Below, one piece after another: positions 1 to 64,000 of a stretch of 64,000 nucleotides of DNA. The notes beneath the pieces are model-generated. The model was not told the origin of the DNA. It saw only the letters and a list, made by a program, of their open reading frames with translations, and did no database searches. The DNA is from Patescibacteria group bacterium (GTDB taxonomy: Bacteria; Patescibacteriota; Microgenomatia; 0-14-0-10-38-17), in assembly GCA_050953885.1 (NCBI GenBank), contig JBMNNJ010000001.1, positions 271,437 to 335,436 of the forward strand, in the 5' to 3' direction. The number at the start of each line of letters is the position of its first letter. The stretch's first letter is position 1. The translations under genes were made by a program, and so were the position numbers.

Positions 1-336
1 GGCTATGAAGTTGTTTTCACTCCCAAGAATTTAGAAAGGGTGGGGAAGATTTTGTTTATTAAAAAAGGCTGTCGGTTAAGCCTTCAATATCATGATCAGA
101 AAGAAGAAACGCTCTGTTTATTTCAGGGAAAAGCCAAAATCTGGCTGGAGGATGAAAAAGGCCAAATAAAACCCCTTTACATGAAGCCGCAAATGGGCTA
201 CACTGTTTTGAAGGGTCAAAAACACCGCCTGGAAGCCTTGGAGGATAGTTTTATTTTTGAGGTTTCCTCGCCGGAAAGAGGCACTACTTATCGGCTGGAA
301 GACGATTACCAAAGAGGAACGGAAAAAATAAAATAA
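1..336 (+). CDS. Cupin-domain protein, 5'-partial (mannose-6-phosphate isomerase type II / GDP-mannose pyrophosphorylase C-terminal cupin-like)
   Basis: The frame is open from base 1. The motif LSLQYHxxxxE...GYTVLKGQKHRLEAL matches the cupin_2 barrel of type II PMI enzymes. The gene continues upstream of the window. Confidence 0.55.
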   Translation, partial: GYEVVFTPKNLERVGKILFIKKGCRLSLQYHDQKEETLCLFQGKAKIWLEDEKGQIKPLYMKPQMGYTVLKGQKHRLEALEDSFIFEVSSPERGTTYRLEDDYQRGTEKIK

Positions 337-558
337 AGAAATTAAAAAAGTAGAAATTCGCTCGCCATGCTCGCTGAAATTAAGAAATTAGAAATTAATT
401 TAAACCGTCATTCTGACGAAAGTCAGGATCTGCGTTTTTCAGACATCAATAACGATTCTGAATCAAGTTCAGAATGACGCTGATCGTGACTGCTATTCTG
501 ACGAATCCGCCAGCGGGCGGATGGACTTTTGAATTTTGAATTTTGAATTTTTTAAGCC

Positions 559-2850
559 GTGCCTTTAGAAAATCATTCTCCCTACGTTCTCTGGTTTAAC
601 GAAGTTGACAAAGAAGATATTCCCTTGGTGGGCGATAAGGGCGCTAACTTGGGCGAGATGACCAAAATTGGCGCCGCCGTGCCCGACGGTTTTATTGTCA
701 CCACCACCGCCTACTTTTACTTCTTAAAAGAAAACAACTTGGAGGAAAAAATCCGCGTTCTGCTGCGACAAGTTAATCCCTCCAAACCGGAAAGCTATCA
801 GGAAGTGGCGGAAAAAATCCAACGGTTAATTATCAACTCGCCCATGCCCAAAGATTTGGCCTTACAAATTATGAAGGCTTATCTTAAATTGGGCAAGGGT
901 ATTCAAGAACCGTTGGTGGCGGTACGCTCCTCGGCCACGGCTGGGGACTTGCAACGGACTTTTCTTAACATTAAGGGCGAGGCCAACGTGGTTAATAGCG
1001 TTCATCGTTGCTGGGCGTCACTTTTTGAAGGCCGGGGAATTTTTTATCGCGAAGAGCATGGCTTTGACCATCTTAAGGTGGGCATTGCCGTGCCGGTGCA
1101 AAAAATGGTTCAATCAGACGCCTCGGGAGTGATTTTCACCGCCGACCCCACCGGCCAACGGAAAAATGTTATTTTAATCGAAGCCGTCTGGGGGCTGGGC
1201 GAGCTAATTGTTCAGGGCGAGATTATCCCCGATCTTTACGTGGTTGATTTTAAAACGCTTAAAATTTTAGAAAAGGAAATTCATCCTCAAAGAATTCAAC
1301 TCATTAAAAAGGGCGAAAAAACGTTAAAAACTTTGGTTCCCAAAAGCAAAATTAAAAAACCAAAGCTTACTAACAGCGAGGTGAAAAAATTGGCCAAAAT
1401 GGCCAAAAAAATCCACGAACATTATTTCTTCCCGCAGGATTTAGAATGGGCCCGGGAAAAGGGCAAGTTTTATATTGTCCAAACAAGGCCGATCACAACG
1501 ATAAACAAATCTTCTAAAAAACAAACTTCCCACCTTATTAAGCCCCAAACCTCAAACCTCAAACCATTTTTAACCGGTATCCCCGCCAGCCCCGGGTTAG
1601 GCATTGGTCCGGTGGAAAAAGTTAAATCAGCCAAAGAAATTAATAAAGTAAAAAAGGGCGATATTCTGGTAACGCCGATGACTTCTCCTGATTTTGTGCC
1701 GGCGATGAAACTGGCGGCGGCGATTGTTACCGATCAGGGGGGAATTACCTCCCATGCGGCGATTGTCTCCCGGGAGTTGGGTATTCCTTGTGTGGTGGGC
1801 ACCAAAAATGCCACCCGCAAGCTAAAAGATAATCAGCTTATTATCGTTGATGGCCACGAAGGTAAGGTTTACCCCGCCAAAAAAACCGATTTGGAAGTTT
1901 TTGCCAAAGCAGAGACTGCCAAAACATTGGCGCTTGAGGAAGATAATGGTCCTAAAATTAAAACCGCCACCAAGCTTTATGTTAATTTGGGCGAGCCGGA
2001 TTTAGCCGAGGAAATTGCCCGCAAAAATGTTGACGGCGTCGGCCTTTTACGAGCCGAATTTATGTTTGCTCAAATTGGCACCCATCCCCGCCTTTTAATT
2101 GAGCAAAAGAGAGGAAAAGAGCTGGTAGAAAAACTGTCGGCAGGAATAGAAAAATTCTGCCAGGCTTTTTATCCCCGGCCGGTGGTTTATCGCACCAATG
2201 ATTTTAAAACCAATGAATATCGCCATCTTAAGGGCGGGGAGAAATTTGAGGAGGAAGAAGAAAATCCGCTTTTGGGTTTTCGCGGCGCCAACCGCTATCT
2301 TTCCGACGAGGCAGTTTTTAAACTTGAAGCAGAAGCGATTAAAACCGTTCGTAATAAAAAAGGTTTAAAAAATCTCTGGGTGATGCTTCCTTTTGTACGC
2401 ACTCCCGGGGAACTGCGGGAAACCAAAAAACTTTTGGCCAGTTTTGGCTTAATCCGCAGCCCAAGTTTTAAGCTTTGGCTGATGGTGGAAATTCCCAGCA
2501 ATGTTATTTTATTGGAAGATTTTATTAAGATGGGTATTGACGGCGTTTCCGTAGGCACCAACGACCTAACGATGCTCCTTTTGGGTATTGACCGTGACAA
2601 CCCCCACGTCGCTCATCTTTATGATGAAGAAGACCCGACGGTTTTATGGGCTTTGGAAAAAATCATCAAAACCTGCCAAAAAAATAAAATTACTTCCTCT
2701 ATTTGCGGCCAAGCGCCATCCGACAGCCTTTCTTTAGTAAAAAAGCTTGTCCGTTGGGGAATTACCAGCATCTCCGTTAACCCCGACGCTATTGGTAAAG
2801 TGCGCCAGACCATTGCCGAAGCGGAGAAAGAGGTCGTGGGGAAGAAATAA
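559..2850 (+). CDS. ppsA: Phosphoenolpyruvate synthase (pyruvate, water dikinase)
   Basis: GTG start. The N-terminus VLWFNEV...GDKGANLGEM matches the PPDK_N ATP-grasp domain. The mobile phospho-His domain GGITSHAAIVSRELGIPCVVG is present. The C-terminal PEP-utilising TIM barrel is present. At 763 aa the length fits PpsA rather than PPDK. Confidence 0.85.
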   Translation: MPLENHSPYVLWFNEVDKEDIPLVGDKGANLGEMTKIGAAVPDGFIVTTTAYFYFLKENNLEEKIRVLLRQVNPSKPESYQEVAEKIQRLIINSPMPKDLALQIMKAYLKLGKGIQEPLVAVRSSATAGDLQRTFLNIKGEANVVNSVHRCWASLFEGRGIFYREEHGFDHLKVGIAVPVQKMVQSDASGVIFTADPTGQRKNVILIEAVWGLGELIVQGEIIPDLYVVDFKTLKILEKEIHPQRIQLIKKGEKTLKTLVPKSKIKKPKLTNSEVKKLAKMAKKIHEHYFFPQDLEWAREKGKFYIVQTRPITTINKSSKKQTSHLIKPQTSNLKPFLTGIPASPGLGIGPVEKVKSAKEINKVKKGDILVTPMTSPDFVPAMKLAAAIVTDQGGITSHAAIVSRELGIPCVVGTKNATRKLKDNQLIIVDGHEGKVYPAKKTDLEVFAKAETAKTLALEEDNGPKIKTATKLYVNLGEPDLAEEIARKNVDGVGLLRAEFMFAQIGTHPRLLIEQKRGKELVEKLSAGIEKFCQAFYPRPVVYRTNDFKTNEYRHLKGGEKFEEEEENPLLGFRGANRYLSDEAVFKLEAEAIKTVRNKKGLKNLWVMLPFVRTPGELRETKKLLASFGLIRSPSFKLWLMVEIPSNVILLEDFIKMGIDGVSVGTNDLTMLLLGIDRDNPHVAHLYDEEDPTVLWALEKIIKTCQKNKITSSICGQAPSDSLSLVKKLVRWGITSISVNPDAIGKVRQTIAEAEKEVVGKK

Positions 2851-2851
2851 A

Positions 2852-3033
2852 ATTCAAAGACAATAAATAAACTCAATAAACTCAAATGTTAAATCGCAAA
2901 ACTCAAAACTACAACTCAAAACTTAAATCTAAAAAAAACAACTTTAAGCCTCAAAAAGTTTTAACATTTGCCATGTAGACCTGCCTGCCGGCAGGCAGGT
3001 TTGCCATTTGCGTTTTGAGATTTGAGTTTTAAC
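2852..3033 (-). repeat. MITE-like intergenic repeat, copy 1 (reverse orientation; carries extra perfect palindrome ACCTGCCTGCCGGCAGGCAGGT at 2979-3000)
   Basis: Shared core CTACATGGCAAATGTTAAAACTTTTTAAAACTTAAAGTTG (here as its reverse complement). Shared flanks AAACTCAAAxCTCAAA... with copies at 6955-7135, 12781-12935, 46651-46800 and 63095-63255. Confidence 0.8.
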
Positions 3034-3220
3034 TTATCCGCCAGCTGGCGGATCAAAATGCAAAATCAGTAATCCGTAATAGGTAACTCGTAATACGTAA
3101 TTATCAAAGACAGGATTATTCTTTTAATTACGAGTTACTAACCTTTTATATTTTACTTTTTAATTTTAACTTGTACTTTTGAATTTTGAATTTTGACTTT
3201 CTTTAGCAATTTATCTTTTT

Positions 3221-4492
3221 ATGTCTAAAATTAAAAAAGTGGAAGCTCGGGAAATTTTAGATTCCCGCGGCAATCCTACCTTGGAAACCACCATTATTTT
3301 GGATAATAATATCTGGGCAAAAGCCTCGGTTCCCTCAGGGGCTTCTACCGGCGCCAACGAGGCACTTGAACTGCGGGATAACGACCCCAAACGCTATTTG
3401 GGTAAGGGGGTGCTTAAAGCTGTTTATAACGTAGAAAATGAAATTGGCCCAAAAATTATCGGCCTTGATCCTTATGAGCAGGAAAAAATTGACAAGGTAA
3501 TGATTGAAGCCGACGGCACGAAAAACAAGAAGAATTTAGGCGCCAACAGCATTCTTTCCTGCTCCATTGCCGTTTTGAAAGCCGCCGCCCAAAACGAAAA
3601 TCAGCACCTCTTTGAATATTGCCGCCGAAAAGCCCAGGAGGCCGGCCTAAAGCTTCCCGAAGAAGAGAAAATTCCCATCCCGGTTTTAAACTTAATTAAC
3701 GGCGGCAAGCATGGGGCCGGCAACTTGGAATTTCAGGAGTTTCACATCATTCCTTGGGGAATTAAAGAATACCACGAACAACTGCGGGCGGCTACCGAGG
3801 TTTACCACCAAGTTGAGGCAATTCTTGAAGAAAATCAGGCGATCCATTCGGTGGGTGATGAAGGCGGTTTTGCCCCCAATTTATTTACCAATCTGGACGC
3901 CATTGAGGTGGTTGTGCGCGCCATTAATAAAGCCGGCTATCTTCTCCATAAAGATATTTATTTAGGCCTTGACGTGGCCGCTGATTTTTTTTATAAAAAT
4001 AACCGCTACAAAATTCGCGACCGCAGCGCTCCGATGGAGGCCAGCGCTCTTATTGATTACTACCGCGACTTAAGAAACCAATACCCCCTGCTTCTTTTGG
4101 AAGACCCCCTTTATGAAGAAGATTTTAAAGGATGGGCCCAGCTGGCGGCCAGTTTTGCTAACGATCAGACTATTTTAGTCGGCGACGATCTTTTGTGCAC
4201 CAATATCGAACGGGTGGAAAAAGCGATCAGCGAAAAAAGCTGCAACGCAGTTTTAGTTAAACCCAATCAAGTAGGCACCATCAGCGAAACTTTTGAAGTA
4301 ATAAAGCGCAGTCGCGAAGCTGACTGGCAGGTAGTGGTTTCCCATCGTTCGGGGGAGACTAACGATACTTTTATCGCCGATTTTGCCGTGGGCGTGGGGG
4401 CTGATTTTGCCAAATTAGGCGCCCCGGCGCGGGGAGAGCGGGTGGCCAAATACAACCGGCTTTTGGAAATTGAGGAGATAATAACTCGCTAA
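3221..4492 (+). CDS. eno: Enolase
   Basis: The N-terminus MSKIKKVEAREILDSRGNPTLETTI and SVPSGASTGANEALELRD are canonical enolase signatures. Confidence 0.95.
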   Translation: MSKIKKVEAREILDSRGNPTLETTIILDNNIWAKASVPSGASTGANEALELRDNDPKRYLGKGVLKAVYNVENEIGPKIIGLDPYEQEKIDKVMIEADGTKNKKNLGANSILSCSIAVLKAAAQNENQHLFEYCRRKAQEAGLKLPEEEKIPIPVLNLINGGKHGAGNLEFQEFHIIPWGIKEYHEQLRAATEVYHQVEAILEENQAIHSVGDEGGFAPNLFTNLDAIEVVVRAINKAGYLLHKDIYLGLDVAADFFYKNNRYKIRDRSAPMEASALIDYYRDLRNQYPLLLLEDPLYEEDFKGWAQLAASFANDQTILVGDDLLCTNIERVEKAISEKSCNAVLVKPNQVGTISETFEVIKRSREADWQVVVSHRSGETNDTFIADFAVGVGADFAKLGAPARGERVAKYNRLLEIEEIITR

Positions 4493-4590
4493 TTCAAAAT
4501 TTAAAAGTTAAAATTCAAAATTGCAAGTCAAAAGTTAAAAGTTTTTTACTTTACTTTTGAATTTTGAATTTTGACTTTTGACTTTTTATC

Positions 4591-6210
4591 ATGCCTTCTC
4601 CCGTTGTTCTTATCATCATGGATGGCTGGGGGCTTTCCCGTCATGAAGAAGGGAATGCGGTTTTGCAAGCCAAAACTCCCAACATTAATAAGCTTTGGGC
4701 TTCTTTTCCCCATACCCAATTAATCGCCTCCGGCGAACCGGTGGGTTTGCCCCAAGGCGAGCCGGGTAATTCGGAAACCGGCCATCTAAATTTAGGCGCC
4801 GGCCGGATTGTTTTTCAGGATTTGGTCCGTATCAATACCAGCATCGCCGACGGCTCATTTTTTAAAAATCCTGCCTTTAAGGAAGCGGCAGAATTTGTTC
4901 GCCAAAACAAAAGCGCCTTGCACATCTTGGGAATGATTGGCGCCGGCGGCACCCATTCCAGCCTTAACCATCTTTTCGCCCTTTTAAACTTTGCCAAGAC
5001 GGAAAAAATTAACCCGGTTTATCTTCATCTTTTTACCGACGGCCGCGATTCTCCTCCCACCGCCGCCCTAAGCATTCTTCCTAAAATTAGGGAGAAAATG
5101 GCGGAAGCAGGAGTGGGCGAAATTGCCACCATTATGGGCCGATTTTGGGCGATGGACCGGGACAACCGCTGGGATCGCACCCAAAAGGCCTACGAAGCCT
5201 TGGTTTTAGGAAAAGGAAAAACCGCCCCCAGCGCGGAAAAAGCAATCGAGCAATCATACCTCGAAAGTAAAACCGATGAATTTATTGAGCCAACGGTAAT
5301 CTTAAAGGGAAAAAAGCCGGTCGCCACTATTAATGATAACGACGCGGTGATCTTTTTTAACTTTCGCATTGACCGGCCGCGGCAATTAACCAAGGCTTTT
5401 GTTTTGCCCGACTTTGAAGAATACCGGCCTAAAAAAGCCTCTTTTGACCCCTACGCAGAACGCTACGGCCAAAAGCTTTACGCACCTATTGAACGAGAAA
5501 AAACTTTCAAACGGGAAAAAGTTTTAAAAAATCTTTATTTTGTCACCATGACCGAATATGAAAAAGGTCTGCCGACCAAAGTGGCTTTTCCCCCTCGCTT
5601 TATTGTTTTCCCCTTGGCCCAAGTTTTAGCGCAAAAAGAAAAGCGTCAGTTTCACCTTGCGGAAACGGAAAAAGAACGCTTCGTCACTTATTACTTTGAC
5701 GGATTTCGGGAAAGGCCCTTTAATTTGGAAAGATGGTATGAAGTTGCTTCGCCGCCGGTAAAAACTTACGACCAAAAACCGGCCATGTCGGCCTACGAGG
5801 TTACCAACGAAGCCCTAAAACAAATTAACCAAAATCATCTTGATTTTATCTTGATTAATTTTGCCAATCCCGACATGGTGGGGCACACCGGCGTTTTGGA
5901 GGCGGGCATCCGTGCCTGCGAGGTAGTTGATGAATGCGTAGGCAAAATTGTCAACCGCATTTTTGTCAACGGCGGCACCGCGGTGATTACCGCCGATCAT
6001 GGCAATGTGGAGGAGATGATTAATCTTGCCACCGGCGAAATTGACACCCAGCATTCTGTTAACCCCGTTCCTTTCATTATCGCCGGCCGGCAATTTTTAG
6101 GCCAACCACACACCCTCCTTCAGGGCATCTTAGCCGATGTGGCGCCCACCGTTTTAAAACTTATGGGGATCACCCCGCCCACGGTGATGACCGGCCGCAG
6201 TTTAATTTAG
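4591..6210 (+). CDS. gpmI: 2,3-bisphosphoglycerate-independent phosphoglycerate mutase
   Basis: The start VLIIMDGWG and the metalloenzyme/iPGM domain motifs ADHGN and GHTG identify iPGM. The length is 539 aa. Confidence 0.9.
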   Translation: MPSPVVLIIMDGWGLSRHEEGNAVLQAKTPNINKLWASFPHTQLIASGEPVGLPQGEPGNSETGHLNLGAGRIVFQDLVRINTSIADGSFFKNPAFKEAAEFVRQNKSALHILGMIGAGGTHSSLNHLFALLNFAKTEKINPVYLHLFTDGRDSPPTAALSILPKIREKMAEAGVGEIATIMGRFWAMDRDNRWDRTQKAYEALVLGKGKTAPSAEKAIEQSYLESKTDEFIEPTVILKGKKPVATINDNDAVIFFNFRIDRPRQLTKAFVLPDFEEYRPKKASFDPYAERYGQKLYAPIEREKTFKREKVLKNLYFVTMTEYEKGLPTKVAFPPRFIVFPLAQVLAQKEKRQFHLAETEKERFVTYYFDGFRERPFNLERWYEVASPPVKTYDQKPAMSAYEVTNEALKQINQNHLDFILINFANPDMVGHTGVLEAGIRACEVVDECVGKIVNRIFVNGGTAVITADHGNVEEMINLATGEIDTQHSVNPVPFIIAGRQFLGQPHTLLQGILADVAPTVLKLMGITPPTVMTGRSLI

Positions 6211-6906
6211 ACAGAAACAAACAACCACTTCTCCCTTTATTTTTCGGCCGCAAATTTTGGGAAAAACTTCTTCTAAGCTGCCACGAACTACTTCTTCGTG
6301 AACTTTAGTTAATTCCCGGGCAACGGCCACTTGAGGATTGCCCAAAATCTCCTTCATTAAGGAAAGCGTTTTTTCCAAACGATAGGGCGATTCGTAAAAA
6401 ATAAATGTTGACGAAAGGGAAGAAAGGGCAATTTTAGCGCTTTCTGCAAAAATCTTTCGCTTTTTGCCTTCTTTTTTAGGCAAAAACCCCAAAAAGAAAA
6501 ATTTATCCGGCGGCAAGCCGGAAAGAATTAAGGCGGTTATCGCCGCGCAGGGGCCGGGGATAGCCGTTATTTCTACCCCCTCCCTGATGGCTTCCCGCAC
6601 CAAAAAAAATCCCGGATCAGAAATAAGCGGGGTGCCGGCGCTGGAGACAAGAGCAATTTTTTGACCTTCCTTCAAACGTCTGATAATTTCCGGCGTTTTT
6701 CTTCTTTCGTTTTCTTCATAAAAAGCCAAAAGAGGCGGAAAGGGCTTTTTTTTGTCCCCAAAAGACTGAAGGAAATAACCGGTACGACGTGTATCTTCGC
6801 AAAGAATTAAATCCGCCTCAAGAAGCGTTTTTTGCGCCCGAGCGCTTAAATCTTCCCTATTGCCGATGGGGGTGGAAACAAGATATAATGGCACAGTAGA
6901 AATCAA
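6202..6906 (-). CDS. rsmI: 16S rRNA (cytidine1402-2'-O)-methyltransferase
   Basis: LYLVSTPIGNREDLSxRA...ILCEDTRRT is the tetrapyrrole-methylase fold of RsmI. Confidence 0.85.
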   Translation of the reverse strand: MISTVPLYLVSTPIGNREDLSARAQKTLLEADLILCEDTRRTGYFLQSFGDKKKPFPPLLAFYEENERRKTPEIIRRLKEGQKIALVSSAGTPLISDPGFFLVREAIREGVEITAIPGPCAAITALILSGLPPDKFFFLGFLPKKEGKKRKIFAESAKIALSSLSSTFIFYESPYRLEKTLSLMKEILGNPQVAVARELTKVHEEVVRGSLEEVFPKICGRKIKGEVVVCFCLN

Positions 6907-6954
6907 CTGCTAAAAGACGCGAATTAACGCAAATGAGAAACGAATGGACACGAA

Positions 6955-7135
6955 AAATAAACGCAAATATTAAATCGCAATCCGCCAGCTGGCGGATCAA
7001 AACGCAAATGGCAAAACTACATGGCAAATGTTAAAACTTTTTAAAACTTAAAGTTGTTTTTTTTAGTTTTGAGTTTTAACATGTAGTTTTGAGTTTTGCG
7101 ATTTGAGATTTGCGATTATTTTTATTATATCGTGT
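6955..7135 (+). repeat. MITE-like intergenic repeat, copy 2
   Basis: See copy 1. It sits in the rsmI/DedA divergent intergenic region, next to ATCCGCCAGCTGGCGGAT at 6980-6997. Confidence 0.8.
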
Positions 7136-7794
7136 TTTCTTTTATTGACCAAATCCTTAACTGGCTGATTGGCGCTATCGGTGATCAGGGGCCGCTGGCA
7201 ATTTTTTTGGGCGGTTTAATTGAGCAGGTCATTATCCCCCTCCCGTCACCTTTAATTGCCATGGCCGGCGGTTTCTTGCTTATTCCCCAAGAGCTTGCCT
7301 TCCTTCAGGTTTGCCAAGAAGTTTTTTTAAAAATCACCCTGCCTTATACCTTAGCCGCTATTTTGGGCTTGGGAATTGTTTATTTTATCGCCTATTTCGG
7401 GGGCAAACCTTTAATTGACAAATTCAGCCGCTGGCTGGGCTTTTCCTGGCAGGAGATTGAGAATTTACAAAAAAAATTTTCCGGCAGTCGTAAAGATGAG
7501 CTTTTAATTATTGCCTTGCGCGCCATTCCCGTTATTCCTATTTCCGTTATCTCCGGCGTTTGCGGCGTTATTCGTTTCTCTATTCCCCGATTTTATCTTG
7601 CCTCGTTTATCGGCATTTTAATCCGCAGTTTTATTTTGGGGCTTATCGGTTGGCAAACCGGCGAGGCTTATCAGGCCATTGCCTCCGGCTTAGACAAAGC
7701 GGAAAGTATCATAACTATCGCTATTTTTGCCATCATTATTGCCCTTCTTTTTTGGGGCTATAAGAAAAGAGAACGGTTTTTGAAGAAAAAATGA
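7096..7794 (+). CDS. DedA/TVP38 (VTT domain) family membrane protein
   Basis: Multi-TM protein. The motif GGLIEQVIIPLPSPLIAMAGGFL matches the DedA signature. Confidence 0.65.
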   Translation: MRFEICDYFYYIVFSFIDQILNWLIGAIGDQGPLAIFLGGLIEQVIIPLPSPLIAMAGGFLLIPQELAFLQVCQEVFLKITLPYTLAAILGLGIVYFIAYFGGKPLIDKFSRWLGFSWQEIENLQKKFSGSRKDELLIIALRAIPVIPISVISGVCGVIRFSIPRFYLASFIGILIRSFILGLIGWQTGEAYQAIASGLDKAESIITIAIFAIIIALLFWGYKKRERFLKKK

Positions 7795-8108
7795 TAAAAA
7801 GACAAGAGCGCTAAGTGTATCATGAAAAATTCAAAGTCCAAAAGGCAAAATCATGCTTGAAATGCGTGAAATGCGTGAAACGCTTGAGACGTCAACCAAA
7901 CATCACCCGCTTCAAACTTTAAACATTTCAAGCCTCAAACTTTAAGGCAGATCCTGATTTTCATCAGGATGACACTTTCGTCAGAGCCTGTCCTGAATTT
8001 AATTCAGGAATGACGGTTGCGTCAAAATGACGGTTTAAATTAATTTCTAATTTCTTAATTTCAGCGAACAGAAGCAAGCGAATTTCTCTTAATTTCCGTC
8101 TTGCGCTT

Positions 8109-8738
8109 TCATTCTCCCTCAAACCGGCGGATAACCCCGGTTACCCTTCCTTTAATTTGCACATTACGGACAAAAATTGGTTTATAAGCGCGATTGGCCG
8201 GTTCAAGCTTTACCCGTGTTTTTTGCCTAAAAAAGCGCTTAATTGTCGCCATGCCATCGTCCAAAACCGCCACCACAATGTCGCCATCACGGGCTTCATT
8301 CTGCTCCTCCACCACCACAAAATCGCCGTCTAAAATTCCCTCATCAATCATCGAATTGCCTTTCACCTGAAGCACAAAAGTTCGTTTCCGGCCGGAGGCA
8401 AAAGAAGCGGGAATACTGGTGGTGGCATTGGGGTCAGGATAGGCCTCAATGGGGGCGCCGGCGGCAACAAAGCCTAAAATCGGCACTTCTACTTGATTAT
8501 CAAAAGGCACGCTCATTAAATCTTTATCCAAAATTTCAATTCCCCGCACCTTGCCCTGATAACGCCGCAAAACTCCTTTTTCCTCCAAGCGCCCTAAATG
8601 TTCATGGACGGTGGCCAGCGAGGAAACACCAATAGCTTCGGCAATCTGTTGCAGGGTAGGGGAGTGGCCAAACTTTTGGATATACTGGTTAATAAAATCC
8701 AAAATCTGGCGCTGACGTTTATATAAAGTTACCGGCAT
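8109..8738 (-). CDS. lexA: LexA repressor
   Basis: N-terminal wHTH (LTKRQRQILDFI...PTLQQIAEAIG). C-terminal S24 peptidase with the AG cleavage site (VAAGAP) and the Ser/Lys catalytic region (GNSM...). The start was chosen at the internal ATG 8736-8738; the ORF track extends to a TTG at 8774. Confidence 0.85.
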   Translation of the reverse strand: MPVTLYKRQRQILDFINQYIQKFGHSPTLQQIAEAIGVSSLATVHEHLGRLEEKGVLRRYQGKVRGIEILDKDLMSVPFDNQVEVPILGFVAAGAPIEAYPDPNATTSIPASFASGRKRTFVLQVKGNSMIDEGILDGDFVVVEEQNEARDGDIVVAVLDDGMATIKRFFRQKTRVKLEPANRAYKPIFVRNVQIKGRVTGVIRRFEGE

Positions 8739-8967
8739 TAAAATCATGCTACCAAAGAAAACCCAAAAAGTCAAGAGAAAAAACCGGCGAATTGCTTATT
8801 TTTCTACCCAAAAAATATCTAAATATCTAATCGTTTATTAAAACTTTCCCCGCTTTCAAAAACTAAATTGCTATGTAGTAATTTAGTCGGGCGGGCAATT
8901 TGTTAAGCAAATATTTTAAGGAAAAAGCTGTTAAAATCAATTAAGAAAACGGCTTCGTCTTGTTTGG

Positions 8968-9513
8968 TTGATTTTTAATTATTTATTAAAGATGGTCTCG
9001 GAAATAATCGTCATCAAAGGCATAAGAGTAAAAATAAGCTGGTTTCCCCGCGGGAAGAAAATCCCCCCTCGAGTAACTCAAGTAAGCGGGTATTGCTTTA
9101 ATAAAAAAGGGGAGGTTTTAATCGTCAAAAATAAAAATGGTCATTGGAATTTCCCCGGCGGTCATCCGGAAAAAAAAGAAACGCCAGTCGAAACTTTGAA
9201 AAGAGAAATTTGGGAAGAAGCGAAAGTTGAAATTAAAGAAGAGTGTTTGATTGGCTATCAGAAAATTGAGTGCCTGCAAAAACCTTATCTTAAAGAAGGG
9301 AAAACCCATCACCAATTACGATATATTTGCTTGGTTAAAAAAATCAGTAAATTCACCGCTGACTTTGAAACCAGAGAACGAAAATTCGTCAAGCAAGATC
9401 ATTTAGATAAATTTATCCCTTGGGTAAAAGGAAAAACTGCCCAAGCGCAAGTTAATCTCCTAAATAATTTTTACAAACAAAATTTCACCTTAAAAAAGCA
9501 TCGTTCCCTATAG
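8968..9513 (+). CDS. NUDIX hydrolase
   Basis: NUDIX box GHPEKKETPVETLKREIWEEAKV (GX5EX7REUXEEXGU). Confidence 0.7.
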   Translation: MIFNYLLKMVSEIIVIKGIRVKISWFPRGKKIPPRVTQVSGYCFNKKGEVLIVKNKNGHWNFPGGHPEKKETPVETLKREIWEEAKVEIKEECLIGYQKIECLQKPYLKEGKTHHQLRYICLVKKISKFTADFETRERKFVKQDHLDKFIPWVKGKTAQAQVNLLNNFYKQNFTLKKHRSL

Positions 9514-9649
9514 CTTAGGCGAAGAAAAAGAACACGCCGCGATGTTAACCAGCTCTCCAAGAGAAAATGAGTCCGCCCCCAACAAAAGGCAACACTTGAC
9601 GATAAACTTTACAAAAAGCTTTACAATTCTTTAGTTTGGTTCTATACTA

Positions 9650-10684
9650 ATGATAATGTTTAAACCTAAGTTTGAATTAACGCCAAAACTGCTTGGCAAT
9701 ATAACTAAAATAGAAAGATTATACGGCCAAATAGAGGGCCTAAAAATTCCTCAAAAATTAGAGCTTAATTTACATCGGGATAACCTCATCCAATCTTCTT
9801 ATGCTTCCAATAGTATTGAGGGGAATCCCTTGTCTTTGCGAGAAGTAACCAACCTGCTTCTGGGGGAAAGAGTTCCGGTTAACCGGGAAGAAAAAGAAGT
9901 GAAGAACTATTTTGACATTTTGCAAAATTTAAAAAATTATACCAAGAAAGAACTTGATTTACCTCTAATTATGGCTGTTCATCAACAGCTAATGAAAGGC
10001 GTAAAAGACGAAATTGCCGGCAAAATTAGAAACAAAAGAGTGGTCGTAGGAAAATATGCCCATAACGGAAAAGAGGGGGGCTTTTCCTTAGAAGTTAAAC
10101 ATGAGCCTCCTTTTCACCAGTCAAGGCAAATCATTAAAGCACTAGAAGAATTAATATCTTGGCTTAACCGTAATAAACAATTACCGGTAGTAATACAAGC
10201 AGGCATTTTTCACCACCATTTTGTTTATCTTCATCCTTTTATTGATGGTAATGGCCGAACGGCCCGCCTTTTAACGGCCTTAATTTTCCTGAAAAATAAT
10301 TACCAAATTAATAAATATTTTGTTTTAGACGATTATTATGATATTGACAAAATTTTGTATTCCGACAAGTTGCATCGCGCCGATTTGGGCGATAAAACCG
10401 AATGGCTGGAATACTTTTCCGACGGTGTTTTATATTCTCTCCAAGGAGCTTTAGTAAAAATAGAAGAAGCATTATTTAAATTAAGAGTCGAAGAAAAACC
10501 CACCCCAAAAGAAAAAGAGGTTTTGGTTCTTGTTCAAGAAAGAGAAGAAATAACCTCCCAAGAATTGGCGACAATTTTAAAAATTTCCCGCCAACAAGCT
10601 CACAATTTACTTAGTTCTTTGGTAAAAAAAGACTTCTTGAGAAAAAGAGGAACAACAAAAGGAAGTTATTATCTTTTAAAGTAG
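9650..10684 (+). CDS. Fic family protein (AMPylator-type) with C-terminal wHTH
   Basis: Fic motif HPFIDGNGRTARLL (HPFx[DE]GNGR). The C-terminal segment is winged-helix-like. Confidence 0.85.
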   Translation: MIMFKPKFELTPKLLGNITKIERLYGQIEGLKIPQKLELNLHRDNLIQSSYASNSIEGNPLSLREVTNLLLGERVPVNREEKEVKNYFDILQNLKNYTKKELDLPLIMAVHQQLMKGVKDEIAGKIRNKRVVVGKYAHNGKEGGFSLEVKHEPPFHQSRQIIKALEELISWLNRNKQLPVVIQAGIFHHHFVYLHPFIDGNGRTARLLTALIFLKNNYQINKYFVLDDYYDIDKILYSDKLHRADLGDKTEWLEYFSDGVLYSLQGALVKIEEALFKLRVEEKPTPKEKEVLVLVQEREEITSQELATILKISRQQAHNLLSSLVKKDFLRKRGTTKGSYYLLK

Positions 10685-10750
10685 AAAGAAACTCTCCTTC
10701 CTCTTTAATAGCATGATTCATTGATAATTAATTTAGGTAAGAAAAATAAT

Positions 10751-11509
10751 ATGGCAGCAATGATTAAAAACGATAAACAAATTGAGGGCATTCGCCGCTC
10801 CTGCCAGCTGGCCTCAGAAACTCTTGACTATCTAACTCCCTTTGTTAAAGAGGGGGTGAGCACTGAGGAAATTAACCGGCTAACCCATCGTTTCATTACT
10901 GACCACCAAGCCAAACCGGCCCCCCTAGGATACCAAGGTTTTCCTAAAAGCGTTTGTACTTCCATTAATGAAGTTGTTTGCCACGGGATTCCTTCCGAAA
11001 AAGAAATTCTAAAAAATGGCGATATCTTAAACATCGACGTTACCACCATCTTAGATGGCTATTACGGCGACACGTCGCGGATGTTTTTAATCGGTAAAAT
11101 TAGGAAAGAAGCCCAACTTTTGGTAGAACGAACTTATGAGGCGATGATGCGGGCGATTAAAAACTTAGGGCCGGGGAAATATCTTAATGATTGTGTGGGG
11201 CGGCCGATTGAAGAATATCTTCGCCCTTTTGGTTATGCCTCGGTGCGCGAACTTTGTGGCCATGGGGTGGGAATAGAATTCCACGAATCGCCTTCGGTTT
11301 TTTTCTTTGATACCGGTCAAAGAGGGCCACTGTTGAAACCGGGAATGATTTTTACCGTTGAACCAATGGTTAACGCTTCAACTTTCTGGAAGGTTAAAAT
11401 CGATCCCGATGACGGCTGGACGGTACGCACCGTTGACGGCGCTTTATCGGCCCAATGGGAACACACGGTTTTAATCACCGCCAAGGGGCACGAGATATTA
11501 ACTAAATAA
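10751..11509 (+). CDS. map: Methionine aminopeptidase type I
   Basis: Pita-bread fold motifs are present (VCHGIP, DGYYGD, GHGVGIEFHE). The start is set at ATG 10751; the ORF track shows an upstream extension. Confidence 0.9.
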   Translation: MAAMIKNDKQIEGIRRSCQLASETLDYLTPFVKEGVSTEEINRLTHRFITDHQAKPAPLGYQGFPKSVCTSINEVVCHGIPSEKEILKNGDILNIDVTTILDGYYGDTSRMFLIGKIRKEAQLLVERTYEAMMRAIKNLGPGKYLNDCVGRPIEEYLRPFGYASVRELCGHGVGIEFHESPSVFFFDTGQRGPLLKPGMIFTVEPMVNASTFWKVKIDPDDGWTVRTVDGALSAQWEHTVLITAKGHEILTK

Positions 11510-11744
11510 ATTCAAAAGTCAAAATTCAAAATTCAAAATTAGAAAACTAAATTGCTAAATTGTTAAAAACGTCATCCTGAACTTGATTCAGGATCGTCTT
11601 AAGAAACGGATTCTGACTTTCGTCAGAATGACGACCACGATCATCGTCATCCCTGAATTAAATTCAGGGCAGGCTCTAAACTTGATTCAGGATCAATTAA
11701 AAATACCCCTCTGGTAAAAGTTAGTATGGATTTTTTAGGATATT

Positions 11745-12170
11745 TTATAAATAGATCTTGCATATTTTATCCGCTTTTTTAATCGTCTCCCTAAGCCAAT
11801 CGGGATATTTTCCATTGCCGACTATCTCTTCCATGCTTTTCCACTCAAAACTCTTGTGCTCCTCGCTTAGCCTAACTTCTTCTTGTTTCGTAACACATAA
11901 AAAATCAATTCCCACCAGTTGTAAACCCCTATCAGCTTTAATAAATGTCCAGGCATTAAAAACTTGTTCAACTTTCACATTAAGACCGGTTTCTTCTTTA
12001 GATTCCCGCCTCACCGCTTCTCCAAGCTTTTCTCCAAATTTAATTCTTCCCCCGGGCATATCAAAGGTGTCGGGATTAATATCCTCGACATCACTTTTTT
12101 TCAAAACCAAATATTTTTTCGAGCGAGTGTTAAAGATAATCGCCTTGGTGGCAACTCCGAATTCTGGCAT
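11745..12170 (-). CDS. NUDIX hydrolase
   Basis: NUDIX box PGGRIKFGEKLGEAVRRESKEETGL. Confidence 0.75.
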   Translation of the reverse strand: MPEFGVATKAIIFNTRSKKYLVLKKSDVEDINPDTFDMPGGRIKFGEKLGEAVRRESKEETGLNVKVEQVFNAWTFIKADRGLQLVGIDFLCVTKQEEVRLSEEHKSFEWKSMEEIVGNGKYPDWLRETIKKADKICKIYL

Positions 12171-12359
12171 AGGGTTACTTTATAAAATATACTAATTTTA
12201 ACCAAATATGACAAATTTTTAGGCGATCGCCTAAAAATTTGTCATATCATATTATAAATAATAAACTCGTGGCTAAAAAATAAATGTCATCATAAACCTG
12301 TCATGCTATAAAAAGATCCGTCTCGGGCAGGGTTCTGGATTAGTATTATCCTACTAAAC

Positions 12360-12700
12360 AAGAAAAATTCTATTCGTCAGCTGGCGGATAAAATTATTCC
12401 TGTAACCGCCCCGTAACCGTTATTCCTGAATTAAATTCAGGACAGGCTCTGACGAAAATCAGGATCTGCCGTTTTCTGACAATAACACAGATTCCGGATC
12501 AAGTCCGGAATGACGGCACGGCTGTCGTCATTCCTGAATTAAATTCAGGACAGGCTCTGACGAAAGTCAGGGTCTAACTGATTCTGAATCAAGTTCAGAA
12601 TGACGCTAATCGTGGCCGTCACCCTGACGAAAGTCAGAACCTGTAACCGCCCCGTCCGTCATTCTGACGAAAGTCAGGATCGGCTTTAAAGCTTGATGCT
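12360..12700. repeat. Array of short tetraloop hairpin units (TCTGACGAAAGTCAGGA; CCTGAATTAAATTCAGG; CTGAATCAAGTTCAG)
   Basis: At least 9 hairpin units are concatenated here. The same units recur at about 395-500, 7925-8035, 11555-11700, 25465-25530, 35320-35350 and 35690-35720. Confidence 0.8.
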
Positions 12701-12780
12701 TGAAGCGCTTGAGGCTTGAATCGTTTGAATCGTTTAACGTTTTTACGTTTCAAACGTCTCATGCATTTCACATTGGGATA

Positions 12781-12935
12781 CGCGAATGGACACGAAAAAT
12801 AAACTCAAAACTCAAATGGCAAATGGCAAATCTACATGGCAAATGTTAAAACTTTTTAAAACTTAAAGTTGTTTTTTTAGTTTTGAGTTTTAACATGTAG
12901 TTTTGCGTTTTGAGATTTGAGATTTGAGTTTATCT
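12781..12935 (+). repeat. MITE-like intergenic repeat, copy 3
   Basis: See copy 1. Confidence 0.8.
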
Positions 12936-13034
12936 TTTGTTTTTGAATTTTGCCTTTTGAATTATTTTTGCGCCAGTCATTTGCTCATTCGTGTCCATTC
13001 GCGTATCCGTAGCAATATCGCAATTTAACAATAA

Positions 13035-15041
13035 TTATTTCGCTTCTATCTCCCTTATCTTTTCCCGTAATTTGATCGCCATCTCAAAATCCAAGGCATC
13101 GGCGGCTTTTTTCATTTCTCGCCGTAAATCGGCGGCTAATTTCCGCCGTTCGTTTGGCAATAGCGATTTTACTTCTCGCAACCGGCGGTTTAGGGCTTCT
13201 TCTTTTTTCTCCTCTTCTTCACCCACAATCAATTTTGATCGCACCGGTTTTTTGATCGAGTGGGGGGTAATCCCATGACGACGGTTATAATCTTCTTGAA
13301 TCGCCCGCCGGCGGTTCACCTCCGCCACCGCCCCCTTAATTGAACCGGTCAGCGTATCGGCGTAAAGAATCACCCGGCCTTCTTCATGACGCGCCGCCCG
13401 ACCCATAATTTGGATTAAGGAGGTTTTACTGCGCAGAAATCCTTCTTTATCGGCGTCCAAAATCGCCACCAAGGAAACCTCCGGCAAGTCAAGACCTTCC
13501 CGCAAAAGATTAATCCCCACCAAAACGTCCACTTCTCCCAAACGTAAATTATCCAAAACATCGCTTCGCTTTAAGGTCTCAATTTCCGAATGAAGATAGG
13601 CCACGCGCAAGTTTTCCTTTTTTAAAAAATCCGTTAAATCCTCGGCCAGCCTTTTGGTGAGAGTTAAAACCAAAACCCGCTGGTTTTTTGCCACTCTTTT
13701 TTTAATCTCGCCAATTAAATCCTGAACTTGATTGGCGGTGGGGCGAATAATTACTTCCGGGTCCAAAAGGCCGGTGGGGCGAATCAATTGTTCCACCACC
13801 TGACCACCATCTTTTGCCCTTGATAATTCCCAATCGGCTGGAGTGGCGCTCACATAGATTGTTTGCGGGGTGCGCCTTAAAAACTCTTCAAAACGAAGAG
13901 GCCGGTTGTCAAAAGCCGCGGGCAAGCGAAAACCAAAATCCACTAAGGTTTTTTTGCGCTCATAATCGCCCCGATACATCCCCCGAATTTGGGGAACACT
14001 CATATGCGATTCGTCAATAAAAAAAAGCCAATCCTGACCATAGGCCTCTTTGAAATAATCAAGGAGAGTATAGGGCGGTTCGCCCGGGGCGCGATTGTCA
14101 AAATAACGGGAATAATTTTCAATGCCGTTAACATAACCGACACGCTTAATCATTTCCAAATCATAGTTAACTCTTTCGGCAATTCTTTGCGCCTCAATAA
14201 AACGCTTTTTTTCTTTAAAAAATTTTACCCGCTCCTCCAAATCCTTCCTAATTTGGCGAAAAATTTCCTCGTCGTTTTTGCCCGCCAAATAATGGCGCGC
14301 GGGAGGAATCTTTACCTCTTCATTGTATTGAAGAGATAAGTCTTTAATTCTTTTCCCCGTTAGCGGGTCAATACATTCTATTGTATCAATGACTTCATTA
14401 GGCTGTATTAGGCGGATTAAGTAGTCGCCGGAGGAGGGGAAAATATCAAGATTTTCTCCCCGCACCCGAAAGCCGGCCCGGCGAAGCTCGTAATCCTGCC
14501 TTTGGTAACCAATTTCCACCAGCTGGCGCAAAATCTCCTCGCGGGGTAGCTGGTCGCCCTTTCTTAAGGTAAGAATATGGCGACGAAAAACTTGGGGAGA
14601 ACCAAGGTTGTAAAGACAAGAAACCGAAGCCACCACTAAAACATCGCTTCTGGTTAAAATATTATTGGTTGCCTCAAGGCGCAGTTTGTCGATTAGCTCG
14701 TTGATTTCCGTTTCCTTGGCAATATAAGTGTTGGTGGTCGGCACATAAGCCTCCGGCTGGTAATAATCGTAATAGGAAACAAAGTAGGAAACGGCATTTT
14801 TGGGGAAAAAATCGCGAAACTCCTGATAAAGCTGGCCGGCTAAAGTTTTATTATGGGAAATAACCAGCGTTGGCCGGCCAACCGCCTCAACCACCGAAGC
14901 CATGGTAAAGGTTTTACCCGAACCGGTGGTGCCCAAAAGCACTTGCTCTTTCATTCCTCCCCTAACTCCCTCAATCAACTTTTTAATTGCTTCGGGCTGG
15001 TCGCCGGTGGGGGAGAAAGGAGCCTGAAGTTTAAATTTCAT
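13035..15041 (-). CDS. uvrB: Excinuclease ABC subunit B
   Basis: N-terminus FKLQAPFSPTGDQPEAI, helicase motifs, and the C-terminal UVR domain (ALDFEMAIKLREKIREIE). Confidence 0.95.
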   Translation of the reverse strand: MKFKLQAPFSPTGDQPEAIKKLIEGVRGGMKEQVLLGTTGSGKTFTMASVVEAVGRPTLVISHNKTLAGQLYQEFRDFFPKNAVSYFVSYYDYYQPEAYVPTTNTYIAKETEINELIDKLRLEATNNILTRSDVLVVASVSCLYNLGSPQVFRRHILTLRKGDQLPREEILRQLVEIGYQRQDYELRRAGFRVRGENLDIFPSSGDYLIRLIQPNEVIDTIECIDPLTGKRIKDLSLQYNEEVKIPPARHYLAGKNDEEIFRQIRKDLEERVKFFKEKKRFIEAQRIAERVNYDLEMIKRVGYVNGIENYSRYFDNRAPGEPPYTLLDYFKEAYGQDWLFFIDESHMSVPQIRGMYRGDYERKKTLVDFGFRLPAAFDNRPLRFEEFLRRTPQTIYVSATPADWELSRAKDGGQVVEQLIRPTGLLDPEVIIRPTANQVQDLIGEIKKRVAKNQRVLVLTLTKRLAEDLTDFLKKENLRVAYLHSEIETLKRSDVLDNLRLGEVDVLVGINLLREGLDLPEVSLVAILDADKEGFLRSKTSLIQIMGRAARHEEGRVILYADTLTGSIKGAVAEVNRRRAIQEDYNRRHGITPHSIKKPVRSKLIVGEEEEKKEEALNRRLREVKSLLPNERRKLAADLRREMKKAADALDFEMAIKLREKIREIEAK

Positions 15042-15305
15042 TTTGATTCTAATTATATCATTTTCTATTATAAATCAGATTTTTTCCTTCTTCAATATAT
15101 TATATCCTATAACTATTGATTACTACTATCATTTATGATAGAATTCGGCCAATTCATTAAAAAGTTAAGATTAGCCTTAACTCTTGTTTAATGAATGAGC
15201 ACTTTGAAAGAGAGGGCCGAAGAATCTCCTTTTAGCTTTTCGTCCCCGCTAAGGGGCAAAAAATTTTGCCTTTTGGCGGGGCCGAGAAAAGAAAGGAGAA
15301 AAAAA

Positions 15306-15851
15306 ATGAATAGCCGAAGAATCGTTGGAACAATTGGAATAGTGGGAACAGTCTTGGCAGTATTGTTATTGCCTTTTTGGAGCCAGAACGATGAAGTTCA
15401 AGCTCAAGGTCAGTATCATGTCTTTTTGCCAGCTGTTCTTAATGCCGCTTCGCCAAAACAGCCAACGGTACCTCTACCGGAACCGTCTCCCACTCCTCTT
15501 CCTCTTCCTGAAAAAAGGGAATTTAATCTTTCCCTTAACTTAAGGGAACAGGAGGGGGTGACCATCCTCAACGACCGCCCTGATTGGGACGGAAAGGCTA
15601 ACAGCATTGTTAGCCTCATCGTCGTCGACGGGACGGCGGAATTTCTCTTCCAGCGTTGGGGACCTCCCGGCAAATGGGACACTATTGAAGCAGAAAAGAC
15701 GGTTAGCCTAGAGGGAACCGTTAATCTTGCTGAGTATGAGCAAGGTGTCTGGAACGATACCTTGCAAAAGGTGACCATCGCGGAAGGCGACATTGTCGTC
15801 TTGTCTGAAGAAAGCGATGGCAGCGGCATTACCATCATTCTCGTCGGATAA
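15306..15851 (+). CDS. Hypothetical secreted or membrane-anchored protein with Pro-rich linker
   Basis: ATG 15306 is preceded by GAAAGGAGAAAAAAA (Shine-Dalgarno). An N-terminal TM/signal segment is present. The PLPEPSPTPLPLPEK linker follows. I recognise no family. Confidence 0.4.
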   Translation: MNSRRIVGTIGIVGTVLAVLLLPFWSQNDEVQAQGQYHVFLPAVLNAASPKQPTVPLPEPSPTPLPLPEKREFNLSLNLREQEGVTILNDRPDWDGKANSIVSLIVVDGTAEFLFQRWGPPGKWDTIEAEKTVSLEGTVNLAEYEQGVWNDTLQKVTIAEGDIVVLSEESDGSGITIILVG

Positions 15852-15977
15852 CTATCCACTCGGCCCTGGGGAGGTCAAGTGTCCAAGAAATTGGAAAATG
15901 ATCACAATGGCGTGATCAACTTTATTTTCCTTTTTCTTGGCCTTGTCCTCCCTCTCTCTCGTGTTAAAATAAAGCCA

Positions 15978-16325
15978 ATGAAAAGCCACGGCCGCCATTT
16001 TTTAATTGATTTTTACGATTGTTCGCCCGTTCTTCTTAATGATGGCAAGAAAATAGAAAGCTTGCTTAAAAAAGCTGCCAAAATTGCCGGCAGTCAAATT
16101 GTAGGCAGCCGCGTTTACACCCTTGTTCCCCATGGGCTAACGGCGGTGGTGGTAATTAAAGAATCACATCTCATCTTAAGCTCCTGGCCCGAATATGGCT
16201 GGGCCACCGTTGACTTTTTTACCTGCGGCCAAAAAGCCCAACCCCAAAAAGCGATTGACTTTTTAATTCGCGAATTTGGGCCGAGAAAAGTAAATGTTGT
16301 GGAGGTTAAAAGGGGCTTCTTTTAA
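15978..16325 (+). CDS. speH: S-adenosylmethionine decarboxylase proenzyme (SpeH-type)
   Basis: HGRHFLIDFYDC and the self-processing ES site (KESHLILSSWPEYG) of class 1 AdoMetDC. The start is at internal ATG 15978. Confidence 0.8.
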   Translation: MKSHGRHFLIDFYDCSPVLLNDGKKIESLLKKAAKIAGSQIVGSRVYTLVPHGLTAVVVIKESHLILSSWPEYGWATVDFFTCGQKAQPQKAIDFLIREFGPRKVNVVEVKRGFF

Positions 16326-16662
16326 AAAACCTTTGACTAAGTTTTGAAAACAGCGGCTTGGCAAAAGACAGCACTTATTACTACGCTTTAAGGGCCATAC
16401 TTGGCCGGCAACTTTTCCGATTTGGTCACCGACGCGCCCGGAAAAGTGATTGCCGGTGAAGTTTACTATTATTACAACAGCGGTAACCGCCACCCCCGCT
16501 CCCGCCGGCGCGGAGGGAACTATTTTTTTTAGGTGAAGAGGAAAAGAGGAAGAAGCGGTCGGCACTACCAAAAAAGAAGCAGAGGAGAGCAAAGAAGGAA
16601 CCATTTCCGCCGAAGGAAAAGCTACCGCTCCCTCGTTTACTCTTGGATGAAAGGCTTGCCGG

Positions 16663-16941
16663 TCAGTCTGTTTTATACTCTTTTTTTACTCTTTCGGCGA
16701 GAAAAATTTTCATCAAAGACTGATAAGGAATATCTTTCTCGTGAGCAAGTTTTTTAAGAGCACTAAGCAAACTCTCCGGTAAACGGATTGTCACGGACTT
16801 GGTCGATGGCCTTAGCTCCGATAAGTCGAGATTGACAGGCTGGAAAATCTCTAAATAATCGGTAAAATCATGAGTTTCCCAAAACTTTCTCTCTTCCTCT
16901 TCGGTTCTAAATTCCGATAGGGTTTTTTTATTTTTTTTCAT
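16663..16941 (-). CDS. brnA: BrnA-like antitoxin (CopG/RHH family)
   Basis: It lies just downstream of, and overlaps, the brnT-like gene. The C-terminal segment SVTIRLPESLLSALKKLAHEKDIPYQSLMKIFLAERV matches BrnA. Confidence 0.6.
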   Translation of the reverse strand: MKKNKKTLSEFRTEEEERKFWETHDFTDYLEIFQPVNLDLSELRPSTKSVTIRLPESLLSALKKLAHEKDIPYQSLMKIFLAERVKKEYKTD

Positions 16942-17227
16942 AAAGATTTCTTTCTCTTTTACTCATATCACGAGCCGAAATGATTCTTACTTTTTCCCCT
17001 CTTAGGGTAAAAACAAGAAATAATTTTCTCCCCTCGTTAGTTTTTCCTAAGCCGACAAATCTTTTCTCTTTTTGGGAATGGTGAAAATCATAAAACAGCT
17101 TTAAATTCTTATCAAAAAATACTTCTTCGCTTTCTCTAAAACTAACGCGATGCTTTTCCCCATTTTTATATTTATTTACCTCATCCCAATCGAAACCTAA
17201 AATCTTTCTTCCCTTCTTGCCCCTCAT
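16928..17227 (-). CDS. brnT: BrnT-like toxin (DUF497 ribonuclease)
   Basis: FDWDEVNKYKNGEKHRVSFRESEEVFFD...RIISARDMSKRERNLY matches the DUF497/BrnT consensus. Confidence 0.7.
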   Translation of the reverse strand: MRGKKGRKILGFDWDEVNKYKNGEKHRVSFRESEEVFFDKNLKLFYDFHHSQKEKRFVGLGKTNEGRKLFLVFTLRGEKVRIISARDMSKRERNLYEKK

Positions 17228-17416
17228 TTTGTAAATGATTATACAATACTAAGAAAATTCTTATCAAGCCTGCTTTTGCCAAGATGTTTGTTCAAATATT
17301 CCCCTCTGTCTTCTTTTTAAAATTCTATAGCCTATATTCATTGAGGCTCTTTAACTAACGAAAATATTACGGATTATTCCATTTCTTTTCTCTTTAGGCT
17401 ATAATAAAAGATTGCC

Positions 17417-20323
17417 ATGGAAGAAATTATTATTCGCGGCGCGCGCCAGCATAATCTCAAAAATATTGATGTTGCCATTCCCAAAAACAAGCTGGTGGTT
17501 TTAACCGGCCTTTCCGGCTCCGGTAAATCATCACTTGCCTTTGACACCCTTTATGCCGAAGGCCAACGCCGCTATGTGGAATCGCTTTCCACCTACGCCC
17601 GCCAGTTTTTGGGAATCATGAACAAGCCGGATGTGGACGCCATTGAAGGCTTATCGCCGGCCATTGCCATTGACCAAAAAAGCGTCTCCCAAAATCCTCG
17701 TTCCACCGTGGGCACGGTAACCGAAATTTATGATTACCTGCGCCTGCTTTTCGCCCGCATCGGTCATCCCCACTGCCCAAAATGCGGCCGGGAAATAAGC
17801 CGCCAGTCGCCGGAGGAAATTTTAAATCTTGCCAAAGCTTTAATTCGGGAAAAAGTGGGCCAGAAAGGGGTGGCCCGGCTTTTCATCCTTTCGCCTTTAG
17901 TTTCCGGCAAAAAAGGCGAGCTTGCCGGTCTTTTTGAAAACCTTATTAAAAAAGGCTTCAGCTTTATTCGCCTTGACCGCCAATTTTTCCGCCTTGACGA
18001 GGATTTTACGATTTTAAAAAACAACCGCCACACCATTGAGGCGGTGGTGGATCGCCTTTCTTTTGAAAAAAAAGACCTGAAAAACGAAAAAAGCCCCCAG
18101 TGGCAGCGTTTGGCCGAAGCGATTAACAGCGCTCTCACTCTTTCCAATGGCGAGGTAATTTTAATGGAGGCCAATGACGCAAGCTTTGAAATGCCCGACC
18201 GGCCCAAAGAAACCATTGACCATCTTTTCTCCGAGCTTTTTGCCTGTCCGGTTTGCGGCCTTTCCCTGCCCGAGGTGGAACCGCGCACCTTTTCTTTCAA
18301 TTCTCCCTTTGGCGCCTGCCCCACCTGCAACGGTCTTGGTGCCCTTTTGCGATTTGATCCCAAATTGGTTTTGAATCTTAACTTATCCGTTTCCGAAGGG
18401 GGCATTATGCCCTTGGGGAAAATTTACTATCAGGACAACTGGTATGCGCGCATTTTTAAAAAATTTGCCGAAGAAGAAAAAATTGACCTGCGCCGGCCTT
18501 TAAAAGAACTGCCAAAAGAAGATCTTAAGAAAATTCTTGAAGGCACAGGTGAAAAAATTTACCGCGTTTCCGGCACTAATCGTTTTGGGGAAGAAACCAC
18601 CATCCGGGAAAAATTCCCGGGCATTCTCGCAGAACTTAAGCGCCGCTACGAAGAAACCGATTCCGACTTTATCCGTCAGGCCTTGGAAAAATTCATGAAC
18701 TACCAACTTTGCCCCACTTGTCACGGCACCCGGCTTAAAGCTGAAGCCTTAGCGGTAACCATTTTAGGGAAAAATATCTATCAGGCAAGCCAGCTTAATG
18801 TTGAGCAATTGCTTTCCTGGCTTGATAATTTTCCCGTTTCCTCCCGCGAGCAAATTATTGCCGCCCCCATTTTGAAAGAAATCAAAAGCCGCCTTACTTT
18901 TCTTAAAGCCGTCGGCCTTGATTATTTAACGCAAAACCGCCTCTCCGGAAGCCTTGCCGGCGGTGAAGCCCAACGAATTCGGCTTGCCTCCCAAATCGGC
19001 ACCGGTTTAACCGGCGTTTTGTATGTTTTAGACGAACCCACCATTGGCCTTCACCCCCGCGACGGCCAAAGGCTAATTGACACCCTCAAAAACCTGCGCG
19101 ATTTGGGCAACTCGGTGGTGGTGGTGGAGCATGACCGCCAAACCATCGAAAGCGCCGATTATGTTCTCGACTTTGGCCCGGGAGCAGGGAAAAATGGCGG
19201 CCGGGTGATTGCCCAAGGAACACCAATGGAGATTAAAAATAATCCCCAGTCGGTCACCGGCCCCTACCTTGCCAACAAAAAGAAAATTAAAATTCTTGAA
19301 AACGCAAGTGCCGGCCAGAATAGGGGAGCGATCAAACTTCAGAGCTGTTCGCAATATAATCTTAAAAATATTGACGTTTCCTTTCCTTTGGGAAAATTTA
19401 TCGGCGTTACCGGCGTTTCCGGCTCGGGAAAATCAACACTGGTAACGGAAACGCTTTATCCGGCTCTTGCCAAGTCCTTGGGATACGCCTTAAAAAGAGA
19501 GCCGGGACAATTTACCAACCTTGAGGGCGCGGATAAAATCCGCCGTGTTTATTTAATTGACCAGTCGCCCATTGGCCGCACTCCCCGCTCCAATCCGGCC
19601 ACCTATATCAGTGTTTTCACCGACATCCGCCAGCTCTTCGCCTCGCTGCCGGAGGCAAAAATCCGCGGCCTAAAACCCGGCCATTTTTCTTTTAATGTTC
19701 GCGGCGGCCGCTGTGAAGCCTGCCAAGGCTTTGGAGAAATAAAAATCGAGATGCAATTCTTATCGGATATTTTTGTTAAATGCGAAGTTTGCGGGGGTCA
19801 GCGTTACAACAGCGACACCCTGGAAATCCGCTATAAGGAAAAAAACATCGCCGAAGTTTTATCCCTGACGGTGGAAGAGGCGCTTTCTTTTTTCCAAAAT
19901 ATCCCCCCCATTGCCCATAAACTACAAACCTTGATGGATGTTGGCTTGGGTTATCTTCAGCTTGGTCAGCCGGCGCCCAATCTTTCCGGCGGCGAGGCGC
20001 AAAGAATTAAAATTGCCCATGAGCTGGTTAAAAAAGGGTCAGGCCAAACCTTTTACATTTTAGATGAGCCCACCACCGGCTTGCATTTTGCCGACTTGGA
20101 AAAATTAATTAAAGTTTTGCGCCAGCTGGTTAACGAAGGAAACACGGTGGTGGTTATTGAACACAATTTAGATCTAATTAAAAATTGCGACTGGGTTATT
20201 GACTTGGGACCCGAGGGGGGAGAGCGGGGCGGGGAAATTATTGCCCAGGGCTCACCGGCGGAAATTGCCCAAAACCCCCGCTCCTATACTGGAAAATATC
20301 TTAAAGAATTGCTAAACTTCTAA
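17417..20323 (+). CDS. uvrA: Excinuclease ABC subunit A
   Basis: Two ABC ATPase modules ([28 protein letters not shown]; [11 protein letters not shown]). Zinc-finger cysteines CPKCGR, CPVCG, CEAC are present. The length is 968 aa. Confidence 0.95.
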
Positions 20324-20569
20324 AGGACGCGAATTAACACGAATTAAAAACGAATGGGCACGAATGAGCGAATAATTGGTGCAAAAATAATTCAAAATTC
20401 AAAAGTCAAAATTCAAAATTTCAAGTTAAAAGTTTTTTGCTCTACTTTTGAATTTTAAATTTTGAATTTTGATTTAGGCTTTAATCTTTGATATTTGCGT
20501 TTTGAGATTTGAGTTTTTTTTACCTATTGCGCATTACGAAAATTTCTTAATCTCTTAGTATCTTAACTT

Positions 20570-22396
20570 ATGCCTTTTCTTTTTCTCTTTCTTCTTCTTT
20601 TCTCTTTCTTTACTTCGCCTGTCCGGGCTGCCGGTGAATTTGGCCTTTCCCAAACCATTACCTATCAATTTGACCAAAACGGCAACGCCCAAGTTTTTCA
20701 GGAAATCGCCCTCGAGAATAAACTGGCCAACATTCACGCCACCCAATACCAAATAACCATCAGCGGCGGAGCGGTGCAAAACATTAAGGCCACAGAAGGT
20801 GATCAAAATCTTCGGACCGAAATTAAAGAGCCCCAGCGAAATCTCACCCAGGTAACCGTTTTTTTTGACCAGCCGGTGGCGGGCTTGGGGAAAAAACGCC
20901 AGTTTAGCCTGCAGTATTTCCTGCCGGATTACGCCAAAAAAGAGGGGCAAACCTGGCGGGTGCTAATTCCTAAAATCAACAAGATGGAAGAGCTGGAAGA
21001 GCTAATCATTAACATTAGCGCCCCAAAAAATTGGGGGCCAGCCTCTTTCGTTTCTCCCAAAAACTACACTCAAAAAGAAGAAGGAGAAAGACAAATCGTC
21101 ACTTTTTCTAAAAACCAGTTAGGCGAAAAAGAGGTGATGCTTATCTTCGGCCAGACCCAAGCCTTTCGTTTTTCTCTGAATTATTATCTTGAAAACACGA
21201 GTGCGGAGGAAAAAATTCAAGCCTTAGCCCTCCCTCCCGATACCTCTTACCAGAAAATATTTCTCACCAAAATCGACCCCGAACCCTTGGATGTTGAAGT
21301 AGACGATGATGGCAACTGGCTGGCAAGCTATCGTTTGCCTCCCAATTCAGCAATAAGAGTAAAAGCAGAAGGTTTAGCCCAAATAAGCGGTCAGCCTCTT
21401 TCTCCCCCCTTGCCACCAAAAGACTTAAGCCAATATTTACAGGCAAAAAAATATTGGGAGAAAGATGCCCCTCCCTTTCAGGACTTGGCCGAAAAACTTA
21501 AAACCCCCGAAGAAATTTATCAGTTTGTCCTTGCTACCCTTGACTACAACCTTGAAAAAGTTAAAAATCGCCAAGTGCAACGGCAGGGCGCTCTTAACGC
21601 TTTTAATAATCCCGATCAAGCAATTTGCACCGAATTTACCGATTTGTTCATCGCCCTTGCCCGGGCCGCCGGCATTCCCAGCCGCGAGCTTAACGGCTAT
21701 GCTTATTCCACCAACCCGGAACTTTTGCCCCTCACTCTTGATGCCGATGTTCTTCATGCCTGGCCGGAGTATTGGGATGAAAAACGGCAAACTTGGATTC
21801 AGGTTGACCCCACCTGGGAAGACACCAGCGGCATTGATTATTTTAATAAACTTGATATGTCGCATCTGGTTTTTGTTATCCACGGCTTGGATAGCGTTTC
21901 GCCGCCACCGGCCGGAGCATATCAAGATCCCGCTTTGGGAAAACAAAAAAATGTGGAGGTAGAATTTTCCCTCGCCCCCCAGGCAGAGCTTCTTCCCTTG
22001 GCAATTGATTTTAATCTTCCCCAAAAAGTTTCTTTTGGCCAAAAAGCAAGCGGAGAAATTACGGTGAGAAACATTAATCCCGTTGCTTTTTATAATCAGG
22101 AGGTTAAAATCACCAGCGAGGGCCTTCCTTTGGAGCCTTTCGGGAAAACCTTAGCTGCTTTCCCGCCCTACGCCAATGAGGTTTTTGCCGTTAATTTCAC
22201 CAACCAGAATTTATTTAAAGAAAGCGTGGGCAGAATTTTGGTTCAGGTCGGCAATCAGGAGCCGGTAGCGGCCACGATTATCCTCACCTCGCCTTTGGCA
22301 AATCCCCTTTTTCTCAATCTGCTTATCGGCTTGGCGGGGATAGTGGTGGTGGGGATAATCATTTATTTGGTAAAGAGTTTTAAAAAAAGAAGATAA
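20570..22396 (+). CDS. Transglutaminase-like (cysteine protease fold) domain protein, signal peptide plus C-terminal TM anchor
   Basis: Transglutaminase core CTEFTDLFIALARAAGIPSRELNGY ... HAWPEYWD ... WIQVDPT (Cys-His-Asp). An N-terminal signal peptide and a C-terminal hydrophobic helix are present. Confidence 0.75.
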   Translation: MPFLFLFLLLFSFFTSPVRAAGEFGLSQTITYQFDQNGNAQVFQEIALENKLANIHATQYQITISGGAVQNIKATEGDQNLRTEIKEPQRNLTQVTVFFDQPVAGLGKKRQFSLQYFLPDYAKKEGQTWRVLIPKINKMEELEELIINISAPKNWGPASFVSPKNYTQKEEGERQIVTFSKNQLGEKEVMLIFGQTQAFRFSLNYYLENTSAEEKIQALALPPDTSYQKIFLTKIDPEPLDVEVDDDGNWLASYRLPPNSAIRVKAEGLAQISGQPLSPPLPPKDLSQYLQAKKYWEKDAPPFQDLAEKLKTPEEIYQFVLATLDYNLEKVKNRQVQRQGALNAFNNPDQAICTEFTDLFIALARAAGIPSRELNGYAYSTNPELLPLTLDADVLHAWPEYWDEKRQTWIQVDPTWEDTSGIDYFNKLDMSHLVFVIHGLDSVSPPPAGAYQDPALGKQKNVEVEFSLAPQAELLPLAIDFNLPQKVSFGQKASGEITVRNINPVAFYNQEVKITSEGLPLEPFGKTLAAFPPYANEVFAVNFTNQNLFKESVGRILVQVGNQEPVAATIILTSPLANPLFLNLLIGLAGIVVVGIIIYLVKSFKKRR

Positions 22397-22459
22397 AAAC
22401 GGGATCCAGTTATGGCGGGGCGAATTTCTAATTTCATCGCCGTTTAACAATTTTTCTTT

Positions 22460-23755
22460 ATGCAACCAAAAATTTTTTCGCTGTCTTCCCATCCTCTAAA
22501 AAAAATCCCCTCAAAACCCGGGGTTTATCTTTTTTTAAACCAAGAGGGAAAACCTCTTTATGTCGGTAAGGCGGCTAATCTTAAAAATCGCCTTGGCGCT
22601 TATTTGGGGGAAAAAACGCTCTTGGACAAAAAAACCCGCCTGCTGGTTTTGGAAGCCAAAAAGCTTAAGATTATTATTCTCCCCTCCGAATTCGAAGCCT
22701 TGCTTTTGGAGGCTAATTTAATTAAACAATTTCAGCCCCCTTATAACACCAAGCTCAAAGACGACAAGCGCTATCTTTACATTAAAATCACCCGCGAAAA
22801 GTATCCGCAGGTGGGGGTGGCGCGCCGCCAAACCCCCCATGCCGAGCTTTTTGGCCCTTATCCTTCGGCCAAAACAGTCCGGTTTCTTTTGCGGGAAATC
22901 CGTCGCATTTTTCCCTATCGCTCCTGCCGAATTTTACCTAAAAAACCATGCCTTTATTACCAGATTAATCTTTGCCCCGCCCCGTGCGTTAATCAGGATA
23001 AAAAGTCAACCCTTGCTTATCGCCGACAAATTAGCCAAATTAAAAAACTGCTCGAAGGCAAAAGCGGGCGTTTAATTAAAGAATATGACCAAAAAATGCG
23101 CCGGGAAGCAAAAAAAGAAAATTTTGAAAAAGCCGCCCAATTTAAAGAAATTAAAGAAAAATTAATCTGGTTAACAGAGAAAAGAACGGCACCGGAAATA
23201 TGGCTGGAGGAAATTTTCCCCGAAGAAACCGCCTCCCAACGCCTCCAGGCGCTTTACGAAATTTTAAAAAATTATTATCCCAAGTTGAGCCCGCCCTTAA
23301 AACGAATTGAGGCCTATGACATTGCCAACCTCGCCGGCGGTGAAGCCACCGGCTCAATGGTGGTTTTCAAAAACGGTCAGCCCGACCCTGCCTCTTATCG
23401 TCAATTTAAAATCAAAACTAAAGATAAGCCCGATGACCCGGCAATGATGAAAGAGGTTATCAGCCGCCGACTTAATAATCCCCAATGGCCCCGCCCTGAT
23501 TTTATTTTGGTTGACGGCGGCAAGGGGCAGGTGAGCGCCGCTCTTAAAGCCTTAGAAGAAAAGAAACAAAATATCCCCGTGGCGGGTTTGGCCAAAAGAG
23601 AAGAGGAAATTGTTATTAAAGAAAAAGACCATTACCGGATTTTAAAAATCGACCCCGACTCGCCGGCCTTATTGCTTCTGCGCCAAACCCGCGACGAAGC
23701 GCATCGCTTCGCCCAACGCTACCATCATTGGCTGCGGACCAAAAAGCTGGTATAA
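22460..23755 (+). CDS. uvrC: Excinuclease ABC subunit C (short form lacking C-terminal HhH)
   Basis: GIY-YIG nuclease at the N-terminus (GVYLFLNQEGKPLYVGKAANLKNRL). A UVR motif is present. An RNase H-like endonuclease domain (ILVDGGKGQV) is present. The protein is 431 aa and ends without the HhH pair. Confidence 0.85.
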   Translation: MQPKIFSLSSHPLKKIPSKPGVYLFLNQEGKPLYVGKAANLKNRLGAYLGEKTLLDKKTRLLVLEAKKLKIIILPSEFEALLLEANLIKQFQPPYNTKLKDDKRYLYIKITREKYPQVGVARRQTPHAELFGPYPSAKTVRFLLREIRRIFPYRSCRILPKKPCLYYQINLCPAPCVNQDKKSTLAYRRQISQIKKLLEGKSGRLIKEYDQKMRREAKKENFEKAAQFKEIKEKLIWLTEKRTAPEIWLEEIFPEETASQRLQALYEILKNYYPKLSPPLKRIEAYDIANLAGGEATGSMVVFKNGQPDPASYRQFKIKTKDKPDDPAMMKEVISRRLNNPQWPRPDFILVDGGKGQVSAALKALEEKKQNIPVAGLAKREEEIVIKEKDHYRILKIDPDSPALLLLRQTRDEAHRFAQRYHHWLRTKKLV

Positions 23756-23808
23756 TAAAGATGCAAGAGGAATACTTTACATCCCTTAATATCTTAGTAT
23801 CTTATCTT

Positions 23809-24015
23809 ATGCCTTTCCTTCCCATCGCCCAAATTATCATCAGCATCGTCTTGGTCGCCTTGGTTCTTTTGACCAGCAAAGAAGGAGGGCTGGGAGAGCA
23901 GGGAAGCTCTTTACCGCAAAGCAAAAGCGGTCCGGAAAAAATCGTCTTTTATCTTACCGTCTTCTTGGTGATCGCCTTTGTGGTTCTTTCTTTAGCCCAG
24001 CTTTATCAAGGTTGA
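23809..24015 (+). CDS. secG: Preprotein translocase subunit SecG
   Basis: A 68-aa, two-TM protein. The central KEGGLGEQGS motif is typical of SecG. The start is at internal ATG 23809, which avoids overlap with uvrC. Confidence 0.6.
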   Translation: MPFLPIAQIIISIVLVALVLLTSKEGGLGEQGSSLPQSKSGPEKIVFYLTVFLVIAFVVLSLAQLYQG

Positions 24016-24041
24016 AAAGCGTTTCTTCTTAATCCTTAATA

Positions 24042-25379
24042 ATGTTTAAAGCAAAAGTTCGTTTTTATTGGCGTCTTGTCCAAACTTTTTTGGGCCGTCA
24101 TTTCAAGGCCATCATCGGCGGTTTAATTCTGGCCGTTCTTTTAGTTTTCTCCTTCTTAAGGCTTTCTTCACAACCGCCGGTCTGGCGTTTTGCGGTGGTA
24201 GGCCAATATCAGCCCCAAAGCTTGCCCTCTTTTATCAGCGAATTAATAAGCTTTGGATTGGTTAAGGCCGACAATCAGGGTAATTTTTCCCCGGGGATCG
24301 CTTCTTCCTGGGAAGCTCAAGAAGAAGGGAAAAATTATCGTTTTTATCTTGCGGAAAATCTTTTTTGGCATGATGGCCAAAAAGTAAAGGCCAAAGATAT
24401 TAAATATCAATTTCAAGACTTAAAACTTAATGCCCTTGACGACAAAACCTTGGAGATTGTCTTGGAAGAAAAATACGCCTCGCTTTTGGATCTTCTTGCC
24501 CAACCGGTTTTTAAAACCAATTTAATTGGGGTAGGGGAGTACCGGGTTAAAAAATGGCAAAGCCAGGGAGAAGCGATCAGGCAATTAAATCTTGAGGCCA
24601 AAGACAAGAATAAGCCGCAAATTATTTTTAAGTTTTATCCCAACGAAGAAAGCGCTCGCCACGCTTTCAAAATGGGAGAGGTAGACATTATTTGGGGCCT
24701 GCAAAATCCCGATAATCTTGTTTACTTCCCCAACGTTACCATCGAAAGCCAGATTAATAACGAACAATATACCGCCGTCTTTTTAAACCTCCAAAAAGAG
24801 ACGTTGGCGGAAAAATCAGTTCGCCAAGCGCTTGCCTACGCCACCCCCAAGCCACAAGGGAAAAATCGGGCTAAAGGACCATATAACCCCAACTCCTGGG
24901 TTTATAACGACTTTGTTAAAACTTATGATTTTGACCTGGAGCATGCCAAAGAACTTTTAGGAGAAAGTAAAATTAGCCTGCAATTAGCCACTTTTCCCAA
25001 TTATCTGACGCTGGCAGAAAAAATTAAAGAAAACTGGGAGGCTCTTGGCGTGGCCACCGAAATCCGGGTAGTTAATTTTATTCCCGACGATTATGACGCC
25101 CTGCTTTTAACCCAGGCAATTCCCAAAAACCCCGATCAATATTGGTTTTGGCATTCCTCGCAAACTCAAACTAACATTACCCATCTTAACAATCCCCGCC
25201 TTGACCAGCTTTTGGAAGAAGGCCGCCTTACTACCGACAAGGAAAAACGGCGGCAAATTTACGCTGATTTCCAGCGCTTTCTTTTGGAAGAATCACCGGC
25301 AATTTTTATTGAATATCCCACCTATCATTATGTTTTCCGCCACGGCTTTGAAAATGCCACCCTGCCGGGGTATAATTAA
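24042..25379 (+). CDS. ABC transporter substrate-binding protein, family 5 (peptide/nickel type)
   Basis: N-terminal anchor. SBP_bac_5-like segments are present (FGLVKADNQGNFSPGIASSWE, LFWHDGQKVKAKDI). Confidence 0.6.
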   Translation: MFKAKVRFYWRLVQTFLGRHFKAIIGGLILAVLLVFSFLRLSSQPPVWRFAVVGQYQPQSLPSFISELISFGLVKADNQGNFSPGIASSWEAQEEGKNYRFYLAENLFWHDGQKVKAKDIKYQFQDLKLNALDDKTLEIVLEEKYASLLDLLAQPVFKTNLIGVGEYRVKKWQSQGEAIRQLNLEAKDKNKPQIIFKFYPNEESARHAFKMGEVDIIWGLQNPDNLVYFPNVTIESQINNEQYTAVFLNLQKETLAEKSVRQALAYATPKPQGKNRAKGPYNPNSWVYNDFVKTYDFDLEHAKELLGESKISLQLATFPNYLTLAEKIKENWEALGVATEIRVVNFIPDDYDALLLTQAIPKNPDQYWFWHSSQTQTNITHLNNPRLDQLLEEGRLTTDKEKRRQIYADFQRFLLEESPAIFIEYPTYHYVFRHGFENATLPGYN

Positions 25380-25591
25380 GATAAAACACGAATAGACGCG
25401 AATAAGAAACGAATAAACACGAATGAGCGAATGATTGGCAAGACAAGCTCGCGATAACGGTCACTATCATCCTGAACTTGATTCAGGATCAAAACAGATT
25501 CTGACTTTCGTCAGAATGACAGATTCCTTACCTATTACGTGTTACGCATTACGCATTAATATCTTAATATCTTAGTATCTTTTGAAAACAG

Positions 25592-25678
25592 GCCGAAGTG
25601 GCGGAATTGGCAGACGCGTACGGTTCAGGACCGTATGGGGTTAAACCTGTGTGGGTTCAAATCCCACCTTCGGCACCA
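25592..25678 (+). tRNA. tRNA-Leu(CAG)
   Basis: Manual fold. Acceptor GCCGAAG/CTTCGGC. Anticodon loop TTCAGGA. Long variable arm. CCA is encoded. Confidence 0.85.
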
Positions 25679-25697
25679 AAACAGTAAAATAAATTAA

Positions 25698-25784
25698 GCG
25701 GACGTGTTGGAATCGGCAGACAAGCAAGCTTGAGGAGCTTGTGGGCGCAAGCCCGTGGAGGTTCAAATCCTCTCGTCCGCACCA
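25698..25784 (+). tRNA. tRNA-Leu(GAG)
   Basis: Acceptor GCGGACG/CGTCCGC. Anticodon loop TTGAGGA. Long variable arm. CCA is encoded. Confidence 0.85.
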
Positions 25785-25799
25785 GATCATTTTTTAACT

Positions 25800-25876
25800 G
25801 GATCCGTAGCTCAGTTGGCTAGAGCGCCCGGCTTACATCCGGAAGGTCACAGGTTCAAATCCTGTCGGATCCACCA
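25800..25876 (+). tRNA. tRNA-Val(TAC)
   Basis: Acceptor GGATCCG/CGGATCC. Anticodon loop CTTACAT. CCA is encoded. Confidence 0.8.
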
Positions 25877-25902
25877 GTCCATGATAAAATAAAATAAATT
25901 AA

Positions 25903-25975
25903 GCCAGAGTAGCCAAGGTGGTCACGGCGCGTGTCTGAAAAACATGAGATCTCGGTTCGACTCCGAGCTCTGGCA
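25903..25975 (+). tRNA. tRNA-Phe(GAA)
   Basis: Acceptor GCCAGAG/CTCTGGC. Anticodon loop CTGAAAA. T-arm CTCGG-TTCGACT-CCGAG. No encoded CCA. The D-arm is atypical. Confidence 0.65.
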
Positions 25976-26238
25976 CAGATTAAATTGTATGTTGTATTGA
26001 ATATAAAAAGCTGACATTGCCGTATTGTTTAAACTGACAAATCCGCCAGCTGGCGGAAAAAATTAAAACCTAAATCAAAGCGGGAATTTGTAGGGGTCGA
26101 CCCATGTGTCGACCCGATTAATGGTTTTAAATAGGCAAGCGCGGATTCTTTGAAGGGCGGACACATAGGTCCGCCCCTACAATTCGCGTCGATTCGTGTT
26201 TTAACAGTTTAGCAATGTCTCTTAATATCTTAGCCTAG

Positions 26239-26326
26239 GCCGCGGTGTTGGAATCGGCAGACAAGCAAGACTTAAAATCTTGTGCTCCAAAAGAGCGTGA
26301 GGGTTCGAACCCCTCCCGCGGCACCA
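26239..26326 (+). tRNA. tRNA-Leu(TAA)
   Basis: Acceptor GCCGCGG/CCGCGGC. Anticodon loop CTTAAAA. Long variable arm. CCA is encoded. Confidence 0.85.
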
Positions 26327-26336
26327 GAAGCCAATC

Positions 26337-26408
26337 GCGAGGGTAGTTCAGTGGTAGAACGTCTCGTTGCCAACGAGAAGGCCGCGGGTTCAAGTCCCGT
26401 CCCTCGCT
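26337..26408 (+). tRNA. tRNA-Gly(GCC)
   Basis: Acceptor GCGAGGG/CCCTCGC. Anticodon loop TTGCCAA. Discriminator U. Confidence 0.85.
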
Positions 26409-26425
26409 CATTTTTCCGCTTTTTT

Positions 26426-26496
26426 TGCCCGGTCGTCTAACGGTAGGACAACAGACTTTGGATCTGTCTATCCAGGTTCGAATCCTGGCTGGGCAA
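26426..26496 (+). tRNA. tRNA-Gln(TTG)
   Basis: U1-A72 acceptor TGCCCGG/CTGGGCA. Anticodon loop CTTTGGA. T-arm CCAGG-TTCGAAT-CCTGG. Confidence 0.8.
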
Positions 26497-26520
26497 CTAG
26501 CACGGGCACCCAGGATAACC

Positions 26521-26651
26521 GAGAGAAATACATCTTCTAAGTGTCCCAGGTTCACGCCTGGCATATTTTTACTCTTTGGTAATAAAATACGACTAATATA
26601 CTCCAGGTGTCAAGTTAAGACACTTTCCAGGTGTACACACAGGTGTACAAC
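26521..26651 (+). repeat. About-130-bp direct repeat, copy A (CAGGTG-rich; left boundary of islet, immediately 3' of tRNA-Gln)
   Basis: Aligns over about 130 bp with 29629-29763 and 30864-30982, all in the same orientation. Shared blocks include CCAGGTGTCCCAGGTTCACACCTGG and CCAGGTGTCAAGTTAAGACAC. Confidence 0.85.
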
Positions 26652-26765
26652 ATTTTCATACAATTGCAAAAATTGAAGCGGGGGGCAACGCCTAGCCCTA
26701 CAATTGAAACGGTTAAAAAAATCGCTGACGCATTAGGTATTAGTATTGATAATTTATTCAAATAA
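26619..26765 (+). pseudogene. 5'-truncated XRE-family HTH regulator remnant
   Basis: The reading frame ...LQKLKRGATPSPTIETVKKIADALGISIDNLFK* matches the C-terminal half of an XRE HTH domain (E.G.R.PSLETL.KIA.ALGVS.D.LF). There is no start codon. The frame runs back into repeat A and hits a TAA. No reading frame of the repeat encodes an N-terminal HTH half. Confidence 0.45.
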
Positions 26766-26771
26766 CTAAAT

Positions 26772-29549
26772 ATGAATTTACTTCAGACACTTTGTTCATA
26801 TTGGTATGAATGTATAAAAAATGAAGATGTCTTAGAAAAAGATATTCCTATTAACGTGCGCTCAAAAGCAATTTTATACCCTTTTGATGATGACCCTTTT
26901 GTATTCAAAAAGAAAGATGTCTCCGTTAAGATTGAAAATGAAAAATTAAATACCTTCGCAACTACAAAAACCGAAGGATTAGAGTTTTATTATGGGTATC
27001 CACTTCTTTATTATCGAGACGATAAGACTGATAGACAATTAGTCGCTCCTTTATTTATTATCAAGGTTAAATTTAATCGCGACGGTAGAGATTTGTTTCT
27101 GTCTAAAGACGAGCAATATCCGGTTTGCGGAATTCAAGCTCTAAGCAAATTAGGATTAAGAACAGAAGAAACAGCCAATATAAACCAATCCATAGAAAAA
27201 TTATTTGTTGGTAACCCTAAAATAGATGAACAGCAACTTTGCAATGAGGCGCTAAAAATTATCGAGAAAGAGGCAGGAATTTCAATTATCGAGGAAATAA
27301 ATCCACTAAAACTATCCAACTCAAAAAAACTTACGAGAGAAATGTCGGCGGGCTTGTATAACAAAAGTTTAATTTTTGCCGGAGAAACTACAGTTTTTAA
27401 TATTCACCTGATAAAAGATTTGTTAGAGCTTAAAAGCAGAACTGATCTGGAGAAAACATCTCTATCGTTCTTTTCTGCTCCTCGTTCTGCCGATGTTCAA
27501 AATGAAGTAATACCGATACTTCCTTTTCCCTCAAACGAATATCAAATAACGGCAATTCAAGATATTTTTAGGCATTCGTTAAGCGTAATAACTGGCCCCC
27601 CAGGAACGGGAAAAAGTCAATTTATATCAAACCTGATTGTCAATCTTTTTCTAGCCGGCAAAACGGTTTTGTTTGTCAGCCATACGGGAGAAGCCGTTGA
27701 TGTTGTGAACTCAAGGATAAGTGAACAATTTCGAAATCTGATGTTACGAACTGGGAAAAAAGAACTTCGTCAAGATTTGAAAGGTAGGTTTAATGAGATA
27801 ATCGCAGATTCTTCAAAAAGAAATAATAAAAATATCTCTGCAGATTATATTTATTCTCTTTGGAAAACAATTCTGGAATACAGAGACAGCTTACTGAAAA
27901 AAGATGAAGCCGAAAAAGATTTTCAACAGAAGTTTTTTTACCAAAAGGAATTAAAAAATGTTCTTCAAATTCAAGATTCTATTGTAAAAAAACTAAAAAT
28001 ATACTTTCAGCTTTTTATCCTTAATTTTAAATTACAAAGAATAAAATCAAGATTGTTAAAATTACCCAGCCGTGTAAATTTTGAATCTAAAATAAGAGAA
28101 TTAGAAAAAGAATATTATCTTTCCTGTCAAGATTTTGTTCGAAATGTTTACTTAGAAAAAATGCTTGGTAATGGCAGCAAGATTAGTCTGGTTAATGCTT
28201 TTCTTAATCAGGTCAATAGTCATCGATTCAACGATGAAGATATAAGTGAGTCATCATTTATTAACGCTTTGCAGGTTCTTAAAATTTGGTCATCTACCCT
28301 AAAATCACTTAGGGGTACTTTTCCACTTAAAGCTAATATTTTCGACTACGTTATTTTTGACGAGGCTTCTCAAATTGATTTGCCGTCTACGGCCCCTGCC
28401 TTATATAGGGCCAAAAAAGCGATTATTGTGGGCGACCCAATGCAATTAACCCATATTGCGGGCATTACAAAGGATGTCGATTATGGATTAGCAAAAATAC
28501 ACGGCCTAACGGAAATGGGAGATATTTATCCTTCAAAAACAAGATATTGCGATGTTTCTTTATATAAAGCGGCTGAAAATTATTTGCCCCATTCATCAAT
28601 ATTTTTAACCAATCACTACCGCCCCGAAGACCAAATTATTTCCCTTTGTAACCAAGTGTTTTATGGAAATCGCTTAAAAATATTAAGCACGCTGGACTAT
28701 GGTAAGTTTCCTTCCGGATTACCCTTAGGCGTACAGTGGGAAGATATAAGAGGGGAAGTATATAAGCACCCTTCGGGAAGTCGCATCAATCAACGGGAAG
28801 TAGATGAGGTTAACAGAATTTTTCAAAAAGTGATAAAGGAAATTTCCGGGACTGATTTGACTGTTGGCGTGGTTACGCCTTACTCAAAGCAAAGGCAAGC
28901 AATATATGAAAAAATATCATCTATAACACCGGTAGAGGTTTTGGAAAAACACGATGTGAAAATACTGACAGCTCATCAATTTCAAGGTTCTGAAAAAGAT
29001 ATTGTCATTTTTTCGTTAGTGTTGACCTCTAAGGGAAATGGAAACAGCGACACATGGTATAACATTTACCGGCAAATATTAAATGTCGCCCTTTCTCGGG
29101 CAAGGTATCTTTTATACATCATTGGTGATAAGGATTTTTGTGAAAACAGGAAGGGTATTTTAGGCAAGATAAAAAGTGTTTATGAAAAAATCAAAGACGA
29201 AGAGAAATTAGAAGAGTATGACCTCCACGCAAAATTTGATACCCCAACCGAGAAGATATTTTTTGAACAATTACAGAAAGTCAAGTTAGATAAGTTTGGT
29301 TATAAATTGATACCAAAGTTAGTGGTAAAAAGATACACGCTAGATTTTGCAATCGTTGGTAAGAAAAAAATTAATGTTGAGATAGACGGCATACAACACG
29401 AAATAATCAAAGGTATGCCAGTTTTAGAAGATGTTGAACGAGATGAATTTCTGAAAAATGAAAATTGGGAAATTTTACGATTTCCTAATTACATGGTATT
29501 ATCTGAAATGCCAAAAGTCATTGATGAATTGTTGACTAAATTAAAATAG
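26772..29549 (+). CDS. SF1 (Upf1/DNA2-like) helicase fused to C-terminal DUF559 (Vsr-fold PD-(D/E)xK-like) endonuclease domain; N-terminal about 250 aa of unknown function
   Basis: Walker A ITGPPGTGKSQF. Motif II VIFDEASQ. VGDPMQL (AAA_12-type). NHYRP. QFQGSEKDIVIF. LNVALSRARYLLYIIG. The C-terminal 110 aa, YTLDFAIVGKKKINVEIDGIQHE...DVERDEFLKNENWEILRF, match the DUF559 consensus. Confidence 0.85.
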   Translation: MNLLQTLCSYWYECIKNEDVLEKDIPINVRSKAILYPFDDDPFVFKKKDVSVKIENEKLNTFATTKTEGLEFYYGYPLLYYRDDKTDRQLVAPLFIIKVKFNRDGRDLFLSKDEQYPVCGIQALSKLGLRTEETANINQSIEKLFVGNPKIDEQQLCNEALKIIEKEAGISIIEEINPLKLSNSKKLTREMSAGLYNKSLIFAGETTVFNIHLIKDLLELKSRTDLEKTSLSFFSAPRSADVQNEVIPILPFPSNEYQITAIQDIFRHSLSVITGPPGTGKSQFISNLIVNLFLAGKTVLFVSHTGEAVDVVNSRISEQFRNLMLRTGKKELRQDLKGRFNEIIADSSKRNNKNISADYIYSLWKTILEYRDSLLKKDEAEKDFQQKFFYQKELKNVLQIQDSIVKKLKIYFQLFILNFKLQRIKSRLLKLPSRVNFESKIRELEKEYYLSCQDFVRNVYLEKMLGNGSKISLVNAFLNQVNSHRFNDEDISESSFINALQVLKIWSSTLKSLRGTFPLKANIFDYVIFDEASQIDLPSTAPALYRAKKAIIVGDPMQLTHIAGITKDVDYGLAKIHGLTEMGDIYPSKTRYCDVSLYKAAENYLPHSSIFLTNHYRPEDQIISLCNQVFYGNRLKILSTLDYGKFPSGLPLGVQWEDIRGEVYKHPSGSRINQREVDEVNRIFQKVIKEISGTDLTVGVVTPYSKQRQAIYEKISSITPVEVLEKHDVKILTAHQFQGSEKDIVIFSLVLTSKGNGNSDTWYNIYRQILNVALSRARYLLYIIGDKDFCENRKGILGKIKSVYEKIKDEEKLEEYDLHAKFDTPTEKIFFEQLQKVKLDKFGYKLIPKLVVKRYTLDFAIVGKKKINVEIDGIQHEIIKGMPVLEDVERDEFLKNENWEILRFPNYMVLSEMPKVIDELLTKLK

Positions 29550-29628
29550 GTGGCGTAGCAATCAATCGGGATTTTGTTTAAAAAAGGTTCGCACTTCGTT
29601 CAGTAATTGTGGCTGATTCAGATTTTGT

Positions 29629-29763
29629 GAAGAAATACACCTTCTAGGTGTCCCGGGTTCACACCTGGCATATTTTTACTCTTTGGGCAATAAAACACGA
29701 CTAAAACATACTCCAGGTGTCAAGTTAAGACACTTGCCAGGTGTACAATACCAGGTGTACAAC
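29629..29763 (+). repeat. About-130-bp direct repeat, copy B (internal to islet)
   Basis: See copy A. A TGTATAAT -10-like element follows at about 29781-29788. Confidence 0.85.
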
Positions 29764-29860
29764 ACAATATAATTCAGGTGTATAATATTGTTGTACCCAA
29801 AACTTTGAGTAATTCGAATATATCGAATTATTAAACTGCATTATAAAAGGAGGTGAAAAA

Positions 29861-30196
29861 ATGTTTAAAAATCTTTTAGATTATTCATATAAAAGAAGTT
29901 TTAAAGAAGCAATTGGTTTTTATATTTCTTACCTCGTTTTGACTTTAATATTGGCAGTATTATTAACGAGTGTTTTAGGGCCAACTAGCGGTCAAGAAAA
30001 TTTTGATTTTGGTTATAGAGTTTGGAATCTTGTTGCTATTATAGTAACAGTTACCCTTTCTTTCCTTATTTTAAAAAAGAAAGAATTTTTAGGAAATTTT
30101 TTCTATTTTATATTGGCTCTTTTATCAGGAGTCTTATCATATTTTGGTGGCGGCTTGTTGGGCTTGATCCCCGTAGCTTTTCTTTCTACAAGATAA
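29861..30196 (+). CDS. Small integral membrane protein (3 predicted TM helices), hypothetical
   Basis: A canonical strong Shine-Dalgarno AAAGGAGGTG sits 7 nt before the ATG, which is rare in this window. The 111-aa protein is hydrophobic. Confidence 0.5.
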   Translation: MFKNLLDYSYKRSFKEAIGFYISYLVLTLILAVLLTSVLGPTSGQENFDFGYRVWNLVAIIVTVTLSFLILKKKEFLGNFFYFILALLSGVLSYFGGGLLGLIPVAFLSTR

Positions 30197-30233
30197 GCAA
30201 AACTTAAACAGCCTTGGGGAGAAAAATAAAAAA

Positions 30234-30671
30234 TTAATAAGATAAGGACTTGCCGTTGCGGGTGAGAAATTCAAAAAGCATTTTTGGGGTGAAAATTTTC
30301 TTAGGCTTGATAAAAGCGGCCACTTTTTGAGTCAAAAAATGTTTTTTGTCTAAAGTAATTAAAAACTCGCATGGAGCCATCTTTGCCTCAGTAAGAATGA
30401 CAGCATCCTTTTTAACAATTACTTTCCTAGCTTTCTGAATCAGTTTTTGATCTAGCTTTTGGTCGATAATTTCAAGTTTACTCACCAAAAGAAAAAATCT
30501 TTTTAAGTGATAGTTCTCTAATTTTTTACGGATATTCCTTTCGACTTCTGTTAAAACTAATTTTGAAGCAACCAACTTAATTTGTCTCAAGGTAAAAAGT
30601 TTTGATGAGCCACCCGTAGGAGAATTAACGGCCATAAACAAAACGCTTGAATCTAAAAATGCCCTTTTCAT
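30234..30671 (-). CDS. PIN-domain ribonuclease (VapC-like toxin)
   Basis: N-terminal AFLDSSVL (the first PIN acidic residue). Later ILTEAKMAPCEFLITLDKKHF carries the conserved D. The 145-aa protein lies 2 nt downstream of the antitoxin-like ORF. Confidence 0.7.
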   Translation of the reverse strand: MKRAFLDSSVLFMAVNSPTGGSSKLFTLRQIKLVASKLVLTEVERNIRKKLENYHLKRFFLLVSKLEIIDQKLDQKLIQKARKVIVKKDAVILTEAKMAPCEFLITLDKKHFLTQKVAAFIKPKKIFTPKMLFEFLTRNGKSLSY

Positions 30672-30673
30672 CC

Positions 30674-30874
30674 TTAAAGTTTATCTTCTTTTTCCCGCTC
30701 ATTAATTTCCTTCTCAGTAAATTCTCGAGTGAAAGGCAAAAGTTGAGGATCAATAAAAGCCTTTTGATAAATCCTGGCGACTTCCTTTTCGAGTTTAGCC
30801 AAATACTCAACATCCACCAAAACAGCTTCAGGTTTGCCGTTGCGAGTAAAGAAATTGACGGTTGAGAAATACAC
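30674..30874 (-). CDS. Phd/YefM-like antitoxin, apparently N-terminally truncated (GTG start at edge of repeat C)
   Basis: TRNGKPEAVLVDVEYLAKLEKE matches the RGKPVAVLVS.EEYE core of Phd/YefM. Only about 10 residues precede it instead of about 30. The upstream frame runs into repeat C and stops. Confidence 0.5.
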   Translation of the reverse strand: MYFSTVNFFTRNGKPEAVLVDVEYLAKLEKEVARIYQKAFIDPQLLPFTREFTEKEINEREKEDKL

Positions 30875-30982
30875 CTTCCAGGTGTCCCAGGTTCACACCT
30901 GGCATATTTTTCCTCTTTGGTGATAAAACACGACTAAAATATACTCCAGGTGTCAAGCTAAGATACTTTCCAGGTGTACAAA
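30864..30982 (+). repeat. About-130-bp direct repeat, copy C (right boundary of islet)
   Basis: See copy A. Confidence 0.85.
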
Positions 30983-31016
30983 TCCACTGAGAATAAAAAA
31001 ATTAATTGCGATCTTA

Positions 31017-31769
31017 CTAAATCTCTATCCCTATCGGACAATGATCCGAACCTTTAATTTGGTTTAAAATAAAGGCGTTTTTCAACTTGATCGCCAACTT
31101 TTGGGTAACAAAAACATAATCAATCCGCCAGCCCAAATTACGCGCCCGGGCGTTGGCATAATAGGGCCACCAAGTATAAGCATCCTTTTTTTTCGGATAA
31201 AATTTTCTAAAACTATCAATAAAACCGTTGCCGACTAGCTGGTTAATTCTGGCCCGCTCTTCGGGGGTAAACATAATGTTATTTTTATTTTCTTTTGGCC
31301 GGGCTAAATCAATTTCCTCATGGGCAATATTAAAATCACCCGTCAGGATAACTTTCTTTTCTTTAAGCTTTTGAAGATAATTTAAAAGATAGTCATAGAC
31401 CGCCAATTTATAGGCTAATTTTTCTTTTTGGCGGCCGCCATGAGGAAGATAAAGGTTAATCAGGCTAAACTGGGGATAGTCCAGTTTTAAAAATCTCCCC
31501 TCGTCGTCAAATTCTTTAAACCCTACCTTTTCCTCCCATGATAAAGGCTTTTGCCGGGAATAAACGGCCGTGCCGGCATATCCTTTTTTCTTCGCCGAGT
31601 TAAAATAAGAATAATAGCCTTTGAGGGAAACCAGCTCGGGGTCCAGTTGCTCTTTTGAGGCTTTTATTTCCTGAAGGCAGAGAATATCGACCCCCATTTG
31701 GTCAATTTTTAGGGCGCCTTTTTGGTAAACCGAGCGCAAGCCGTTAACATTCCAGGAAATGATTTTCAT
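31017..31769 (-). CDS. xth: Exodeoxyribonuclease III (AP endonuclease, EEP family)
   Basis: MKIISWNVNGLRS, the LQEIK motif, and the C-terminal SDHCPI motif. Confidence 0.9.
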   Translation of the reverse strand: MKIISWNVNGLRSVYQKGALKIDQMGVDILCLQEIKASKEQLDPELVSLKGYYSYFNSAKKKGYAGTAVYSRQKPLSWEEKVGFKEFDDEGRFLKLDYPQFSLINLYLPHGGRQKEKLAYKLAVYDYLLNYLQKLKEKKVILTGDFNIAHEEIDLARPKENKNNIMFTPEERARINQLVGNGFIDSFRKFYPKKKDAYTWWPYYANARARNLGWRIDYVFVTQKLAIKLKNAFILNQIKGSDHCPIGIEI

Positions 31770-32035
31770 TATTCTTTATCTTACCATTATTTCCAAAACA
31801 GCCAAAACAAGCAAGGCTTGCTCGCCATCTCGTTTCTTAAAATCAAAATTTTACCTATAAATTAATTAGGGAAAAAGCCGCAAAATCTCTTTATTTTTCT
31901 CCCGAAACGCTCTAAAGCATTCCAAGATTATTTAAAAATACGGAAATTATCGCCAATTAAATACTACATAGTATTTTAAATAAAAAATTCCTAAGATTAT
32001 GGGCATGATTATTCTTAAAATTAACTAATTTAAAA

Positions 32036-32377
32036 ATGACTTTTAAAAATAAAGTTTACAAACTCGTTAAGAAAATTCCCCGCGGCAAAGTGGCCACTTA
32101 TGGCCAAATCGCCAAGCTGGCCGGCAAACCGGGGGCGGCTCGGGCGGTGGGGGTTTTGTTGAAAAATAACCCCTACATTGGCGTTCCCTGCCATCGGGTG
32201 GTTGGCGCCAAGAGAGAATTAGTTGGCTATTCAAGAGGAGAGGGAATTAAGAGCAAAAAACAAATTCTTAAAAACGAGGGGGTCTTTTTTAAAGGGGGTA
32301 GGGTAGACTTAGAAAAATCGGGCTGGAAACCAAAAAAAATGGAGGAGCGAACTTTCCGCCCGAGGAAAAACAGGTAG
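32036..32377 (+). CDS. MGMT-family protein (Ogt C-terminal DNA-binding/alkyl-acceptor domain only, active-site PCHRV retained)
   Basis: ATYGQIAKLAGKPGAARAVG...PCHRVV is the O6-alkylguanine alkyltransferase HTH and active-site cysteine. Confidence 0.75.
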   Translation: MTFKNKVYKLVKKIPRGKVATYGQIAKLAGKPGAARAVGVLLKNNPYIGVPCHRVVGAKRELVGYSRGEGIKSKKQILKNEGVFFKGGRVDLEKSGWKPKKMEERTFRPRKNR

Positions 32378-32458
32378 TTCGCGCCAAAAAGGAAAGCAGA
32401 GAGTAAAACCGGAAAGTTCAAACACTCACGCTGAAAATATGTTAAAATTGAGGTTGTT

Positions 32459-32535
32459 CGGGGATTAGCGCAGTTGGCTAGCGCGCGTGCTTTGGGAGCA
32501 TGAGGTCGCCGGTTCGAGTCCGGCATCCCCGACCA
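32459..32535 (+). tRNA. tRNA-Pro(TGG)
   Basis: Acceptor CGGGGAT/ATCCCCG. Anticodon loop TTTGGGA. CCA is encoded. Confidence 0.8.
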
Positions 32536-32538
32536 AAA

Positions 32539-32609
32539 GCGGGATTAGTTGATCGGCTCAACGTCAGCTTTCCAAGCTGAAGAGACGGGTTCGACCCCCG
32601 TATCCCGCT
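32539..32609 (+). tRNA. tRNA-Trp(CCA)
   Basis: Acceptor GCGGGAT/ATCCCGC. Anticodon loop TTCCAAG. The D-arm is atypical. The 3' end overlaps the stop codon of the downstream minus-strand gene by 1 nt. Confidence 0.65.
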
Positions 32610-33937
32610 CATTTTTCTTCTAAAACCTGCGCGACCGCTTCAATCAGGGGAGGGTAGGGGAGATAACGATAAAGTTGGTCTTGCCAGTCGGCTTGGCTAA
32701 TGTCCACCACCGGTTCCACTCCATTGCTTTCAATCGGCTGGCCATCATCGCGAAGCGTAAGGCTGTGAACCAAAAATACCGAATATTTTTCTTTTTCGTC
32801 AATCTGTGTTTCTAAAGGAAAAACCTTCTCAATTGTTCCCCAACCGCGCGTTTTTTCTCCTACCAAAATCCCCACATTATATTTTTTTAAAGCCGCCGCC
32901 ATAATTTCCGCCGATGACTGGGTTTGGCCATCAACCAAAATAACCACTTTCTTATAGCGCACTAAAGACGGCAGCCAGCCTACCCGTGTTTGATAATCAA
33001 TCGTTTGCCCCTGATGAAGAAATTGATAAGCATAATTATTCTGCCCGATAAAAGGCCCCAAGAGGTAAGGAAGAACATCCACCGACCCGCCGATATTCCC
33101 CCGTAAATCCAAAATCAGGCTATCAAGCACCTCTCCCTGATCCACTTTTTTGGTAACCCGTTCCAGCTCGGCAAAAGTGGTGGGAGAAATTTTTTCAATC
33201 TGGATATAAAAAACTTCCGGCGTTAAAAGCCGATAGGAAAGAGTCGGCTCCACCCCATAAGTGTCATAAAGCTGACGGCTTTCCTCGTCCCTCAAAACCT
33301 CAAAAGCGTTTTGAATTTGAGCTAATTTTTGGGCGGCTTCCGCTGACGCCTCCACTTGAGGAGAAAGTTGGGCCACTTTCTCCTGATAGACTTTTTTTAT
33401 CTCCTCGGAAGAGGCGTCTTTTTCTACCTCTAAAACCGCATACTGATCCACACTTGGATCGCGATTTTCCACCTTGTCTCTTAATTCCGTTTCTTCTTTT
33501 TGGCTATAAAGACGGCTACGGCCAAAGGGCTCCAAATTGGCCAAAACAATATCTGCCGTTTGTGTTGCCAATTGCTTTTTCTTTTCCTCATCGTCAATCT
33601 GCTCAATAATTTTGCCCATCATTTCCAAAAGCGCCTCTTTATTTTTCTCTTTTAAAGCTTGGGGCTGACCGGTTAATTTTTCCGTGGCCAAAATAAAAAG
33701 AGAGGTAAGCTCTTCGTCGCTTAAGGCCTTCCAGTAATTTTCCTTAATTTTTCCGTAAATTTCGTCAATAAAGGAAACATAAACATTTTGCGTTGCCGAA
33801 TTAACGGCCGGGGAAGGGGATAACCGACCATAATTTTTGAAAATTAAAAAAGCCCCGCAAGAAGCTCCCAGCAAAAAAATTAAGGAAAAAAGGAGTGCTC
33901 GCCAAATTTTCTGGTTTTTCTCCGTCTTGATTTTCAT
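32609..33937 (-). CDS. S41 family C-terminal processing peptidase, membrane anchored, with internal J-like (DnaJ N-terminal-like) domain
   Basis: The C-terminal half has S41 motifs (LILDLRGNIGG, catalytic Ser/Lys region). Residues about 153-217, DQYAVLEVEKDASSEEIKKVYQEKVAQLSPQ...AFEVLRDEESRQLYDTYG, align to the J domain but lack HPD. Confidence 0.75.
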   Translation of the reverse strand: MKIKTEKNQKIWRALLFSLIFLLGASCGAFLIFKNYGRLSPSPAVNSATQNVYVSFIDEIYGKIKENYWKALSDEELTSLFILATEKLTGQPQALKEKNKEALLEMMGKIIEQIDDEEKKKQLATQTADIVLANLEPFGRSRLYSQKEETELRDKVENRDPSVDQYAVLEVEKDASSEEIKKVYQEKVAQLSPQVEASAEAAQKLAQIQNAFEVLRDEESRQLYDTYGVEPTLSYRLLTPEVFYIQIEKISPTTFAELERVTKKVDQGEVLDSLILDLRGNIGGSVDVLPYLLGPFIGQNNYAYQFLHQGQTIDYQTRVGWLPSLVRYKKVVILVDGQTQSSAEIMAAALKKYNVGILVGEKTRGWGTIEKVFPLETQIDEKEKYSVFLVHSLTLRDDGQPIESNGVEPVVDISQADWQDQLYRYLPYPPLIEAVAQVLEEK

Positions 33938-34000
33938 TTCGGCTTTTGTATAATCAAGTATACGGTTTTAAAAAGCAATCTTCAAGGGCTAAAATAAAAA

Positions 34001-35047
34001 ATGACTAAAAGCAAAGTTTACCAAATTCGGTGGCAGGATTACCAAAAAAATCCTCAAATTCTCACCACTATTTTAAACTCCTACCAAAATTATTGGCAGG
34101 AAGAAATTGCCATAAAAACTCATTTTGGCGAACCGGGCAATAAGAACGCCCTGCGGGGAGAATTAATCAAACCGATAGCCAATTGGTTTGTAAAAAATAA
34201 CCTTCAAGCCTTTTTAACCGATGCCAACACTCTTTATCTTGGCAAACGAGCCAATGCCCAAGACCATCTTAAAACCGCAAAAGATCATGGCTTTGCCGAT
34301 CTTGGTTTGCCTATTATCATTGCCGATGGTGAGCGGGGGGAAAAAGAAAAAGAAATTAAATTGAAAGATCTTAAAAACCAATATCAAAACTTGCCCATAA
34401 AAATCGGCGCCAAAATTGCCGAAGCTAAAAGCATTTTTTGCTTAAGCCACTTTAAAGGCCACCCTCTTTTTGGTTTTGGCGGCGCTTTAAAAAATTTAGG
34501 TATGGGTTCGGCCAGCCCAAACGGAAAAAGAATTCTCCATGCCAGCGTTCGCGGCGAAGTTGACAGGGCAAAATGCCTCCTTTGCGGCACCTGTATCAGA
34601 TTTTGCCCTGCCCAGGCAATTAAAATTGAAAATAACCAGATTGTTTTTGACGATCAAAAATGCATTGGCTGCGGTGAATGTATTACTGTTTGCCCCCAAA
34701 AAGCGATTGGAGCCGGCGGGGGAGAAAGCAGAATTTGCCAAGAAAAAACCGCTGTTTACGCCTTAGGGGTGGTAAAAAATAAGCCGCTCCTTTGTTTAAG
34801 CCTTCTTATTAATATTAATCCTCTTTGTGATTGCGCCGGACAAACGGCCAAAAAACTAATTAACGATTTAGGAATTCTGATTTCTCAAGACCCGGTGGCC
34901 ATTGATCAGGCCAGCCTTGACTGGGCCAATCAAGCGGCCGGTAAAGACCTTTTTGCCGAAGTTCATGGCATTGACTATACCCCCATTCTTAAAATGGGTG
35001 AAGAAATCGGCTTAGGAAGACGCGATTATGAAATAAAAAAAGTTTGA
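34001..35047 (+). CDS. DUF362 domain protein with tandem 4Fe-4S ferredoxin motifs
   Basis: Two CxxCxxCxxxCP motifs are present (CLLCGTCIRFCP, CIGCGECITVCP) within a DUF362-like fold. Confidence 0.7.
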   Translation: MTKSKVYQIRWQDYQKNPQILTTILNSYQNYWQEEIAIKTHFGEPGNKNALRGELIKPIANWFVKNNLQAFLTDANTLYLGKRANAQDHLKTAKDHGFADLGLPIIIADGERGEKEKEIKLKDLKNQYQNLPIKIGAKIAEAKSIFCLSHFKGHPLFGFGGALKNLGMGSASPNGKRILHASVRGEVDRAKCLLCGTCIRFCPAQAIKIENNQIVFDDQKCIGCGECITVCPQKAIGAGGGESRICQEKTAVYALGVVKNKPLLCLSLLININPLCDCAGQTAKKLINDLGILISQDPVAIDQASLDWANQAAGKDLFAEVHGIDYTPILKMGEEIGLGRRDYEIKKV

Positions 35048-35141
35048 TCTTCTTATTTGTATTTATCCCCTTTGTTTGGTAAAATTAGGCTGGCGTTGGG
35101 GCTAAGTGGCGGTTTTTTTTGCTCTTTGAAATTTATTTTTG

Positions 35142-35215
35142 GTCCCCGTAGCTTAGTTGGACAGAGCAACTCCCTTCTAAGGAGTAGGTTGTGAGTTCGA
35201 ATCTCACCGGGGACA
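35142..35215 (+). tRNA. tRNA-Arg(TCT)
   Basis: Acceptor GTCCCCG/CGGGGAC. Anticodon loop CTTCTAA. Confidence 0.8.
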
Positions 35216-35461
35216 CAAATTAGTCATTTGGCTAAATCGTATTTAGTATTAAGTATTAAGTCTGACTAGGATATAATTCGTCATGATGAATTCAATTCAG
35301 CATCTTTATGTAATGTTTTAGATTCTGACTTTCGTCAGAATGACGTTTCCGACAAATTAACGGTTTAACAATATAGTGTATTGTATTTTTACCCCTATCA
35401 TATATAATACAAGAGACAAAATACTAATTTTCATTTTTAACTTTTAAATTTTAACTGTTTT

Positions 35462-35516
35462 GCACCCGTAGCTCAGTTGGCAGATCCGCCAACTGGCGGA
35501 CTTTTAAGCAGTGAGC
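35462..35516 (+). pseudogene. Degenerate tRNA-Lys(TTT) fragment (5' half only; palindrome CCGCCAACTGGCGG replaces 5' anticodon stem; no T-arm)
   Basis: GCACCCGTAGCTCAGTTGGCAGA + TCCGCCAACTGGCGGA + CTTTTAAGCAGTG copies the 5' part of the tRNA-Lys 100 bp downstream. The T-arm and the 3' acceptor are missing. Confidence 0.6.
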
Positions 35517-35561
35517 ATTATAAAATAAACAGTAATTCATTAATTAAATAAGCGATTATTC

Positions 35562-35634
35562 GCGCCCGTAGCTCAGCTGGCAGAGCACCTGCCTTTTAAG
35601 CAGTGGGTCGGGAGTCCGAGTCTCCCCGGGCGCA
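35562..35634 (+). tRNA. tRNA-Lys(TTT)
   Basis: Acceptor GCGCCCG/CGGGCGC. Anticodon loop CTTTTAA. T-arm GGGAG-TCCGAGT-CTCCC. Confidence 0.85.
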
Positions 35635-35825
35635 CTAATCAACTGTATTTTGTATTCAGTATTAAGTATTCTGTATCAAAAAGATTCTGACTTTCGTCAG
35701 AATGACGTTTCCGACAAATTAACGGTTTAACAATATAGTGTATTGTATTTTTACCCCTATCATACGCAATACAAGATACCAGAGACAAAATACTAATTTT
35801 GATTTTTACTTTTAACTTTCTCTTC

Positions 35826-35901
35826 GCACCCATAGCTCAGTTGGCAGAGCATCCGCCTCTTAAGCGGCAGGTCGAGAGTTCGAATCTCTCTGGGTGCACC
35901 A
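35826..35901 (+). tRNA. tRNA-Lys(CTT)
   Basis: Acceptor GCACCCA/TGGGTGC. Anticodon loop CTCTTAA. CCA is encoded. Confidence 0.85.
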
Positions 35902-36026
35902 AAAGTTAGTAACTCGTAACCGGTAACTCGTAATTATTAAATAATCTACCGCAAGAGGGAAAAATCACCCTCCCTTTAAATAATTGAGTATTACAAGTTA
36001 CGGATTACAAGTTACCAACAATTTAA

Positions 36027-36113
36027 GGAGAGGTGCGAGAGCGGTTTAATCGGCACGCCTGGAGAGCGTGTGTGGCCGTAAGGTTACCGAGGGTTCGAAT
36101 CCCTCCCTCTCCG
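36027..36113 (+). tRNA. tRNA-Ser(GGA)
   Basis: Acceptor GGAGAGG/CCTCTCC. Anticodon loop CTGGAGA. Long variable arm. Discriminator G. Confidence 0.85.
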
Positions 36114-36132
36114 CTAATTTTAAAAAACAACG

Positions 36133-36219
36133 GGAGAGGTGCCAGAGTGGTTAAATGGGCCGGTCTTGAAAACCGGAGTATCCGCAAGGGTACCGCGAGT
36201 TCGAATCTCGCCCTCTCCG
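36133..36219 (+). tRNA. tRNA-Ser(TGA)
   Basis: Acceptor GGAGAGG/CCTCTCC. Anticodon loop CTTGAAA. Long variable arm. Confidence 0.85.
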
Positions 36220-36283
36220 CCCATTCTTCTTAGAATAAATTTCTGTTAGAAAGAACCAAAAATGATATAATTTACAAAGTTAC

Positions 36284-36357
36284 GGTGGCTATAGCTCAAT
36301 GGTTAGAGCGCTTGCCTGTGGAGCAAGATGTTGCCGGTTCGAGCCCGGTTAGCCACC
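36284..36357 (+). tRNA. tRNA-His(GTG) with encoded G-1
   Basis: An extra 5' G precedes the acceptor GTGGCTA/TAGCCAC. Discriminator C. Anticodon loop CTGTGGA. Confidence 0.8.
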
Positions 36358-36425
36358 CATTAATATTATTATTAAATAATTTTCCCTCTTGCTAAAAAAA
36401 ATTGTTTGTGCTAATTTATTAAAAT

Positions 36426-37448
36426 ATGATTGCCAAACCAAAAAACAAAACCAAGGTGGGGAAAAAATCGCCAAAAATCCCTAAAGAAATTTCGTTCTCA
36501 CCAAAACTTCTTACCAAAATTCTTTTAGGAGTGATAATTTTCCTTTTGCCTTTTGGTCTCTTGACTCTTCTTAAAGAAATTAAGGTAGGCTCCTATTCTT
36601 TTGCTTTCCAAACCGGCTATGTTAACTCTCAAGAGGCCGGGGAAATTGCCCAAAAATTTATCGGCGAAAAAATTATCGGCGGCGAAGTTAAGGTGGCAAA
36701 AGTGACCGATGAAGGCAGCCTTTATAGCTTTGACTTAGAAATTCCCAATCAAGGTAATTTTACCTCCTACATTACTAAAGACGGTCGCTTCATCTTCCCT
36801 GGCGGTTATGATTTAAAACAATTTACCCAAAATGAGGAAAACACCGCCGCGGCAAGCCAGGGCGCGGAAATTCCTAAAAGCGATCAGCCCACTGCCCAAC
36901 TTTTCCTGATGAGTTTTTGCCCGTATGGTAATCAAGCCGAAGAAATAATGATGCCGGTAGCGGAGTTACTTAAAAACTCGATAAATATTGAGCCCCATTA
37001 TATTGTTTCCAAGGTAGGAGATGAATACCAATCTCTCCACGGCGAACAGGAGTTAAATCAGGATGTGCGCGAGCTCTGTGTTTATAAATATCAGCCGGAA
37101 AAATTCTGGGCCTTCTTAAAACAAATTAATCAGGATTGCACCGCCGAAAACGCCGACACTTGCTGGAAAGGATCAGCCAGTAAAATAGGCATTAATATTA
37201 ACCAAATAAGCAACTGCGAAAAAAACGAAAAAAATGCTCTTCTTGATGCCGAAATTGCTTTAACAGAAAAATATGGGGTAGGGGGCTCGCCAACCCTGCT
37301 TATTAATGAAACCACTTATCAAGGAAGCCGTTCCGAAGAGGCCTACAAACAAGCTATTTGCGGCGCTTTTAACCAAGCTCCCCAAGAGTGCAACACGGTT
37401 TTAGGAGAAACAACCGATCAAACTACTGCCGGCGGGGGTTGCCAATGA
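36426..37448 (+). CDS. Membrane-anchored DsbA-like thioredoxin-fold protein with single-cysteine CPYG motif
   Basis: N-terminal TM helix. The C-terminal domain has FLMSFCPYGNQAE (CxxC degenerated to CPYG) and VGGSPTLLINETTYQG (the DsbA cis-Pro region). Confidence 0.5.
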   Translation: MIAKPKNKTKVGKKSPKIPKEISFSPKLLTKILLGVIIFLLPFGLLTLLKEIKVGSYSFAFQTGYVNSQEAGEIAQKFIGEKIIGGEVKVAKVTDEGSLYSFDLEIPNQGNFTSYITKDGRFIFPGGYDLKQFTQNEENTAAASQGAEIPKSDQPTAQLFLMSFCPYGNQAEEIMMPVAELLKNSINIEPHYIVSKVGDEYQSLHGEQELNQDVRELCVYKYQPEKFWAFLKQINQDCTAENADTCWKGSASKIGININQISNCEKNEKNALLDAEIALTEKYGVGGSPTLLINETTYQGSRSEEAYKQAICGAFNQAPQECNTVLGETTDQTTAGGGCQ

Positions 37449-37876
37449 AATCTACTTCTTGTCAAATCGCAGAAGAAAAAGTCTTTTTAATCAGGCTTGA
37501 CCGCGGTGAAGAAATTGTTACCTCGCTTTTGAAATTTATTCAGGAAAAAAAACTAAAAGGCGGCTTTTTATTTGGCATTGGCGCGGTTGATAAAGCTAAA
37601 TTAGCTCATTATTCTGTCTCCAAGAAAAGATATACCGAAAAAGAATTTCTTCTCCCTCTTGAGCTTACCAGCCTTCAGGGAGACTTAGCCTTCCTGAAGG
37701 GGAAGCCACTTCTTCACCTTCACGCTACTTTTGCTAAAAAAGATTTTTCTCTTCTCGGCGGCCATCTTGTTGAGGCAAGAATTTCCGGTACCGGAGAAAT
37801 CATCTTTTTCCCTTTTACCAAAAAACAGGCAAAGGCCTTCGATCAAGAAACAGGTCTTAATATCTTTAAAATTTAA
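37445..37876 (+). CDS. PPC/DUF296 domain protein
   Basis: 143 aa. LIRLDRGEEIVTSLLKFIQEKKLKGGFLFGIGAV...LHLHATF resembles the PPC (DUF296) fold. The start is at ATG 37445, a 4-nt overlap with the upstream stop. Confidence 0.5.
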   Translation: MKSTSCQIAEEKVFLIRLDRGEEIVTSLLKFIQEKKLKGGFLFGIGAVDKAKLAHYSVSKKRYTEKEFLLPLELTSLQGDLAFLKGKPLLHLHATFAKKDFSLLGGHLVEARISGTGEIIFFPFTKKQAKAFDQETGLNIFKI

Positions 37877-38963
37877 AGGAAATAATATCTTCGTCTTTTA
37901 GACGATAATCTAAACTAACCTTTTGGCCAGGGTATTTTACCGCTTTTCCCCAAACCAGGGCTCCCCTAAATTCTCTTTCTTTTTGGGGAAAAATTTTTTG
38001 GGCTAATTTTTCCACCGAAAGATTGCCGCGAAAGACAAAAGGCTCGTTATAATCTATAGCGCCATCTTTCCCCTTAAGATAAACTCTTTTTAGATCCAAT
38101 TTTTCAAAAATTGCCCGGCCTAATTCTTTCAAGCCTTGTTTTTTTTGACCGCTGACAAAAATCACTTCCGGCATTTTCTTGCTTATTTTTCCCTGATCAC
38201 TCAAAGAAAGCAAATCGCTTTTACCAATCACCGTTACTTGCGGCAGATAAACCCTGTTGCCCAACAAGCTGTCAATAAAATCTTTTTCTTCTAAAGGCTC
38301 TTTAATAATAATCTCGGCGTTTTTAATTCCCAGCTCCTCGGCAATGGCTTTAACGGTTGTTTGGCTTATTTCTTTAAGCTGATGACTATTTTTAATAATC
38401 ACCCCCCCTTTGCTTTTGCGGTTAATCTCTACTTGAGGGGGTTGCCGATCAAGCCGCACGCCGACTTTTTCCAACTCATCAATAATTTCTTCTCTTTGTT
38501 CTAATTTAAAAGGGTCGAGGAGAATAATCACCAGATCAGCGCTTCTGACCACCGAAAGCACCTGCCGACCCCCGCCTTTCCCAAAAGAGGCGCCGGAAAT
38601 TAATCCCGGTAAATCAAAAATTTGGATTTTGGCCCCCATAAAATCAAACATCCCGGGAACAACACTGGTGGTCGTAAAGGGGTAGGGGGCCACCTTTGAA
38701 CTGGCCTTGCTTAAAGCATTCAAAAGCGTCGACTTGCCCACCGAAGGAAAACCCACTAAAGCCACCGTGGCGTCACCGCTCTTGGGCAAAGCATAACCAC
38801 CACCCCCTCCCGAACCGCCTTTTTTTTGAAGAAGCTGATCTTCAAGGCGTGCCAACTTTGCCCGCAAACGGCCAATATGATGCTCCGTGCCTTTATGATA
38901 AGGGGTGCTAATAATTTCCTGACGAAGCTTATTAATCTCGTCGTTTATTTCCTGATATCCCAT
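37866..38963 (-). CDS. DRG-family (developmentally regulated GTP-binding protein) Obg-like GTPase with C-terminal TGS domain
   Basis: Collinear with eukaryotic DRG1 (HHxGxLxAxLAxL, poly-Gly, VGFPSVGKSTLL, YxFTT, GAKIQxxDLPG, GRQV, GNRVY, ALVWG, EDEDVI). A C-terminal TGS domain is present. Confidence 0.8.
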   Translation of the reverse strand: MGYQEINDEINKLRQEIISTPYHKGTEHHIGRLRAKLARLEDQLLQKKGGSGGGGGYALPKSGDATVALVGFPSVGKSTLLNALSKASSKVAPYPFTTTSVVPGMFDFMGAKIQIFDLPGLISGASFGKGGGRQVLSVVRSADLVIILLDPFKLEQREEIIDELEKVGVRLDRQPPQVEINRKSKGGVIIKNSHQLKEISQTTVKAIAEELGIKNAEIIIKEPLEEKDFIDSLLGNRVYLPQVTVIGKSDLLSLSDQGKISKKMPEVIFVSGQKKQGLKELGRAIFEKLDLKRVYLKGKDGAIDYNEPFVFRGNLSVEKLAQKIFPQKEREFRGALVWGKAVKYPGQKVSLDYRLKDEDIISFKF

Positions 38964-39216
38964 AAGCTGGTATAATTAAATAACACCCAAGAAAAAAATA
39001 ACCCTCGATGTTTGACGCGCTTGAGACGCTTGAGACCTGAAGCGTTTAAATTGCTTAAAGTTTAGGGCAGGTGACATTTTATTGCGTTTCACGCATTTCA
39101 AGCGCTTCAACGTCTCATACATAATCTTGCCCGCAACCGGGGCGGATCGATATTTGAGTTTTGATTTAACCCTTCCGATTTTGAATTTTGAGTTTTGAAT
39201 TTTTTTAACAACTTAT

Positions 39217-40614
39217 ATGAAAAGAATCCTTTTTGTTTTTGTCTCTATTTTATCATTAATCTTTTTGGCCGCTCCGGCTTGGGCCCAAGAAACAAACAAG
39301 TTTGGCATCCATATTCTTGATCCGGGTGAATTACAACAAGCCACCGAGTTGGTTAATTCCAGCGGCGGCGATTGGGGCTTTATAACCATTGTTATCCGCG
39401 ATGATGACCGCGATTTTGAAAAATGGCAAAATTTTTTTGATCAATGCCGCCAGCTTCATCTTATTCCCTTGGTACGCTTAGCCACTCATAACGAAAATGA
39501 AAATTGGGTGGCACCTAAAAAAGAAGAAATCAGCTCTTGGGTAAATTTTTTGGGCAATCTTAACTGGCCAACCAAAAACCGCTATATTATTGTCTTCAAT
39601 GAGCCAAACCACGCTAAGGAATGGGGAGGAAAAATTGACCCTCCCCATTATGCCCAGATCCTTGACGAGTTTATTTCCCAGCTTAAAAAAGCTAATCCTG
39701 ATTTTCAGGTGTTGCCAGCAGGCTTTGATTTGGCTGCTCCTAACTCAAAAACTACCAAAGATGCCCTAGCTTTTTGGCAGGAAATGAATAAAGAAGTGCC
39801 GGGAATTTTTGAAAAAATTGATGGCTGGGCTTCCCATTCCTACCCAAACCACGGTTTTTTGGGAAAACCGCAAGATTCGGGGCGCACCAGTATCCGTGGT
39901 TACCAATGGGAACTAACCGTTCTTAAAAGCCAATTTGGAGTCAAAAAAGACCTTCCTGTTTTTATCACCGAAACAGGCTGGCCGCATCAAAAAACTCAAA
40001 ACTCAAATGTGAAAACTAAAAACTTTTACCGTCCAGAATTAGTTGCCGAGTATATCGAGGCCGCTTACAAAAACGTCTGGCTAGCGGATAAAAGAGTGGT
40101 TGCCGTTACTCCTTTCACTCTCAACTACCAAGCCGAGCCACTGGATGTTTTTTCCTGGTTTGATAGCCAAAACCAGCCTTACCCCCAATACGAAAGAGTA
40201 AAAAATTTACCCAAAAACGCCTGGTGGCCCCAGCAGGAAGAAAAATGGGAAATTTTAAGCATTAAATTTCCTCAATTTATGCCTATCAATTCTAGTTATG
40301 AGGGAAAAATTGTTCTCAAAAATACCGGTCAGTCAATTTGGGGTGAAAAAGAAGCTTTTGTTTTAAAATCCAATTCTCCTTTCTCTACCGATCTTTCTTT
40401 AGATAAAAAAATTCTCCCTGGCCAAAGTGCAGAGCTGTCTTTCACAATTTTAAGCGGAGATGAACCCGCCATCATTAACCCTTCCTGGCAGGGAATTGAA
40501 GAAACAATTAAAATCAATGTTTTTAACCCCGCCCAGATTAAAAGTTATCAAGATCATTTTTGGCAAAAAATGCTTTCTTTAGTGCGCATCTGGTGGTATG
40601 ATAAAAAGCAATGA
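39217..40614 (+). CDS. Secreted hypothetical protein, possible TIM-barrel glycoside-hydrolase-like
   Basis: Signal peptide (AAPAWA|QE). An NEP/E-containing beta-strand pattern (IIVFNEPNH) is reminiscent of GH clan A. Weak. Confidence 0.35.
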   Translation: MKRILFVFVSILSLIFLAAPAWAQETNKFGIHILDPGELQQATELVNSSGGDWGFITIVIRDDDRDFEKWQNFFDQCRQLHLIPLVRLATHNENENWVAPKKEEISSWVNFLGNLNWPTKNRYIIVFNEPNHAKEWGGKIDPPHYAQILDEFISQLKKANPDFQVLPAGFDLAAPNSKTTKDALAFWQEMNKEVPGIFEKIDGWASHSYPNHGFLGKPQDSGRTSIRGYQWELTVLKSQFGVKKDLPVFITETGWPHQKTQNSNVKTKNFYRPELVAEYIEAAYKNVWLADKRVVAVTPFTLNYQAEPLDVFSWFDSQNQPYPQYERVKNLPKNAWWPQQEEKWEILSIKFPQFMPINSSYEGKIVLKNTGQSIWGEKEAFVLKSNSPFSTDLSLDKKILPGQSAELSFTILSGDEPAIINPSWQGIEETIKINVFNPAQIKSYQDHFWQKMLSLVRIWWYDKKQ

Positions 40615-42698
40615 AAAAAACTAACCGCTTAAAATTTCTTTTCGAGCCAAGATCAATCGCCGTTATTGGCGCTTCGCGCTCACCCAAAAAAATTGGCCAT
40701 CTCATCTTTAAAAATATTATTGATAATGGCTTTAGGGGTAGGATTTTCCCAATCAACCCCAAGGCAGAAAAAATCTTAAACCGCCCTGCTTATTCCTCAA
40801 TTGTCAATATTCCTCAACTGGTTGACTTGGCAATTATTGTTATCCCCGCGCCGGCAGTTGCTCCTGTTTTGGAACAAGCCGCCAAAAGAGGAGTTGGAGC
40901 GGCGATTATTATCAGCGCCGGCTTTGGGGAAAGCGGCTCGGAAGGGCAAAAGAGAGAGGAGGAAATTAAAAAAATCACCCAAAAATACCCCATTCGTGTT
41001 TTAGGGCCTAATTGTTTGGGAATTATCAACCCCCATCATCAACTTAACGCCTCCTGGGGAGCCGCTTTCCCCGAAAAAGGAAGCTTGGTTTTCTTTTCTC
41101 AATCAGGAGCCCTAAGCGCCCCGGTCCTAGAATTTTGCCAAAAAAATAACCTTGGCCTTAACTGCTTTATTAGTCTGGGCAATAAAGTGGATATCAGTGA
41201 AACGGATGTTTTAGAATTTTTCGGCAAAGAAAAAAGAGCCCAAATTTTAGCCGGTTATCTTGAATCTTTTAAAAATGGGAAAGAGCTTGTTTCTCTTGCC
41301 CGAAAAATAACCGCCCAAAAACCGGTTATCATTCTTAAGGGCGGTATGAGCAAAGAAGGCGCCCAAACCGCCTCTTCCCATACCGCGGCTCTTTCCACCC
41401 CCAAAAAAATAACCCAGGGAATTTTTAGGCAAGGAGGAATTATCCCTGCCCAAAATTTAACCGAGTTTCTTAACTTTCTTCTTCTTTTCGGTCATCTTCA
41501 AGAAAAAAGAGGCGGTGAAAAACTAGCCATCATTACCAATGCCGGCGGCGCAAGCGTTTTAGCCGTTGACGCCCTATCTGACTCTTTTTTAAAACTTGCT
41601 TCATTTTCTTCCCCAACGGTTGAAAAATTAAAACAAGTTTTACCTCCTTTAGTAGCCATTAAAAATCCCTTAGATATTTTAGGCGATGCCGATGAAGAAA
41701 GATACCAACAAGTGCTGACTGTTTGCCAAAACGACCCTCAACTTGACTCTCTTCTTCTTATTCTTACTAAACAAAGCGGCACCAACCCGGAAAAAATCGC
41801 CCAAGCCTGCGCTTCCCAAGCCTCAAAAACTAAAAAACCGGTTATCTTTAATTTCTTAGGTGAGGAAAGCGTTTCTTTGGCGCAAAAAATCATTAGCCAA
41901 AAAAAATTAGTTAATTTCTCCTCACCTGAACAAGCCATTAACAGCTTAGCTACTTTTTCTTTCTACCAAGAAAAGATTCAAAATCAAAAAAAAGCAGCTT
42001 TGGTAAAAATAAAAATAGACCAAAGCGCCAAAGAAAAAGTAAATAATATTATCAAAAACGCCTTTAAGGAGGGAAGAAAACAGCTTAACGAAGCCGAAGG
42101 ATTGGAAATTTTAAGAGCCTATAATATAAGAACTCCTAAGTTTATTACTTGGAGCAAAAAAACACCACCAAAAGACATCGCCAAAACGCTCGGTTTTCCT
42201 CTTTTTGTTAAAATCCTGAAGCCTATCATTATTCATAAAACTGACCAAAAAGCGGTTATAAAAGTAAATAATAACCAAGAGCTAAAGAAAGCCCTTAAAC
42301 AAATGAGCCAAAAATTTTCTAAACCAGAATTTATTCTCGAAGAGGCAATTAAAGAAGGGGTAGAGTTAATTTTAGGAGTAAAATACGACCCTTCTTTTGG
42401 CCATCTTTTAATGACCGGCGCCGGAGGAATTTATACCGAAGTTTTAAAAGATAATTCTTTCCGCGCTCTTCCCCTTGCTAAAAACGACGCCCAAGAAATG
42501 CTTGAGGAGCTTGCTATTTACCCTCTTCTCCGAGGAGCACGTGGTAAAGAAGCAGTTAATCTTAGCAAAATAAAGCAAACCCTTCTCGCTCTTTCCCAAT
42601 TAGCAACTGACTTCCCCCAAATTAAAGAGTTAGACCTTAACCCCCTTGTCTGTTCTCCCAAATCAGCTGTTGCCGCCGACATTAAAATTCTTCTTTAA
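40611..42698 (+). CDS. Acetate--CoA ligase (ADP-forming), fused alpha/beta subunits
   Basis: CoA-binding Rossmann fold (SIAVIGASRSPKKIGH), a succinyl-CoA-synthetase-like ligase-CoA domain, and a C-terminal ATP-grasp. The length is 695 aa. Confidence 0.85.
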   Translation: MKKTNRLKFLFEPRSIAVIGASRSPKKIGHLIFKNIIDNGFRGRIFPINPKAEKILNRPAYSSIVNIPQLVDLAIIVIPAPAVAPVLEQAAKRGVGAAIIISAGFGESGSEGQKREEEIKKITQKYPIRVLGPNCLGIINPHHQLNASWGAAFPEKGSLVFFSQSGALSAPVLEFCQKNNLGLNCFISLGNKVDISETDVLEFFGKEKRAQILAGYLESFKNGKELVSLARKITAQKPVIILKGGMSKEGAQTASSHTAALSTPKKITQGIFRQGGIIPAQNLTEFLNFLLLFGHLQEKRGGEKLAIITNAGGASVLAVDALSDSFLKLASFSSPTVEKLKQVLPPLVAIKNPLDILGDADEERYQQVLTVCQNDPQLDSLLLILTKQSGTNPEKIAQACASQASKTKKPVIFNFLGEESVSLAQKIISQKKLVNFSSPEQAINSLATFSFYQEKIQNQKKAALVKIKIDQSAKEKVNNIIKNAFKEGRKQLNEAEGLEILRAYNIRTPKFITWSKKTPPKDIAKTLGFPLFVKILKPIIIHKTDQKAVIKVNNNQELKKALKQMSQKFSKPEFILEEAIKEGVELILGVKYDPSFGHLLMTGAGGIYTEVLKDNSFRALPLAKNDAQEMLEELAIYPLLRGARGKEAVNLSKIKQTLLALSQLATDFPQIKELDLNPLVCSPKSAVAADIKILL

Positions 42699-42715
42699 TG
42701 ATATAATTAAAGAAA

Positions 42716-42788
42716 GCTCCCGTAGCTCAACGGATAGAGCGACTGTCTTCGGAACAGTAGGTTGGAGGTTCAAGTCCTCTCGGGGGCA
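42716..42788 (+). tRNA. tRNA-Arg(TCG)
   Basis: Acceptor GCTCCCG/CGGGGGC. Anticodon loop CTTCGGA. Confidence 0.8.
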
Positions 42789-42796
42789 CAAAAACT

Positions 42797-44032
42797 TTAT
42801 AAATATCTTTTCCCCTGGAGCTTCTTGGGCAGTAATGACTTATTTTTAGGATATTTTTCGTATCCCCGGCCATAGCCTAATTCTTTCATTAGTTTTGTTG
42901 GCGCGTTGCGCAATTCCAAAGGGATAGGCAAATTGCCATATTTCCTCACGTCCTCCAAGGCTTTCATATAAGCATTATAAGCGGAGCGATCTTTTTTGGC
43001 CAAAGACAGGTAAACCGCCCCATGGGCTAAGTTTTCCTGGCATTCCGGGTAACCGATCGTCTGGCAGGCCTGAAAAACAGCATTAGCCACCACCAAGGCC
43101 GTGGGTTGGGCCAAACCAATATCCTCGGAAGCAAAAACAACCATGCGCCGGGCGATAAATAAAGGATCCTCGCCGGCCTCAACCATCCGCGCTAAATAAT
43201 ACAAAGCCGCATCAGGATCCGAGGCGCGCATCGACTTAATAAAAGCCGAAATCGTATTGTAATGCTCCTCGCCAACCCGATCATAGAATAAAGAACTCTT
43301 TTGTGCCGCCTCTTCAATATATTGAAGAGGAATAATATTATTTAATGAACTACTATTTTTTGCTTTATCATATAATGTATAGGCAATTTCTAAAATATTC
43401 AGCGCTTGACGGGCATCGCCATACGCCGCTTCTAAAAGAAAATCACGGGTTTTTTCCTCAAGCTTTACCCCTAACTCTTTTAAACCCCGGTCAACAATCG
43501 TCGCTAATTCTTCCCGACTTAGAGGATTTAAAACTAAAACCCGACAGCGGGAAAGAAGGGGAGAAATAACCTCAAAAGAGGGATTTTCCGTGGTAGCTCC
43601 AATTAAGGTAATTGTCCCGTCTTCAACAAAAGGAAGAAAAGCGTCTTGTTGAGCTTTATTAAAACGATGAATTTCGTCAATAAAGAGAATGGTGCGCTTA
43701 GTCCTCTTTTCTTTTTTAAAAGAAAGCTGTTGGCTTGCTTTGATGTTTTCTCTCGCTTTCTCAATAACTTTTCGCACGTCGGCCACTTTTGCCGAAACAG
43801 CGGAATACTCAATAAAATTAGCATCGGTTGCTTCCGCAATTAAACGAGCCAAAGTAGTTTTACCGCAGCCCGGAGGACCCCAAAGAATTAAAGAAAAAAG
43901 CTGGTCCGCCTCAATCATTTGGCGTAAAATTTTTCCTTCTCCCACTAAATGTTCTTGACCTACAAATTCATTTAGATTTTTCGGTCTAATCCGTTCCGCC
44001 AAAGGAGGAAAACCGGCGGCTATTTTATCCAT
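42797..44032 (-). CDS. rarA: Replication-associated recombination protein A (AAA+ ATPase, MgsA/WRNIP1 family)
   Basis: ERIRPKNLNEFVGQEHL...LILWGPPGCGKTTLARLIA, then the MgsA C-terminal domains. Confidence 0.9.
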   Translation of the reverse strand: MDKIAAGFPPLAERIRPKNLNEFVGQEHLVGEGKILRQMIEADQLFSLILWGPPGCGKTTLARLIAEATDANFIEYSAVSAKVADVRKVIEKARENIKASQQLSFKKEKRTKRTILFIDEIHRFNKAQQDAFLPFVEDGTITLIGATTENPSFEVISPLLSRCRVLVLNPLSREELATIVDRGLKELGVKLEEKTRDFLLEAAYGDARQALNILEIAYTLYDKAKNSSSLNNIIPLQYIEEAAQKSSLFYDRVGEEHYNTISAFIKSMRASDPDAALYYLARMVEAGEDPLFIARRMVVFASEDIGLAQPTALVVANAVFQACQTIGYPECQENLAHGAVYLSLAKKDRSAYNAYMKALEDVRKYGNLPIPLELRNAPTKLMKELGYGRGYEKYPKNKSLLPKKLQGKRYL

Positions 44033-44236
44033 ACTTATATTTTACTACGATCATTCCATCATCCCTCTTGACAAAACTATAAGGTTATGATAGTATACAA
44101 AATAGATCCTGGGGTTGCCTTAGTTTAAGGTTGACTCTGGGATTTTTTTATGGGATAAAATAAAGCCGTTTTTACCCCTTTGGCCTTTCTGCTAATCTTC
44201 TAAGAGGTATGCTAAAATGATAAAAATCTTATCTTG

Positions 44237-44318
44237 GCCGAAGTGGCGGAATCGGCAGACGCGCACGGTTTAGGACCGTGTGGGGCAACCCGTGGAGGTT
44301 CAACTCCTCTCTTCGGCA
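44237..44318 (+). tRNA. tRNA-Leu(TAG)
   Basis: Acceptor GCCGAAG/CTTCGGC. Anticodon loop TTTAGGA. Long variable arm. Confidence 0.85.
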
Positions 44319-44341
44319 CTTGTTTATTTTCTCACCCAAAA

Positions 44342-45298
44342 ATGGTAAACTTTCGTTCAATGGTTATTTTCAACAACAAACAAAAAGGAATGCTCCTCCT
44401 GCTACTGGCGCTCTTTTTAAGCTTTCTGACAAAACCGGCGGAAGCGCTTTCTCCTGCTGCTAATCTTAGCCAAATAGAAGAGGCCACCGCTTCTCTTGAG
44501 GCAAGCAAAACCGCCGAAGCAAGCGAGGCAGCCGAAAAAGCCAAGGCGGCCGCAAAATTAACGGAAACTACTGAAGAAGTAAAAGGGCGGCTTGAGTCAA
44601 TTCTTGATAAACAGAAATTAGGACCGCTTACAGTTGCCAACTTTATAAAATACGCTATCCGCCAAGCCGCCGAAATGGGGATTCCCCTAAACACCATTGT
44701 TTTAGTTTTCCTCGTCCCTGTGGCGGCCACTCTGATTGCCTTTTTCCGCTATGTGGTTGGTTTTTCCGGCTTTGGTATCTTCACCCCGGTAATGATTTCG
44801 GTGGCTTTCATCGCCACGGGACTTGGCCAAGGCCTTATTTTATTTTTGGTAATTCTTTTTGTCGCAATTTTATTCCGCTTCCTCACCCGTCGCTTAAGGA
44901 TTCATTTCTTGGCGCGGATGTCTCTTTTGCTTCTCTTTATCTCTTGGGGTGTCTTTGGCTTATTCTACTTTGGTCCTAAAGCAGGTTTTGATCAAGTAGC
45001 CGATATTTCTATCTTCCCCATTTTAATCATGATTCTTTTGGTAGAAAACTTTATGGAAATTCTTATTGGTAAAAGCCGTCGTGAGGCCTTCCAGATGACA
45101 TGGCAAACTCTGCTGGTGGCCATTGTTGGTTATTACCTTTTCAACTGGAGTTGGCTTCAGGAACAGGTTTTGCTTCATCCGGAACCAATTTTTTTGTTGG
45201 TCATTCTTTCTAACCTTTTTTTAGGCCGTTACACAAAACTACGCCTGTCAGAATATCCCCGCTTTTGGCCGATCATCAAAAGTAAAAAACCATCATGA
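44342..45298 (+). CDS. 7TM membrane protein of the 7TM_transglut-type (here without transglutaminase domain), signal peptide plus 7 TM
   Basis: The start was moved to ATG 44342, because the ORF-track N-terminus overlaps tRNA-Leu. It has a signal-like leader, an Ala/Glu-rich linker, then 7 hydrophobic helices. The gene context is that of the ATP-grasp/retropepsin systems. Confidence 0.55.
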
Positions 45299-46581
45299 GC
45301 CGTTGGAACGATGTCTTGGGCAAAAACGCCCGTAACAACCGCTACCTTCGCTTAAATACTAAAAAGGGGCGACAAATTGCCGACTCTAAACTTAAAACTA
45401 AAAAAATTTTGCGCCGTTATCAACTGCCTGTCCCGGACCTGATTAAAACTTTTTCTAAACCCGCCACTATTACCAACTTTTCCTGGGAAAATTTACCGGA
45501 AAGTTTTGTTTTAAAACCGTCTCAAGGCTTCGGGGGAGGGGGCATTTTGGTTATTAGAAGAAAAGGGCGCTGGGCAGGAGAATGGGAATTAATGAATGGA
45601 AAAACCGTTGACATCGCCGCCTTACGCTTTCATGCTTTGGAAATTCTTGGGGGCCGCTTCAGCCTTCATAGTTCCCCTGACCAAGCTTTTATTGAAGAAC
45701 GGGTTAAGATTGTCAAAGCTTTTAGTAAATATGCCTATCAGGGCACACCCGATATTCGCGTTATCGTTTTTAACCATGTTCCGGTGATGGCCATGCTGCG
45801 GCTTCCCACCGCCGAATCTGAAGGCAAGGCCAATCTTCATCAGGGAGCGATTGGCGTCGGCATTGATCTAGCTACCGGCATTACCACCCAAGGAGTTTAT
45901 CGCAACCGGCCAATAAAATATGTCCCGGGCACAAAAAGAAAACTTAACGGTCTGAAAATTCCTTATTGGGAGGAAATTCTTCTTTACGCGGTCCGCACCC
46001 AAGAGCAGATTCCTTCTTTGGGTTATTTGGGGATTGATTTTGTTATTTCCAAAAGCAAGGGGCCGCTTATTTTAGAGCTTAATGCCCGCCCGGGTCTTTC
46101 TATCCAAATTTGCAACCAGACCGGTCTTTTAAAAAGATTGGAAAGGGTAGAACGCTTAGAAATTAGAAACGCCGAGCACGGCGTCAGGGTGGCCAAAGCT
46201 CTCTTTGGCGAGAAATTTACCGAAAAAGTAAGCAGCAAGGAAATAACTCCTGTTTTGGGAATTATTGAAGAAGTGGAAATTAAAAATAAAGAAGGGAAAA
46301 AGGTTAAGGTTTTAGCCAAAATTGATACCGGTGCCAGTCGCAGCTCCATTGATGAAGAGCTGGCGAAAAATTTAGGCTTATTGGAAAAAAACAAGATTGT
46401 TTCCTCCAAGAAATATAAAAGCAGCCTTGGCGCCCACCAGGAAAGGCCGTTAATACCCCTCACCTTTTTCCTGCGAGGACGAAAAATTGAAACGCTAGTA
46501 AATGTTTCCAACCGAAGCCACCTGCAAACTAAATTCTTGGTAGGCGCGCCCGACTTGCGGGGATTTTTGATCAAGCCGTGA
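45295..46581 (+). CDS. ATP-grasp enzyme (sugar-transfer-associated/RimK-related type) fused to C-terminal retropepsin-like aspartyl protease domain
   Basis: ATP-grasp core (FVLKPSQGFGGGGILVI; IDFVISKSKGPLILELNARPG). The C-terminal 130 aa carry KIDTGASRSSID, the D-T/S-G-A retropepsin signature of the RimB/Zn_protease family. Confidence 0.7.
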   Translation: MSRWNDVLGKNARNNRYLRLNTKKGRQIADSKLKTKKILRRYQLPVPDLIKTFSKPATITNFSWENLPESFVLKPSQGFGGGGILVIRRKGRWAGEWELMNGKTVDIAALRFHALEILGGRFSLHSSPDQAFIEERVKIVKAFSKYAYQGTPDIRVIVFNHVPVMAMLRLPTAESEGKANLHQGAIGVGIDLATGITTQGVYRNRPIKYVPGTKRKLNGLKIPYWEEILLYAVRTQEQIPSLGYLGIDFVISKSKGPLILELNARPGLSIQICNQTGLLKRLERVERLEIRNAEHGVRVAKALFGEKFTEKVSSKEITPVLGIIEEVEIKNKEGKKVKVLAKIDTGASRSSIDEELAKNLGLLEKNKIVSSKKYKSSLGAHQERPLIPLTFFLRGRKIETLVNVSNRSHLQTKFLVGAPDLRGFLIKP

Positions 46582-46650
46582 GAGACGAGAAAAATGCAAA
46601 TAACTTGTAATGCGTAATAAGCAAACGCAAAAAACAAAGCCTAAATAAAA

Positions 46651-46800
46651 ATTCAAAGACAATAAATAAACTCAAATCTCAAATGTCAAAACTCAAAACT
46701 ACAACTCAAAACTCAAATCTAAAAAACAACTTTAAGTTTTAAAAAGTTTTAACATTTGCCATGTAGTTTTGCCATTTGACATTTGCGTTTTGAGTTTATT
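46651..46800 (-). repeat. MITE-like intergenic repeat, copy 4 (reverse orientation)
   Basis: See copy 1. It begins with the same ATTCAAAGACAATAAATAAACTCAA terminus as copy 1. Confidence 0.8.
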
Positions 46801-46848
46801 TTTCGTGTCTATTCGTTTTTAATTCGTGTCAATTCGTGTTTTCAAAAT

Positions 46849-47739
46849 ATGAAAAAAACCATCGCTATTTTTAGTAGCAATCCCCATGCCTACGCGCCGC
46901 ACCGGTTTGCCGAAGAGGCAAGAAAAAAAGGTTTTTCTGCCGCTACTTTTGGCTACCAAGAGGTTGATCTTTATTTTACCTCAAAAGGAGAAAGAAAAAT
47001 CTTCTTGAAAGAAAAAAAAATAACAGAACCGTTTTTGGGGGCAATTTTTCGCTCCTCAAGAAACCCTCACCATATTTTTACCCCCCAGCGCGATTGTCTT
47101 CTAAATTTTTTTCTTCAACAAAAAACCATCGTCTTAAATCAAACTATTTATCAAAAGTGGCCCATCTTGGACAAAATTACCGAACATCTTGTTCTTTCTC
47201 AAAATAAGCTCCCCCTCGCCGCCTCTTGGATTTTTGGTTCTTCCCCAAAACTTAAAGAAAAAATAAAATTGCCGGCGGTTTTAAAATTTTATTTAGGCAG
47301 CCATGGCTCGCGAGTATTTAAGGTAAGAAATTCTCACGAGCTTAAAAAAATTTTAGCTTATTTCCCCGCTGAAAACCTCCTTGTTCAGGAAATCCTGCCC
47401 GAAGGCGAAGATTTACGGGTAATTGTTCTTGGCGGAAAAGCCTTAGGGGCAATGAAAAAAAAGGCCGCGCCGGGAAAATTTGTTACCAACTATTCTGCCG
47501 GCGGTAGCGTCAGTCCCTATAGTCTTAACAGCGATCAGTCAGCCAAGGTTTTAGCCGAAAAAACCGCCAAAATTTTTAAAGCTGATTTTTGCGGCGTTGA
47601 TTTAATGAAAGACACCCAGGGAGAATGGCGAGTTTTGGAGGTAAACACCGACTGCCAATTTGAAGGTTTTGAAAAAGCCACCGGCATCAACGTTGCCCAA
47701 AAAGTTATTGAGTTTTTGATTAAGCAAAAAACGTGGTAA
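46849..47739 (+). CDS. rimK: RimK-family alpha-L-glutamate ligase (ATP-grasp)
   Basis: RimK pre-ATP-grasp and ATP-grasp motifs (LRVIVLGGKALGAMKKKA; FCGVDLM; LEVN). The start is at ATG 46849. Confidence 0.8.
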   Translation: MKKTIAIFSSNPHAYAPHRFAEEARKKGFSAATFGYQEVDLYFTSKGERKIFLKEKKITEPFLGAIFRSSRNPHHIFTPQRDCLLNFFLQQKTIVLNQTIYQKWPILDKITEHLVLSQNKLPLAASWIFGSSPKLKEKIKLPAVLKFYLGSHGSRVFKVRNSHELKKILAYFPAENLLVQEILPEGEDLRVIVLGGKALGAMKKKAAPGKFVTNYSAGGSVSPYSLNSDQSAKVLAEKTAKIFKADFCGVDLMKDTQGEWRVLEVNTDCQFEGFEKATGINVAQKVIEFLIKQKTW

Positions 47740-47751
47740 AATGAAAGTCTG

Positions 47752-48792
47752 GTGAAGAAAAAACTCATTATTCTCTCCATTATTGCCTTTTCTCTTTTAG
47801 CGGCGGCGCTTGTTTTCCGCTCCCCAATTGGGGCCCAAGAAATTGCCACCGGGAGAGTAGAGCGGAAAAATTTAACCGAAAAATTAACCGTTTCCGGCGA
47901 GGTTAATGCCGAGGAAAAAGCCTCCTTGAAATTCCAAACCAGTGGCCTTTTATCGTGGGTAGGCGTTAAAGAAGGCGATTGGGTAAAAAAAGGTCAGGCA
48001 ATTGCTTCCCTGGATCAGCGGGAATTAAAAAAACGGCTGGAAAAAGAACTTAATGATTATATGACCGTCCGCTGGGATTTTGAGCAAACCCACGAGGACT
48101 ATAAAGACTACAAAGACCGCTATCTTTTAACCGACGAGATGAAACGAATTTTAGAAAAAGCTCAATTTGGCTTAAGCAATGCCGTTATTGACGTTGAGCT
48201 AGCGGATTTAGCGATAAAATACGCCACTATCACCACTCCCATTACGGGATTGGTCACCCATATTGACACCCCCTTGGCGGGAATAAATATCACCCCGGCC
48301 ACAGCCACTTTTGAAATTGTTAACCCGGACTCGGTTTATTTTGAAGCCCGCATCGATGAGCTGGAAATCGGCAAAATAAAAGAAGGGCAAACGGCAATTA
48401 TTACCTTAGACTCTTATCCGGAAAAAACTTTTGCAGGGGAAATTACCGCCATTGACTTTGCCGCCTCAACGGTTGGGGGCAGTAAAGTTTTCTTAACCAA
48501 AATCTCCCTCCCCGCAAATTCCGACCGGCAATTTCGTCTTGGCATGGGAGGAGATGCGGAAATTATCCTAAACGAAAAAGAAAATGTCTTGGTTGTTCCC
48601 GCCGAAGTTCTTGTTAGGCGAGAAAAAAATTTCGTTTGGGTGGTTGATAACGAAGGGAAAGCAAGGAGAAAAGAGATAGAGGTAGGGCTGGAGACCGATG
48701 AAGAAGTAGAAATCGTGGGCGGCCTCGAAGAAGGAACAGAAATTATCACTAAAGGAATAACCGGTCTTAAAGAAGGCCAAAAAATCCGTTAA
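47752..48792 (+). CDS. Efflux transporter periplasmic adaptor subunit (HlyD/MacA family)
   Basis: GTG start. N-terminal anchor, biotin-lipoyl-like hairpins, and a coiled coil, typical of membrane-fusion proteins. It precedes the MacB-like ABC pair. Confidence 0.8.
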   Translation: MKKKLIILSIIAFSLLAAALVFRSPIGAQEIATGRVERKNLTEKLTVSGEVNAEEKASLKFQTSGLLSWVGVKEGDWVKKGQAIASLDQRELKKRLEKELNDYMTVRWDFEQTHEDYKDYKDRYLLTDEMKRILEKAQFGLSNAVIDVELADLAIKYATITTPITGLVTHIDTPLAGINITPATATFEIVNPDSVYFEARIDELEIGKIKEGQTAIITLDSYPEKTFAGEITAIDFAASTVGGSKVFLTKISLPANSDRQFRLGMGGDAEIILNEKENVLVVPAEVLVRREKNFVWVVDNEGKARRKEIEVGLETDEEVEIVGGLEEGTEIITKGITGLKEGQKIR

Positions 48793-48804
48793 TTTTCCCC
48801 TTTT

Positions 48805-49497
48805 ATGGCTTCCCTTCTCAAATTGGAGCAGGTCTCCAAAATTTACCAGATGGACGGAGTAAAAGTAGAAGCGCTTAAAAATATTTCTTTTAAGGTTTGC
48901 AAAGGTGAATTTTTGGTTATTATGGGCCCCTCCGGCTCGGGAAAATCAACCTTAATGCACCTAATCGGCCTACTTGATCGACCAACAGCTGGCCAAATAT
49001 TCTTAAACGGCAAGCCGGTAAGCAAACTTTCTGAAAAAGAGCAGGCGCGTCTGCGTAATAAGGAAATTGGTTTTGTTTTTCAATTTTTTAATCTTCTGGA
49101 ACGCACCTCGGCCCTAGATAATGTTCGCTTACCACTTTTTTATGCTGGCGTAAAACCCCGGGAACAAGAAAAAAGAGCCAAAGAAGCGCTCGAACAAGTT
49201 GGTCTTGGCCATCGGCTAAACCATTATCCTTCCCAACTCTCCGGAGGAGAGCGCCAACGGGTGGCGATTGCCCGCGCTTTAGTTAACAATCCTTCTCTTA
49301 TCTTAGCCGATGAACCGACAGGAAATTTAGATTCGAAATCGGGAAAAGAAATTATGGAGATTATTGCCTCCCTTCACCGCGAGGGGAGAACAGTTATTTT
49401 GATCACCCATGACTCCTCTCTTAACCATTATGGACAAAGACTGATCGTTGTTAAAGACGGCCAAATTATCGAAGAAAAAAACTATGAAGCTGATTGA
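48805..49497 (+). CDS. ABC transporter ATP-binding protein (MacB/LolD-type)
   Basis: Walker [10 protein letters not shown]. Signature [15 protein letters not shown]. Walker B ILADEPT. Confidence 0.9.
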
Positions 49498-50737
49498 TTT
49501 TTTAAAATTAGCCATTAAAAGCCTTTTAGTCAATAAACTGCGGACTTTTTTAACCATGCTGGGCATTATTATCGGCGTTGGCTCGGTGATTATGCTCATG
49601 TCGGTAGGAGCGGGGGTACAAACTTTTGTCAACCAGCAATTTGAACTGATTGGCGCAAATAATATCTTTATTATCCCCGGCCAGATGGGAGAAATGGCAA
49701 TGATGGGTGCAGGAGGAGGCAGTGGCAGCTCATCAACCGGCCAAACCACTTCCCAAGGAGGCTCGCTAGCCACCATGAGCACTTCAAAACTCAAGGAAAA
49801 ACATGTTAAAGGAATAAAGCGATTAAGCAGTGATATTTTAGAAGCAACAGGGACCATCGAAGTGCCCGCGAAAGCCACTTATAAAAACGAGGCTATTTTT
49901 GCTTCTCTTTCGGGGATTGATGAAAATTTTTTCGCCGCCAGTAATTTAGCCGTCCAGGTAGGTCGACCGATTGAGGAAAAAGATATCTTAAACAAAAGAA
50001 AAGTGGCCGTTATTGGCCCGGAGGTAGGCGAAGAACTTTTCCCCGGCATTGACCCTTTAGGAAAAAAAATCATCGTCGCTAATGTTTCTTTTGAGGTGGT
50101 GGGAATAACGGAAAAAAGAGGTACCGGCGGCATCGGCGGTAATATTGACCGGGTGATTTATGTTCCCTTTCCGATCGTCCAGAGCTTGACGGAAAAAGAA
50201 GGCCTACAGGCAATTTTAGTTAAGGTCTCCGATCGGGAAAAAATTCCCCAAATAATCGCTTTAATTAAAGATTATCTTTCTTCCGAACTTGACGAAAACG
50301 AATTTTCAGTTATAGATCAGACCAAAATTTTGGAAACGGTTAACGCGATTTTAACCATCTTAACTTACGCCTTAACCGCCATCGCTGCCATTTCCCTCTT
50401 AGTCGGCGGCGTGGGGATTATGAATATTATGTTTGTTTCCGTGGTTGAACGCACTAAAGAAATTGGCATCAGAAAAGCGGTGGGCGCCACATCGGGGAAC
50501 ATCCGCTCTCAATTTTTAACCGAGGCGGTGATTTTAAGTCTTTTTGGAGGTATTTTAGGAGTTGGTTTTGGGGTTTTGGGGGCCCAAATTGCCAACCGCT
50601 GGCTTACCACTACCGTCACCCCTTCTTCTATTATCCTTTCCCTAGGCGTGTGCTCTCTTATTGGAATTATTTTCGGTGTTGCCCCCGCCGCCCGGGCCGC
50701 CAAACTTGATCCGGTTGAGGCGCTGCGGTACGAGTAA
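49484..50737 (+). CDS. ABC transporter permease (MacB/FtsX-like, MacB_PCD plus FtsX domains)
   Basis: N-terminal TM, a large periplasmic domain, and a C-terminal FtsX-type 3-TM bundle. It overlaps the ATPase gene by 14 nt. Confidence 0.85.
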   Translation: MKLIDFLKLAIKSLLVNKLRTFLTMLGIIIGVGSVIMLMSVGAGVQTFVNQQFELIGANNIFIIPGQMGEMAMMGAGGGSGSSSTGQTTSQGGSLATMSTSKLKEKHVKGIKRLSSDILEATGTIEVPAKATYKNEAIFASLSGIDENFFAASNLAVQVGRPIEEKDILNKRKVAVIGPEVGEELFPGIDPLGKKIIVANVSFEVVGITEKRGTGGIGGNIDRVIYVPFPIVQSLTEKEGLQAILVKVSDREKIPQIIALIKDYLSSELDENEFSVIDQTKILETVNAILTILTYALTAIAAISLLVGGVGIMNIMFVSVVERTKEIGIRKAVGATSGNIRSQFLTEAVILSLFGGILGVGFGVLGAQIANRWLTTTVTPSSIILSLGVCSLIGIIFGVAPAARAAKLDPVEALRYE

Positions 50738-50912
50738 AAATACACGAATTAGCACGAATGGGAAACGAAAGAACACGAATGAGCGAATGAAATGTTGTAG
50801 GGGCGTATTGCATACGCCCGCAACAATTTAACAGTTTAACAATATAACAATATAACAATTTGTTTACCATTTTTCTCTTGTTAAGATTGTCTCTTCGTGT
50901 TATCATAATCTT

Positions 50913-51200
50913 ATGAAAAATGAAGAAAGAGGCTATGAACTAACCGTTCTTTTTCCTCTCCAGCTTAAAGAAAAAGATAAAACCCAAGAAGCTCTCAAAA
51001 AGGAAATTGAAAAAGCAGGCATAATAGAAAAAGAAGAAGATTGGGGAGAAAAAAAATTAGCTTATCCGATTAAAAAGAATGAAAGAGGGCATTTTTATTT
51101 CTACGAGCTTCGGACAAGCCCTGAAAAAATTAAAACTCTTGACGGATGGCTAAAATTAAACGAAAATATTCTTCGTTATCTAATTGTTTTAAAAGTTTAA
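50913..51200 (+). CDS. rpsF: 30S ribosomal protein S6
   Basis: YELTVLF...GEKKLAYPIKK...GHFY matches the bS6 family. It belongs to the rpsF-ssb-rpsR cluster. Confidence 0.85.
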   Translation: MKNEERGYELTVLFPLQLKEKDKTQEALKKEIEKAGIIEKEEDWGEKKLAYPIKKNERGHFYFYELRTSPEKIKTLDGWLKLNENILRYLIVLKV

Positions 51201-51213
51201 GGGGGTGAAAAGA

Positions 51214-51708
51214 ATGGCCAGTCGCTCGTTAAACAAAGTCATGCTCATCGGCAATTTAACCCGTGACCCTGAATTGCGCTATACGCCGCAGGGAACGGCC
51301 GTTTGCACCCTTGGTTTGGCCACCAATTATTCTTGGACCACCGAACAGGGTGAAAAAAAAGAAAGCGTCGAATTTCATCGTTTAGTGGCTTGGAATAAAT
51401 TAGCCGAAATTTGTTCCCAATTGCTTTTTAAAGGGAGAAAAATATATGTGGAGGGGAGGCTGCAAACCCGACAATGGGAAGGTCAGGACGGCGCCAGCCG
51501 GCAAACCACAGAAATCGTTATCACTGACATGATTATCTTAGATTCCCGTCGGGAGCAGGAAGAAGGAGGAGAAACCACCGCCGGTGAAGAAAAAACGCCA
51601 ACGGTAATCCCGGAAGAAACTGCCCCAAAAGAAGACGCTAAAGAAAAAGAAAGCAAGGAAAAAAATCCGCCCGAGGAAGAAGTTAAAGCGGAGGATATTC
51701 CTTTCTAA
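51214..51708 (+). CDS. ssb: Single-stranded DNA-binding protein
   Basis: OB-fold NKVMLIGNLTRDPELRYTPQGTAV. The acidic tail ends in DIPF. ATG 51214 is preceded by AGGGGGTG. Confidence 0.9.
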   Translation: MASRSLNKVMLIGNLTRDPELRYTPQGTAVCTLGLATNYSWTTEQGEKKESVEFHRLVAWNKLAEICSQLLFKGRKIYVEGRLQTRQWEGQDGASRQTTEIVITDMIILDSRREQEEGGETTAGEEKTPTVIPEETAPKEDAKEKESKEKNPPEEEVKAEDIPF

Positions 51709-51935
51709 ACCTTACCAAAAAATAAAAAAGGGGGAAAATGTTGTTGGATTTGTAGGGGCGGGGTTTCCCCGCCCGAAATCAAACGGGTCGGAAAACCCGA
51801 CCCCTACAGGGAACAGACATACAAATTTATTACAACCTCCAGCAATGAAACAATGAAACAATGAAACGATACACATTCGTATCCATTCGTTTCTTTTAAC
51901 AATTTAGCAGTTTAACAATTCAACAATTTAACCAT

Positions 51936-52178
51936 ATGAAAAGAAAAATAAAACCGGTTAAGAAAAGAAAAAGCACCAAAAAATGCTTTTTTTGCCAGAA
52001 GAAGAAAGAACCCGATTATAAAAACTGGGAAGAGCTAAAACCATTCTTAAGTGAATGGGCGCGGATTTTGCCCCGCGAGGTAAGCGGCCTTTGCGCTAAA
52101 CACCAGCGCCGGCTAACTCGTGAAATTAAAAAAGCGCGCTTTTTGGCTTTACTTCCTTATGTGAGAAGAGTAGAGTAG
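51936..52178 (+). CDS. rpsR: 30S ribosomal protein S18
   Basis: CFFC...[36 protein letters not shown] matches bS18. Confidence 0.85.
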
Positions 52179-52183
52179 AGGAT

Positions 52184-52912
52184 ATGGAATTTTCTTTTCT
52201 CTTCCCCCTGCCAGCTAAAATCGAGCTTAACATTGGTCAAGGGGAAAAAATCAAAGAAGGCGATATTCTTGGCCACTACCTTTCCGAAAAAAAAATCAGC
52301 CTTAACTTAGCCCAAAAATTAGGTCTCCCCCCTAAAAAAGTCGGTCAAGCTTTAGCCATTAGTTTGGGAAACAGCATTAAACAAGGCGATCTTTTGGCAG
52401 AGAAAAAAAGCCTTTGGGGTCCCGGCGTTAAAATTTACTCCCCTGTCGGGGGCAAAGCTTTTTCTTTTGATCAAGAAAGGGGAATCTTAACTCTTGTTTC
52501 ACCGGCAAAAAAAGTGGCGGTGCGCGCCCCCATCAACGGAAAAATAGAGAAAGTTGAAAAGGAGGGATTGGTTATTAAAACCGAAGGAACAATTTTCCCT
52601 CTTTGCTGGGCAAAAGGAAAAATTGTTTTTGGTCCCTTAAAAAAATATACCGGTTCTTTGGCAAACTTAAGTATCGAAGACCGGGGAAAAATTCTTCTTT
52701 TTACAGAAATTATCAACCTAAGTTTAATTAAAAAAAGCGAAGCTTTAAAAATTAAAGGCTTGATAAGTGCTAAAAAAAGCGACGATTTTCCTACCTTTCT
52801 TACTCTTGCCCAACTTAAAAATCCGGATGATGAGAAAAAGATTGCCGCTTATGAAAATCAAAAAGCGGTTTTAGACCCGAAAAATAAAGTGTTGGCAATT
52901 GTTAATTCTTAA
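52184..52912 (+). CDS. Hypothetical protein
   Basis: The ORF is co-directional and tightly spaced with rpsR and ctpA. Repeated GD[IL]L motifs suggest lipoyl-like hybrid barrels. I recognise no family. Confidence 0.4.
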   Translation: MEFSFLFPLPAKIELNIGQGEKIKEGDILGHYLSEKKISLNLAQKLGLPPKKVGQALAISLGNSIKQGDLLAEKKSLWGPGVKIYSPVGGKAFSFDQERGILTLVSPAKKVAVRAPINGKIEKVEKEGLVIKTEGTIFPLCWAKGKIVFGPLKKYTGSLANLSIEDRGKILLFTEIINLSLIKKSEALKIKGLISAKKSDDFPTFLTLAQLKNPDDEKKIAAYENQKAVLDPKNKVLAIVNS

Positions 52913-52914
52913 AA

Positions 52915-54144
52915 ATGACGTCTAAAAAATTACGCCGCTTAATTATTGCGGTTACGATTTTAATTTTTGTTTTTTGGGCGGGCTGGCAGGCAAAAGAATT
53001 AAGTTTCAAAAAGACTATTTCCTCTCGCGCTTCTTCTTTTTCGCAAAAGTTAGCTACCTCTCCCTTGCTCTTGGAAACCCTTTCCTCCCTTGAACGTTCT
53101 TTTTTGGAAAAAGAAAAACTCCAAAATGAAGAAGAACTAATTTACGGCGCCATTGAAGGAACCGTGGCCGCCTTAGGCGATCCTTACACCGTTTTTTTAC
53201 CCCCCAAAGATAATCAGGGCTTTAAAGAAGATTTGGCGGGCAGTTTCAGCGGCGTGGGTATTCAGCTGGGTTATAAAGACAGTCAATTAGTGGTTATTGC
53301 CCCTTTAGAAGGCAGCCCTGCCTTAAAAAGCGGTATTCGCGCCGGCGATGTGATTATTCATATCAAGGATGATAAAAAAGGCATTGACCAAAGCGCCTTA
53401 GGTCTTTCCTCGGCGGAAGCGGTGGAATTAATTCGCGGCCCCAAGGGAACACCGGTTACTCTGACGGTTATTCACCAAGATGAAGAAAATCCCGTTGAAG
53501 TTACCATTATTCGCGAAGAAATCACTGTCCCCAGCGTAGAACTGGCAATGGCAGAAAAAGACGGGAAAAAAATCGCCCACCTGAAATTAACCCAATTCGG
53601 CGACCGCCTTGAAGAAGAATGGTCGCAGGCCATCAACAAAATTCTTACCATCAAAAACGCGCCCGAATTTGGCGGCGTGGTGCTTGACTTGCGCAATAAT
53701 CCCGGCGGTTATTTAGACGGCGCCGTTTACATTACCTCGGAATTTTTAAGCCAAGGAGTAGTTGTCCAACAGGAAGGGGAGGGGGGCAGGAAGCAATCCT
53801 TCACCGTTAACCGCCGCGGCCAACTAACTGATGTTTCCTTGGTTGTTTTGATTAATCAGGGAAGCGCTTCGGCCTCCGAAATTGTCGCCGGCGCCCTGCG
53901 AGAAAACAAAGGGATCCTTCTTATAGGGGAGACTTCTTTTGGCAAGGGAACAATACAGGAATCGCAGGAGTTAACGGGGGGGGCGGGTCTTCACATTACC
54001 GTTGCCCGTTGGCTTTTGCCTAATGGCGATTCTATTGATAAAGTCGGCTTAAAACCGGATATTGAAGTTAAAGACGAAGAAACCGAAGAAAATCAAGATC
54101 CGGTTTTGGAAAAAGCCTTAGAAGAATTAACCCAAAAAAGCTAA
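52915..54144 (+). CDS. ctpA: C-terminal processing peptidase (S41) with PDZ domain
   Basis: PDZ (GIQLGYKDSQLVVIAPLEGSPALKSGIRAGDVII). S41 catalytic region (VLINQGSASASEIVAGAL; GETSFGKG). Confidence 0.85.
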   Translation: MTSKKLRRLIIAVTILIFVFWAGWQAKELSFKKTISSRASSFSQKLATSPLLLETLSSLERSFLEKEKLQNEEELIYGAIEGTVAALGDPYTVFLPPKDNQGFKEDLAGSFSGVGIQLGYKDSQLVVIAPLEGSPALKSGIRAGDVIIHIKDDKKGIDQSALGLSSAEAVELIRGPKGTPVTLTVIHQDEENPVEVTIIREEITVPSVELAMAEKDGKKIAHLKLTQFGDRLEEEWSQAINKILTIKNAPEFGGVVLDLRNNPGGYLDGAVYITSEFLSQGVVVQQEGEGGRKQSFTVNRRGQLTDVSLVVLINQGSASASEIVAGALRENKGILLIGETSFGKGTIQESQELTGGAGLHITVARWLLPNGDSIDKVGLKPDIEVKDEETEENQDPVLEKALEELTQKS

Positions 54145-54146
54145 AA

Positions 54147-55427
54147 ATGGCCAAAAACGTTTCTCTTAACCCCCTGCGGGGGATGCGCGATTTTTATCCC
54201 CAAGATTTTGCCTTTCATTCCTGGCTTTATCAAAAGGCGCAAGAAACTCTGGCAACTTGGGGTTTTGAAGAATACGACGGCCCAATTTTGGAACCCTTAA
54301 GCCTCTACCGTGCCAAATCAGCGGAAGAAATTGTTAAAAAACAAGCTTATACCCTCAAACCCCCCGGCGGGAAGAAAACCTTGGTTTTGCGCCCGGAACT
54401 AACCCCTACCTTAGCCCGCATGGTGGCGGCGCGGGAAAACGAGTTGGTTTTCCCTCTTTTCTGGTGGTCCTTTGGCCCCTTTTTTCGCCATGAGGCTCCC
54501 CAAGCCGGCCGAGGCCGAGAATTTTACCAAATTAACGCTGATATTTTAGGCGAAAATTCTCCCAACGCCGACGCGCAAACAATTGCCGTTGCCTGCGAAC
54601 TTTTAAAAAATTTAGGTTTAACAAGCGATGAGGTGGTGGTTTTAGTAAACGACCGCCAATACTTGGAAGCCAAAATGGACTTAATCGGCATTAAGAAAAA
54701 CCTTTGGCAAGAAATTTTTCGCCTTATTGACAAAAAAGAAAAAATTGGCCAAGAAAATTATGAAAAAGGCTTAAAAGAACTTGGCCTTGGCTCTCTGGCG
54801 ATAAAAGATCTCGACCTTGCCTTAAAAGACCGCGATTTTGGCAAAGAAAGCGCCTCCCTAACGGAAATTTTTTCTACCCTTGGCGACTTAGGCTTTGCCT
54901 CTTGGGTTCAATTTGAACCCTCCATTGTCCGCGGTTTTGATTACTACACCAACACCGTTTTTGAAGCCTACCTTAAAAAAGGTTCCAAAAGAGCGCTTTT
55001 AGGCGGCGGCCGCTATCAAAACTTAGTCCGTCAAGTGGGGGGTAAAAAAGAAATTGGCGGGGTGGGCTTTGCCGCCGGCGATATGATCTTAGAATTAGCC
55101 CTTAAGGAAACTGGTCACTTCCCTCGTTTTGAAAACCTAGGCGCCACGGTTTTGGTCACCGTTTTCAACGAGGCTTGTTTTCGCGAGTCAATCGAATTAA
55201 CCCGCCTTTTACGAGAAAGGCAAATTAAAACCGAGCTTTATCTTAATCCTCATTCCTCTTTAAGCGACCAGCTTGCCTACGCCAGCAAAAAAGGCTTCCC
55301 TTTTGCCGCCATTTTGGGCGAAAAGGAAATTGCGCGCCAGAAAATCGCTCTTAAAGATCTTAAAACCGGCCAGCAGGAAGAATTAAACCTTGACGAGGCG
55401 GTTGAAAAAGTTTCAAGTAAAAAATAG
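54147..55427 (+). CDS. hisS: Histidine--tRNA ligase
   Basis: Class II aaRS motifs and the HisRS-specific RGMRDFYP start. A C-terminal anticodon-binding domain is present. Confidence 0.85.
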   Translation: MAKNVSLNPLRGMRDFYPQDFAFHSWLYQKAQETLATWGFEEYDGPILEPLSLYRAKSAEEIVKKQAYTLKPPGGKKTLVLRPELTPTLARMVAARENELVFPLFWWSFGPFFRHEAPQAGRGREFYQINADILGENSPNADAQTIAVACELLKNLGLTSDEVVVLVNDRQYLEAKMDLIGIKKNLWQEIFRLIDKKEKIGQENYEKGLKELGLGSLAIKDLDLALKDRDFGKESASLTEIFSTLGDLGFASWVQFEPSIVRGFDYYTNTVFEAYLKKGSKRALLGGGRYQNLVRQVGGKKEIGGVGFAAGDMILELALKETGHFPRFENLGATVLVTVFNEACFRESIELTRLLRERQIKTELYLNPHSSLSDQLAYASKKGFPFAAILGEKEIARQKIALKDLKTGQQEELNLDEAVEKVSSKK

Positions 55428-55560
55428 GAGTAGCGCGCACCAGTTATTCGCTCATTCGCACCCATTCGTCTCTCATTCGTGTTATTCGTGTCTATTCCTA
55501 ATTTCTTAATTCAGCAAGCGATAGCAAGCGAATTTCTTAATTTCTCTCCAGTCTTTCCCA

Positions 55561-56658
55561 ATGCGCCAAGCTAACGCACATCAAGCGTGTCAAACCGTAA
55601 CCAAATTTGATCGGATCGAAGAATTTTTAAGATTAAGAGGTGAGCCAAAATATAGATTTACCCAAATAACCGAAGGAATTTTTAAACAAAGATTAGACGA
55701 TTTTGAGAAGATTACGATGCTCCCCGAAATGTTAAGAAGAGAGCTGAAAGAAAGGTTTGGCTCGGTTTTAACTATTACCCCAATTAAAGAAGAAGAATCC
55801 CCTCATACAGCAAAGCTTCTTTTCAAGTTAAAAGATGGGGAACGAGTTGAAGCGGTGAAGATGGAATTTTGGAGGGAAAAGGAGTGGGAATCTTTGTGTA
55901 TTTCCTCACAGGTTGGCTGCAATTTAGGTTGCACTTTTTGCGCGACAGGAAAGATAGGATTAAAAAGAAATTTAACCCCAGATGAAATTATTGATCAGCC
56001 TCTTTATTTCCATCTGAAAGGCGATCGTGTCCATAGTATTTCGTTTATGGGAATGGGAGAACCGCTGGCCAATCCGGCAATGTTTGTCGCCATAAAGACC
56101 CTTACCAATAAAAAACTATTCGGATTTAGCCAAAGAAAACTAAATGTTTCCACCGTGGGGCTTCTCCCTGGAATAAAAAGATTAACCGAAGAGTTCCCCC
56201 AGATTAACATTGCTTTTTCTCTTCACACTCCTTTTGAAAATCAAAGAAGAAAGCTTATGCCTATTGCTGAACGCTACCCAACCGAGGAAGTGATGGCAGT
56301 CTTAGACAAACACGCCAAAAGGAATAAAAGAAAAGTTTTTCTATCCTATATGATGCTGAAGGGAATAAATGACAGTCCAGCGCACCTGGAAGCATTGAAA
56401 AATTTAGTTAAAAATAGAAGTGAAATTTCCTATCTTTACCATGTGAATTTAATAACTTATAACCCCGCGCCAGGAGTGGAAGGAGGGTTTCAATGCTCTG
56501 ATAAAGAAAGGATAGAATGGTTTAAAAAGGCACTAGAAAAAGCAGGGATAAATGTTACCATTAGACAGTCTTTTGGGGCAGAAATCCATGCTGCCTGTGG
56601 ACAGTTATACGCGAAATATAAAACCTTAGCTTTAAACGATAGGGATCGGATTCCCTGA
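55561..56658 (+). CDS. rlmN: 23S rRNA/tRNA adenine-C2 methyltransferase (radical SAM, RlmN/Cfr family)
   Basis: CISSQVGCNLGCTFCATG radical-SAM cluster, and the downstream GMGEPL motif. Confidence 0.85.
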   Translation: MRQANAHQACQTVTKFDRIEEFLRLRGEPKYRFTQITEGIFKQRLDDFEKITMLPEMLRRELKERFGSVLTITPIKEEESPHTAKLLFKLKDGERVEAVKMEFWREKEWESLCISSQVGCNLGCTFCATGKIGLKRNLTPDEIIDQPLYFHLKGDRVHSISFMGMGEPLANPAMFVAIKTLTNKKLFGFSQRKLNVSTVGLLPGIKRLTEEFPQINIAFSLHTPFENQRRKLMPIAERYPTEEVMAVLDKHAKRNKRKVFLSYMMLKGINDSPAHLEALKNLVKNRSEISYLYHVNLITYNPAPGVEGGFQCSDKERIEWFKKALEKAGINVTIRQSFGAEIHAACGQLYAKYKTLALNDRDRIP

Positions 56659-56812
56659 CCCATTTGATTTCGGGCGGGAAGACCTAAAACAACCCCCGGG
56701 GCAAGATTGATTAGCTTTTACCAAAAAAAAGGGAGAATATCACAAGTGCCCTTGACTTACACAAGAAAAGAATGTTTTTAATTAAAATGGTAAAATGATT
56801 CACGCTTTTAAA

Positions 56813-57433
56813 CCTATGAATTATTGCTATCTTGTAAGACACGGAGAAAAGAATAGCACTAAAGGCGATCCTTCTTTATCTGTTTTAGGCAAAAACCAAG
56901 CCCAATTAACCGCAAATTATTTAAAAAAATTTCCTATTACGAGGATTTATACTAGTCCTCTTAAAAGATGTTGGGAAACGGCGGAAATAATTGCCAAAAC
57001 TCTTAAATTATCATTTGATATTGAAGAAGATCTTCGGGAGAGAATTAACTGGGGTGATGATCCAAATTTATCTTTTGAGGAATTTTTGAAATTATGGGAA
57101 AAAACAAGTATCAATCGGGATTGGAAACCACAATTTGGAGATTCCTCAAAAAATGCAGGTAAAAGATTAGAACAAGTGATCAAAGAGTTTTCTAAAAATA
57201 ACGCGCATACTGTTTTCGTGACTAGTGGGGGGATTATTACCGATTTTTTAAGAAATGTCTTTTCGGAGAATTATTTAAGAAAATTTAAATCCGATTTCCC
57301 GGAGAAACGCGAAAAGTATATTAAGGAGTGTTCGATTACCGTAGTTAGAGAAACAAACAGCAATTTTGAGTTAATCAAACTCGCTTCAGACGATCACCTT
57401 TCTTTTCCAACAGAATCGCTTTTAAATAACTAA
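56813..57433 (+). CDS. Histidine phosphatase family protein (phosphoglycerate-mutase-like)
   Basis: The LVRHGE catalytic RHG motif sits at the N-terminus. The start is at ATG 56813. Confidence 0.75.
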   Translation, partial: PMNYCYLVRHGEKNSTKGDPSLSVLGKNQAQLTANYLKKFPITRIYTSPLKRCWETAEIIAKTLKLSFDIEEDLRERINWGDDPNLSFEEFLKLWEKTSINRDWKPQFGDSSKNAGKRLEQVIKEFSKNNAHTVFVTSGGIITDFLRNVFSENYLRKFKSDFPEKREKYIKECSITVVRETNSNFELIKLASDDHLSFPTESLLNN

Positions 57434-57905
57434 TTACACCTTAGCTAATTACACCTTAGAGGTGGTTACTATTTGCACCTCTGGTAAAAATAATTACACC
57501 TTAGAGGTGGGTTGTCCCGCCATAGCGGGATCCGCCTTTGGCGGTCCGCTCGGGACGGATCCCGCCACGGCGGGACTATTTGCACCTCTGGTAAAAATGT
57601 AATTACACCTTAGAGGTGGGTTTCTATTTGCACCTCTGGTAAAAATGAACTTCTTAAGGTCAAAAATTTTGCTTCTTCTATTGATGAGTATCTGGGAAAA
57701 AAGAAGGAATGCCGCAAAAGCACTTAGCTTATACAGGGGATAATCCTTATCGTTTTAAGATTATTTCTTCGTACTTAATTAAGAACAGACAAAAAAATTA
57801 ACGTCATCTATCCAAAAATTGAGGAAAAATTATTAATTGCCAAAGGATAATCAATAAAAAGAGTAGGGGAGGCGCTAAACTAACAGGCGCCAGCTTATCA
57901 AGCCC

Positions 57906-58643
57906 TTAAGTTAAAATTCCCAATTTCGTGAGTTTCTCTTCAATCATTCTTCTCGCGCGCCTAAAAAAATCAGCCGTCATTTTTTCCTCTATGTGATAGC
58001 GGCGATAAACCCAATCGGCATAATGATAGTTCATTCGGTCGATAATTACCCGGTCAACCTTGCCGGAGAACATTTCCGGCAAATACTCCGCCCCCGGTAA
58101 AAGAGGAGCAATCATCGCGTAAGTTCTTACCCCCGCCTGATGTAATTTTTCCAGCGCCTTAATTCTTTCTTCTATTGAGGGAGCAACTGGTTCAAACAAT
58201 CTTCTTATCTTCTCATCGGCGGTGGCGAGACTAAAACCAACCTTAAAACCCTTCCTTTTTTGAAAAATATCCAAATCCCTTAAAACCAAAGGCGATTTTG
58301 TCTGCACCACCACCGGCCAGTTATTCTCGGCTAAAATCTCCAAACAACGCCGCGTGAGCGCAAATTTTTCCTCCACCGGCTGGTAGGGATCGCAAACCCC
58401 GCTTAGCCAAACTTTTCCGGGCTTTTTCCTGCTAATTTCTTGCCTTAATAAATCGGGGGCGTTAACTTTAATATCCACAAACTGACCCCAAGCTTCCCGG
58501 TGGCCGGTAAATCTTTTCATATAACGGGCATAACAATAAGAACAGCCGAATTGACAGCCGACATAGGGATTAACAACATAAGGATAAACTTTGGAGGGGG
58601 AAAGAATTGTTTTGGGGTAAATTTCTTTAAAAATCATTATCAT
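57906..58643 (-). CDS. Radical SAM protein, spore-photoproduct-lyase-like (SplB/DNA photolyase family)
   Basis: CQFGCSYC (Cx3Cx2C) near the N-terminus. The family-typical length is about 245 aa. Confidence 0.7.
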   Translation of the reverse strand: MIMIFKEIYPKTILSPSKVYPYVVNPYVGCQFGCSYCYARYMKRFTGHREAWGQFVDIKVNAPDLLRQEISRKKPGKVWLSGVCDPYQPVEEKFALTRRCLEILAENNWPVVVQTKSPLVLRDLDIFQKRKGFKVGFSLATADEKIRRLFEPVAPSIEERIKALEKLHQAGVRTYAMIAPLLPGAEYLPEMFSGKVDRVIIDRMNYHYADWVYRRYHIEEKMTADFFRRARRMIEEKLTKLGILT

Positions 58644-58738
58644 CTAAAGACTAATCATTTTGCCTCAAACAGCATTAATATTATACCGCAAGAACAGTCA
58701 CTTCATTTTTCTCTTTTTTATGGTAAAATAAACATACT

Positions 58739-59041
58739 ATGAAAGCAAAAATTCATCCCCAGTACTATCCTCAGGCGAAAGTAACTTGCGCTTGCGGCAA
58801 CACCTTTACCACCGGTTCAACCCAACCGGAAATTAGGGTGGAAATTTGCGCTCAATGCCATCCCTTCTTTACCGGCGAGACCAAATATGTTGACAGCGGC
58901 GGCCGGGTAAAAAGATTTGAGGAATGGCGGCAAAAAGCCCAAGAAAATCCGCGCCAAAAGAAGGGGAAGAAAAAAATCACTTCACAAACGTCGCCTGCTT
59001 CGCTCAAAGAAATGCTGGAAAAAGCGGCAAAAAATGGCTAA
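58739..59041 (+). CDS. rpmE: 50S ribosomal protein L31 with Lys-rich C-terminal extension
   Basis: [10 protein letters not shown]...CxC...CxxCHPFFTG is the bL31 zinc ribbon. About 25 extra basic residues follow. Confidence 0.85.
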
Positions 59042-59705
59042 CGCGATTTTAGAGGTCAGACCAGGCCCCGGGGGAGAGGAGGCCAGGCTTTGGCAACAAG
59101 ATCTCCTGCGTATGTACGCCCGCTTTAGCGCCAAAAAAGGTTGGCAAGTAGAGGCTTTGGATGAAAACACTCTTCGCGTTCGGGGAGAAGGCGCTTTTGA
59201 AATCTTAAAAAACGAAGCCGGCGTTCACCGCGTTCAGCGAATCCCCAAAACCGAAAAAAGAGGCCGGCTGCATACTTCCACCGCTACCGTTGCCGTCTTG
59301 CCAGAAATCCCGGAAACAGAACTTCGCCTCTCTCCTGATGAAATTGAATTTGAAGCGTTTCGCGCTGGCGGCCATGGAGGGCAAAATGTTAACAAGGTCG
59401 CTACTGCGGTCCGTCTTCGTCACAAACCCACCGGCATCGTTGTTTCCTGCCAATCCCAACGATCGCAGGAACAAAATCGCCAACTGGCTCTAAATTTGCT
59501 CCGCGCCAAGCTTTGGCAACAAGAGGAGGAAAAAAAAGAAGTAAAAATTAACGCCCTGCGACGGCAGGCCATTGGCAGCGCCAAAAGAGCCGAGAAAATC
59601 AGAACTTATAACTTCCCCCAAAATCGGGTTACCGATCATCGCCGCGGCAAATCATGGAAGGTTTTAGACGAAGTGATTGACGGAAACTTGGAAAAAATTA
59701 TCTGA
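59034..59705 (+). CDS. prfA: Class I peptide chain release factor, RF1-type (PxT = PKT; GGQ) lacking N-terminal domain 1
   Basis: It starts at [13 protein letters not shown], the beginning of RF domain 2. The tripeptide motif is [13 protein letters not shown] is present. The protein is 224 aa. The ATG overlaps the rpmE stop by 8 nt. Confidence 0.8.
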
Positions 59706-59714
59706 CCCCAATGG

Positions 59715-60872
59715 TTACTCTGTTCTTTCTCGCAGGGTTACTTCTATTTCCTGGTTTTCTCCTTCCCGCCACAATAAAATTTTTACTTTCTCGCCCACCT
59801 TTTTCTTATTAATAATTTCTGCTAAACCTCCTTTGGCATCTTTTATTTTTTGGCCATCAATGGAAATCAGAATATCGCCTCTTTTAATTCCCGCCTTGTC
59901 AGCCGGCGAACCCGCCGCCACCTCCACCACATACGCCCCTTCGGGAATTTCGTTCAAAATTGCCGCTTCCCGAGAAATCATCGTATAATTAACCCCTAAA
60001 AATGGTCGGGAAAATTCACCTGTCTGGCGAAAATCGGCTAAGGCAGTCTTAACTGTATTAATGGGAAGAGCAAAGCCGATATTCTCCGCCCCCGAGGCCA
60101 CCGCCACATTTACTCCCACCACCTGTCCCGCCGAGTTGATTAACGGCCCGCCGGAGTTGCCGGGATTAATCGCCGCGTCAGTTTGAATAACATTATCCAG
60201 TTCTTCCACATAGCCTTCAAAAACAGAACCGGCGGTGATGCCCCGCCCCAGCCCGGAAATAACCCCGGTGGTCACCGTATGGCGAAACTCGCCTAAGGCC
60301 GTCCCAATCGCCACCACAAACTGCCCCACCTTAAGATTATCGGAATCGCCCAGCTCTACCGGCGTTAATCCTTGGGCATCAATTTTTAAAAACGCCAAGT
60401 CGTTAGCCGGATCGCGGTAAATATTTTGCACCGGGTAACTTTGATTGTCGGCGGTAATCACCTGATACTGGGCTTGGCTATCGGCCACCACATGCTTGTT
60501 GGTAACAATCAAACCTTGCGCGTCAACCACAAAACCGGTTCCCACATCCTGCTGGATTTCCTGCTCGCCGCCGGGGAAAACAAAGCCAAAAAAAGAAAAA
60601 AGATCCGAAGGCAGACCAAGGGATTGCTTTTTCTTCATCCCCACCGTGACCACCGAGGGGGAAGCTTTTTCGGCCACCTCAATCACCACCGATTCTTCCC
60701 GCACCACTTTTTGCTCCACTACCGTCGTCCCCGGCGAGGAAATGCCAGAGGGGGAAGAAAAACGATCCAAAAAACCAAAATGAAATTGGCGATCCAAAAA
60801 AGCGCCTCCTAAAACCAAACCGACCGCCAAAAGAACAATGGCAAAGTTAATCAGAAGGTTTTTGGGCTTCAT
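59715..60872 (-). CDS. htrA: HtrA/DegP family serine protease with PDZ domain
   Basis: Catalytic triad context (TNKHVV; GNSGGPL). C-terminal PDZ. N-terminal anchor. Confidence 0.9.
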   Translation of the reverse strand: MKPKNLLINFAIVLLAVGLVLGGAFLDRQFHFGFLDRFSSPSGISSPGTTVVEQKVVREESVVIEVAEKASPSVVTVGMKKKQSLGLPSDLFSFFGFVFPGGEQEIQQDVGTGFVVDAQGLIVTNKHVVADSQAQYQVITADNQSYPVQNIYRDPANDLAFLKIDAQGLTPVELGDSDNLKVGQFVVAIGTALGEFRHTVTTGVISGLGRGITAGSVFEGYVEELDNVIQTDAAINPGNSGGPLINSAGQVVGVNVAVASGAENIGFALPINTVKTALADFRQTGEFSRPFLGVNYTMISREAAILNEIPEGAYVVEVAAGSPADKAGIKRGDILISIDGQKIKDAKGGLAEIINKKKVGEKVKILLWREGENQEIEVTLRERTE

Positions 60873-61024
60873 TGACCTTATTAAACTAATGAGAAACGAA
60901 TAACCGAATTGCGAATAACATATTCGCTGTAAACTGTTGCGGGCGTATGCAATACGCCACCTACGGATTGCGATTCGCTAACATTCGCGTCTATTCGCTT
61001 TCTATTCGTGTCAATTCGCCTCTT

Positions 61025-61858
61025 TTAACAATTTAACAATCTACCAGTTAACCCTCTTCCTCTTCCGAAAGCACCTTCCGTGGGTTTGGAAAGAACCTCT
61101 TCACCATTTGTCCAAAGATAAATCAACACCGCCTCCATCCGCTGGCTCTCTTCTTTTTCTCCCACTAAAACCACCCTTACGCCTTTTTTCAAGTCGCTAA
61201 AGTTTCCTCTCACCGGCCCTTTTCCGGCCTCTTTTTTAATAACCCTTGCCTTTTCGGCATTTATCTCCCAAGTTTGGCCATCATTCCCTTCTAGGCTAAA
61301 AACCGCCTCTTCCTGGGAAACATCGCTTACCCGGCCAAAAAAAGACTGCCGGGCAATCTCTTGCGGCCTACTTTTAAGAATTCTCTTGGCCGCTAACTCT
61401 GGCGAAGAAAGCCGCTCTTGATATCCCATCGCCACCAAAAAATCGCCTTCCCTTAAGCTTTCCGGCGTTATTTTCTGGCGATTTTCATTTAAAAAAACCG
61501 TTTCCTCATCAAAAAAAATTCTCTTGCTTTCTTTATCCTTCAAAAGAACGATTACCCCCTCCTGGTTGTCAACCGAAACCACTTCGCCGCTCCAGCCTTT
61601 CTTAACCGGTGTTAAGGCTTCTTTCCCTTCTGCCTCCTCAATAAGCGCCTCTACCTCTTCCTGGATTTGTTCAACTTTTTGGTTATCCTCTTGGCTAAGA
61701 GGAACATCAACCGTTTCTCTTGCTTCCGCTAATGCCGCCGCCTCTTCTTGGACAATCTTCTCCAAATCGGCCGCAAAAACTCTCCTGCTCACCGCCATTA
61801 GCAAAAAAACCAACAAAAAGCCCTTGGTAAATAAAATTATTTTTTTTCTTTTTCCCAT
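61025..61858 (-). CDS. Hypothetical secreted protein
   Basis: Signal peptide (VFA|AD). An acidic coiled region followed by a beta-rich C-terminal domain. I recognise no family. Confidence 0.4.
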   Translation of the reverse strand: MGKRKKIILFTKGFLLVFLLMAVSRRVFAADLEKIVQEEAAALAEARETVDVPLSQEDNQKVEQIQEEVEALIEEAEGKEALTPVKKGWSGEVVSVDNQEGVIVLLKDKESKRIFFDEETVFLNENRQKITPESLREGDFLVAMGYQERLSSPELAAKRILKSRPQEIARQSFFGRVSDVSQEEAVFSLEGNDGQTWEINAEKARVIKKEAGKGPVRGNFSDLKKGVRVVLVGEKEESQRMEAVLIYLWTNGEEVLSKPTEGAFGRGRGLTGRLLNC

Positions 61859-61871
61859 AAAAAACCGCTTC

Positions 61872-62300
61872 TTAAATCTTAGCGGTAGAATAAACTAAAG
61901 TCAAGTTTTTTTCCGCCTGATTGCCTTCCTCATCATAAGCAGTGACTTTAATTTCATTTGCCCCACCTACAAGGGTGATTTCGGTTTCAAAATTACCCTC
62001 TTCATCTGCCTCCACAATATTCTCTCCTTCAGGATAAATCACCACCACCACGCTTTCTGGCGCCGTTTTCCCCTCCAAGGTAATCTTCTCCTCCTCAATA
62101 ATGCTTTCATCTTCAGGGCTAATAATTTCAAGAGAAAGGGAAGGAACAGGAGCAAGAGTAGGGGGCTGTTCTAACACTGGCGTTGGCGTAATATTTAAGC
62201 TTTCCTCTGTTGTCGCCTTATTTGTCCACCAAAGCCCCCCAATAACCAACAAGCCTAACACCACCCCGCCAACAATGGCTAAAATAACTTCTTTACGCAT
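61872..62300 (-). CDS. Hypothetical membrane-anchored protein with Ig-like C-terminal domain
   Basis: N-terminal TM. A Thr/Pro linker. The C-terminal KVTAYDEEGN resembles a bacterial Ig-like fold. Confidence 0.4.
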   Translation of the reverse strand: MRKEVILAIVGGVVLGLLVIGGLWWTNKATTEESLNITPTPVLEQPPTLAPVPSLSLEIISPEDESIIEEEKITLEGKTAPESVVVVIYPEGENIVEADEEGNFETEITLVGGANEIKVTAYDEEGNQAEKNLTLVYSTAKI

Positions 62301-62377
62301 ATTTTTAACAACTATATATACTATAGTCTATCCCCCACGGCATTGTCAATGGGAAAAATTTGTGGTAAAGTAGGGGT

Positions 62378-63034
62378 ATGGAAATCTGGTATTTAGGCCA
62401 TTCTTGCTTTCGCTTGCGCACCAAAAACGGGGTAATTATTACCGACCCTTATGACCCTCAAATTGGCCTCAAAATGCCAAAGGCAGAAGCGGAAGTCGTC
62501 ACCGTTAGCCACCACCATTTTGACCATAATCGGCCTGATTTGGTAGAAGGTAACCCCAAGGTATTAAAATGGCCGGGAGAATACGAAATTAAAGAGATTT
62601 TTATTACCGGCCTGCCTTCTTATCATGATAAAAAACAAGGGCAGGAAAGAGGAGAAAACGTTATTTTTCTTTTTGAAGCGGAAAAGATAAAAGTTTGTCA
62701 TTTAGGCGATTTAGGAGAAAAGCCAGCGGCAAAAGTTTTAGAAACCATTCATTCGCCGGACATTCTTTTCCTTCCTGTCGGCGGCAATTTTACTCTTTCT
62801 CCCCAAGAAGCAGCCGCTTTAGCAAAAGAGCTTGAACCAAAGATTATTATTCCGATGCACTACCAAGTTCCTCAATTAGCAAGCGACTTAAAAGAAAAAT
62901 TAGCACCTCTTTCTGAATTTGAAAAAGCCTGGGGGCAAAAAATAGAAACTCTTCCTAAACTAAATATCACCAAAGATGATCTTATCTTAAGTGAAGGAAT
63001 AAGGGCCGTGCCCTTAGAAGCGCGTAACTCGTAA
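62378..63034 (+). CDS. MBL-fold metal-dependent hydrolase (UPF0173-like)
   Basis: The HxHxDH variant SHHHFDHN, and the family size of about 220 aa. Confidence 0.8.
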   Translation: MEIWYLGHSCFRLRTKNGVIITDPYDPQIGLKMPKAEAEVVTVSHHHFDHNRPDLVEGNPKVLKWPGEYEIKEIFITGLPSYHDKKQGQERGENVIFLFEAEKIKVCHLGDLGEKPAAKVLETIHSPDILFLPVGGNFTLSPQEAAALAKELEPKIIIPMHYQVPQLASDLKEKLAPLSEFEKAWGQKIETLPKLNITKDDLILSEGIRAVPLEARNS

Positions 63035-63094
63035 TCCGTAACTCGTAACCGGTAAATAAACAAGCGCAAAAGCGCAATAATACGCGAATTGACA

Positions 63095-63255
63095 CGAAAA
63101 ATAAACTCAAATCTCAAAACGCAAATGTCAAATCTACATGGCAAATGTTAAAACTTTTTAAAGCTTAAAGTTGTTTTTAGTTTTTAGTTTTGAGTTGTAG
63201 TTTTGAGTTTTGCGATTTAACATTTGAGTTTATTTATTGTTTTTAAACTTTGATT
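63095..63255 (+). repeat. MITE-like intergenic repeat, copy 5
   Basis: See copy 1. It ends GAGTTTATTTATTGT, the reverse complement of the copy 1 and copy 4 start. Confidence 0.8.
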
Positions 63256-63304
63256 TAGGTTTTGTCCCGCTATGACGGGACATTTTGCCTTTTGACTTTT
63301 TATC

Positions 63305-64000
63305 ATGCCTACTCCTATCCGCATTCCTCCCCATTCCGATGAAGCCGAAGAATCGGTCTTGGGCGCCATTTTAATTGACAAGGACGCCATTGTGGCCATA
63401 GCGCCAAAGTTAAGACCGGAATTTTTTTATGACGAAAGCCGGGGGCTTATTTTTAAAGCCGCCCTTTCTCTTTATGAAAAAAGAAAACCGATTGATCTGG
63501 TCACTTTAAGCGAGGAAATAAAAAAGGATAAGGCTTTAACTAAAATAGGAGGGAAAACATACTTGGCCAGATTAACCAATTTGGTACCCACGGCCGCCAA
63601 TGTGGAAGAATATGCCCAAATTATTAAAGATAATTTTGTTAAAAGAAAACTTATCAGCCTGGCGGCGCAGATTTCTTCTTCGGCCTTTGAAGAAGGGGAG
63701 GCCACCGAAAAAATTTTAGACCAAGCCGAGGGAGAAATTTTTTCTCTTTCCCAGTCAAACCTCCAACGCAGCTTTATCCCCTTACGAGAGGTGCTATCCG
63801 AATCTTTTGACCGTCTGGATGAGCTTCATAAGAGAGCCGGTGGCCTGCGGGGAGTGCCTACCGGTTTCCCAGAGCTTGATAATCTTCTGGCGGGAATGCA
63901 GGCTTCCAACATGATCGTTTTGGCGGCCCGGCCGGGCATTGGCAAAACCGCCTTGGGTTTAAATTTTGCTCGCCACGCGGCGGTGGAAGAAAATTTAACC
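63305..64000 (+). CDS. dnaB: Replicative DNA helicase DnaB, 3'-partial (continues past window end)
   Basis: IPPHSxEAEESVLGAILID, then the N-terminal helical domain, then the Walker A region LAARPGIGKTA at the window edge. There is no stop codon before 64000. Confidence 0.9.
   Translation, partial: MPTPIRIPPHSDEAEESVLGAILIDKDAIVAIAPKLRPEFFYDESRGLIFKAALSLYEKRKPIDLVTLSEEIKKDKALTKIGGKTYLARLTNLVPTAANVEEYAQIIKDNFVKRKLISLAAQISSSAFEEGEATEKILDQAEGEIFSLSQSNLQRSFIPLREVLSESFDRLDELHKRAGGLRGVPTGFPELDNLLAGMQASNMIVLAARPGIGKTALGLNFARHAAVEENLT

Follow-up and report, generated by a model that had tools for sequence, protein, structure and literature searches.

Five copies of an intergenic repeat of about 150-200 bp (roughly 170) lie in the window analysed here, a stretch of 64,000 nucleotides from an uncultured Microgenomates (CPR/Patescibacteria) bacterium of anaerobic digesters that stands near Candidatus Shapirobacteria. 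Our best reading is that this AT-rich, non-coding element represents a new architectural variant of the dispersed palindromic repeats of bacteria. In its behaviour it resembles a small mobile or recombining element, but the hallmarks of a classical MITE are missing. We think it probable, with considerable reserve, that the family consists of non-coding palindromic repeats that spread non-autonomously without target-site duplication, are reshuffled by gene conversion and are transcribed as hairpins.

Architecture of the copies

A sequence-only reading of this DNA had reported five intergenic copies of a MITE-like palindrome at high density. Indeed, nhmmer with a profile of three copies returned exactly five strong matches in the window, at the same places, with E-values of about 1e-36 to 1e-50 (Table 1). 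Pairwise identity among the five was 88.5-94% over 148-165 aligned columns, and in their MAFFT alignment (A1) a stretch of ~130 nt was almost invariant. By ORF and JGI gene calls, 5/5 copies lie outside genes, as had been stated, and no ORF of at least 60 aa is found inside them. Three further copies on the source contig just outside the window bring the count to 8 copies in ~80 kb, in agreement with the density that had been noted. A weak relative forms the inverted repeats I8/I9 with positions 4489-4587.

Table 1 Features of the repeat family and its surroundings, numbered from the first letter of the window
Feature	Positions	Strand	Context and basis
Copy 1	2851-3033	-	PPDK stop (2850) to enolase; nhmmer 2851-3029, E 9.5e-36
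Nested 22-bp perfect GC palindrome ACCTGCCTGCCGGCAGGCAGGT	2979-3000		Abuts GTAG of the copy 1 core
18-bp perfect palindrome ATCCGCCAGCTGGCGGAT	3036-3053		Adjoins copy 1; small GC-hairpin family
TATAAT box facing into copy 2	6884-6889	+	10/12 consensus match; conserved in L054, L078
Copy 2	6942-7131	+	Divergent spacer (JGI gene calls) between TP_methylase gene (start 6894, - strand) and VTT-domain gene (start 7132, + strand); nhmmer 6942-7123, E 3.2e-39
Nested ATCCGCCAGCTGGCGGAT in left arm of copy 2	6980-6997		Sequence, alignment
TATAAT box facing into copy 2 from the other side	7124-7129	-	Consensus scan; conserved
Copy 3	12784-12949	+	864-nt spacer NUDIX (-) / UvrB (-); nhmmer E 1.7e-49
Core of copy 3, CTAC/GTAG-bounded	12832-12900	+	Invariant columns; unique, almost invariant centre of the family
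Weak relative	20383-20529		Second-family palindrome, AAAATTC/TTTTGAA arms, then TTTGCGTTTTGAGATTTGAG words; nhmmer E 1.5e-5
Copy 4	46650-46814	-	ATP-grasp gene (stop 46581) / RimK-like gene (start 46849); nhmmer E 1.1e-49
Copy 5	63086-63249	+	Metallo-beta-lactamase-fold gene (stop 63034) / dnaB (start 63305); nhmmer E 1.3e-47

In each copy, 4-6 A-rich heptamers (CAAAnnn) make up the left arm and T-rich heptamers (nnnTTTG) the right one; the centre lies between CTAC and GTAG and measures 69 bp in copy 3. Four nucleotides of every heptamer are conserved (CAAA/TTTG) and three vary; the non-periodic core is the most conserved part of the element. The CTAC and GTAG at the core edges are internal to the element and pair with each other. 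The two arms are complementary, and both strands therefore show the same order (A-rich arm, centre, T-rich arm) and make one long hairpin. At the same time, the two arms have different word orders that are conserved between copies around a unique centre, which shows that the copies descend from a single ancestor.

The core of 58 nt previously put forward as common to all copies is exact in copy 3 (12832-12889); the other copies carry it with a few substitutions or indels of 1-3 nt. The words AAACTCAAA, AAATGGCAAA and AAACGCAAA attributed to the flanks are real. The proposed terminal ATTCAAAGACAATAAATAAACTCAA holds for one end of copies 1 and 4, copies 3 and 5 have its complement in a variant form, and the other end is a different module (ACGAATGGACACGAAAAATAAACTC). 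Copies do occur in both orientations, as described, which is partly due to inversion of the centre in situ; on the + strand, copy 1 reads A-rich arm, inverted core, T-rich arm. Copy 3 sits asymmetrically within an outer palindrome of ACGAAT/ATTCGT words (ATACGCGAATGGACACGAA ... TTCGTGTCCATTCGCGTAT).

Folding confirmed that each of the five copies is a palindrome that forms a single long hairpin. Predicted RNA folding energies were -46 to -57 kcal/mol (z -8 to -10.7), and folding as DNA gave z -3.7. Compensatory covariation was seen in 0/36 pairs (RNAalifold, 24 unique copies), and a conserved RNA structure can therefore not be claimed. Because the pairing of the arms rests on the invariant CAAA/TTTG segments, selection on structure, be it of RNA or of DNA, can be neither demonstrated nor dismissed.

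Smaller GC-rich hairpins of 16-36 nt are nested in the element, matching the short GC-rich palindrome that characterizes REPs. They occur at fixed positions: before [T/A]CTACATGG, inside CTA^CATGG and after GTAGTTTTGA. Both GC palindromes that had been reported for copy 1, the internal one of 22 bp and the 18-mer behind it, were recovered where they had been placed. The first of them may be read, together with the adjacent GTAG, as a GTAG-tagged REP-like hairpin. The 21-nt insert of copy 1 stands at the same position in five other loci (L030, L044, L057, L067 and L068:6467), and the opposite strand with this nested 21-nt hairpin reads GTAG-A-CCTGCC...GGCAGG, the form of a canonical tagged REP. 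The family of the 18-mer has 5 sites in the window, variants included, and also nests in other copies; its second occurrence, inside copy 2, had not been stressed before.

Spread and variation of the family

The invariant 23-mer CATGGCAAATGTTAAAACTTTTT was found on 67 independent metagenome contigs, and the matches clustered into about 49 site groups (about 45 or more distinct sites); as this census relied on exact matching of the 23-mer, it is biased towards conserved copies. An alignable core thus exists at about 45 or more sites beyond the five loci, and the likeness is not one of low-complexity composition only. Copies occupy the rplB|rpsS and rpsC|rplP spacers and the region upstream of groEL. 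As many as 18/69 matches lie 130 nt or less from a contig end, which indicates that the repeat breaks assemblies; Illumina metagenome contigs of this lineage end at the element, and its genomes are consequently fragmented.

The sister species L078 carries a diverged copy, and no copy was found in the loci retrieved from 79 more distant Patescibacteria genomes. A scan of 185,579 species-representative genomes for the exact 23-mer gave no match, from which we concluded that the lineage's own genome is not represented there and that the family is absent elsewhere. The family appears to be lineage-restricted, as our preferred explanation has it. Viral contigs likewise gave no match, and a phage-borne repeat was dropped as a candidate.

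The suggestion that the insertions are polymorphic among strains was supported, in that the cassette between two genes can differ from strain to strain even where the proteins on its sides are identical. Copy 4 is absent from strains with an identical ATP-grasp protein, and L077 has no element. The differences at orthologous sites are replacements of whole cassettes next to identical proteins. No clean pair of a filled and an empty site was found: contigs with identical flanking proteins gave alternative cassettes or contig breaks. At the TP_methylase|VTT site, the centre is inverted in L054, and the orthologous site in L078 holds a different palindrome family. Heptamer units have been gained and lost between copies, and in a four-gamete test all four combinations were present at 138/153 informative column pairs, as is the case for mosaic copies.

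Transcription context and relation to known repeats

The two TATAAT boxes that face into copy 2 are putative promoters. From the one on the + strand, a transcript would bear the whole of copy 2 as 5' UTR of the VTT-domain gene, and the one on the - strand may serve the TP_methylase gene. L054 and L078 are two other species in which the spacer interior is different, yet the TATAAT box of the + strand is conserved. The best site resembling an intrinsic terminator was the nested hairpin of copy 1 (stem 2975-3004, 13 pairs, T-rich tail); the basic stem of the element is AU-rich, and a terminator score was obtained only for the copy with the nested GC hairpin. The promoter and terminator scans yielded consensus matches about as often as the background would, and terminator-like sites overall numbered 27 vs 22.7±4.8. 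With respect to transcription, the core lay in sense orientation 8 times and in antisense 11 times, i.e. without bias, which speaks against an RNA function of the centre that depends on the strand. By crude ORF calls, the gene contexts of the copies were co-directional in 19 cases, divergent in 7 and convergent in 5.

The element is one family within an intergenic landscape of period-7 structure and A-to-T polarity. About 15% of the window is intergenic, largely made up of modular repeats. Intergenic autocorrelation at lag 7 was 0.332, compared with ~0.25 in coding DNA at the same lag and ~0.27-0.30 at neighbouring intergenic lags, and 25/35 spacers run from A to T (p = 0.004). Shine-Dalgarno sites are almost missing, with an SD-like motif before 3/53 genes. 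T-rich words end 7-10 nt upstream of several start codons, and the distance from element to start codon varies from about 7 to 190 nt.

The element shares many properties with the REP, BIME and REPIN sequences of Enterobacteria and Pseudomonas: both are extragenic, palindromic, present in many copies and mosaic with other small repeats, both lack target-site duplications, and both are likely to be transcribed as RNA hairpins. GTAG/CTAC tetranucleotides edge the core, which recalls the tag of REPs. GTAG- and CGTC-tagged REPs have been described (Di Nocera et al. 2013, PMC3733652), and GC-rich hairpins with these two tags share the spacers of the element and nest within it. However, REPs are GC-rich and 20-40 bp long, whereas the element is AT-rich, ~170 bp long and has arms of heptamer arrays. 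The GTAG of a REP stands at the outer, unpaired end, in contrast to the internal, paired CTAC...GTAG seen here. REPs lie mostly downstream of genes, whereas the element is also found in divergent promoter spacers (7/31), and the RAYT association of REPs and REPINs has no counterpart among the 50 window ORFs scanned.

MITE-like repeats of bacteria include Correia/NEMIS of Neisseria, ERIC/IRU of Enterobacteria, RUP and BOX of pneumococcus, and the Rickettsia palindromic elements (RPEs). Like the element, these are non-coding, hairpin-forming sequences of 100-200 bp that are scattered over intergenic sites, also within operons, vary from strain to strain and can be transcribed together with their neighbours; BOX has a modular build as well, and RPEs also flourish in a genome that has been reduced. 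In Correia and RUP the terminal inverted repeats are well defined and the target is duplicated, whereas the element has ragged ends and no duplication was found beside it. RPEs insert in frame into genes, in contrast to the strictly intergenic copies described here. Arms of heptamer minisatellite words occur in none of these families.

Heptamer repeats are known from the cyanobacterial STRR and from the TAACTGA direct repeats of Beggiatoaceae, Cyanobacteria and Bacteroidetes (MacGregor 2015, PMC4679880). They share with the element a 7-nt unit, a strictly intergenic location often few nucleotides from start codons, a scarcity of ribosome-binding sites nearby or genome-wide, and an occurrence in ribosomal-protein operons. 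The STRR and TAACTGA repeats consist of one heptamer repeated directly in tandem, whereas the words of the element vary at 3/7 positions, form two complementary arms around a unique conserved core and are dispersed as a whole unit. TIGR arrays (TIGR-Tas), known from Patescibacteria and phages, resemble the element in having CPR hosts, hairpins and repeats of weak sequence conservation, but consist of ~36-nt dual-spacer units with box C/D, arranged in tandem beside a Nop-domain tas gene, and the element has none of these and occurs in single dispersed copies. Integron attC sites had also been considered and were rejected by eye: housekeeping genes in all orientations are the neighbours, and the R''/R' core motifs are unmatched.

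Competing explanations and what the element would mean

The earlier label of a MITE was not borne out. A classical MITE, that is, a deletion derivative of a DDE-type IS that is mobilised in trans via its terminal inverted repeats and duplicates its target sites, would agree with the small size (<~600 bp), the non-coding sequence, the palindromic ends, the dispersal of many copies in both orientations and the strain polymorphism, and the same contig does carry an rve-type IS-like repeat outside the window. We nevertheless regard this origin as quite unlikely. The ends are ragged, with homology stopping at different words in each copy and two alternative outer modules on either side, and defined terminal inverted repeats with constant ends were not found. 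The longest direct word common to both flanks was 4.43 vs 4.28±0.13 in mismatched controls (37 unique copies with fuzzy boundaries), i.e. no duplication signal. A cognate transposase, which the earlier reading had proposed to look for elsewhere in the genome, did not turn up in the 64 kb: Pfam scans of 50 window ORFs (leaving out five between 58917 and 64000) detected no transposase, RAYT or IS200/IS605 gene, only housekeeping, toxin-antitoxin and helicase genes. The ends of the IS-like repeat are unrelated to those of the element, and the copies are mosaic rather than tree-like. An RNA-guide array or known structured RNA, whether TIGR-type, CRISPR-like or of an Rfam family, could be imagined given that TIGR stem-loop arrays with poorly conserved hairpins are common in Patescibacteria, but its probability is negligible. 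Inspection of the aligned copies revealed no box C (RUGAUGA), box D (CUGA) or 36-nt unit, no Nop-domain (Tas) protein was encoded by the 50 ORFs scanned, and the copies are single and dispersed between housekeeping genes; a TIGR array was thus rejected for want of box C/D motifs and Tas protein. Rfam at gathering score reported only tRNAs, and its best hit at a relaxed threshold, a plant miRNA precursor with 31.8 bits vs a gathering score of 90, is meaningless. Chance similarity of low-complexity, A/T-rich word DNA deserves hardly any credence either: the arm words do come from a small A/T-rich set and recur elsewhere in spacers, but 0 matches to the 58-nt core are expected in shuffles, the nhmmer E-values are as low as given above, and the unique core does not vary across some 45 or more sites from independent assemblies. 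The presence of the 23-mer on 67 independent contigs is no compositional coincidence.

A selected cis-acting module is possible, though we doubt it: each spacer would require a hairpin with one A-rich and one U-rich arm, which would terminate or attenuate transcription in both directions, be processed by RNase III or serve as a U-rich leader for translation, and these functionally equivalent hairpins would stay similar through concerted evolution by gene conversion. Orthologous sites exchange one sequence family for another but preserve the architecture, A-to-T polarity and period 7 are general in the spacers, T-rich words stand right before many start codons in a genome nearly devoid of SD motifs, and the element is found inside essential operons. 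Moreover, this DNA has been kept in a genome that, from what is generally known of CPR bacteria, should be small and streamlined. In RBS-poor genomes, the TAACTGA heptamers that precede start codons offer a parallel (PMC4679880). These points have to be set against the absence of covariation, the range of start-codon distances, the lack of the element in L077 and in strains with identical proteins, and its occurrence in co-directional, divergent and convergent contexts alike. A further reading, which we hold to be unlikely, sees the element as the most visible part of a heptamer-word 'grammar' (CGTAA, GCGCAAA, ACGAAT and CAAAnnn shells) that would structure almost all the intergenic DNA of the lineage and form a concerted UTR system. 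If this were true, every spacer would consist of concentric shells of A- and T-rich words, from CGTAA, GCGCAAA and ACGAAT to CAAAnnn; hairpin UTRs would replace Shine-Dalgarno initiation and classical terminators; a dedicated mechanism of copying and gene conversion would maintain uniformity; and a heptamer-reading protein would act on the shells. The repeats would then be a functional, concertedly evolving UTR system and not junk. It is very unlikely that the heptamers are simply arrays of binding sites for a DNA- or RNA-binding protein (nucleoid-associated, S1, cold-shock or similar) with the palindrome as a by-product of their symmetric arrangement. The pattern of 4 conserved (CAAA/TTTG) and 3 variable nucleotides and the genome-wide period 7 in spacers would suit such arrays, and candidate binders have been proposed for the TAACTGA repeats (PMC4679880), but they fail to explain the unique, non-periodic core, which is the most conserved part.

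Our preferred reading, a palindromic repeat that spreads non-autonomously, would work at two levels. At the DNA level, the element would enter intergenic spacers without target-site duplication, including those of ribosomal-protein operons. The most likely route would be via single-stranded hairpin intermediates, through template switching in replication, recombination between palindromes or an HUH/RAYT-type enzyme acting in trans, and the copies would be continually reshuffled by gene conversion among themselves. At the RNA level, the element would be transcribed within 5' UTRs, 3' UTRs and operon spacers and fold into an AU-rich hairpin whose 3' arm is rich in U. Those copies in which a GC hairpin is nested resemble intrinsic terminators and may act in this way, whereas the remaining copies would at most be processing or attenuation sites and provide a U-rich leader in a genome that all but lacks Shine-Dalgarno motifs.

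Very small, streamlined genomes are the general picture for CPR/Patescibacteria, and a repeat load of this kind is unexpected for them. A literature search found no description of such repeats in Microgenomates. The family joins traits that are usually separate, namely arms of heptamer minisatellites, a unique core, flipping of the centre and REP-like hairpins nested at fixed positions. Comparisons based on proteins overlook the variation of intergenic cassettes between strains. The element offers a natural system for the study of hairpin-mediated DNA copying and, in a genome nearly without Shine-Dalgarno sites, may shed light on the way in which CPR bacteria specify translation and the ends of transcripts.

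Structure of the dispersed palindromic element

The sequence-only reading had described five copies of a MITE-like palindromic element on both strands of the window. An nhmmer profile built from three copies and run on the 64 kb window returned exactly five strong matches (E 1e-36 to 1e-50), and reading and alignment of the five sites gave a single alignable unit with 88.5-94% pairwise identity across 148-165 columns, confirming both number and orientations. A weak match (20383-20529) belongs to a related yet distinct palindrome family. The ORF listing and the source contig's public gene calls bear out that all copies are intergenic, and each of the five folds into one long hairpin, in agreement with the palindromes reported earlier (RNA: -46 to -57 kcal/mol, z -8 to -10.7; DNA: z -3.7). 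The GC palindrome in copy 1 and the ATCCGCCAGCTGGCGGAT sequence after it were present as described; ATCCGCCAGCTGGCGGAT has a second site within copy 2.

In an alignment of 24 unique uninterrupted copies, the left arm consists of heptamer words, CAAA plus three variable nucleotides (CTCAAAA, CGCAAAT, GGCAAAT, GTCAAAT and others), and the right arm of complementary-type words (TTTTGAG, TTTTGCG, ATTTAAC, ATTTGAG). Between them lies a nearly invariant core, CTACATGG through [CA/GT]TGTAG, of 69 bp in copy 3. Words run in one order in the left arm and in another in the right arm once this is reverse-complemented; both orders are kept among copies. These conserved differing orders and the unique core show that the copies, as judged from their alignment, are homologous and descend from one ancestral element; they are not palindromes that grew up independently. 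Between copies the register shifts by whole words as units are gained or lost, and the outer boundaries of the copies are ragged, extending into a ACGAATGGACACGAAAAAT module in some and AAAATTCAAAGACAATAAAT in others; either module can lie on either side of the core.

Coordinates of the element and neighbouring features. Loci with the prefix L068 or L168 lie on the source contig and L078 in the sister species; L072 and L074 are other fetched loci.
Feature	Position	Strand	Remark
Copy 1	2851-3029	-	nhmmer
Copy 2	6942-7123	+	nhmmer
Copy 3	12784-12949	+	nhmmer
Copy 4	46650-46814	-	nhmmer
Copy 5	63086-63249	+	nhmmer
Extra copy	L068:6467-6637		just beyond window
Extra copy	L168:13629-13765		diverged-centre subfamily, just beyond window
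Extra copy	L168:15742-15889		diverged-centre subfamily, just beyond window
Diverged copy	L078:1714-1811		without CTACATG
GC palindrome	2979-3000		22 bp, copy 1
ATCCGCCAGCTGGCGGAT	3036-3053; 6980-6997		18 bp
Second-family palindrome, enolase-iPGM	4493-4590; L078:8612-8738		AAAAGTT/TTTTGAA arms
Period-7 or word-family spacers (examples)	337-558, 4493-4590, 20324-20569, 25380-25591, 50738-50912, 55428-55560
CGTC hairpins	~395-500, 7945-8030, 11570-11700, 12400-12680, 25470-25525, 35316-35345, 35678-35707
GTAG hairpins	~26090-26125, 26185-26222, 50797-50826, 51752-51812, 60930-60964
Island repeats	26523-26643, 29630-29753, 30864-30986		~120 nt, 74-90% identical
Direct repeat	35320-35451, 35682-35813		132 nt, 87% identical
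Local repeat family	57434-57700		at least 3 units
dnaB	63305-64000, L168:10928-13540		after copy 5
IS-like sequence	L168:16589-17316, L168:19923-20650		728 bp, identical
Inverted VTT gene and element	L074:3960-4712		possible assembly chimera
MurJ upstream of copy 1	L072:4400-4840		possible assembly chimera

Distribution and turnover of copies

The window encodes bacterial housekeeping functions (PPDK, enolase, iPGM, UvrA/B/C, S6-SSB-S18, HisRS, DnaB) and 17 tRNA genes in 64 kb. According to the public Pfam annotation, dnaB is interrupted by an intein that carries a LAGLIDADG homing-endonuclease domain. Protein identity assigns the window to JGI contig Ga0591961_000307 (99.6 kb), the source contig. 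Among species-representative genomes, the closest is a sludge-digester MAG of Candidatus Shapirobacteria (Microgenomates, CPR), whose enolase is 92% identical; the remaining species-representative enolase matches, all from Patescibacteria, reach at most 63% identity.

An invariant 23-mer of the element, CATGGCAAATGTTAAAACTTTTT, had no exact match in 185,579 representative genomes and none in the viral contigs scanned; it was found on 67 contigs of anaerobic-digester and activated-sludge metagenomes. On the fetched loci nhmmer detected 86 strong copies, which flank-based clustering placed in ~49 site clusters, corresponding to ~45 or more distinct genomic sites; the similarity thus extends past the five loci and is more than shared low-complexity composition. 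With three extra copies, the source contig carries 8 copies within ~80 kb, a density as high as had been claimed. Repeats break assemblies: 18 of 69 element matches lie no more than 130 nt from a contig end, and short-read contigs with the window's PPDK gene stop ~50-110 nt past the gene on both sides. A diverged copy is present in the sister species, but none occurs in the loci fetched from 79 Patescibacteria genomes that are more distant, so the family is roughly genus-restricted. No description of such repeats was found in the literature searched on Microgenomates or CPR.

All four allele combinations were present in 138 of 153 column pairs (18 informative columns), a mosaic pattern that indicates recurrent switching of words or exchange among the copies, not tree-like decay. 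Intergenic cassettes also differ between strains beside identical proteins, as the check for polymorphism proposed earlier brought out. An identical 423-aa enolase is encoded on ten contigs; upstream lies copy 1 in some, CGTC-type hairpin arrays and GGGACGGTTAC repeats in its place in others, and neither in one NCBI MAG. Contigs with the identical ATP-grasp protein have either copy 4 or GC hairpins together with an ACGAAT-word palindrome. Neither set of contigs showed a clean empty site.

A related strain (L054) has flanks 92% identical to the window's at the TP_methylase-VTT spacer. There its outer arm words keep the window's order and the reverse complement stands in place of the centre and inner arms, so that part of the two-orientation pattern arises in place, as expected of recombination between inverted arms. 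In the sister species this spacer holds a second-family palindrome (AAAAGTC/TTTTGAC arms) with the flanking TATAAT boxes conserved. The enolase-iPGM spacer has a second-family palindrome in both species, showing that some spacer hairpins are conserved in place and others exchanged. Most bacteria have only very short gaps between rplB and rpsS and between rpsC and rplP. Here both are filled by copies, an argument for the element's ability to enter new sites; another copy lies upstream of groEL. Two strain-level rearrangements, which may be assembly chimeras, have breakpoints at repeats: in L074 the VTT gene with its element is inverted relative to the window, and in L072 MurJ rather than PPDK lies upstream of copy 1.

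Spacer architecture and neighbouring hairpin families

The symmetric A-rich/T-rich architecture is general in this genome. Window spacers show a lag-7 autocorrelation peak of 0.332 (~0.27-0.30 at neighbouring intergenic lags, 0.25 in coding DNA), and 25 of 35 run from A-rich to T-rich (Wilcoxon p = 0.004). Further word families (TTTTGAA, ACGAAT/ATTCGT, CGTAAC, AACAATTT, TATTAAG) often form concentric palindrome shells.

Hairpins nested in the element occupy fixed positions. The 21-nt CCTGCCTGCCGGCAAGGCAGG insert always lies immediately 5' of [T/A]CTACATGG; on the opposite strand it reads GTAG-A-hairpin, by definition the form of a canonical GTAG-tagged REP (PMC3733652). A 36-nt double hairpin is nested within CTA^CATGG, and TCCGCCAGCTGGCGGA is nested 3' of GTAGTTTTGA or at the mirror position. 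CGTC-headed hairpins (e.g. CGTCATTCTGACGAAAGTCAGAATGACG, CGTCATTCCTGAATTAAATTCAGGACAGGCTCTGACGAAAGTCAGGATC) are abundant, form clusters of up to ~300 nt and resemble the CGTC-tagged REPs of PMC3733652; GTAG-headed GC-rich hairpins (GTAGGGGCGTATTGCATACGCCC, GTAGGGGCGGGGTTTCCCCGCCC, GTAGGGGTCGACCC and others) occur partly as REPIN-like inverted pairs. The GTAG-headed hairpins suggest that this CPR genome has REPs of the RAYT type, although the window showed no RAYT gene.

Three repeats containing CCAGGTGTCCCAGGTTCACACCTGGCATATTTTT and CTCCAGGTGTCAAGTTAAGACACTT bracket genes of a low-GC region (34-36% GC), which encodes a PIN protein, an SF1 helicase carrying a DUF559 endonuclease domain and an unknown ORF of 111 aa. 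In contrast to the rest of the window, this ORF has a strong GGAGG site; the region may be a mobile or defence island. A direct repeat including a CGTC-type hairpin lies between the successive tRNA genes Arg-TCT, Lys-TTT and Lys-CTT, and a local family, TTACACCTTAGAGGTGG … TATTTGCACCTCTGGTAAAAAT, surrounds nested GC palindromes (GTCCCGCCATAGCGGGATCCGCCTTTGGCGG…).

Origin and possible function

On balance, we favour a non-autonomous, lineage-specific palindromic dispersed repeat whose entry into spacers leaves no target-site duplication. Afterwards its copies would be remodelled by exchanging sequence with one another, by slippage of heptamers, by inversion of the centre and by REP-like insertions that nest inside them. 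Copying through hairpin or single-stranded intermediates would be most consistent with the lack of defined terminal repeats and duplications, the nesting of palindromes in palindromes and the GTAG association; candidate routes are template switching, recombination among palindromes, and a trans-acting enzyme of the HUH/RAYT type. The element works most like REP/BIME/REPIN mosaics and Correia/ERIC/RUP/BOX-type elements, but its size and composition are not those of REPs, and its outer tag probably is not either. The MITE label fits a small, non-coding, multi-copy and polymorphic element; however, the two structural hallmarks fail, since the ends vary between copies and a direct test on 37 unique copies gave no duplication signal (mean longest direct word shared by the flanks 4.43, vs 4.28±0.13 in mismatched controls), and a classical DDE-MITE is distinctly improbable. 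Pfam scans of 50 window ORFs found no transposase of any kind. An IS-like sequence in two copies lies 5-9 kb past the window's right end on the same contig; its translation, by eye similar to an integrase-core (rve-type) transposase, is disrupted by stops and frameshifts, and it has no similarity to the element ends.

The main rival to a dispersed repeat, namely selection on the hairpin architecture itself as a UTR or terminator module, with concerted evolution behind the sequence similarity, we consider unlikely, though to be taken seriously. RNAalifold found no compensatory changes in 36 pairs; arm pairing is carried by the invariant CAAA/TTTG, the three variable nucleotides of each word being mostly unpaired. 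The core had no preferred orientation in co-directional contexts (sense 8, antisense 11; 19 co-directional, 7 divergent and 5 convergent contexts overall), which leaves the symmetric architecture as the only seat for any function. STRR/TAACTGA heptamer arrays (PMC4679880) are similar to the arms, including their site before start codons and the few ribosome-binding sites, but consist of a single unit in tandem only, which the element does not; the reading of the element as protein-binding heptamer arrays is very improbable. TIGR arrays are frequent in Patescibacteria; copies inspected had no box C/D motifs and no Tas protein was found among the 50 window ORFs scanned, and this or another known RNA has a negligible probability. 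So has chance similarity: the shared 58-nt core reported earlier is exact in copy 3 only, but no match to it is expected in shuffles.

A transcribed element would fold as a long AU hairpin whose 3' arm is U-rich, and copies with a GC insert resemble terminators. The best terminator-like site in 14 kb is copy 1's nested GC hairpin with the T-rich arm behind it; in total, terminators and promoters are about as numerous as expected from shuffles. That the element reflects a functional genome-wide UTR 'grammar' seems improbable. Many start codons are immediately preceded by T-rich words, an SD-like tetramer precedes 3 of 53 genes (40 nt upstream examined), and in many genes a TATAAT-like box lies 6-12 nt upstream of the ATG (uvrB, uvrA, 16928-17227, 40611 and others), a pattern that suggests widespread leaderless or SD-independent initiation. 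Copy 2 is flanked by conserved inward-facing TATAAT boxes (6884-6889, +; 7124-7129, -); if these are real, both divergent mRNAs would carry the entire element as 5' UTR.

Follow-up and report, generated by a model that had tools for sequence, protein, structure and literature searches.

Islet downstream of tRNA-Gln

In a Patescibacteria bacterium with a tiny genome, two segments of foreign DNA closely downstream of a tRNA-Gln gene are partitioned by three copies of a repeat of about 130 bp; how did this arrangement come about, and what is the repeat? The copies lie in the analyzed 64-kb stretch of DNA (the window), where a sequence-only reading had proposed a horizontally acquired, defense-type islet built from cassettes between same-orientation repeats. 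A repeat search and a MAFFT alignment return the three repeats at its coordinates to within 1 to 2 nt, all in one orientation and with a pairwise identity of 88 to 90%. The islet frame consists of the following features:

26426-26497, plus strand: tRNA-Gln(ttg), the last gene of an array of seven tRNAs (ARAGORN; Rfam, 62.6 bits)
26521-26652, plus strand: repeat R1, about 132 bp, quasi-palindromic, box-rich, att-like (repeat search, MAFFT alignment, profile)
29629-29764, plus strand: repeat R2, about 136 bp; behind it, a third right-end unit, degenerate, reaches to about 29803 (repeat search, MAFFT)
30863-30982, plus strand: repeat R3, about 120 bp, without the second right-end unit (repeat search, MAFFT)
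31017-31769, minus strand: xth, exodeoxyribonuclease III (Pfam Exo_endo_phos; named in NCBI), the right flank of the islet

R1 starts 24 nt past the 3' end of tRNA-Gln, with which the repeat is not contiguous, and R3 lies 35 nt from the stop codon of xth, the gene that had been expected there. In an alignment of two lineages (A and B), the homology of the tRNA trailer stops at about +25 to 30, so that the variable region begins 25 to 30 nt after the tRNA-Gln 3' end in both. The islet is indeed more AT-rich than its surroundings, with a GC content of 0.343 versus 0.429 in the remaining window, and is the most AT-rich 4.5-kb stretch of the window, about 3 SD below the mean GC.

The location at a tRNA 3' flank and the variability between strains are those of a tRNA-targeting island, but neither the islet nor the 64-kb window has an integrase gene next to an att site. 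As the sequence-only reading had stated, no integrase or transposase is found among the ORFs of at least 150 aa that were scanned in the window (all except a few overlapping ORFs) or in the precomputed gene table covering about 14 to 35 kb of it; a recombinase is likewise not found in the 64 kb, nor next to any of the related loci.

The repeat

The repeat is a quasi-palindrome with six to seven ACACCT/AGGTGT boxes, which sit symmetrically about the dyad at a 24-bp spacing, and its profile matches its own reverse complement with E values of 1e-7 to 1e-10. A 33-nt core pattern occurs three times in the window (0.00 expected) and the 8-mer CCAGGTGT 10 times, always within the repeats (0.56 expected), and the profile search of the window yields no copy beyond R1 to R3. 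In a 15-copy alignment the ends read GAAATACACC... on the left and ...CAGGTGTACAACAC on the right; the short inverted termini, ATACACCT / AGGTGTAC, are symmetric over only about 7 bp. The 130-bp unit contains no gene, a frame that stays open through it having no database homologue, and the repeat has no match in Rfam, phage or plasmid searches.

Over its left 40 nt the repeat is weakly similar (p of about 0.005) to tRNA-Gln, namely to the anticodon and T arms, and the T stem is identical; tRNA-Val reaches an equal score, and the tRNA covariance model has no match on the repeat at E values up to 10. All three window copies contain a hairpin and T-run resembling a terminator, after which weak -35/-10-like hexamers can be read directly.

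The copies are not uniform. Their central spacing differs by 1 to 3 nt, they share variants patchily, and the end units at their edges are partial and variable in number, with one edge being polymorphic through a recent deletion and end duplication. Gene fragments adjoin the edges on both sides, and no target-site duplication is present in the flanks of seven independent copies. The usual features of a MITE are lacking: the termini are symmetric over about 7 bp only and do not match IS ends, target-site duplications are absent, and the 64 kb contain only three copies, all in the islet.

Cargo of the two cassettes

Cassette 1, between R1 and R2, contains:

26653-26765, plus strand: 3' half of an XRE-type HTH gene (Pfam HTH_3, positions 26-53 of 55; blastn boundaries)
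26772-29549, plus strand: intact gene for a 925-aa helicase-nuclease (Pfam AAA_11, AAA_12, DUF559)
29568-29613, plus strand: conserved right-end motif of the XRE-helicase module, common to loci L037 (88% over 41 nt), L036 and L048

These domain matches bear out the truncated XRE remnant and the helicase-nuclease that had been read from the translations. DNA homology to the intact module of other phyla begins exactly at 26653 (blastn), the first ~237 bp of the module being absent and the XRE gene having lost its 5' half; at the other side, the right-end motif stops about 16 nt before R2. The 925-aa protein is composed of an unannotated N-terminal domain, an Upf1/Dna2-type SF1B helicase and a C-terminal DUF559 PD-(D/E)XK nuclease, with PDB sequence and fold matches to Upf1, Sen1, SETX and Dna2. 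Its Bacteroidota homologues are 87 to 89% identical, and the cassette DNA is 84 to 86% identical to the Bacteroidota copies.

Matches of this protein to ProA, Hhe, MkoA and MkoC are partial and below threshold: the NCBIfam model for ProA gives 146.6 bits where the cut-off is 1500, that for Hhe 76.8 bits where it is 2000, and the PADLOC matches to MkoA and MkoC span the helicase core only. None of the anti-phage helicase-nuclease systems Hhe, ProA, Mokosh and PLuB gives a full-length match above its cut-off. The label "defense-type" is plausible for the islet, but what remains behind it is this partial, sub-threshold similarity.

In four further genomes, too, the XRE-helicase module is located just downstream of a tRNA gene, across phyla and including Bacteroidota. 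A degenerate 33-nt copy of the tRNA 3' end comes after the module at L037, as is classically seen for attL/attR pairs, and the L041 module is enclosed by a perfect direct repeat of 120 bp, which begins at the tRNA end. The module might possibly itself be an autonomous element targeting the 3' flank of any tRNA gene.

Cassette 2, between R2 and R3, contains:

29861-30196, plus strand: gene for a predicted membrane protein of 111 aa, preceded by a strong Shine-Dalgarno sequence
30234-30671, minus strand: intact PIN-domain (VapC-type) toxin gene (Pfam PIN)
30674-30874, minus strand: Phd/YefM antitoxin remnant (Pfam Phd, positions 30-51 of 74; blastn, tblastn)
30831-30861, minus strand: 31-nt tail of a YtxH-family gene, 93.5% identical to L044 7600-7630

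The membrane protein matches no family and is without a counterpart at the Phd-PIN donor locus. Its Shine-Dalgarno sequence AAAGGAGGTG occurs once in the window (29846-29855), as had been claimed, but this uniqueness is not significant, since 16% of shuffles give at least one occurrence. Of the predicted PIN/Phd pair, the toxin is intact, and its protein is 97% identical to one (P0121) found in a conserved housekeeping neighborhood in other Patescibacteria; the antitoxin is a remnant. Another Patescibacteria genome has a chromosomal Phd-PIN locus to which a 0.6-kb part of the cassette is 94.7% identical, with DNA homology to the donor-type locus at 30238-30839. The 5' ~107 nt of Phd and the upstream region are missing through an internal deletion, and the YtxH-family gene, Phd's upstream neighbor in the donor-type locus, is left as a tail that directly abuts the left edge of R3.

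Judged by these alignments, both cassettes are imported fragments. The notion of intact cassette units does not hold, because the XRE 5' half and the Phd 5' end are gone and the YtxH-family tail is a scrap.

The same site with other cargo

A second lineage, B, carries the repeat in triplicate and direct orientation at the same tRNA-Gln flank, with 88 to 93% identity to the window copies. Its cargo is unrelated, consisting of radical SAM, GNAT, exonuclease and NUDIX-nucleotidyltransferase genes and IS debris. The lineage is clearly diverged: the surrounding spacers do not align, and the tRNA-Phe genes are only about 88% identical. The first repeat copy lies 2.7 kb from the tRNA, and xth does not adjoin the repeats there (context of L014 and L019). 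In the context survey, which covered the 64-kb window and contigs from three samples containing lineage B, every copy with an interpretable context belongs to the tRNA-Gln island, one contig (L013) being too short to place. The repeat is therefore not a common promoter or noncoding RNA upstream of core genes, and related genomes do not show the same genes at the tRNA-Gln/xth neighborhood without it.

In the population variant L005, R2 and R3 are fused into one hybrid repeat and cassette 2 is lost. The crossover maps to the longest identical run, in the left half of the repeat; R2 and R3 share no run longer than 22 nt, so that a k=31 assembly would not have joined them by error. R1 is 100% identical in L010, L017 has a decayed R1 copy with a 16-nt central deletion, and the interior of R3 is a contig break point in several samples. 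The islet arrangement is constant across three lineages diverged by about 5%, indicating slow turnover.

The identities to Bacteroidota and to the Phd-PIN donor locus, the cargo swap in lineage B and the loss in L005 together uphold the view of a horizontally acquired, variable islet. The same three-repeat layout with wholly different cargo in a related lineage points to a recombination hotspot that collects imported genes, its own recombinase being absent.

Origin of the array

The explanation we prefer, to which we would give a little under an even chance, is that integrase-less modules accreted in tandem at an att-like site served by a trans-acting recombinase, in a manner comparable to CIME and genomic-island accretion. 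The 130-bp repeat would be the recombination site of an integration hotspot starting about 25 nt past the tRNA-Gln gene. There, circular or incoming DNA with a related site would have integrated more than once. The recombinase would have acted in trans, encoded either at another place in the genome or by a mobile element present only transiently, and each event would have added one site copy, giving site-cargo-site-cargo-site. The cargo may later have decayed by deletion, and the sites could recombine mutually, site-specifically or by homologous recombination, leading to cassette deletion or exchange. We infer a site-specific recombinase acting on the site, a serial-integration origin of the array and binding of the recombinase to the ACACCT/AGGTGT boxes, which are putative protein-binding sites.

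This reading is supported by the lineage B array at the same flank, the confinement of all placeable copies to the tRNA-Gln island, the 3'-of-tRNA habit of the cassette 1 module with the flanking repeats at L037 and L041, the tRNA-Gln-like left 40 nt, the dyad symmetry with its symmetric boxes, and the R2-R3 hybrid of L005. Against it count the lack of a recombinase in the 64 kb and at related loci and the lack of an attP carrier: the site is absent from phage, plasmid and viral contigs, and scans of viral, phage, plasmid, GTDB and metagenome sequences yield no autonomous relative. Moreover, gene fragments at both edges and variable end units are not predicted by clean site-specific integration and resemble transposon-end activity or illegitimate joining, tRNA-targeting integrases do not typically have a 130-bp identity segment that leaves out the tRNA 3' end, and ordinary homologous recombination explains the L005 loss equally well, its crossover lying in the longest identical run.

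These ragged edges are what a non-autonomous transposable element would explain, either MITE-like or a miniature IS26 analogue, mobilized by a transposase encoded elsewhere; we regard this as unlikely, but as deserving consideration. Cointegrate or "translocatable unit" events beside an existing copy would build arrays, and end-adjacent deletions would truncate genes, as seen at both edges of several copies. The small, non-coding, quasi-palindromic repeat with its short inverted termini, the variable end units and edge polymorphism, the IS debris in lineage B and the direct copies without target duplications, as in IS26 arrays (PMC4196232), all fit. However, the copies are not dispersed, those with known context lying at one locus; target-site duplications are absent, also a point against such an element; the window is without a transposase, the terminal inverted repeat is very short, and the termini are unlike those of the co-resident IS1595 or rve-type elements, in line with the earlier statement that the repeat is not an IS end.

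Somewhat less probable still is that the 130 bp are a host terminator/promoter spacer between the tRNA array and xth, passively duplicated at each foreign insertion, whose copies now merely supply homology for RecA-dependent deletion and exchange. L041 shows that module insertion can duplicate about 120 bp of host sequence beside a tRNA, and the terminator-like hairpin, the L005 crossover and the patchy sharing of variants, which fits gene conversion, are consistent with it. A neutral spacer, however, would not be expected to carry dense symmetric boxes or to be so conserved between lineages with unalignable spacers and with tRNA-Phe genes only about 88% identical, and in lineage B the repeats are neither beside xth nor close to the tRNA. 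The varying central spacing argues against a conserved promoter.

There is also a slim chance that the partly tRNA-like palindromic site is the landing pad of an undescribed Patescibacteria gene-capture system, in which an enzyme acting in trans would attach DNA fragments of any kind to the edges of the site and duplicate the site each time. This would explain the ragged edge fragments, the partially duplicated end units and why lineages keep the site despite complete cargo turnover. If true, the system would be integron- or CRISPR-array-like, but with kilobase fragments and no need for a cassette-borne site.

That the repeats are cis-regulatory junctions, each an upstream terminator with an outward promoter/operator kept to drive or insulate captured genes, is very improbable, and it would be an add-on rather than a full alternative, as array formation is left unexplained. 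The boxes would then be operators for a repressor such as an XRE protein. The terminator-like hairpin followed by hexamers speaks for it, as does a same-orientation gene beginning soon after the right edge in 5 of 7 copies, including that of the helicase, whose own promoter was lost along with the XRE 5' end. But this orientation bias is not significant, the plus-strand hexamers are not called by the promoter scan and have spacers of 15 to 18 nt, and R3, which points at the 3' end of xth, has no gene to drive.

Hardly credible is an integrase-less integron-like cassette array (CALIN) with the repeats as attC sites: the size, imperfect palindromy and mutual similarity of the sites recall Vibrio chromosomal arrays, and direct orientation, toxin-antitoxin cargo and the lack of a nearby integrase agree, but, as the sequence-only reading had held, the R''/R' core motifs (RYYYAAC / GTTRRRY) are absent from the repeat ends in the 15-copy alignment (the sole GTT-containing motif, GTTAAGA, fails the attC consensus and is not conserved, most copies having GCTAAGA), single-strand folding looks weak (z of -1.3 to -3.5, alternative local hairpins, a low ensemble frequency and no clear long bulged hairpin, with overall dyad symmetry present), the cassettes hold two to three genes or fragments on both strands with truncated ends instead of single promoterless ORFs, and the single mapped crossover (L005) lies in the left half, not in the right-end core.

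Comparison with known systems

The organization had not been matched to integron attC sites or to IS, ICE or prophage ends, yet analogues exist in the tandem accretion of integrase-less elements at att sites and in IS26-type arrays. With CALINs and chromosomal integrons the islet shares imperfectly palindromic direct sites of similar length that separate cargo including a toxin-antitoxin pair, while it lacks the core motifs, IntI and single promoterless ORF cassettes, and its single-strand folding seems weak.

IS26 pseudo-compound arrays and translocatable units (PMC4196232, PMC7986276) likewise have direct copies between unrelated cargo, no target duplications, edge-truncated genes and repeat-by-repeat deletion. 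The islet unit differs in being 130 bp long without a transposase, in its ends, which are unlike nearby IS elements, and in not being dispersed. An IS26-type array proper has the transposase within the repeat, and this unit has no gene.

The Dehalococcoides ssrA islands are tandem genomic islands at tRNA/tmRNA genes with direct repeats of the gene's 3' end (PMC3146451). Like them, the islet directly follows the 3' end of a tRNA-type gene, is divided by several direct repeats into successive islands and differs in content between strains; part of the repeat also resembles the anticodon and T arms of the tRNA. Unlike theirs, its repeat does not look like a copy of the tRNA 3' end, stands 24 nt apart and is only weakly similar to tRNA-Gln, and no islet unit has an integrase gene.

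In streptococci, CIMEs occur alongside ICEs and IMEs by tandem accretion of integrase-less elements at an att site (PMC5704250). The islet differs from these in its quasi-palindromic, box-rich 130-bp site, in the fragmentary cargo that is ragged at the site edges, in a Patescibacteria host with a very small gene complement and in having no known helper element or integrase. What it shares with them is the direct att-element-att-element-att array, decayed cargo and elements without recombination genes, which here would depend on a recombinase in trans, and the tandem structure with att-like bounds and no recombination or transfer genes is seen in two lineages.

Repeat copies and their setting

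Three same-orientation repeats of about 130 bp, which a sequence-only reading had reported in the roughly 4.5-kb islet between tRNA-Gln and xth, are present where it located them.

Repeats, tRNA and genes of the islet (repeats from repeat search and alignment)
3' end at 26497: tRNA-Gln(ttg), with R1 starting 24 nt further on
26521-26652, + strand: repeat R1
29629-29764, + strand: repeat R2
30863-30982, + strand: repeat R3
islet: XRE fragment, only the C-terminal half of HTH_3
islet: 925-aa protein with AAA_11/AAA_12/DUF559
islet and right flank: 111-aa membrane protein, PIN toxin, partial Phd antitoxin, then xth

The copies are 88-90% identical in pairwise comparison. Their 33-nt core occurs three times in the window, against 0.00 expected, and the 8-mer CCAGGTGT ten times in 64 kb, all within the repeats, against 0.56 expected. 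Run on the window, a profile HMM of eight copies finds none beyond R1-R3. The islet is the lowest-GC 4.5-kb stretch of the window (0.343 versus 0.429 in the remainder), in line with the earlier claim that it is more AT-rich than its flanks, and the gene content claimed for it matches the Pfam scan of the ORFs. No recombinase or transposase is found among the scanned ORFs of at least 150 aa across the window, so that the reported lack of an integrase or transposase in the islet holds at this scope. The Shine-Dalgarno sequence AAAGGAGGTG, singled out as unique in the window, is real but statistically unremarkable.

The window also carries several dispersed families of intergenic short-period or palindromic repeats of 100-200 bp with TTTTGA-type and ACGAAT-type units (2857-2985, 6905-7142, 12778-13001, 46630-46857, and 63076-63265; further 20315-20523, 25374-25444, and 50730-50779), none of which resembles the 130-bp repeat in sequence. 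Both tRNA-Lys genes have a copy of a direct repeat of about 170 bp (89% identical, 35320-35484 and 35682-35848) upstream of them.

Anatomy of the repeat

The repeat unit was defined by aligning 15 copies plus their flanks. One to three partial tandem units of GAAATACACCYTC form the left edge, followed by CAGGTGTCCCAGGTTCACACCTGG, a hairpin, and CATATTTTT; the centre is AT-rich, with a length differing by 1-3 nt between copies, and to its right come CCAGGTGTCAAGCTAAGACACTTTC and, at the right edge, one to three units of CAGGTGTACAACA. The alignment shows no target-site duplications and no relation between the flanks on either side.

Positions 9-117 of the repeat profile match the profile's reverse complement (E 1e-7 to 1e-10), with the 6-bp boxes ACACCT and AGGTGT placed symmetrically around a dyad at position 58.5 or so and spaced 24 bp apart on each side of it. 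Single-strand folding of the repeat is weak (z -1.3 to -3.5), and Rfam, searched with the window at the gathering threshold and with the islet at E up to 10, returns tRNAs and noise only, so no known ncRNA corresponds to the repeat. With this weak folding and no Rfam family, the repeat reads as a candidate double-stranded protein-binding site and not as an RNA or a folded attC. A promoter function was also considered and rejected, as the scanner calls no consistent plus-strand promoter and the hexamer spacing differs between copies. A translated frame open through the repeat gave no candidates in a protein-space search.

The left 40 nt of the repeat can be aligned to the adjacent tRNA-Gln across its anticodon and T arms, the T stem CCAGG/CCTGG being common to both (p about 0.005 against dinucleotide shuffles). 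This likeness is suggestive without being conclusive.

The XRE-helicase module of cassette 1

The interval between R1 and R2 (cassette 1) holds a two-gene module found in other phyla. Its helicase has homologues of 87-89% identity in Bacteroidota (Thermoflavifilum thermophilum and a Bacteroidota MAG); those from several other phyla share about 60%. The window DNA is 84-86% identical to the Bacteroidota loci over 26653-29555, where 26653 is the exact right edge of R1. The shared module, about 3.1 kb long, extends some 237 bp further to the left, where it starts with an intact XRE gene of 64-84 aa, so the window copy has lost its left end; the XRE gene is shortened at its 5' end both in the window and in genome L046, giving the module a ragged left end. 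On the right, a conserved motif of about 45 nt (29568-29613) stops about 16 nt short of R2.

Positions of the XRE-helicase module
window, 26653-29613: 3' of tRNA-Gln
L036, 7645-10940: directly 3' of tRNA-Pro, same orientation
L037, 7649-11105: directly 3' of tRNA-Pro, same orientation
L041, 3422-6914: directly 3' of tRNA-Glu, same orientation
L046, 4810-7990: directly 3' of tRNA-Ala, same orientation

The module thus lies directly 3' of a tRNA gene and in its orientation in five of six genomes from different phyla, with L047 as the only exception, and no integrase is found at the L036, L037, L041, L046, or window module loci. Beyond the far side of the module, L037 carries a degenerate 33-nt copy of the 3' end of tRNA-Pro. 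In L041, the module is flanked by a perfect 120-bp direct repeat (3302-3421 and 6915-7034), which starts about 5 nt past tRNA-Glu and takes in the Ham1-family gene downstream from its promoter to codon 28. Because this repeat spans the start of that gene, the insertion either duplicated host sequence or used the 120-bp homology.

The helicase is an Upf1/Sen1/Dna2-type SF1B enzyme with a PD-(D/E)XK nuclease; its matches to the anti-phage proteins ProA, Hhe, MkoA, and MkoC are partial and far under the cut-offs. A mobility domain was sought and rejected, the structure model (mean pLDDT 67) and PDB searches giving Upf1/Sen1/Dna2-type helicases only. Residues 1-255 (window 26772-27536) are highly conserved among 37 homologues (e.g., Y10, W11, C14, E18, and D24); this N-terminal domain has no Pfam or NCBIfam match, and the moderate-confidence model gives no fold for the N-terminal 250 aa. 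Viral contigs hold no close relatives of the module (best 31% identical), and plasmids gave no match.

Cassette 2 as a mosaic and its deletion variant

The interval between R2 and R3 (cassette 2) is a mosaic. Region 30238-30839 is 94.7% identical to a Phd-PIN locus that other Patescibacteria carry among housekeeping genes in a conserved neighbourhood (FtsK, RodZ-like, YtxH, Phd, PIN, and alaS), and 30831-30861, abutting R3, is the final 31 nt of the adjacent YtxH gene. About 190 nt are deleted, including the 5' end of Phd, and the membrane-protein gene has no counterpart at the Phd-PIN locus of other Patescibacteria. Two diverged Patescibacteria genomes carry intact Phd-PIN (L042 6939-8774 and L044 6986-8811) in the order Lon-like AAA, UDG, RNase J, FtsK, RodZ-like, YtxH, Phd, and PIN. 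This conserved order indicates that Phd-PIN belongs stably to the chromosome in those genomes and was captured as a fragment in the window. The proposal of horizontally acquired cassettes stands in part: the DNA matches of 84-86% and 94.7% mark the cargo as imported, but it is fragmentary and not made of intact cassettes. A further toxin-antitoxin pair, CopG/BrnT, lies between uvrB and uvrA at about 16660-17230 (precomputed Pfam table, L024).

In metagenome contig L005 (SRR13001966), cassette 2 is cleanly lost and xth is joined directly to the helicase via a hybrid repeat, R2-like on its left side and R3-like on its right. The crossover lies inside GGTTCA[CAC]CTGGCATATTTTT, with a 3-bp deletion in the hybrid exactly there. 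This interval coincides with the longest run of identity between R2 and R3 (22 nt), so homologous and site-specific recombination account for the variant equally well. An artefact of k=31 assembly is unlikely, as no identical run common to R2 and R3 exceeds 22 nt and the 3-bp deletion is unique to the hybrid.

The repeat in other lineages

Exact-pattern scans did not find the repeat in IMG/VR (four patterns) and gave a single chance match in the GTDB species representatives; BLASTN against INPHARED phages and PLSDB plasmids gave no match. A two-block pattern was used for metagenomes and found the repeat in two further lineages; 6 of the 14 matches were rejected as chance, sharing the two anchor blocks only. 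Exact-protein look-ups place the same species in several metagenomes, in most cases with an unchanged arrangement, and relatives in the clusters of the window proteins bear the name Candidatus Woesebacteria.

Contigs L010 and L017 differ from the window by about 5% and share its tRNA-Gln/R1/XRE remnant junction. L010 is identical to the window throughout the tRNA-to-XRE block, which makes the comparison uninformative on purifying selection on R1. Lineage B (L009, L011, L014, and L019-L021) is far more distant, with about 88% identity to the window in tRNA-Phe and spacers that fail to align. It too carries three direct repeats downstream of tRNA-Gln, with quite different cargo (radical-SAM protein, GNAT, membrane protein, IS1595 transposase, DEDDh exonuclease, pseudogenes, NUDIX-nucleotidyltransferase, and an rve-type transposase cut off at a repeat edge). 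The lineage B copies are 95-96% identical among themselves and 88-93% identical to those of the window. In both lineages the variable region starts about 25-30 nt past tRNA-Gln, and all copies with interpretable context lie in the tRNA-Gln island, L013 being too short to place. One repeat edge of L020 differs from that of L009/L011: 51 nt of the neighbouring gene have been lost there and 30 nt of additional left-end units gained, which marks the edges as sites of recent rearrangement.

Elements like the TTTTGA/ACGAAT-type repeats occur in lineage B to the right of the last repeat (L014 3114-3354). In one sample, L008 (1-888, compared with the window from 32611) has other genes in place of the S41-peptidase/DnaJ gene directly 3' of tRNA-Gly(tcc), a second strain-variable tRNA 3' junction.

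Possible origins of the array

For the two-lineage pattern, the simplest explanation is an integration hotspot, where an att-like site would gain one copy with each integration and so build a tandem array, the recombinase being provided in trans or since lost. We hold this reading tentatively, at somewhat less than an even chance; it rests on one site at one tRNA flank, in equal number and orientation in both lineages, with entirely different imported cargo and no recombinase nearby. Integrase-type insertion at tRNA flanks is supported by the helicase module elsewhere, where direct repeats derived from a tRNA or next to one surround it. The hotspot account leaves the ragged gene fragments on either side of the repeats and the partial end-unit duplications poorly explained, and two other explanations are retained for this reason. 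Such fragments and duplications recall the activity of transposon ends in IS26 arrays (PMC4196232), yet a MITE or IS26-like element is unlikely, since there are no target duplications, the copies are not dispersed, and no IS ends match; an IS-derived MITE was rejected specifically, the repeat having no similarity to the IS1595 or rve-type IS ends of the related island. Passive duplication of native spacer DNA seems rather improbable. With no recombinase among the scanned ORFs and with rearranged edges, we leave a slim chance for a new capture mechanism. An integron attC is rejected on the missing core motifs and wrong cassette structure, and the folding is weak; the sequence-only reading likewise could not match the organisation to attC.

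Significance and comparison with known systems

Patescibacteria have minimal genomes, and to our knowledge little is known about their gene acquisition. The locus is a concrete acquisition platform, with a conserved 130-bp site by tRNA-Gln and imported DNA that differs between lineages. The helicase-nuclease gene, at 86% DNA identity with Bacteroidota, is direct evidence of a recent cross-phylum transfer into a CPR genome. The occurrence of its module at five tRNA genes in several phyla, with no integrase, points to an uncharacterised tRNA-flank targeting. If a trans-acting recombinase uses the site, the repeat would provide a defined DNA substrate for finding the enzyme and possibly a gene-insertion tool for organisms not yet manipulable.

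Among the closest known situations are CIMEs, integrase-less elements that accrete with ICEs or IMEs (PMC5704250), and tandem islands at tRNA/tmRNA genes (PMC3146451). Unlike known accretion arrays, the array described here has an unusually long, symmetric, and box-rich site without a tRNA 3' end, no identifiable recombinase in the window and related loci, a CPR host, and cargo that attests to recent cross-phylum transfer.

Follow-up and report, generated by a model that had tools for sequence, protein, structure and literature searches.

A palindromic repeat at the edges of foreign modules beside a tRNA-Gln gene in an uncultured Patescibacteria bacterium: a candidate joint for module gain and loss

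The variable island analyzed here lies between a tRNA-Gln gene and the core gene xth (Table 1) in the window, i.e., the whole 64 kb stretch of DNA under study. The window contains three direct repeats of 125-135 bp each (A, B and C), all within this island, with no further copies elsewhere in its sequence. Homology to a related species stops at the 3' end of tRNA-Gln; copy A begins 27 bp after this gene, and the tRNA sequence is absent from the repeats. At least 6 independent assemblies share this island structure at 99.8-100% identity, which rules out an assembly artefact. The cargo modules between the copies are foreign in origin. Module 1, which encompasses the HTH gene and the helicase gene, shows 86% DNA identity to a locus of Thermoflavifilum (Bacteroidota) and to two metagenome loci (for the helicase, 89% protein identity and 86% DNA identity to Bacteroidota), and the GC content of the modules is 32-34% compared to 42% for the genome. 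The toxin-antitoxin pair of the second module (B-C) shows 94.7% identity to an intact Phd-PIN pair elsewhere (L095).

Table 1. Features of the tRNA-Gln-linked island and its boundaries (window coordinates)
Feature	Coordinates	Strand	Remarks
tRNA-Gln(ttg)	26426..26497	+	last in a 7-tRNA cluster; left boundary of the variable island
Repeat copy A	26525..26652	+	GAAATACATC is the left-hand word (from 26525); on the right are CCAGGTGTACACA and CAGGTGTACAACA, with the last word at 26640-26652
HTH' ORF	26631..26768	+	repeat-internal in-frame GTG joined to what remains of an XRE/HTH_3 gene, its C-terminal half
Module 1	26653..29631	+	contiguous foreign segment from mid-HTH to ~75 bp beyond the stop codon of the helicase gene; GC 34%
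SF1 helicase	26772..29549	+	925 aa; Upf1/Mokosh-like AAA_11/AAA_12; C-terminal DUF559 endonuclease domain
Repeat copy B	29632..29787	+	core 29632-29766
Copy B, degenerate third right-end word	29773-29787		TTCAGGTGTATAATA
Small membrane protein	29861..30196	+	111 aa; first gene right of copy B; no family match
PIN-domain toxin	30234..30671	-	intact; 94.7% DNA identity to the PIN gene of L095
Phd' antitoxin	30674..30874	-	66 aa; 24 N-terminal residues and native promoter missing
Repeat copy C	30866..30986	+	without last word
xth (exonuclease III family)	31017..31769	-	core gene; right boundary of the island

The cores of the three copies are 92-93% identical to one another, and their divergence is star-like, with 4-7 mismatches between each window copy and a consensus resembling L001a. 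The word CCAGGTGT occurs 10 times in the window compared to the 0.56 occurrences expected; all 10 are inside copies A-C, and none of 100 shuffled sequences reached this number. Each copy is a single long imperfect palindrome, the ends of which are inverted copies of one word with the core AGGTGTA. These end words are 12-13 bp long and are present in one to three tandem copies per end (left-end word GAAATACACCYT, right-end word CAGGTGTAYAACA), whereas the inner inverted words CCAGGTGT/ACACCTGG stand on either side of an A/T-rich loop of 41-44 bp. The arms are inverted copies of each other (core TACACCT/AGGTGTA) except in the outermost 4-6 bases, which read GAAA... on the left and ...CAACAC(A) on the right; given this difference between the two tips (TTTC vs CAACAC), the terminal inverted repeats are imperfect. 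The number of tandem end words varies, strains differ exactly at the ends (L001 compared to L005 and L100-L102; L006b compared to L004b), and copy C stops within its second right-end word (CCA|CTGAG). The original prediction of CAGGTG-rich direct repeats that include an inverted pair (CCAGGTGT-N9-ACACCTGG) and a hairpin (GTGTC-N7-GACAC) thus holds, with three direct copies that are palindromic over the whole unit; the -10-like box TGTATAAT described after copy B is also present, at 29779-29786, within the degenerate third right-end word. Separately, a TACACCTT-NN-AGGTG hairpin word is found in a second repeat cluster of the window (57430-57650).

Both gene truncations at the repeat edges that had been proposed from the sequence were traced to breakpoints by alignment with homologs. 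In the frame that follows copy A on its right, the match to the Pfam HTH_3 profile is limited to positions 26-53 out of 55, whereas the HTH genes upstream of the orthologous helicase in two other loci (L098, L099) are intact and encode 64 and 84 aa; DNA homology of the module begins at 26653, the first base past copy A (26652|26653), so that the breakpoint coincides exactly with the repeat edge. The N-terminal half of this protein is indeed missing; the claim that the frame lacks a start codon did not stand because there are in-frame GTG codons inside the repeat at 26631 and 26643. For the antitoxin, comparison with intact Phd homologs (90-95 aa, with PF02604) puts the loss at 24 residues, in agreement with the predicted loss of about 25. 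The GTG at 30874 and the first three codons of Phd' are repeat sequence, and recognizable Phd sequence ends at ~30853-30862, no more than 12 bp from the left edge of copy C at 30866. On the 3' flank of the module 1 helicase, homology breaks at most ~10 bp from the start of copy B at 29632. Neither of the two refuting conditions named in the original prediction, naturally short orthologs or repeat ends that miss the homology breakpoints, was borne out.

In a related species, three further copies occupy the same tRNA-Gln site and point the same way, but none of their cargo is shared with the window; another three truncated genes abut the repeat edges there, and one of these copies (copy a) lies between two converging 3'-truncated genes. 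The repeat follows tRNA-Gln in a single orientation in all six contexts from the two species. Identity between the species is 93-96% for the repeats and no more than 82-86% for the tRNA region beside them; the three copies of the related species are 98-99% identical among themselves. At least 5 of the 12 edges in these contexts cut genes, with both 5' and 3' truncations, the genes affected being HTH', Phd', a kinase-like gene that lacks its 3' end, an HTH-only transposase without the DDE domain and, with weak support, a 5'-truncated CapA-like gene. Searches for the repeat beyond the window, as the original prediction had suggested, thus did find it with other cargo, but at the same tRNA-Gln site: all matches to an exact-word pattern in the JGI metagenomes represent the same island, and no copies outside the island were detected in GTDB genomes, in viral, plasmid and phage collections or among 37 related loci. 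No real protein was matched by the open frames of the repeat in protein-space searches.

Target-site duplications, also sought on the suggestion of the original prediction, were found at none of the copies: no copy is bounded at both ends by a direct repeat of 5 bp or longer. A match between copies, ACCAAG, was rejected as a candidate because its two flanks come from different genes. Nor do the missing halves of the genes lie on the opposite side of each copy. In the absence of target-site duplications, simple insertion of the repeat into the HTH and Phd genes is not what happened. The imported DNA, with its two decapitated genes, begins right at the repeat edges, which argues for a role of the repeat as a joint, of recombination or of a mobile element, beyond that of a promoter. 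The original proposal of insertion or recombination, as opposed to a simple promoter, is thereby supported, and gains further support from the low GC content of the modules, the 86% DNA identity of the helicase module to a Bacteroidota locus, the different cargo and the additional genes cut at repeat edges in the related species, and the loss of a module in one strain. In this strain (L011), module 2 (B-C) is absent and a single hybrid repeat remains, the left part of which matches B and the right part C. The crossover lies at an inner word, in the longest block of identity between B and C (22 bp), so that ordinary homologous recombination is sufficient to explain the loss; the junction contains a 3-bp deletion.

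We favor the interpretation that the repeat is a low-copy, non-autonomous palindromic element, the copies of which serve as joints for the gain and loss of modules much as in IS26 arrays or integron cassettes, and give it a probability of roughly 45%. This non-coding unit with defined ends resembles MITEs (among them the palindromic ERIC and Correia-type MITEs) and REPINs in anatomy and IS26 arrays in behavior. Under this model, the AGGTGTA words would most likely be bound by a putative transposase or recombinase that acts in trans and has no gene in the vicinity. Repeat ends would become joined to arbitrary DNA, often within genes, and the copies would then be portable joints: one repeat with its cargo would integrate at a resident copy by recombination inside the repeat, and the reverse reaction would lead to exit, so that copies would accumulate head to tail at one site beside tRNA-Gln without target-site duplications. 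After capture, HTH'-helicase and Phd'-PIN would be expressed from repeat-internal start codons, with transcription supplied by promoter-like sequences of the loop or by read-through from the tRNA operon and xth; the latter gene is co-directional with Phd'-PIN, which makes read-through possible. Circular intermediates, promoter activity and the trans-acting enzyme are all inferred. Several observations weigh against this model. True MITE or REPIN families are normally dispersed, whereas here three copies per genome are seen, none of them outside the island; no target-site duplications were found, nor any transposase or recombinase among the window ORFs scanned, which include all those of at least 141 aa; the tips of the two ends differ; the position of the L011 crossover makes ordinary homologous recombination a sufficient cause of module loss; and the model offers no explanation for the origin of the first repeat-cargo junctions.

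Alternatively, the repeats could be site-specific recombination sites, either integron attC-like or res-like, for a recombinase encoded elsewhere, with the inter-repeat segments as cassettes. We consider this unlikely, even though a direct array of a conserved repeat with variable cargo at a fixed chromosomal site in two species, one module of which is a toxin-antitoxin cassette, has the appearance expected of such a system, and strain L011 could be read as a cassette-loss variant. The predicted fold, an imperfect hairpin of 33 pairs with internal loops and bulges, agrees with the form of attC hairpins (~57-141 nt with unpaired features), the orientation is direct in all six contexts, and the size is close to the 120-130 bp of attC sites in sedentary chromosomal integrons (PMC5027507). 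However, the attC core sites R''/R' (GTTRRRY/RYYYAAC), located at the two hairpin ends (PMC5027507), were not detected by a regular-expression search of both strands of the six copies with their flanks. Furthermore, a Pfam scan that covered 46 out of 48 non-nested ORFs with at least 110 aa in the window, including all those of at least 141 aa, revealed no integrase, recombinase or transposase within the 26 kb to the left and 33 kb to the right of the array. The modules contain multiple genes on both strands and cut genes at their edges, which is not cassette-like, and both features of the L011 junction, the longest identity block and the 3-bp deletion, fit homologous recombination. Pairing on the + strand is retained through G.U in 6 of the 8 variable stem pairs, but this count is not significant (binomial p ~0.15) and the stem shows no compensatory double changes.

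It is also doubtful that the repeat is mainly a portable bidirectional promoter/operator cassette which was copied by recombination in front of imported operons and replaced their autoregulated promoters, with the nine AGGTGT-type heptads in both orientations being operators of one regulator. At 7 of the 12 edges, the adjoining gene or operon points away from the repeat (HTH'-helicase, the membrane gene, Phd'-PIN, GNAT, DsbD-like, rSAM and CapA'), and a promoter/operator role could therefore coexist with mobility. Both truncations in the window removed the native promoter and the DNA-binding part of the autorepressor but spared the effector genes; the loop contains TTGACA-N18-TATTTT in leftward direction (in copy A, 10 of 12 positions match) and, read directly from the sequence, a weaker rightward TTGGTR-N15-18-TATACT; and the hairpin word recurs in the second cluster. 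Yet promoter-like matches are not more common in the region than in shuffled sequence (13 vs 14.8), the spacing is the worst (20-22 bp) in copy C, where a promoter would be needed most, copy a of the related species, located between converging gene remnants, can drive nothing, and the tRNA operon and xth read-through could provide transcription instead. Regulation alone does not account for defined ends joined mid-gene. Finally, a structured non-coding RNA gene or cis-acting RNA element (stabilizer, processing site or terminator hairpin) that merely happens to be repeated is a highly improbable identity for the repeat: the hairpin predicted on both strands is strong (-32 to -43 kcal/mol as RNA, z -2.6 to -4.2), 98.9% of the cells are paired across 9 copies with one-sided changes mostly G.U-compatible on the + strand, and a small terminator-like stem is followed by a T-run, but a search of 26400-31100 against Rfam 15 gave no credible match up to an E-value of 10 (the gathering score was attained by tRNAs alone), there are no compensatory changes, a palindrome folds on both strands by construction, and the truncated genes at the edges, the variable number of end words and the restriction to a single island would be left unaccounted for.

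The CPR/Patescibacteria have tiny genomes and are thought to be poor in mobile elements, and their routes of gene acquisition are poorly understood. At this locus, a tRNA-linked hotspot, foreign modules can be seen, at near-base resolution, spliced between copies of a palindromic repeat, and the parallel array with different cargo, together with the strain that lost a module, suggests a real and perhaps still active mechanism of module gain and loss. A dedicated enzyme for the AGGTGTA words, if there is one, would define a compact new recombination system. If there is none, the island would be a clear example of a short repeat that organizes a mosaic and would also illustrate how the expression of decapitated operons is kept up, e.g., that of a toxin with an antitoxin lacking its DNA-binding domain. 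A more far-reaching reading, which we deem improbable, is a new gene-capture platform in CPR, in which the ~130 bp hairpin site with its arrays of AGGTGTA words would act as attC for an unlinked putative recombinase and arbitrary foreign fragments (defence, toxin-antitoxin and IS genes) would be stored next to tRNA-Gln and rewired to a shared control region; such a platform would be an integron analogue without a sequence relationship to integrons.

Among known systems, the attC sites of sedentary chromosomal integrons, such as the Vibrio VCRs (PMC5027507, PMC5371416), are likewise species-typical direct repeats of ~120-130 bp that form imperfect hairpins and separate variable acquired segments, including toxin-antitoxin modules, with content that differs between relatives; unlike in integron arrays, there is no R-box core and no IntI or attI beside the array here, the segments carry several genes on both strands, and their boundaries cut genes. 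The location near the 3' end of a tRNA gene and the direct repeats between modules are reminiscent of the tandem accretion of integrative islands at tRNA genes, but these repeats contain no tRNA sequence and none of the modules encodes an integrase. With REPINs and BIMEs, which are mobilized by RAYT transposases (PMC3116915, PMC3337134), the repeat shares the organization of a ~100-150 bp non-coding unit with inverted arms and a spacer, a predicted single long hairpin, the lack of coding capacity and the star-like divergence of copies. In contrast to REPINs and MITEs, which are present in tens to hundreds of dispersed, intergenic copies in both orientations, it has three copies per genome at one locus in one orientation that abut truncated genes, without target-site duplications, and neither a RAYT gene (for an IS200/IS605-like Y1 transposase, flanked by REPs in REPIN systems) nor an IS6-family gene was seen among the window ORFs scanned. 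In behavior, the parallel is with IS26 arrays, pseudo-compound transposons and translocatable units (PMC4196232). IS26 is 820 bp long and encodes Tnp26 whereas the repeat described here is 125-135 bp long and encodes no transposase, and the mechanism is proposed by analogy only; nevertheless, in both cases head-to-tail repeat copies alternate with unrelated cargo, the repeat edges interrupt genes, internal junctions lack target-site duplications, a module is lost along with one repeat copy, and the array expands at a copy already in place and not at new sites.

The three direct copies of the palindromic repeat (A, B and C) in the island that follows the tRNA-Gln gene share 92-93% identity over their cores. 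The 64 kb window contains 10 instances of the word CCAGGTGT, each of them within a repeat copy, compared with 0.56 expected and with none of 100 shuffles reaching 10; a covariance model built from the repeat copies identifies three sites in the window, namely A, B and C. The same island arrangement was found again in at least six independent assemblies (JGI, ENA, Logan), with 99.8-100% identity, and therefore is not an assembly artefact. Sequence comparison, the covariance model and these assemblies thus concur in the presence of the direct repeats announced in the original prediction. Scans with exact words, which relatives diverged by more than ~10% would escape, identified no further copies in GTDB genomes; none were detected in plasmids and phages, nor in viral contigs (where a looser pattern matched collagen-like coding repeats), and neither the repeat words nor the model matched at the xth loci of 80 other species (0/80). 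The open frame of the repeat, used as a protein query, retrieved nothing in one search and, in a second, only the known kinase-repeat fusion and two unrelated satellite-like proteins.

The tRNA-Gln gene is the last of seven tRNA genes; copy A starts 27 bp after it, and 30 bp separate the end of copy C from the stop codon of xth, the gene on the other flank. The best relatives of xth come from Patescibacteria of the Microgenomates group, at 65% identity or less. The GC content of the modules is 32-34% compared to 42% for the genome. Of the 48 non-nested ORFs of at least 110 aa in the window, 46 (including all those of at least 141 aa) were searched with Pfam, and none is an integrase, recombinase or transposase; the copy counts and this enzyme search apply to these 64 kb of a ~0.6 Mb genome. 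Among the neighboring tRNA genes, a GC-rich inverted repeat at 26088-26182, between tRNA-Phe and tRNA-Leu, has 28 nt arms that are 82% complementary and separated by 39 nt, and a 22 nt inverted pair (25382-25403 and 26182-26203) encloses four tRNA genes. In one strain (locus L014, positions 1-888), the sequence past tRNA-Gly (32539-32610; from ~32610 in the window) is wholly unlike the window, so that a further variable site linked to a tRNA gene is located ~1.6 kb from the island. The window is also unusually rich in DNA-repair genes, and a BrnT/CopG-type toxin-antitoxin pair is located just upstream of uvrA, as annotated in locus L224.

To the right of copy A, the reading frame aligns with the Pfam HTH_3 profile only over positions 26-53 of 55. 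Downstream of this truncated gene (HTH') is a gene for a 925 aa SF1 helicase-DUF559 protein, with Bacteroidota homologs at 87-89% identity, and in the homologous loci the helicase gene is preceded by an intact HTH_3 gene of 64 or 84 aa. The DNA homology extends over 2.9 kb (26653 to 29555) at 86% identity and starts at the first base past the last word of copy A (26640-26652); in a third locus, homology of the 3' flank reaches to within ~10 bp of the left edge of copy B. Module 1, the segment between copies A and B, is therefore a single contiguous foreign fragment, cut in the middle of the HTH gene and fitted exactly between two repeat edges. The HTH-helicase-DUF559 module (26653-29555) matches Thermoflavifilum thermophilum (Bacteroidota) and other metagenome loci (86% DNA identity, 89% protein identity for the helicase), and its sequence points to a Mokosh-like helicase-nuclease gene that was recently transferred between phyla. 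The truncation proposed at this edge is real, as indicated by the intact 64 and 84 aa genes and the homology break at 26653. The additional claim that the frame lacks a start codon did not strictly hold: in-frame GTG codons are present at 26631 and 26643, both within the repeat, so that a start codon is available to HTH'.

At the left edge of copy C, a Phd-like antitoxin gene (Phd') lacks 24 N-terminal residues and its native promoter; the repeat supplies both its GTG (30874) and its first three codons. Intact Phd homologs consist of 90-95 aa and contain PF02604; one of these, in locus L095, is adjacent to its PIN partner and is 94.7% identical to the window at the DNA level from mid-Phd to the PIN stop codon. 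Recognizable Phd sequence extends to 30853-30862, and the edge of copy C is at 30866, so this truncation stands as well. Thus, the repeat edges coincide with the homology breakpoints in both genes, exactly for HTH and to within 12 bp for Phd, and the possibility that the HTH and Phd proteins are naturally short is refuted by their longer full-length homologs.

A metagenome search for the repeat in other contexts, using an exact-word pattern with the same divergence limit, recovered six JGI contigs, one of which is the window genome; the five others, combined with loci L100-L102, yield on assembly a homologous tRNA-Gln island from a related species, the tRNA region of which is only 82-86% identical to that of the window. 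At this same site, there are three copies (a, b and c) in the same orientation, with cargo wholly different from that of the window. Across the two species, genes are cut at no fewer than 5 of the 12 repeat edges, in both the 5' and the 3' sense, and the missing gene halves are never found across the copy on its opposite side. The repeats of the two species are 93-96% identical, above the identity of the flanking DNA; identity among the copies of the second species is 98-99%, and each window copy is independently 4-7 mismatches away from a consensus resembling copy a of locus L001. An AdoHcyase-like gene in the related island (L005 4916-6125, minus strand) is represented by two overlapping ORFs (243 and 184 aa) and, judging from the sequence, is probably a frameshifted pseudogene. 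Another repeat family, with units of ~100 bp (GGATGACTTTACCGTCATCCTGAA...), is common to the window genome (11570-11693 and 25467-25521) and the related island (L003 3059-3354).

Positions of the repeat copies and DNA-repair genes in the window, and gene content around the copies in the related species
Locus	Feature	Position	Remarks
Window	Repeat copy A	26525-26652	direct orientation
Window	Repeat copy B	29632-29766	direct orientation; degenerate third right-end word to 29787
Window	Repeat copy C	30866-30986	direct orientation; cut inside second right-end word
Window	DNA-repair genes lexA, uvrB, uvrA, uvrC, xth, ogt, ssb	8109-8774 (-), 13035-15041 (-), 17417-20323, 22460-23755, 31017-31769 (-), 32036-32377, 51205-51708	coordinates listed jointly
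Related island	At or left of copy a		IS1595 fragments, NUDIX-nucleotidyltransferase, kinase-like gene 3'-cut by left edge of copy a
Related island	Right of copy a		transposase reduced to HTH domains, cut by right edge of copy a
Related island	Before copy b		intact IS1595, DsbD-like membrane gene
Related island	Between copies b and c		GNAT, radical-SAM gene
Related island	Right edge of copy c		probable 5'-truncated CapA-like gene (weak Pfam support), then rve-type transposase

Changes at the repeats are also seen among strains. Locus L011 lacks the entire module between copies B and C and retains one hybrid repeat, the left part of which corresponds to B and the right part to C; the switch falls within GGTTCACACCTGGCATATTTTT, which at 22 bp is the longest segment shared by B and C without a mismatch and which in L011 contains a 3-bp deletion. 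Homologous recombination alone can explain this loss. The sequences around copy a are the same in loci L001 and L005 apart from the left edge of the copy, where L001 contains 51 bp of the kinase-like gene (239-289) and L005, L100, L101 and L102 instead possess an extra left-end word unit of 21-30 bp; this difference could reflect a deletion next to the copy, accompanied by duplication of its end. Copy b of L006 differs from that of L004 by an internal 15-bp duplication and one right-end word. The truncations at repeat edges, the array in the second species and the module loss in L011 support the insertion or recombination origin put forward in the original prediction.

The entire repeat unit is predicted to fold into one imperfect hairpin with 33 pairs and a 41-44 nt A/T-rich loop, the stems being TACACCT/AGGTGTA, AGGTGTC/GACACTT, ACACCTGG/CCAGGTGT and ATATTTT/AAAATAT; the local hairpins noticed previously are present in this predicted fold as parts of the larger whole-unit symmetry. 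The ends are inverted arrays of one word (GAAATACACCYT on the left, CAGGTGTAYAACA on the right), present 1-3 times in tandem, with the number varying among copies and among strains. RNA folding of the repeat yields energies between -32 and -43 kcal/mol (z between -2.6 and -4.2), with both strands folding; for single-stranded DNA, energies between -17 and -22 kcal/mol are predicted, and local hairpins compete with the long fold. In nine copies, standard pairs occupy 98.9% of the cells, and no compensatory double changes were detected in the stems; pairing of the plus strand is maintained through G.U in 6 of the 8 variable stem pairs, which is not significant. In view of these two observations, the modeled symmetry might function either in single strands, as a hairpin, or in duplex DNA, as binding sites. 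A second cluster of short repeats (57430-57650, plus strand) comprises 2.5 units of ~CTATTTGCACCTCTGGTAAAAATRWAATTACACCTTAGAGGTGGGTT, with a GC-rich palindromic insert breaking the cluster at 57513-57568. The hairpin word TACACCTT-NN-AGGTG (5 matches in the window vs 0.01 expected, all on the plus strand) is common to this cluster and the left end of the island repeat, and, from the sequence, the cluster may be bound by the same protein as the repeat or by a related one.

A regulatory role of the repeat may coexist with a role as a recombination joint. Genes are read outward from 7 of the 12 repeat edges, both window truncations removed the native promoter along with the DNA-binding part of an autorepressor while the effector genes were kept, and the loop carries a leftward promoter-like TTGACA-N18-TATTTT and a weaker rightward TTGGTR-N15-18-TATACT. 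However, copy a lies between two converging truncated genes and the promoter-like spacing is worst in copy C; alternatively, HTH'-helicase could be transcribed by read-through from the tRNA operon, and Phd'-PIN by read-through from xth. The loop word AATACGACT equals positions -16 to -8 of the T7 promoter and, followed by AA(A)TATA (e.g., window 26584-26600; copy b of L004), resembles the T7 RNA polymerase promoter core, TAATACGACTCACTATA. A T7-type promoter was rejected given that the spacing from AATACGACT to TATA varies by 1-3 nt among the copies and that no single-subunit (phage-type) RNA polymerase was detected, so the likeness is probably a coincidence. A LexA box was dismissed as well, AGGTGTA words being absent upstream of lexA.

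Several other identities were considered and rejected. The repeat is not the end of a neighboring IS, as around the transposases of L003 and L005 (rve-type and IS1595-type) no inverted partner of the repeat was found. The inverted repeats of IS1595 (GGGTAATTGATG...) are unrelated to the island repeat, and the two rve-type transposases are only 22% identical to each other. Target-site duplications, looked for at the repeat copies in line with the original prediction, were not found there. The 6-mer ACCAAG, located to the left of copy a in L001 and to the right of copy c, mimics such a duplication of the whole array but was rejected because the right flank, read in another frame, encodes the C-terminus of the CapA-like protein and so does not continue the kinase-like gene. 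A diversity-generating retroelement (TR/VR) is contradicted by the lack of a reverse transcriptase, the non-coding nature of the repeats and their ordinary, not adenine-specific, transitions; a CRISPR-like or tandem array by the 1.2-4.4 kb spacing and the gene content; and a known ncRNA by the lack of an Rfam match.

Three facts need a joint explanation, namely the defined ends of the repeat, joined to arbitrary DNA, the few copies in one orientation at one locus, and the loss of a module together with one copy. By analogy, the best fit is a non-autonomous palindromic element, the copies of which would act as joints for module gain and loss. The terminal word arrays would be putative binding sites for a trans-acting enzyme, and a unit consisting of one repeat and its cargo would be inserted at a resident copy and released again by the reverse reaction; past the mapping of the junctions, we infer every mechanistic step. 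Translocatable units of IS26 behave like the proposed repeat-plus-cargo units (PMC4196232), and so do integron cassettes, with a different chemistry (PMC5027507); the likeness is one of behavior only, not of family membership. Unlike an IS, the repeat unit encodes no transposase; unlike an attC site, it has no R-box on either strand and no IntI among the window ORFs searched; and, unlike a typical MITE or REPIN (PMC3116915), it is not dispersed in the 64 kb window and the metagenomes searched and shows no target-site duplications. The repeat belongs to none of the described families tested. We consider it rather improbable that the repeat represents an integron-like system of gene capture new to CPR bacteria; its behavior is a variant of known repeat-mediated module capture.
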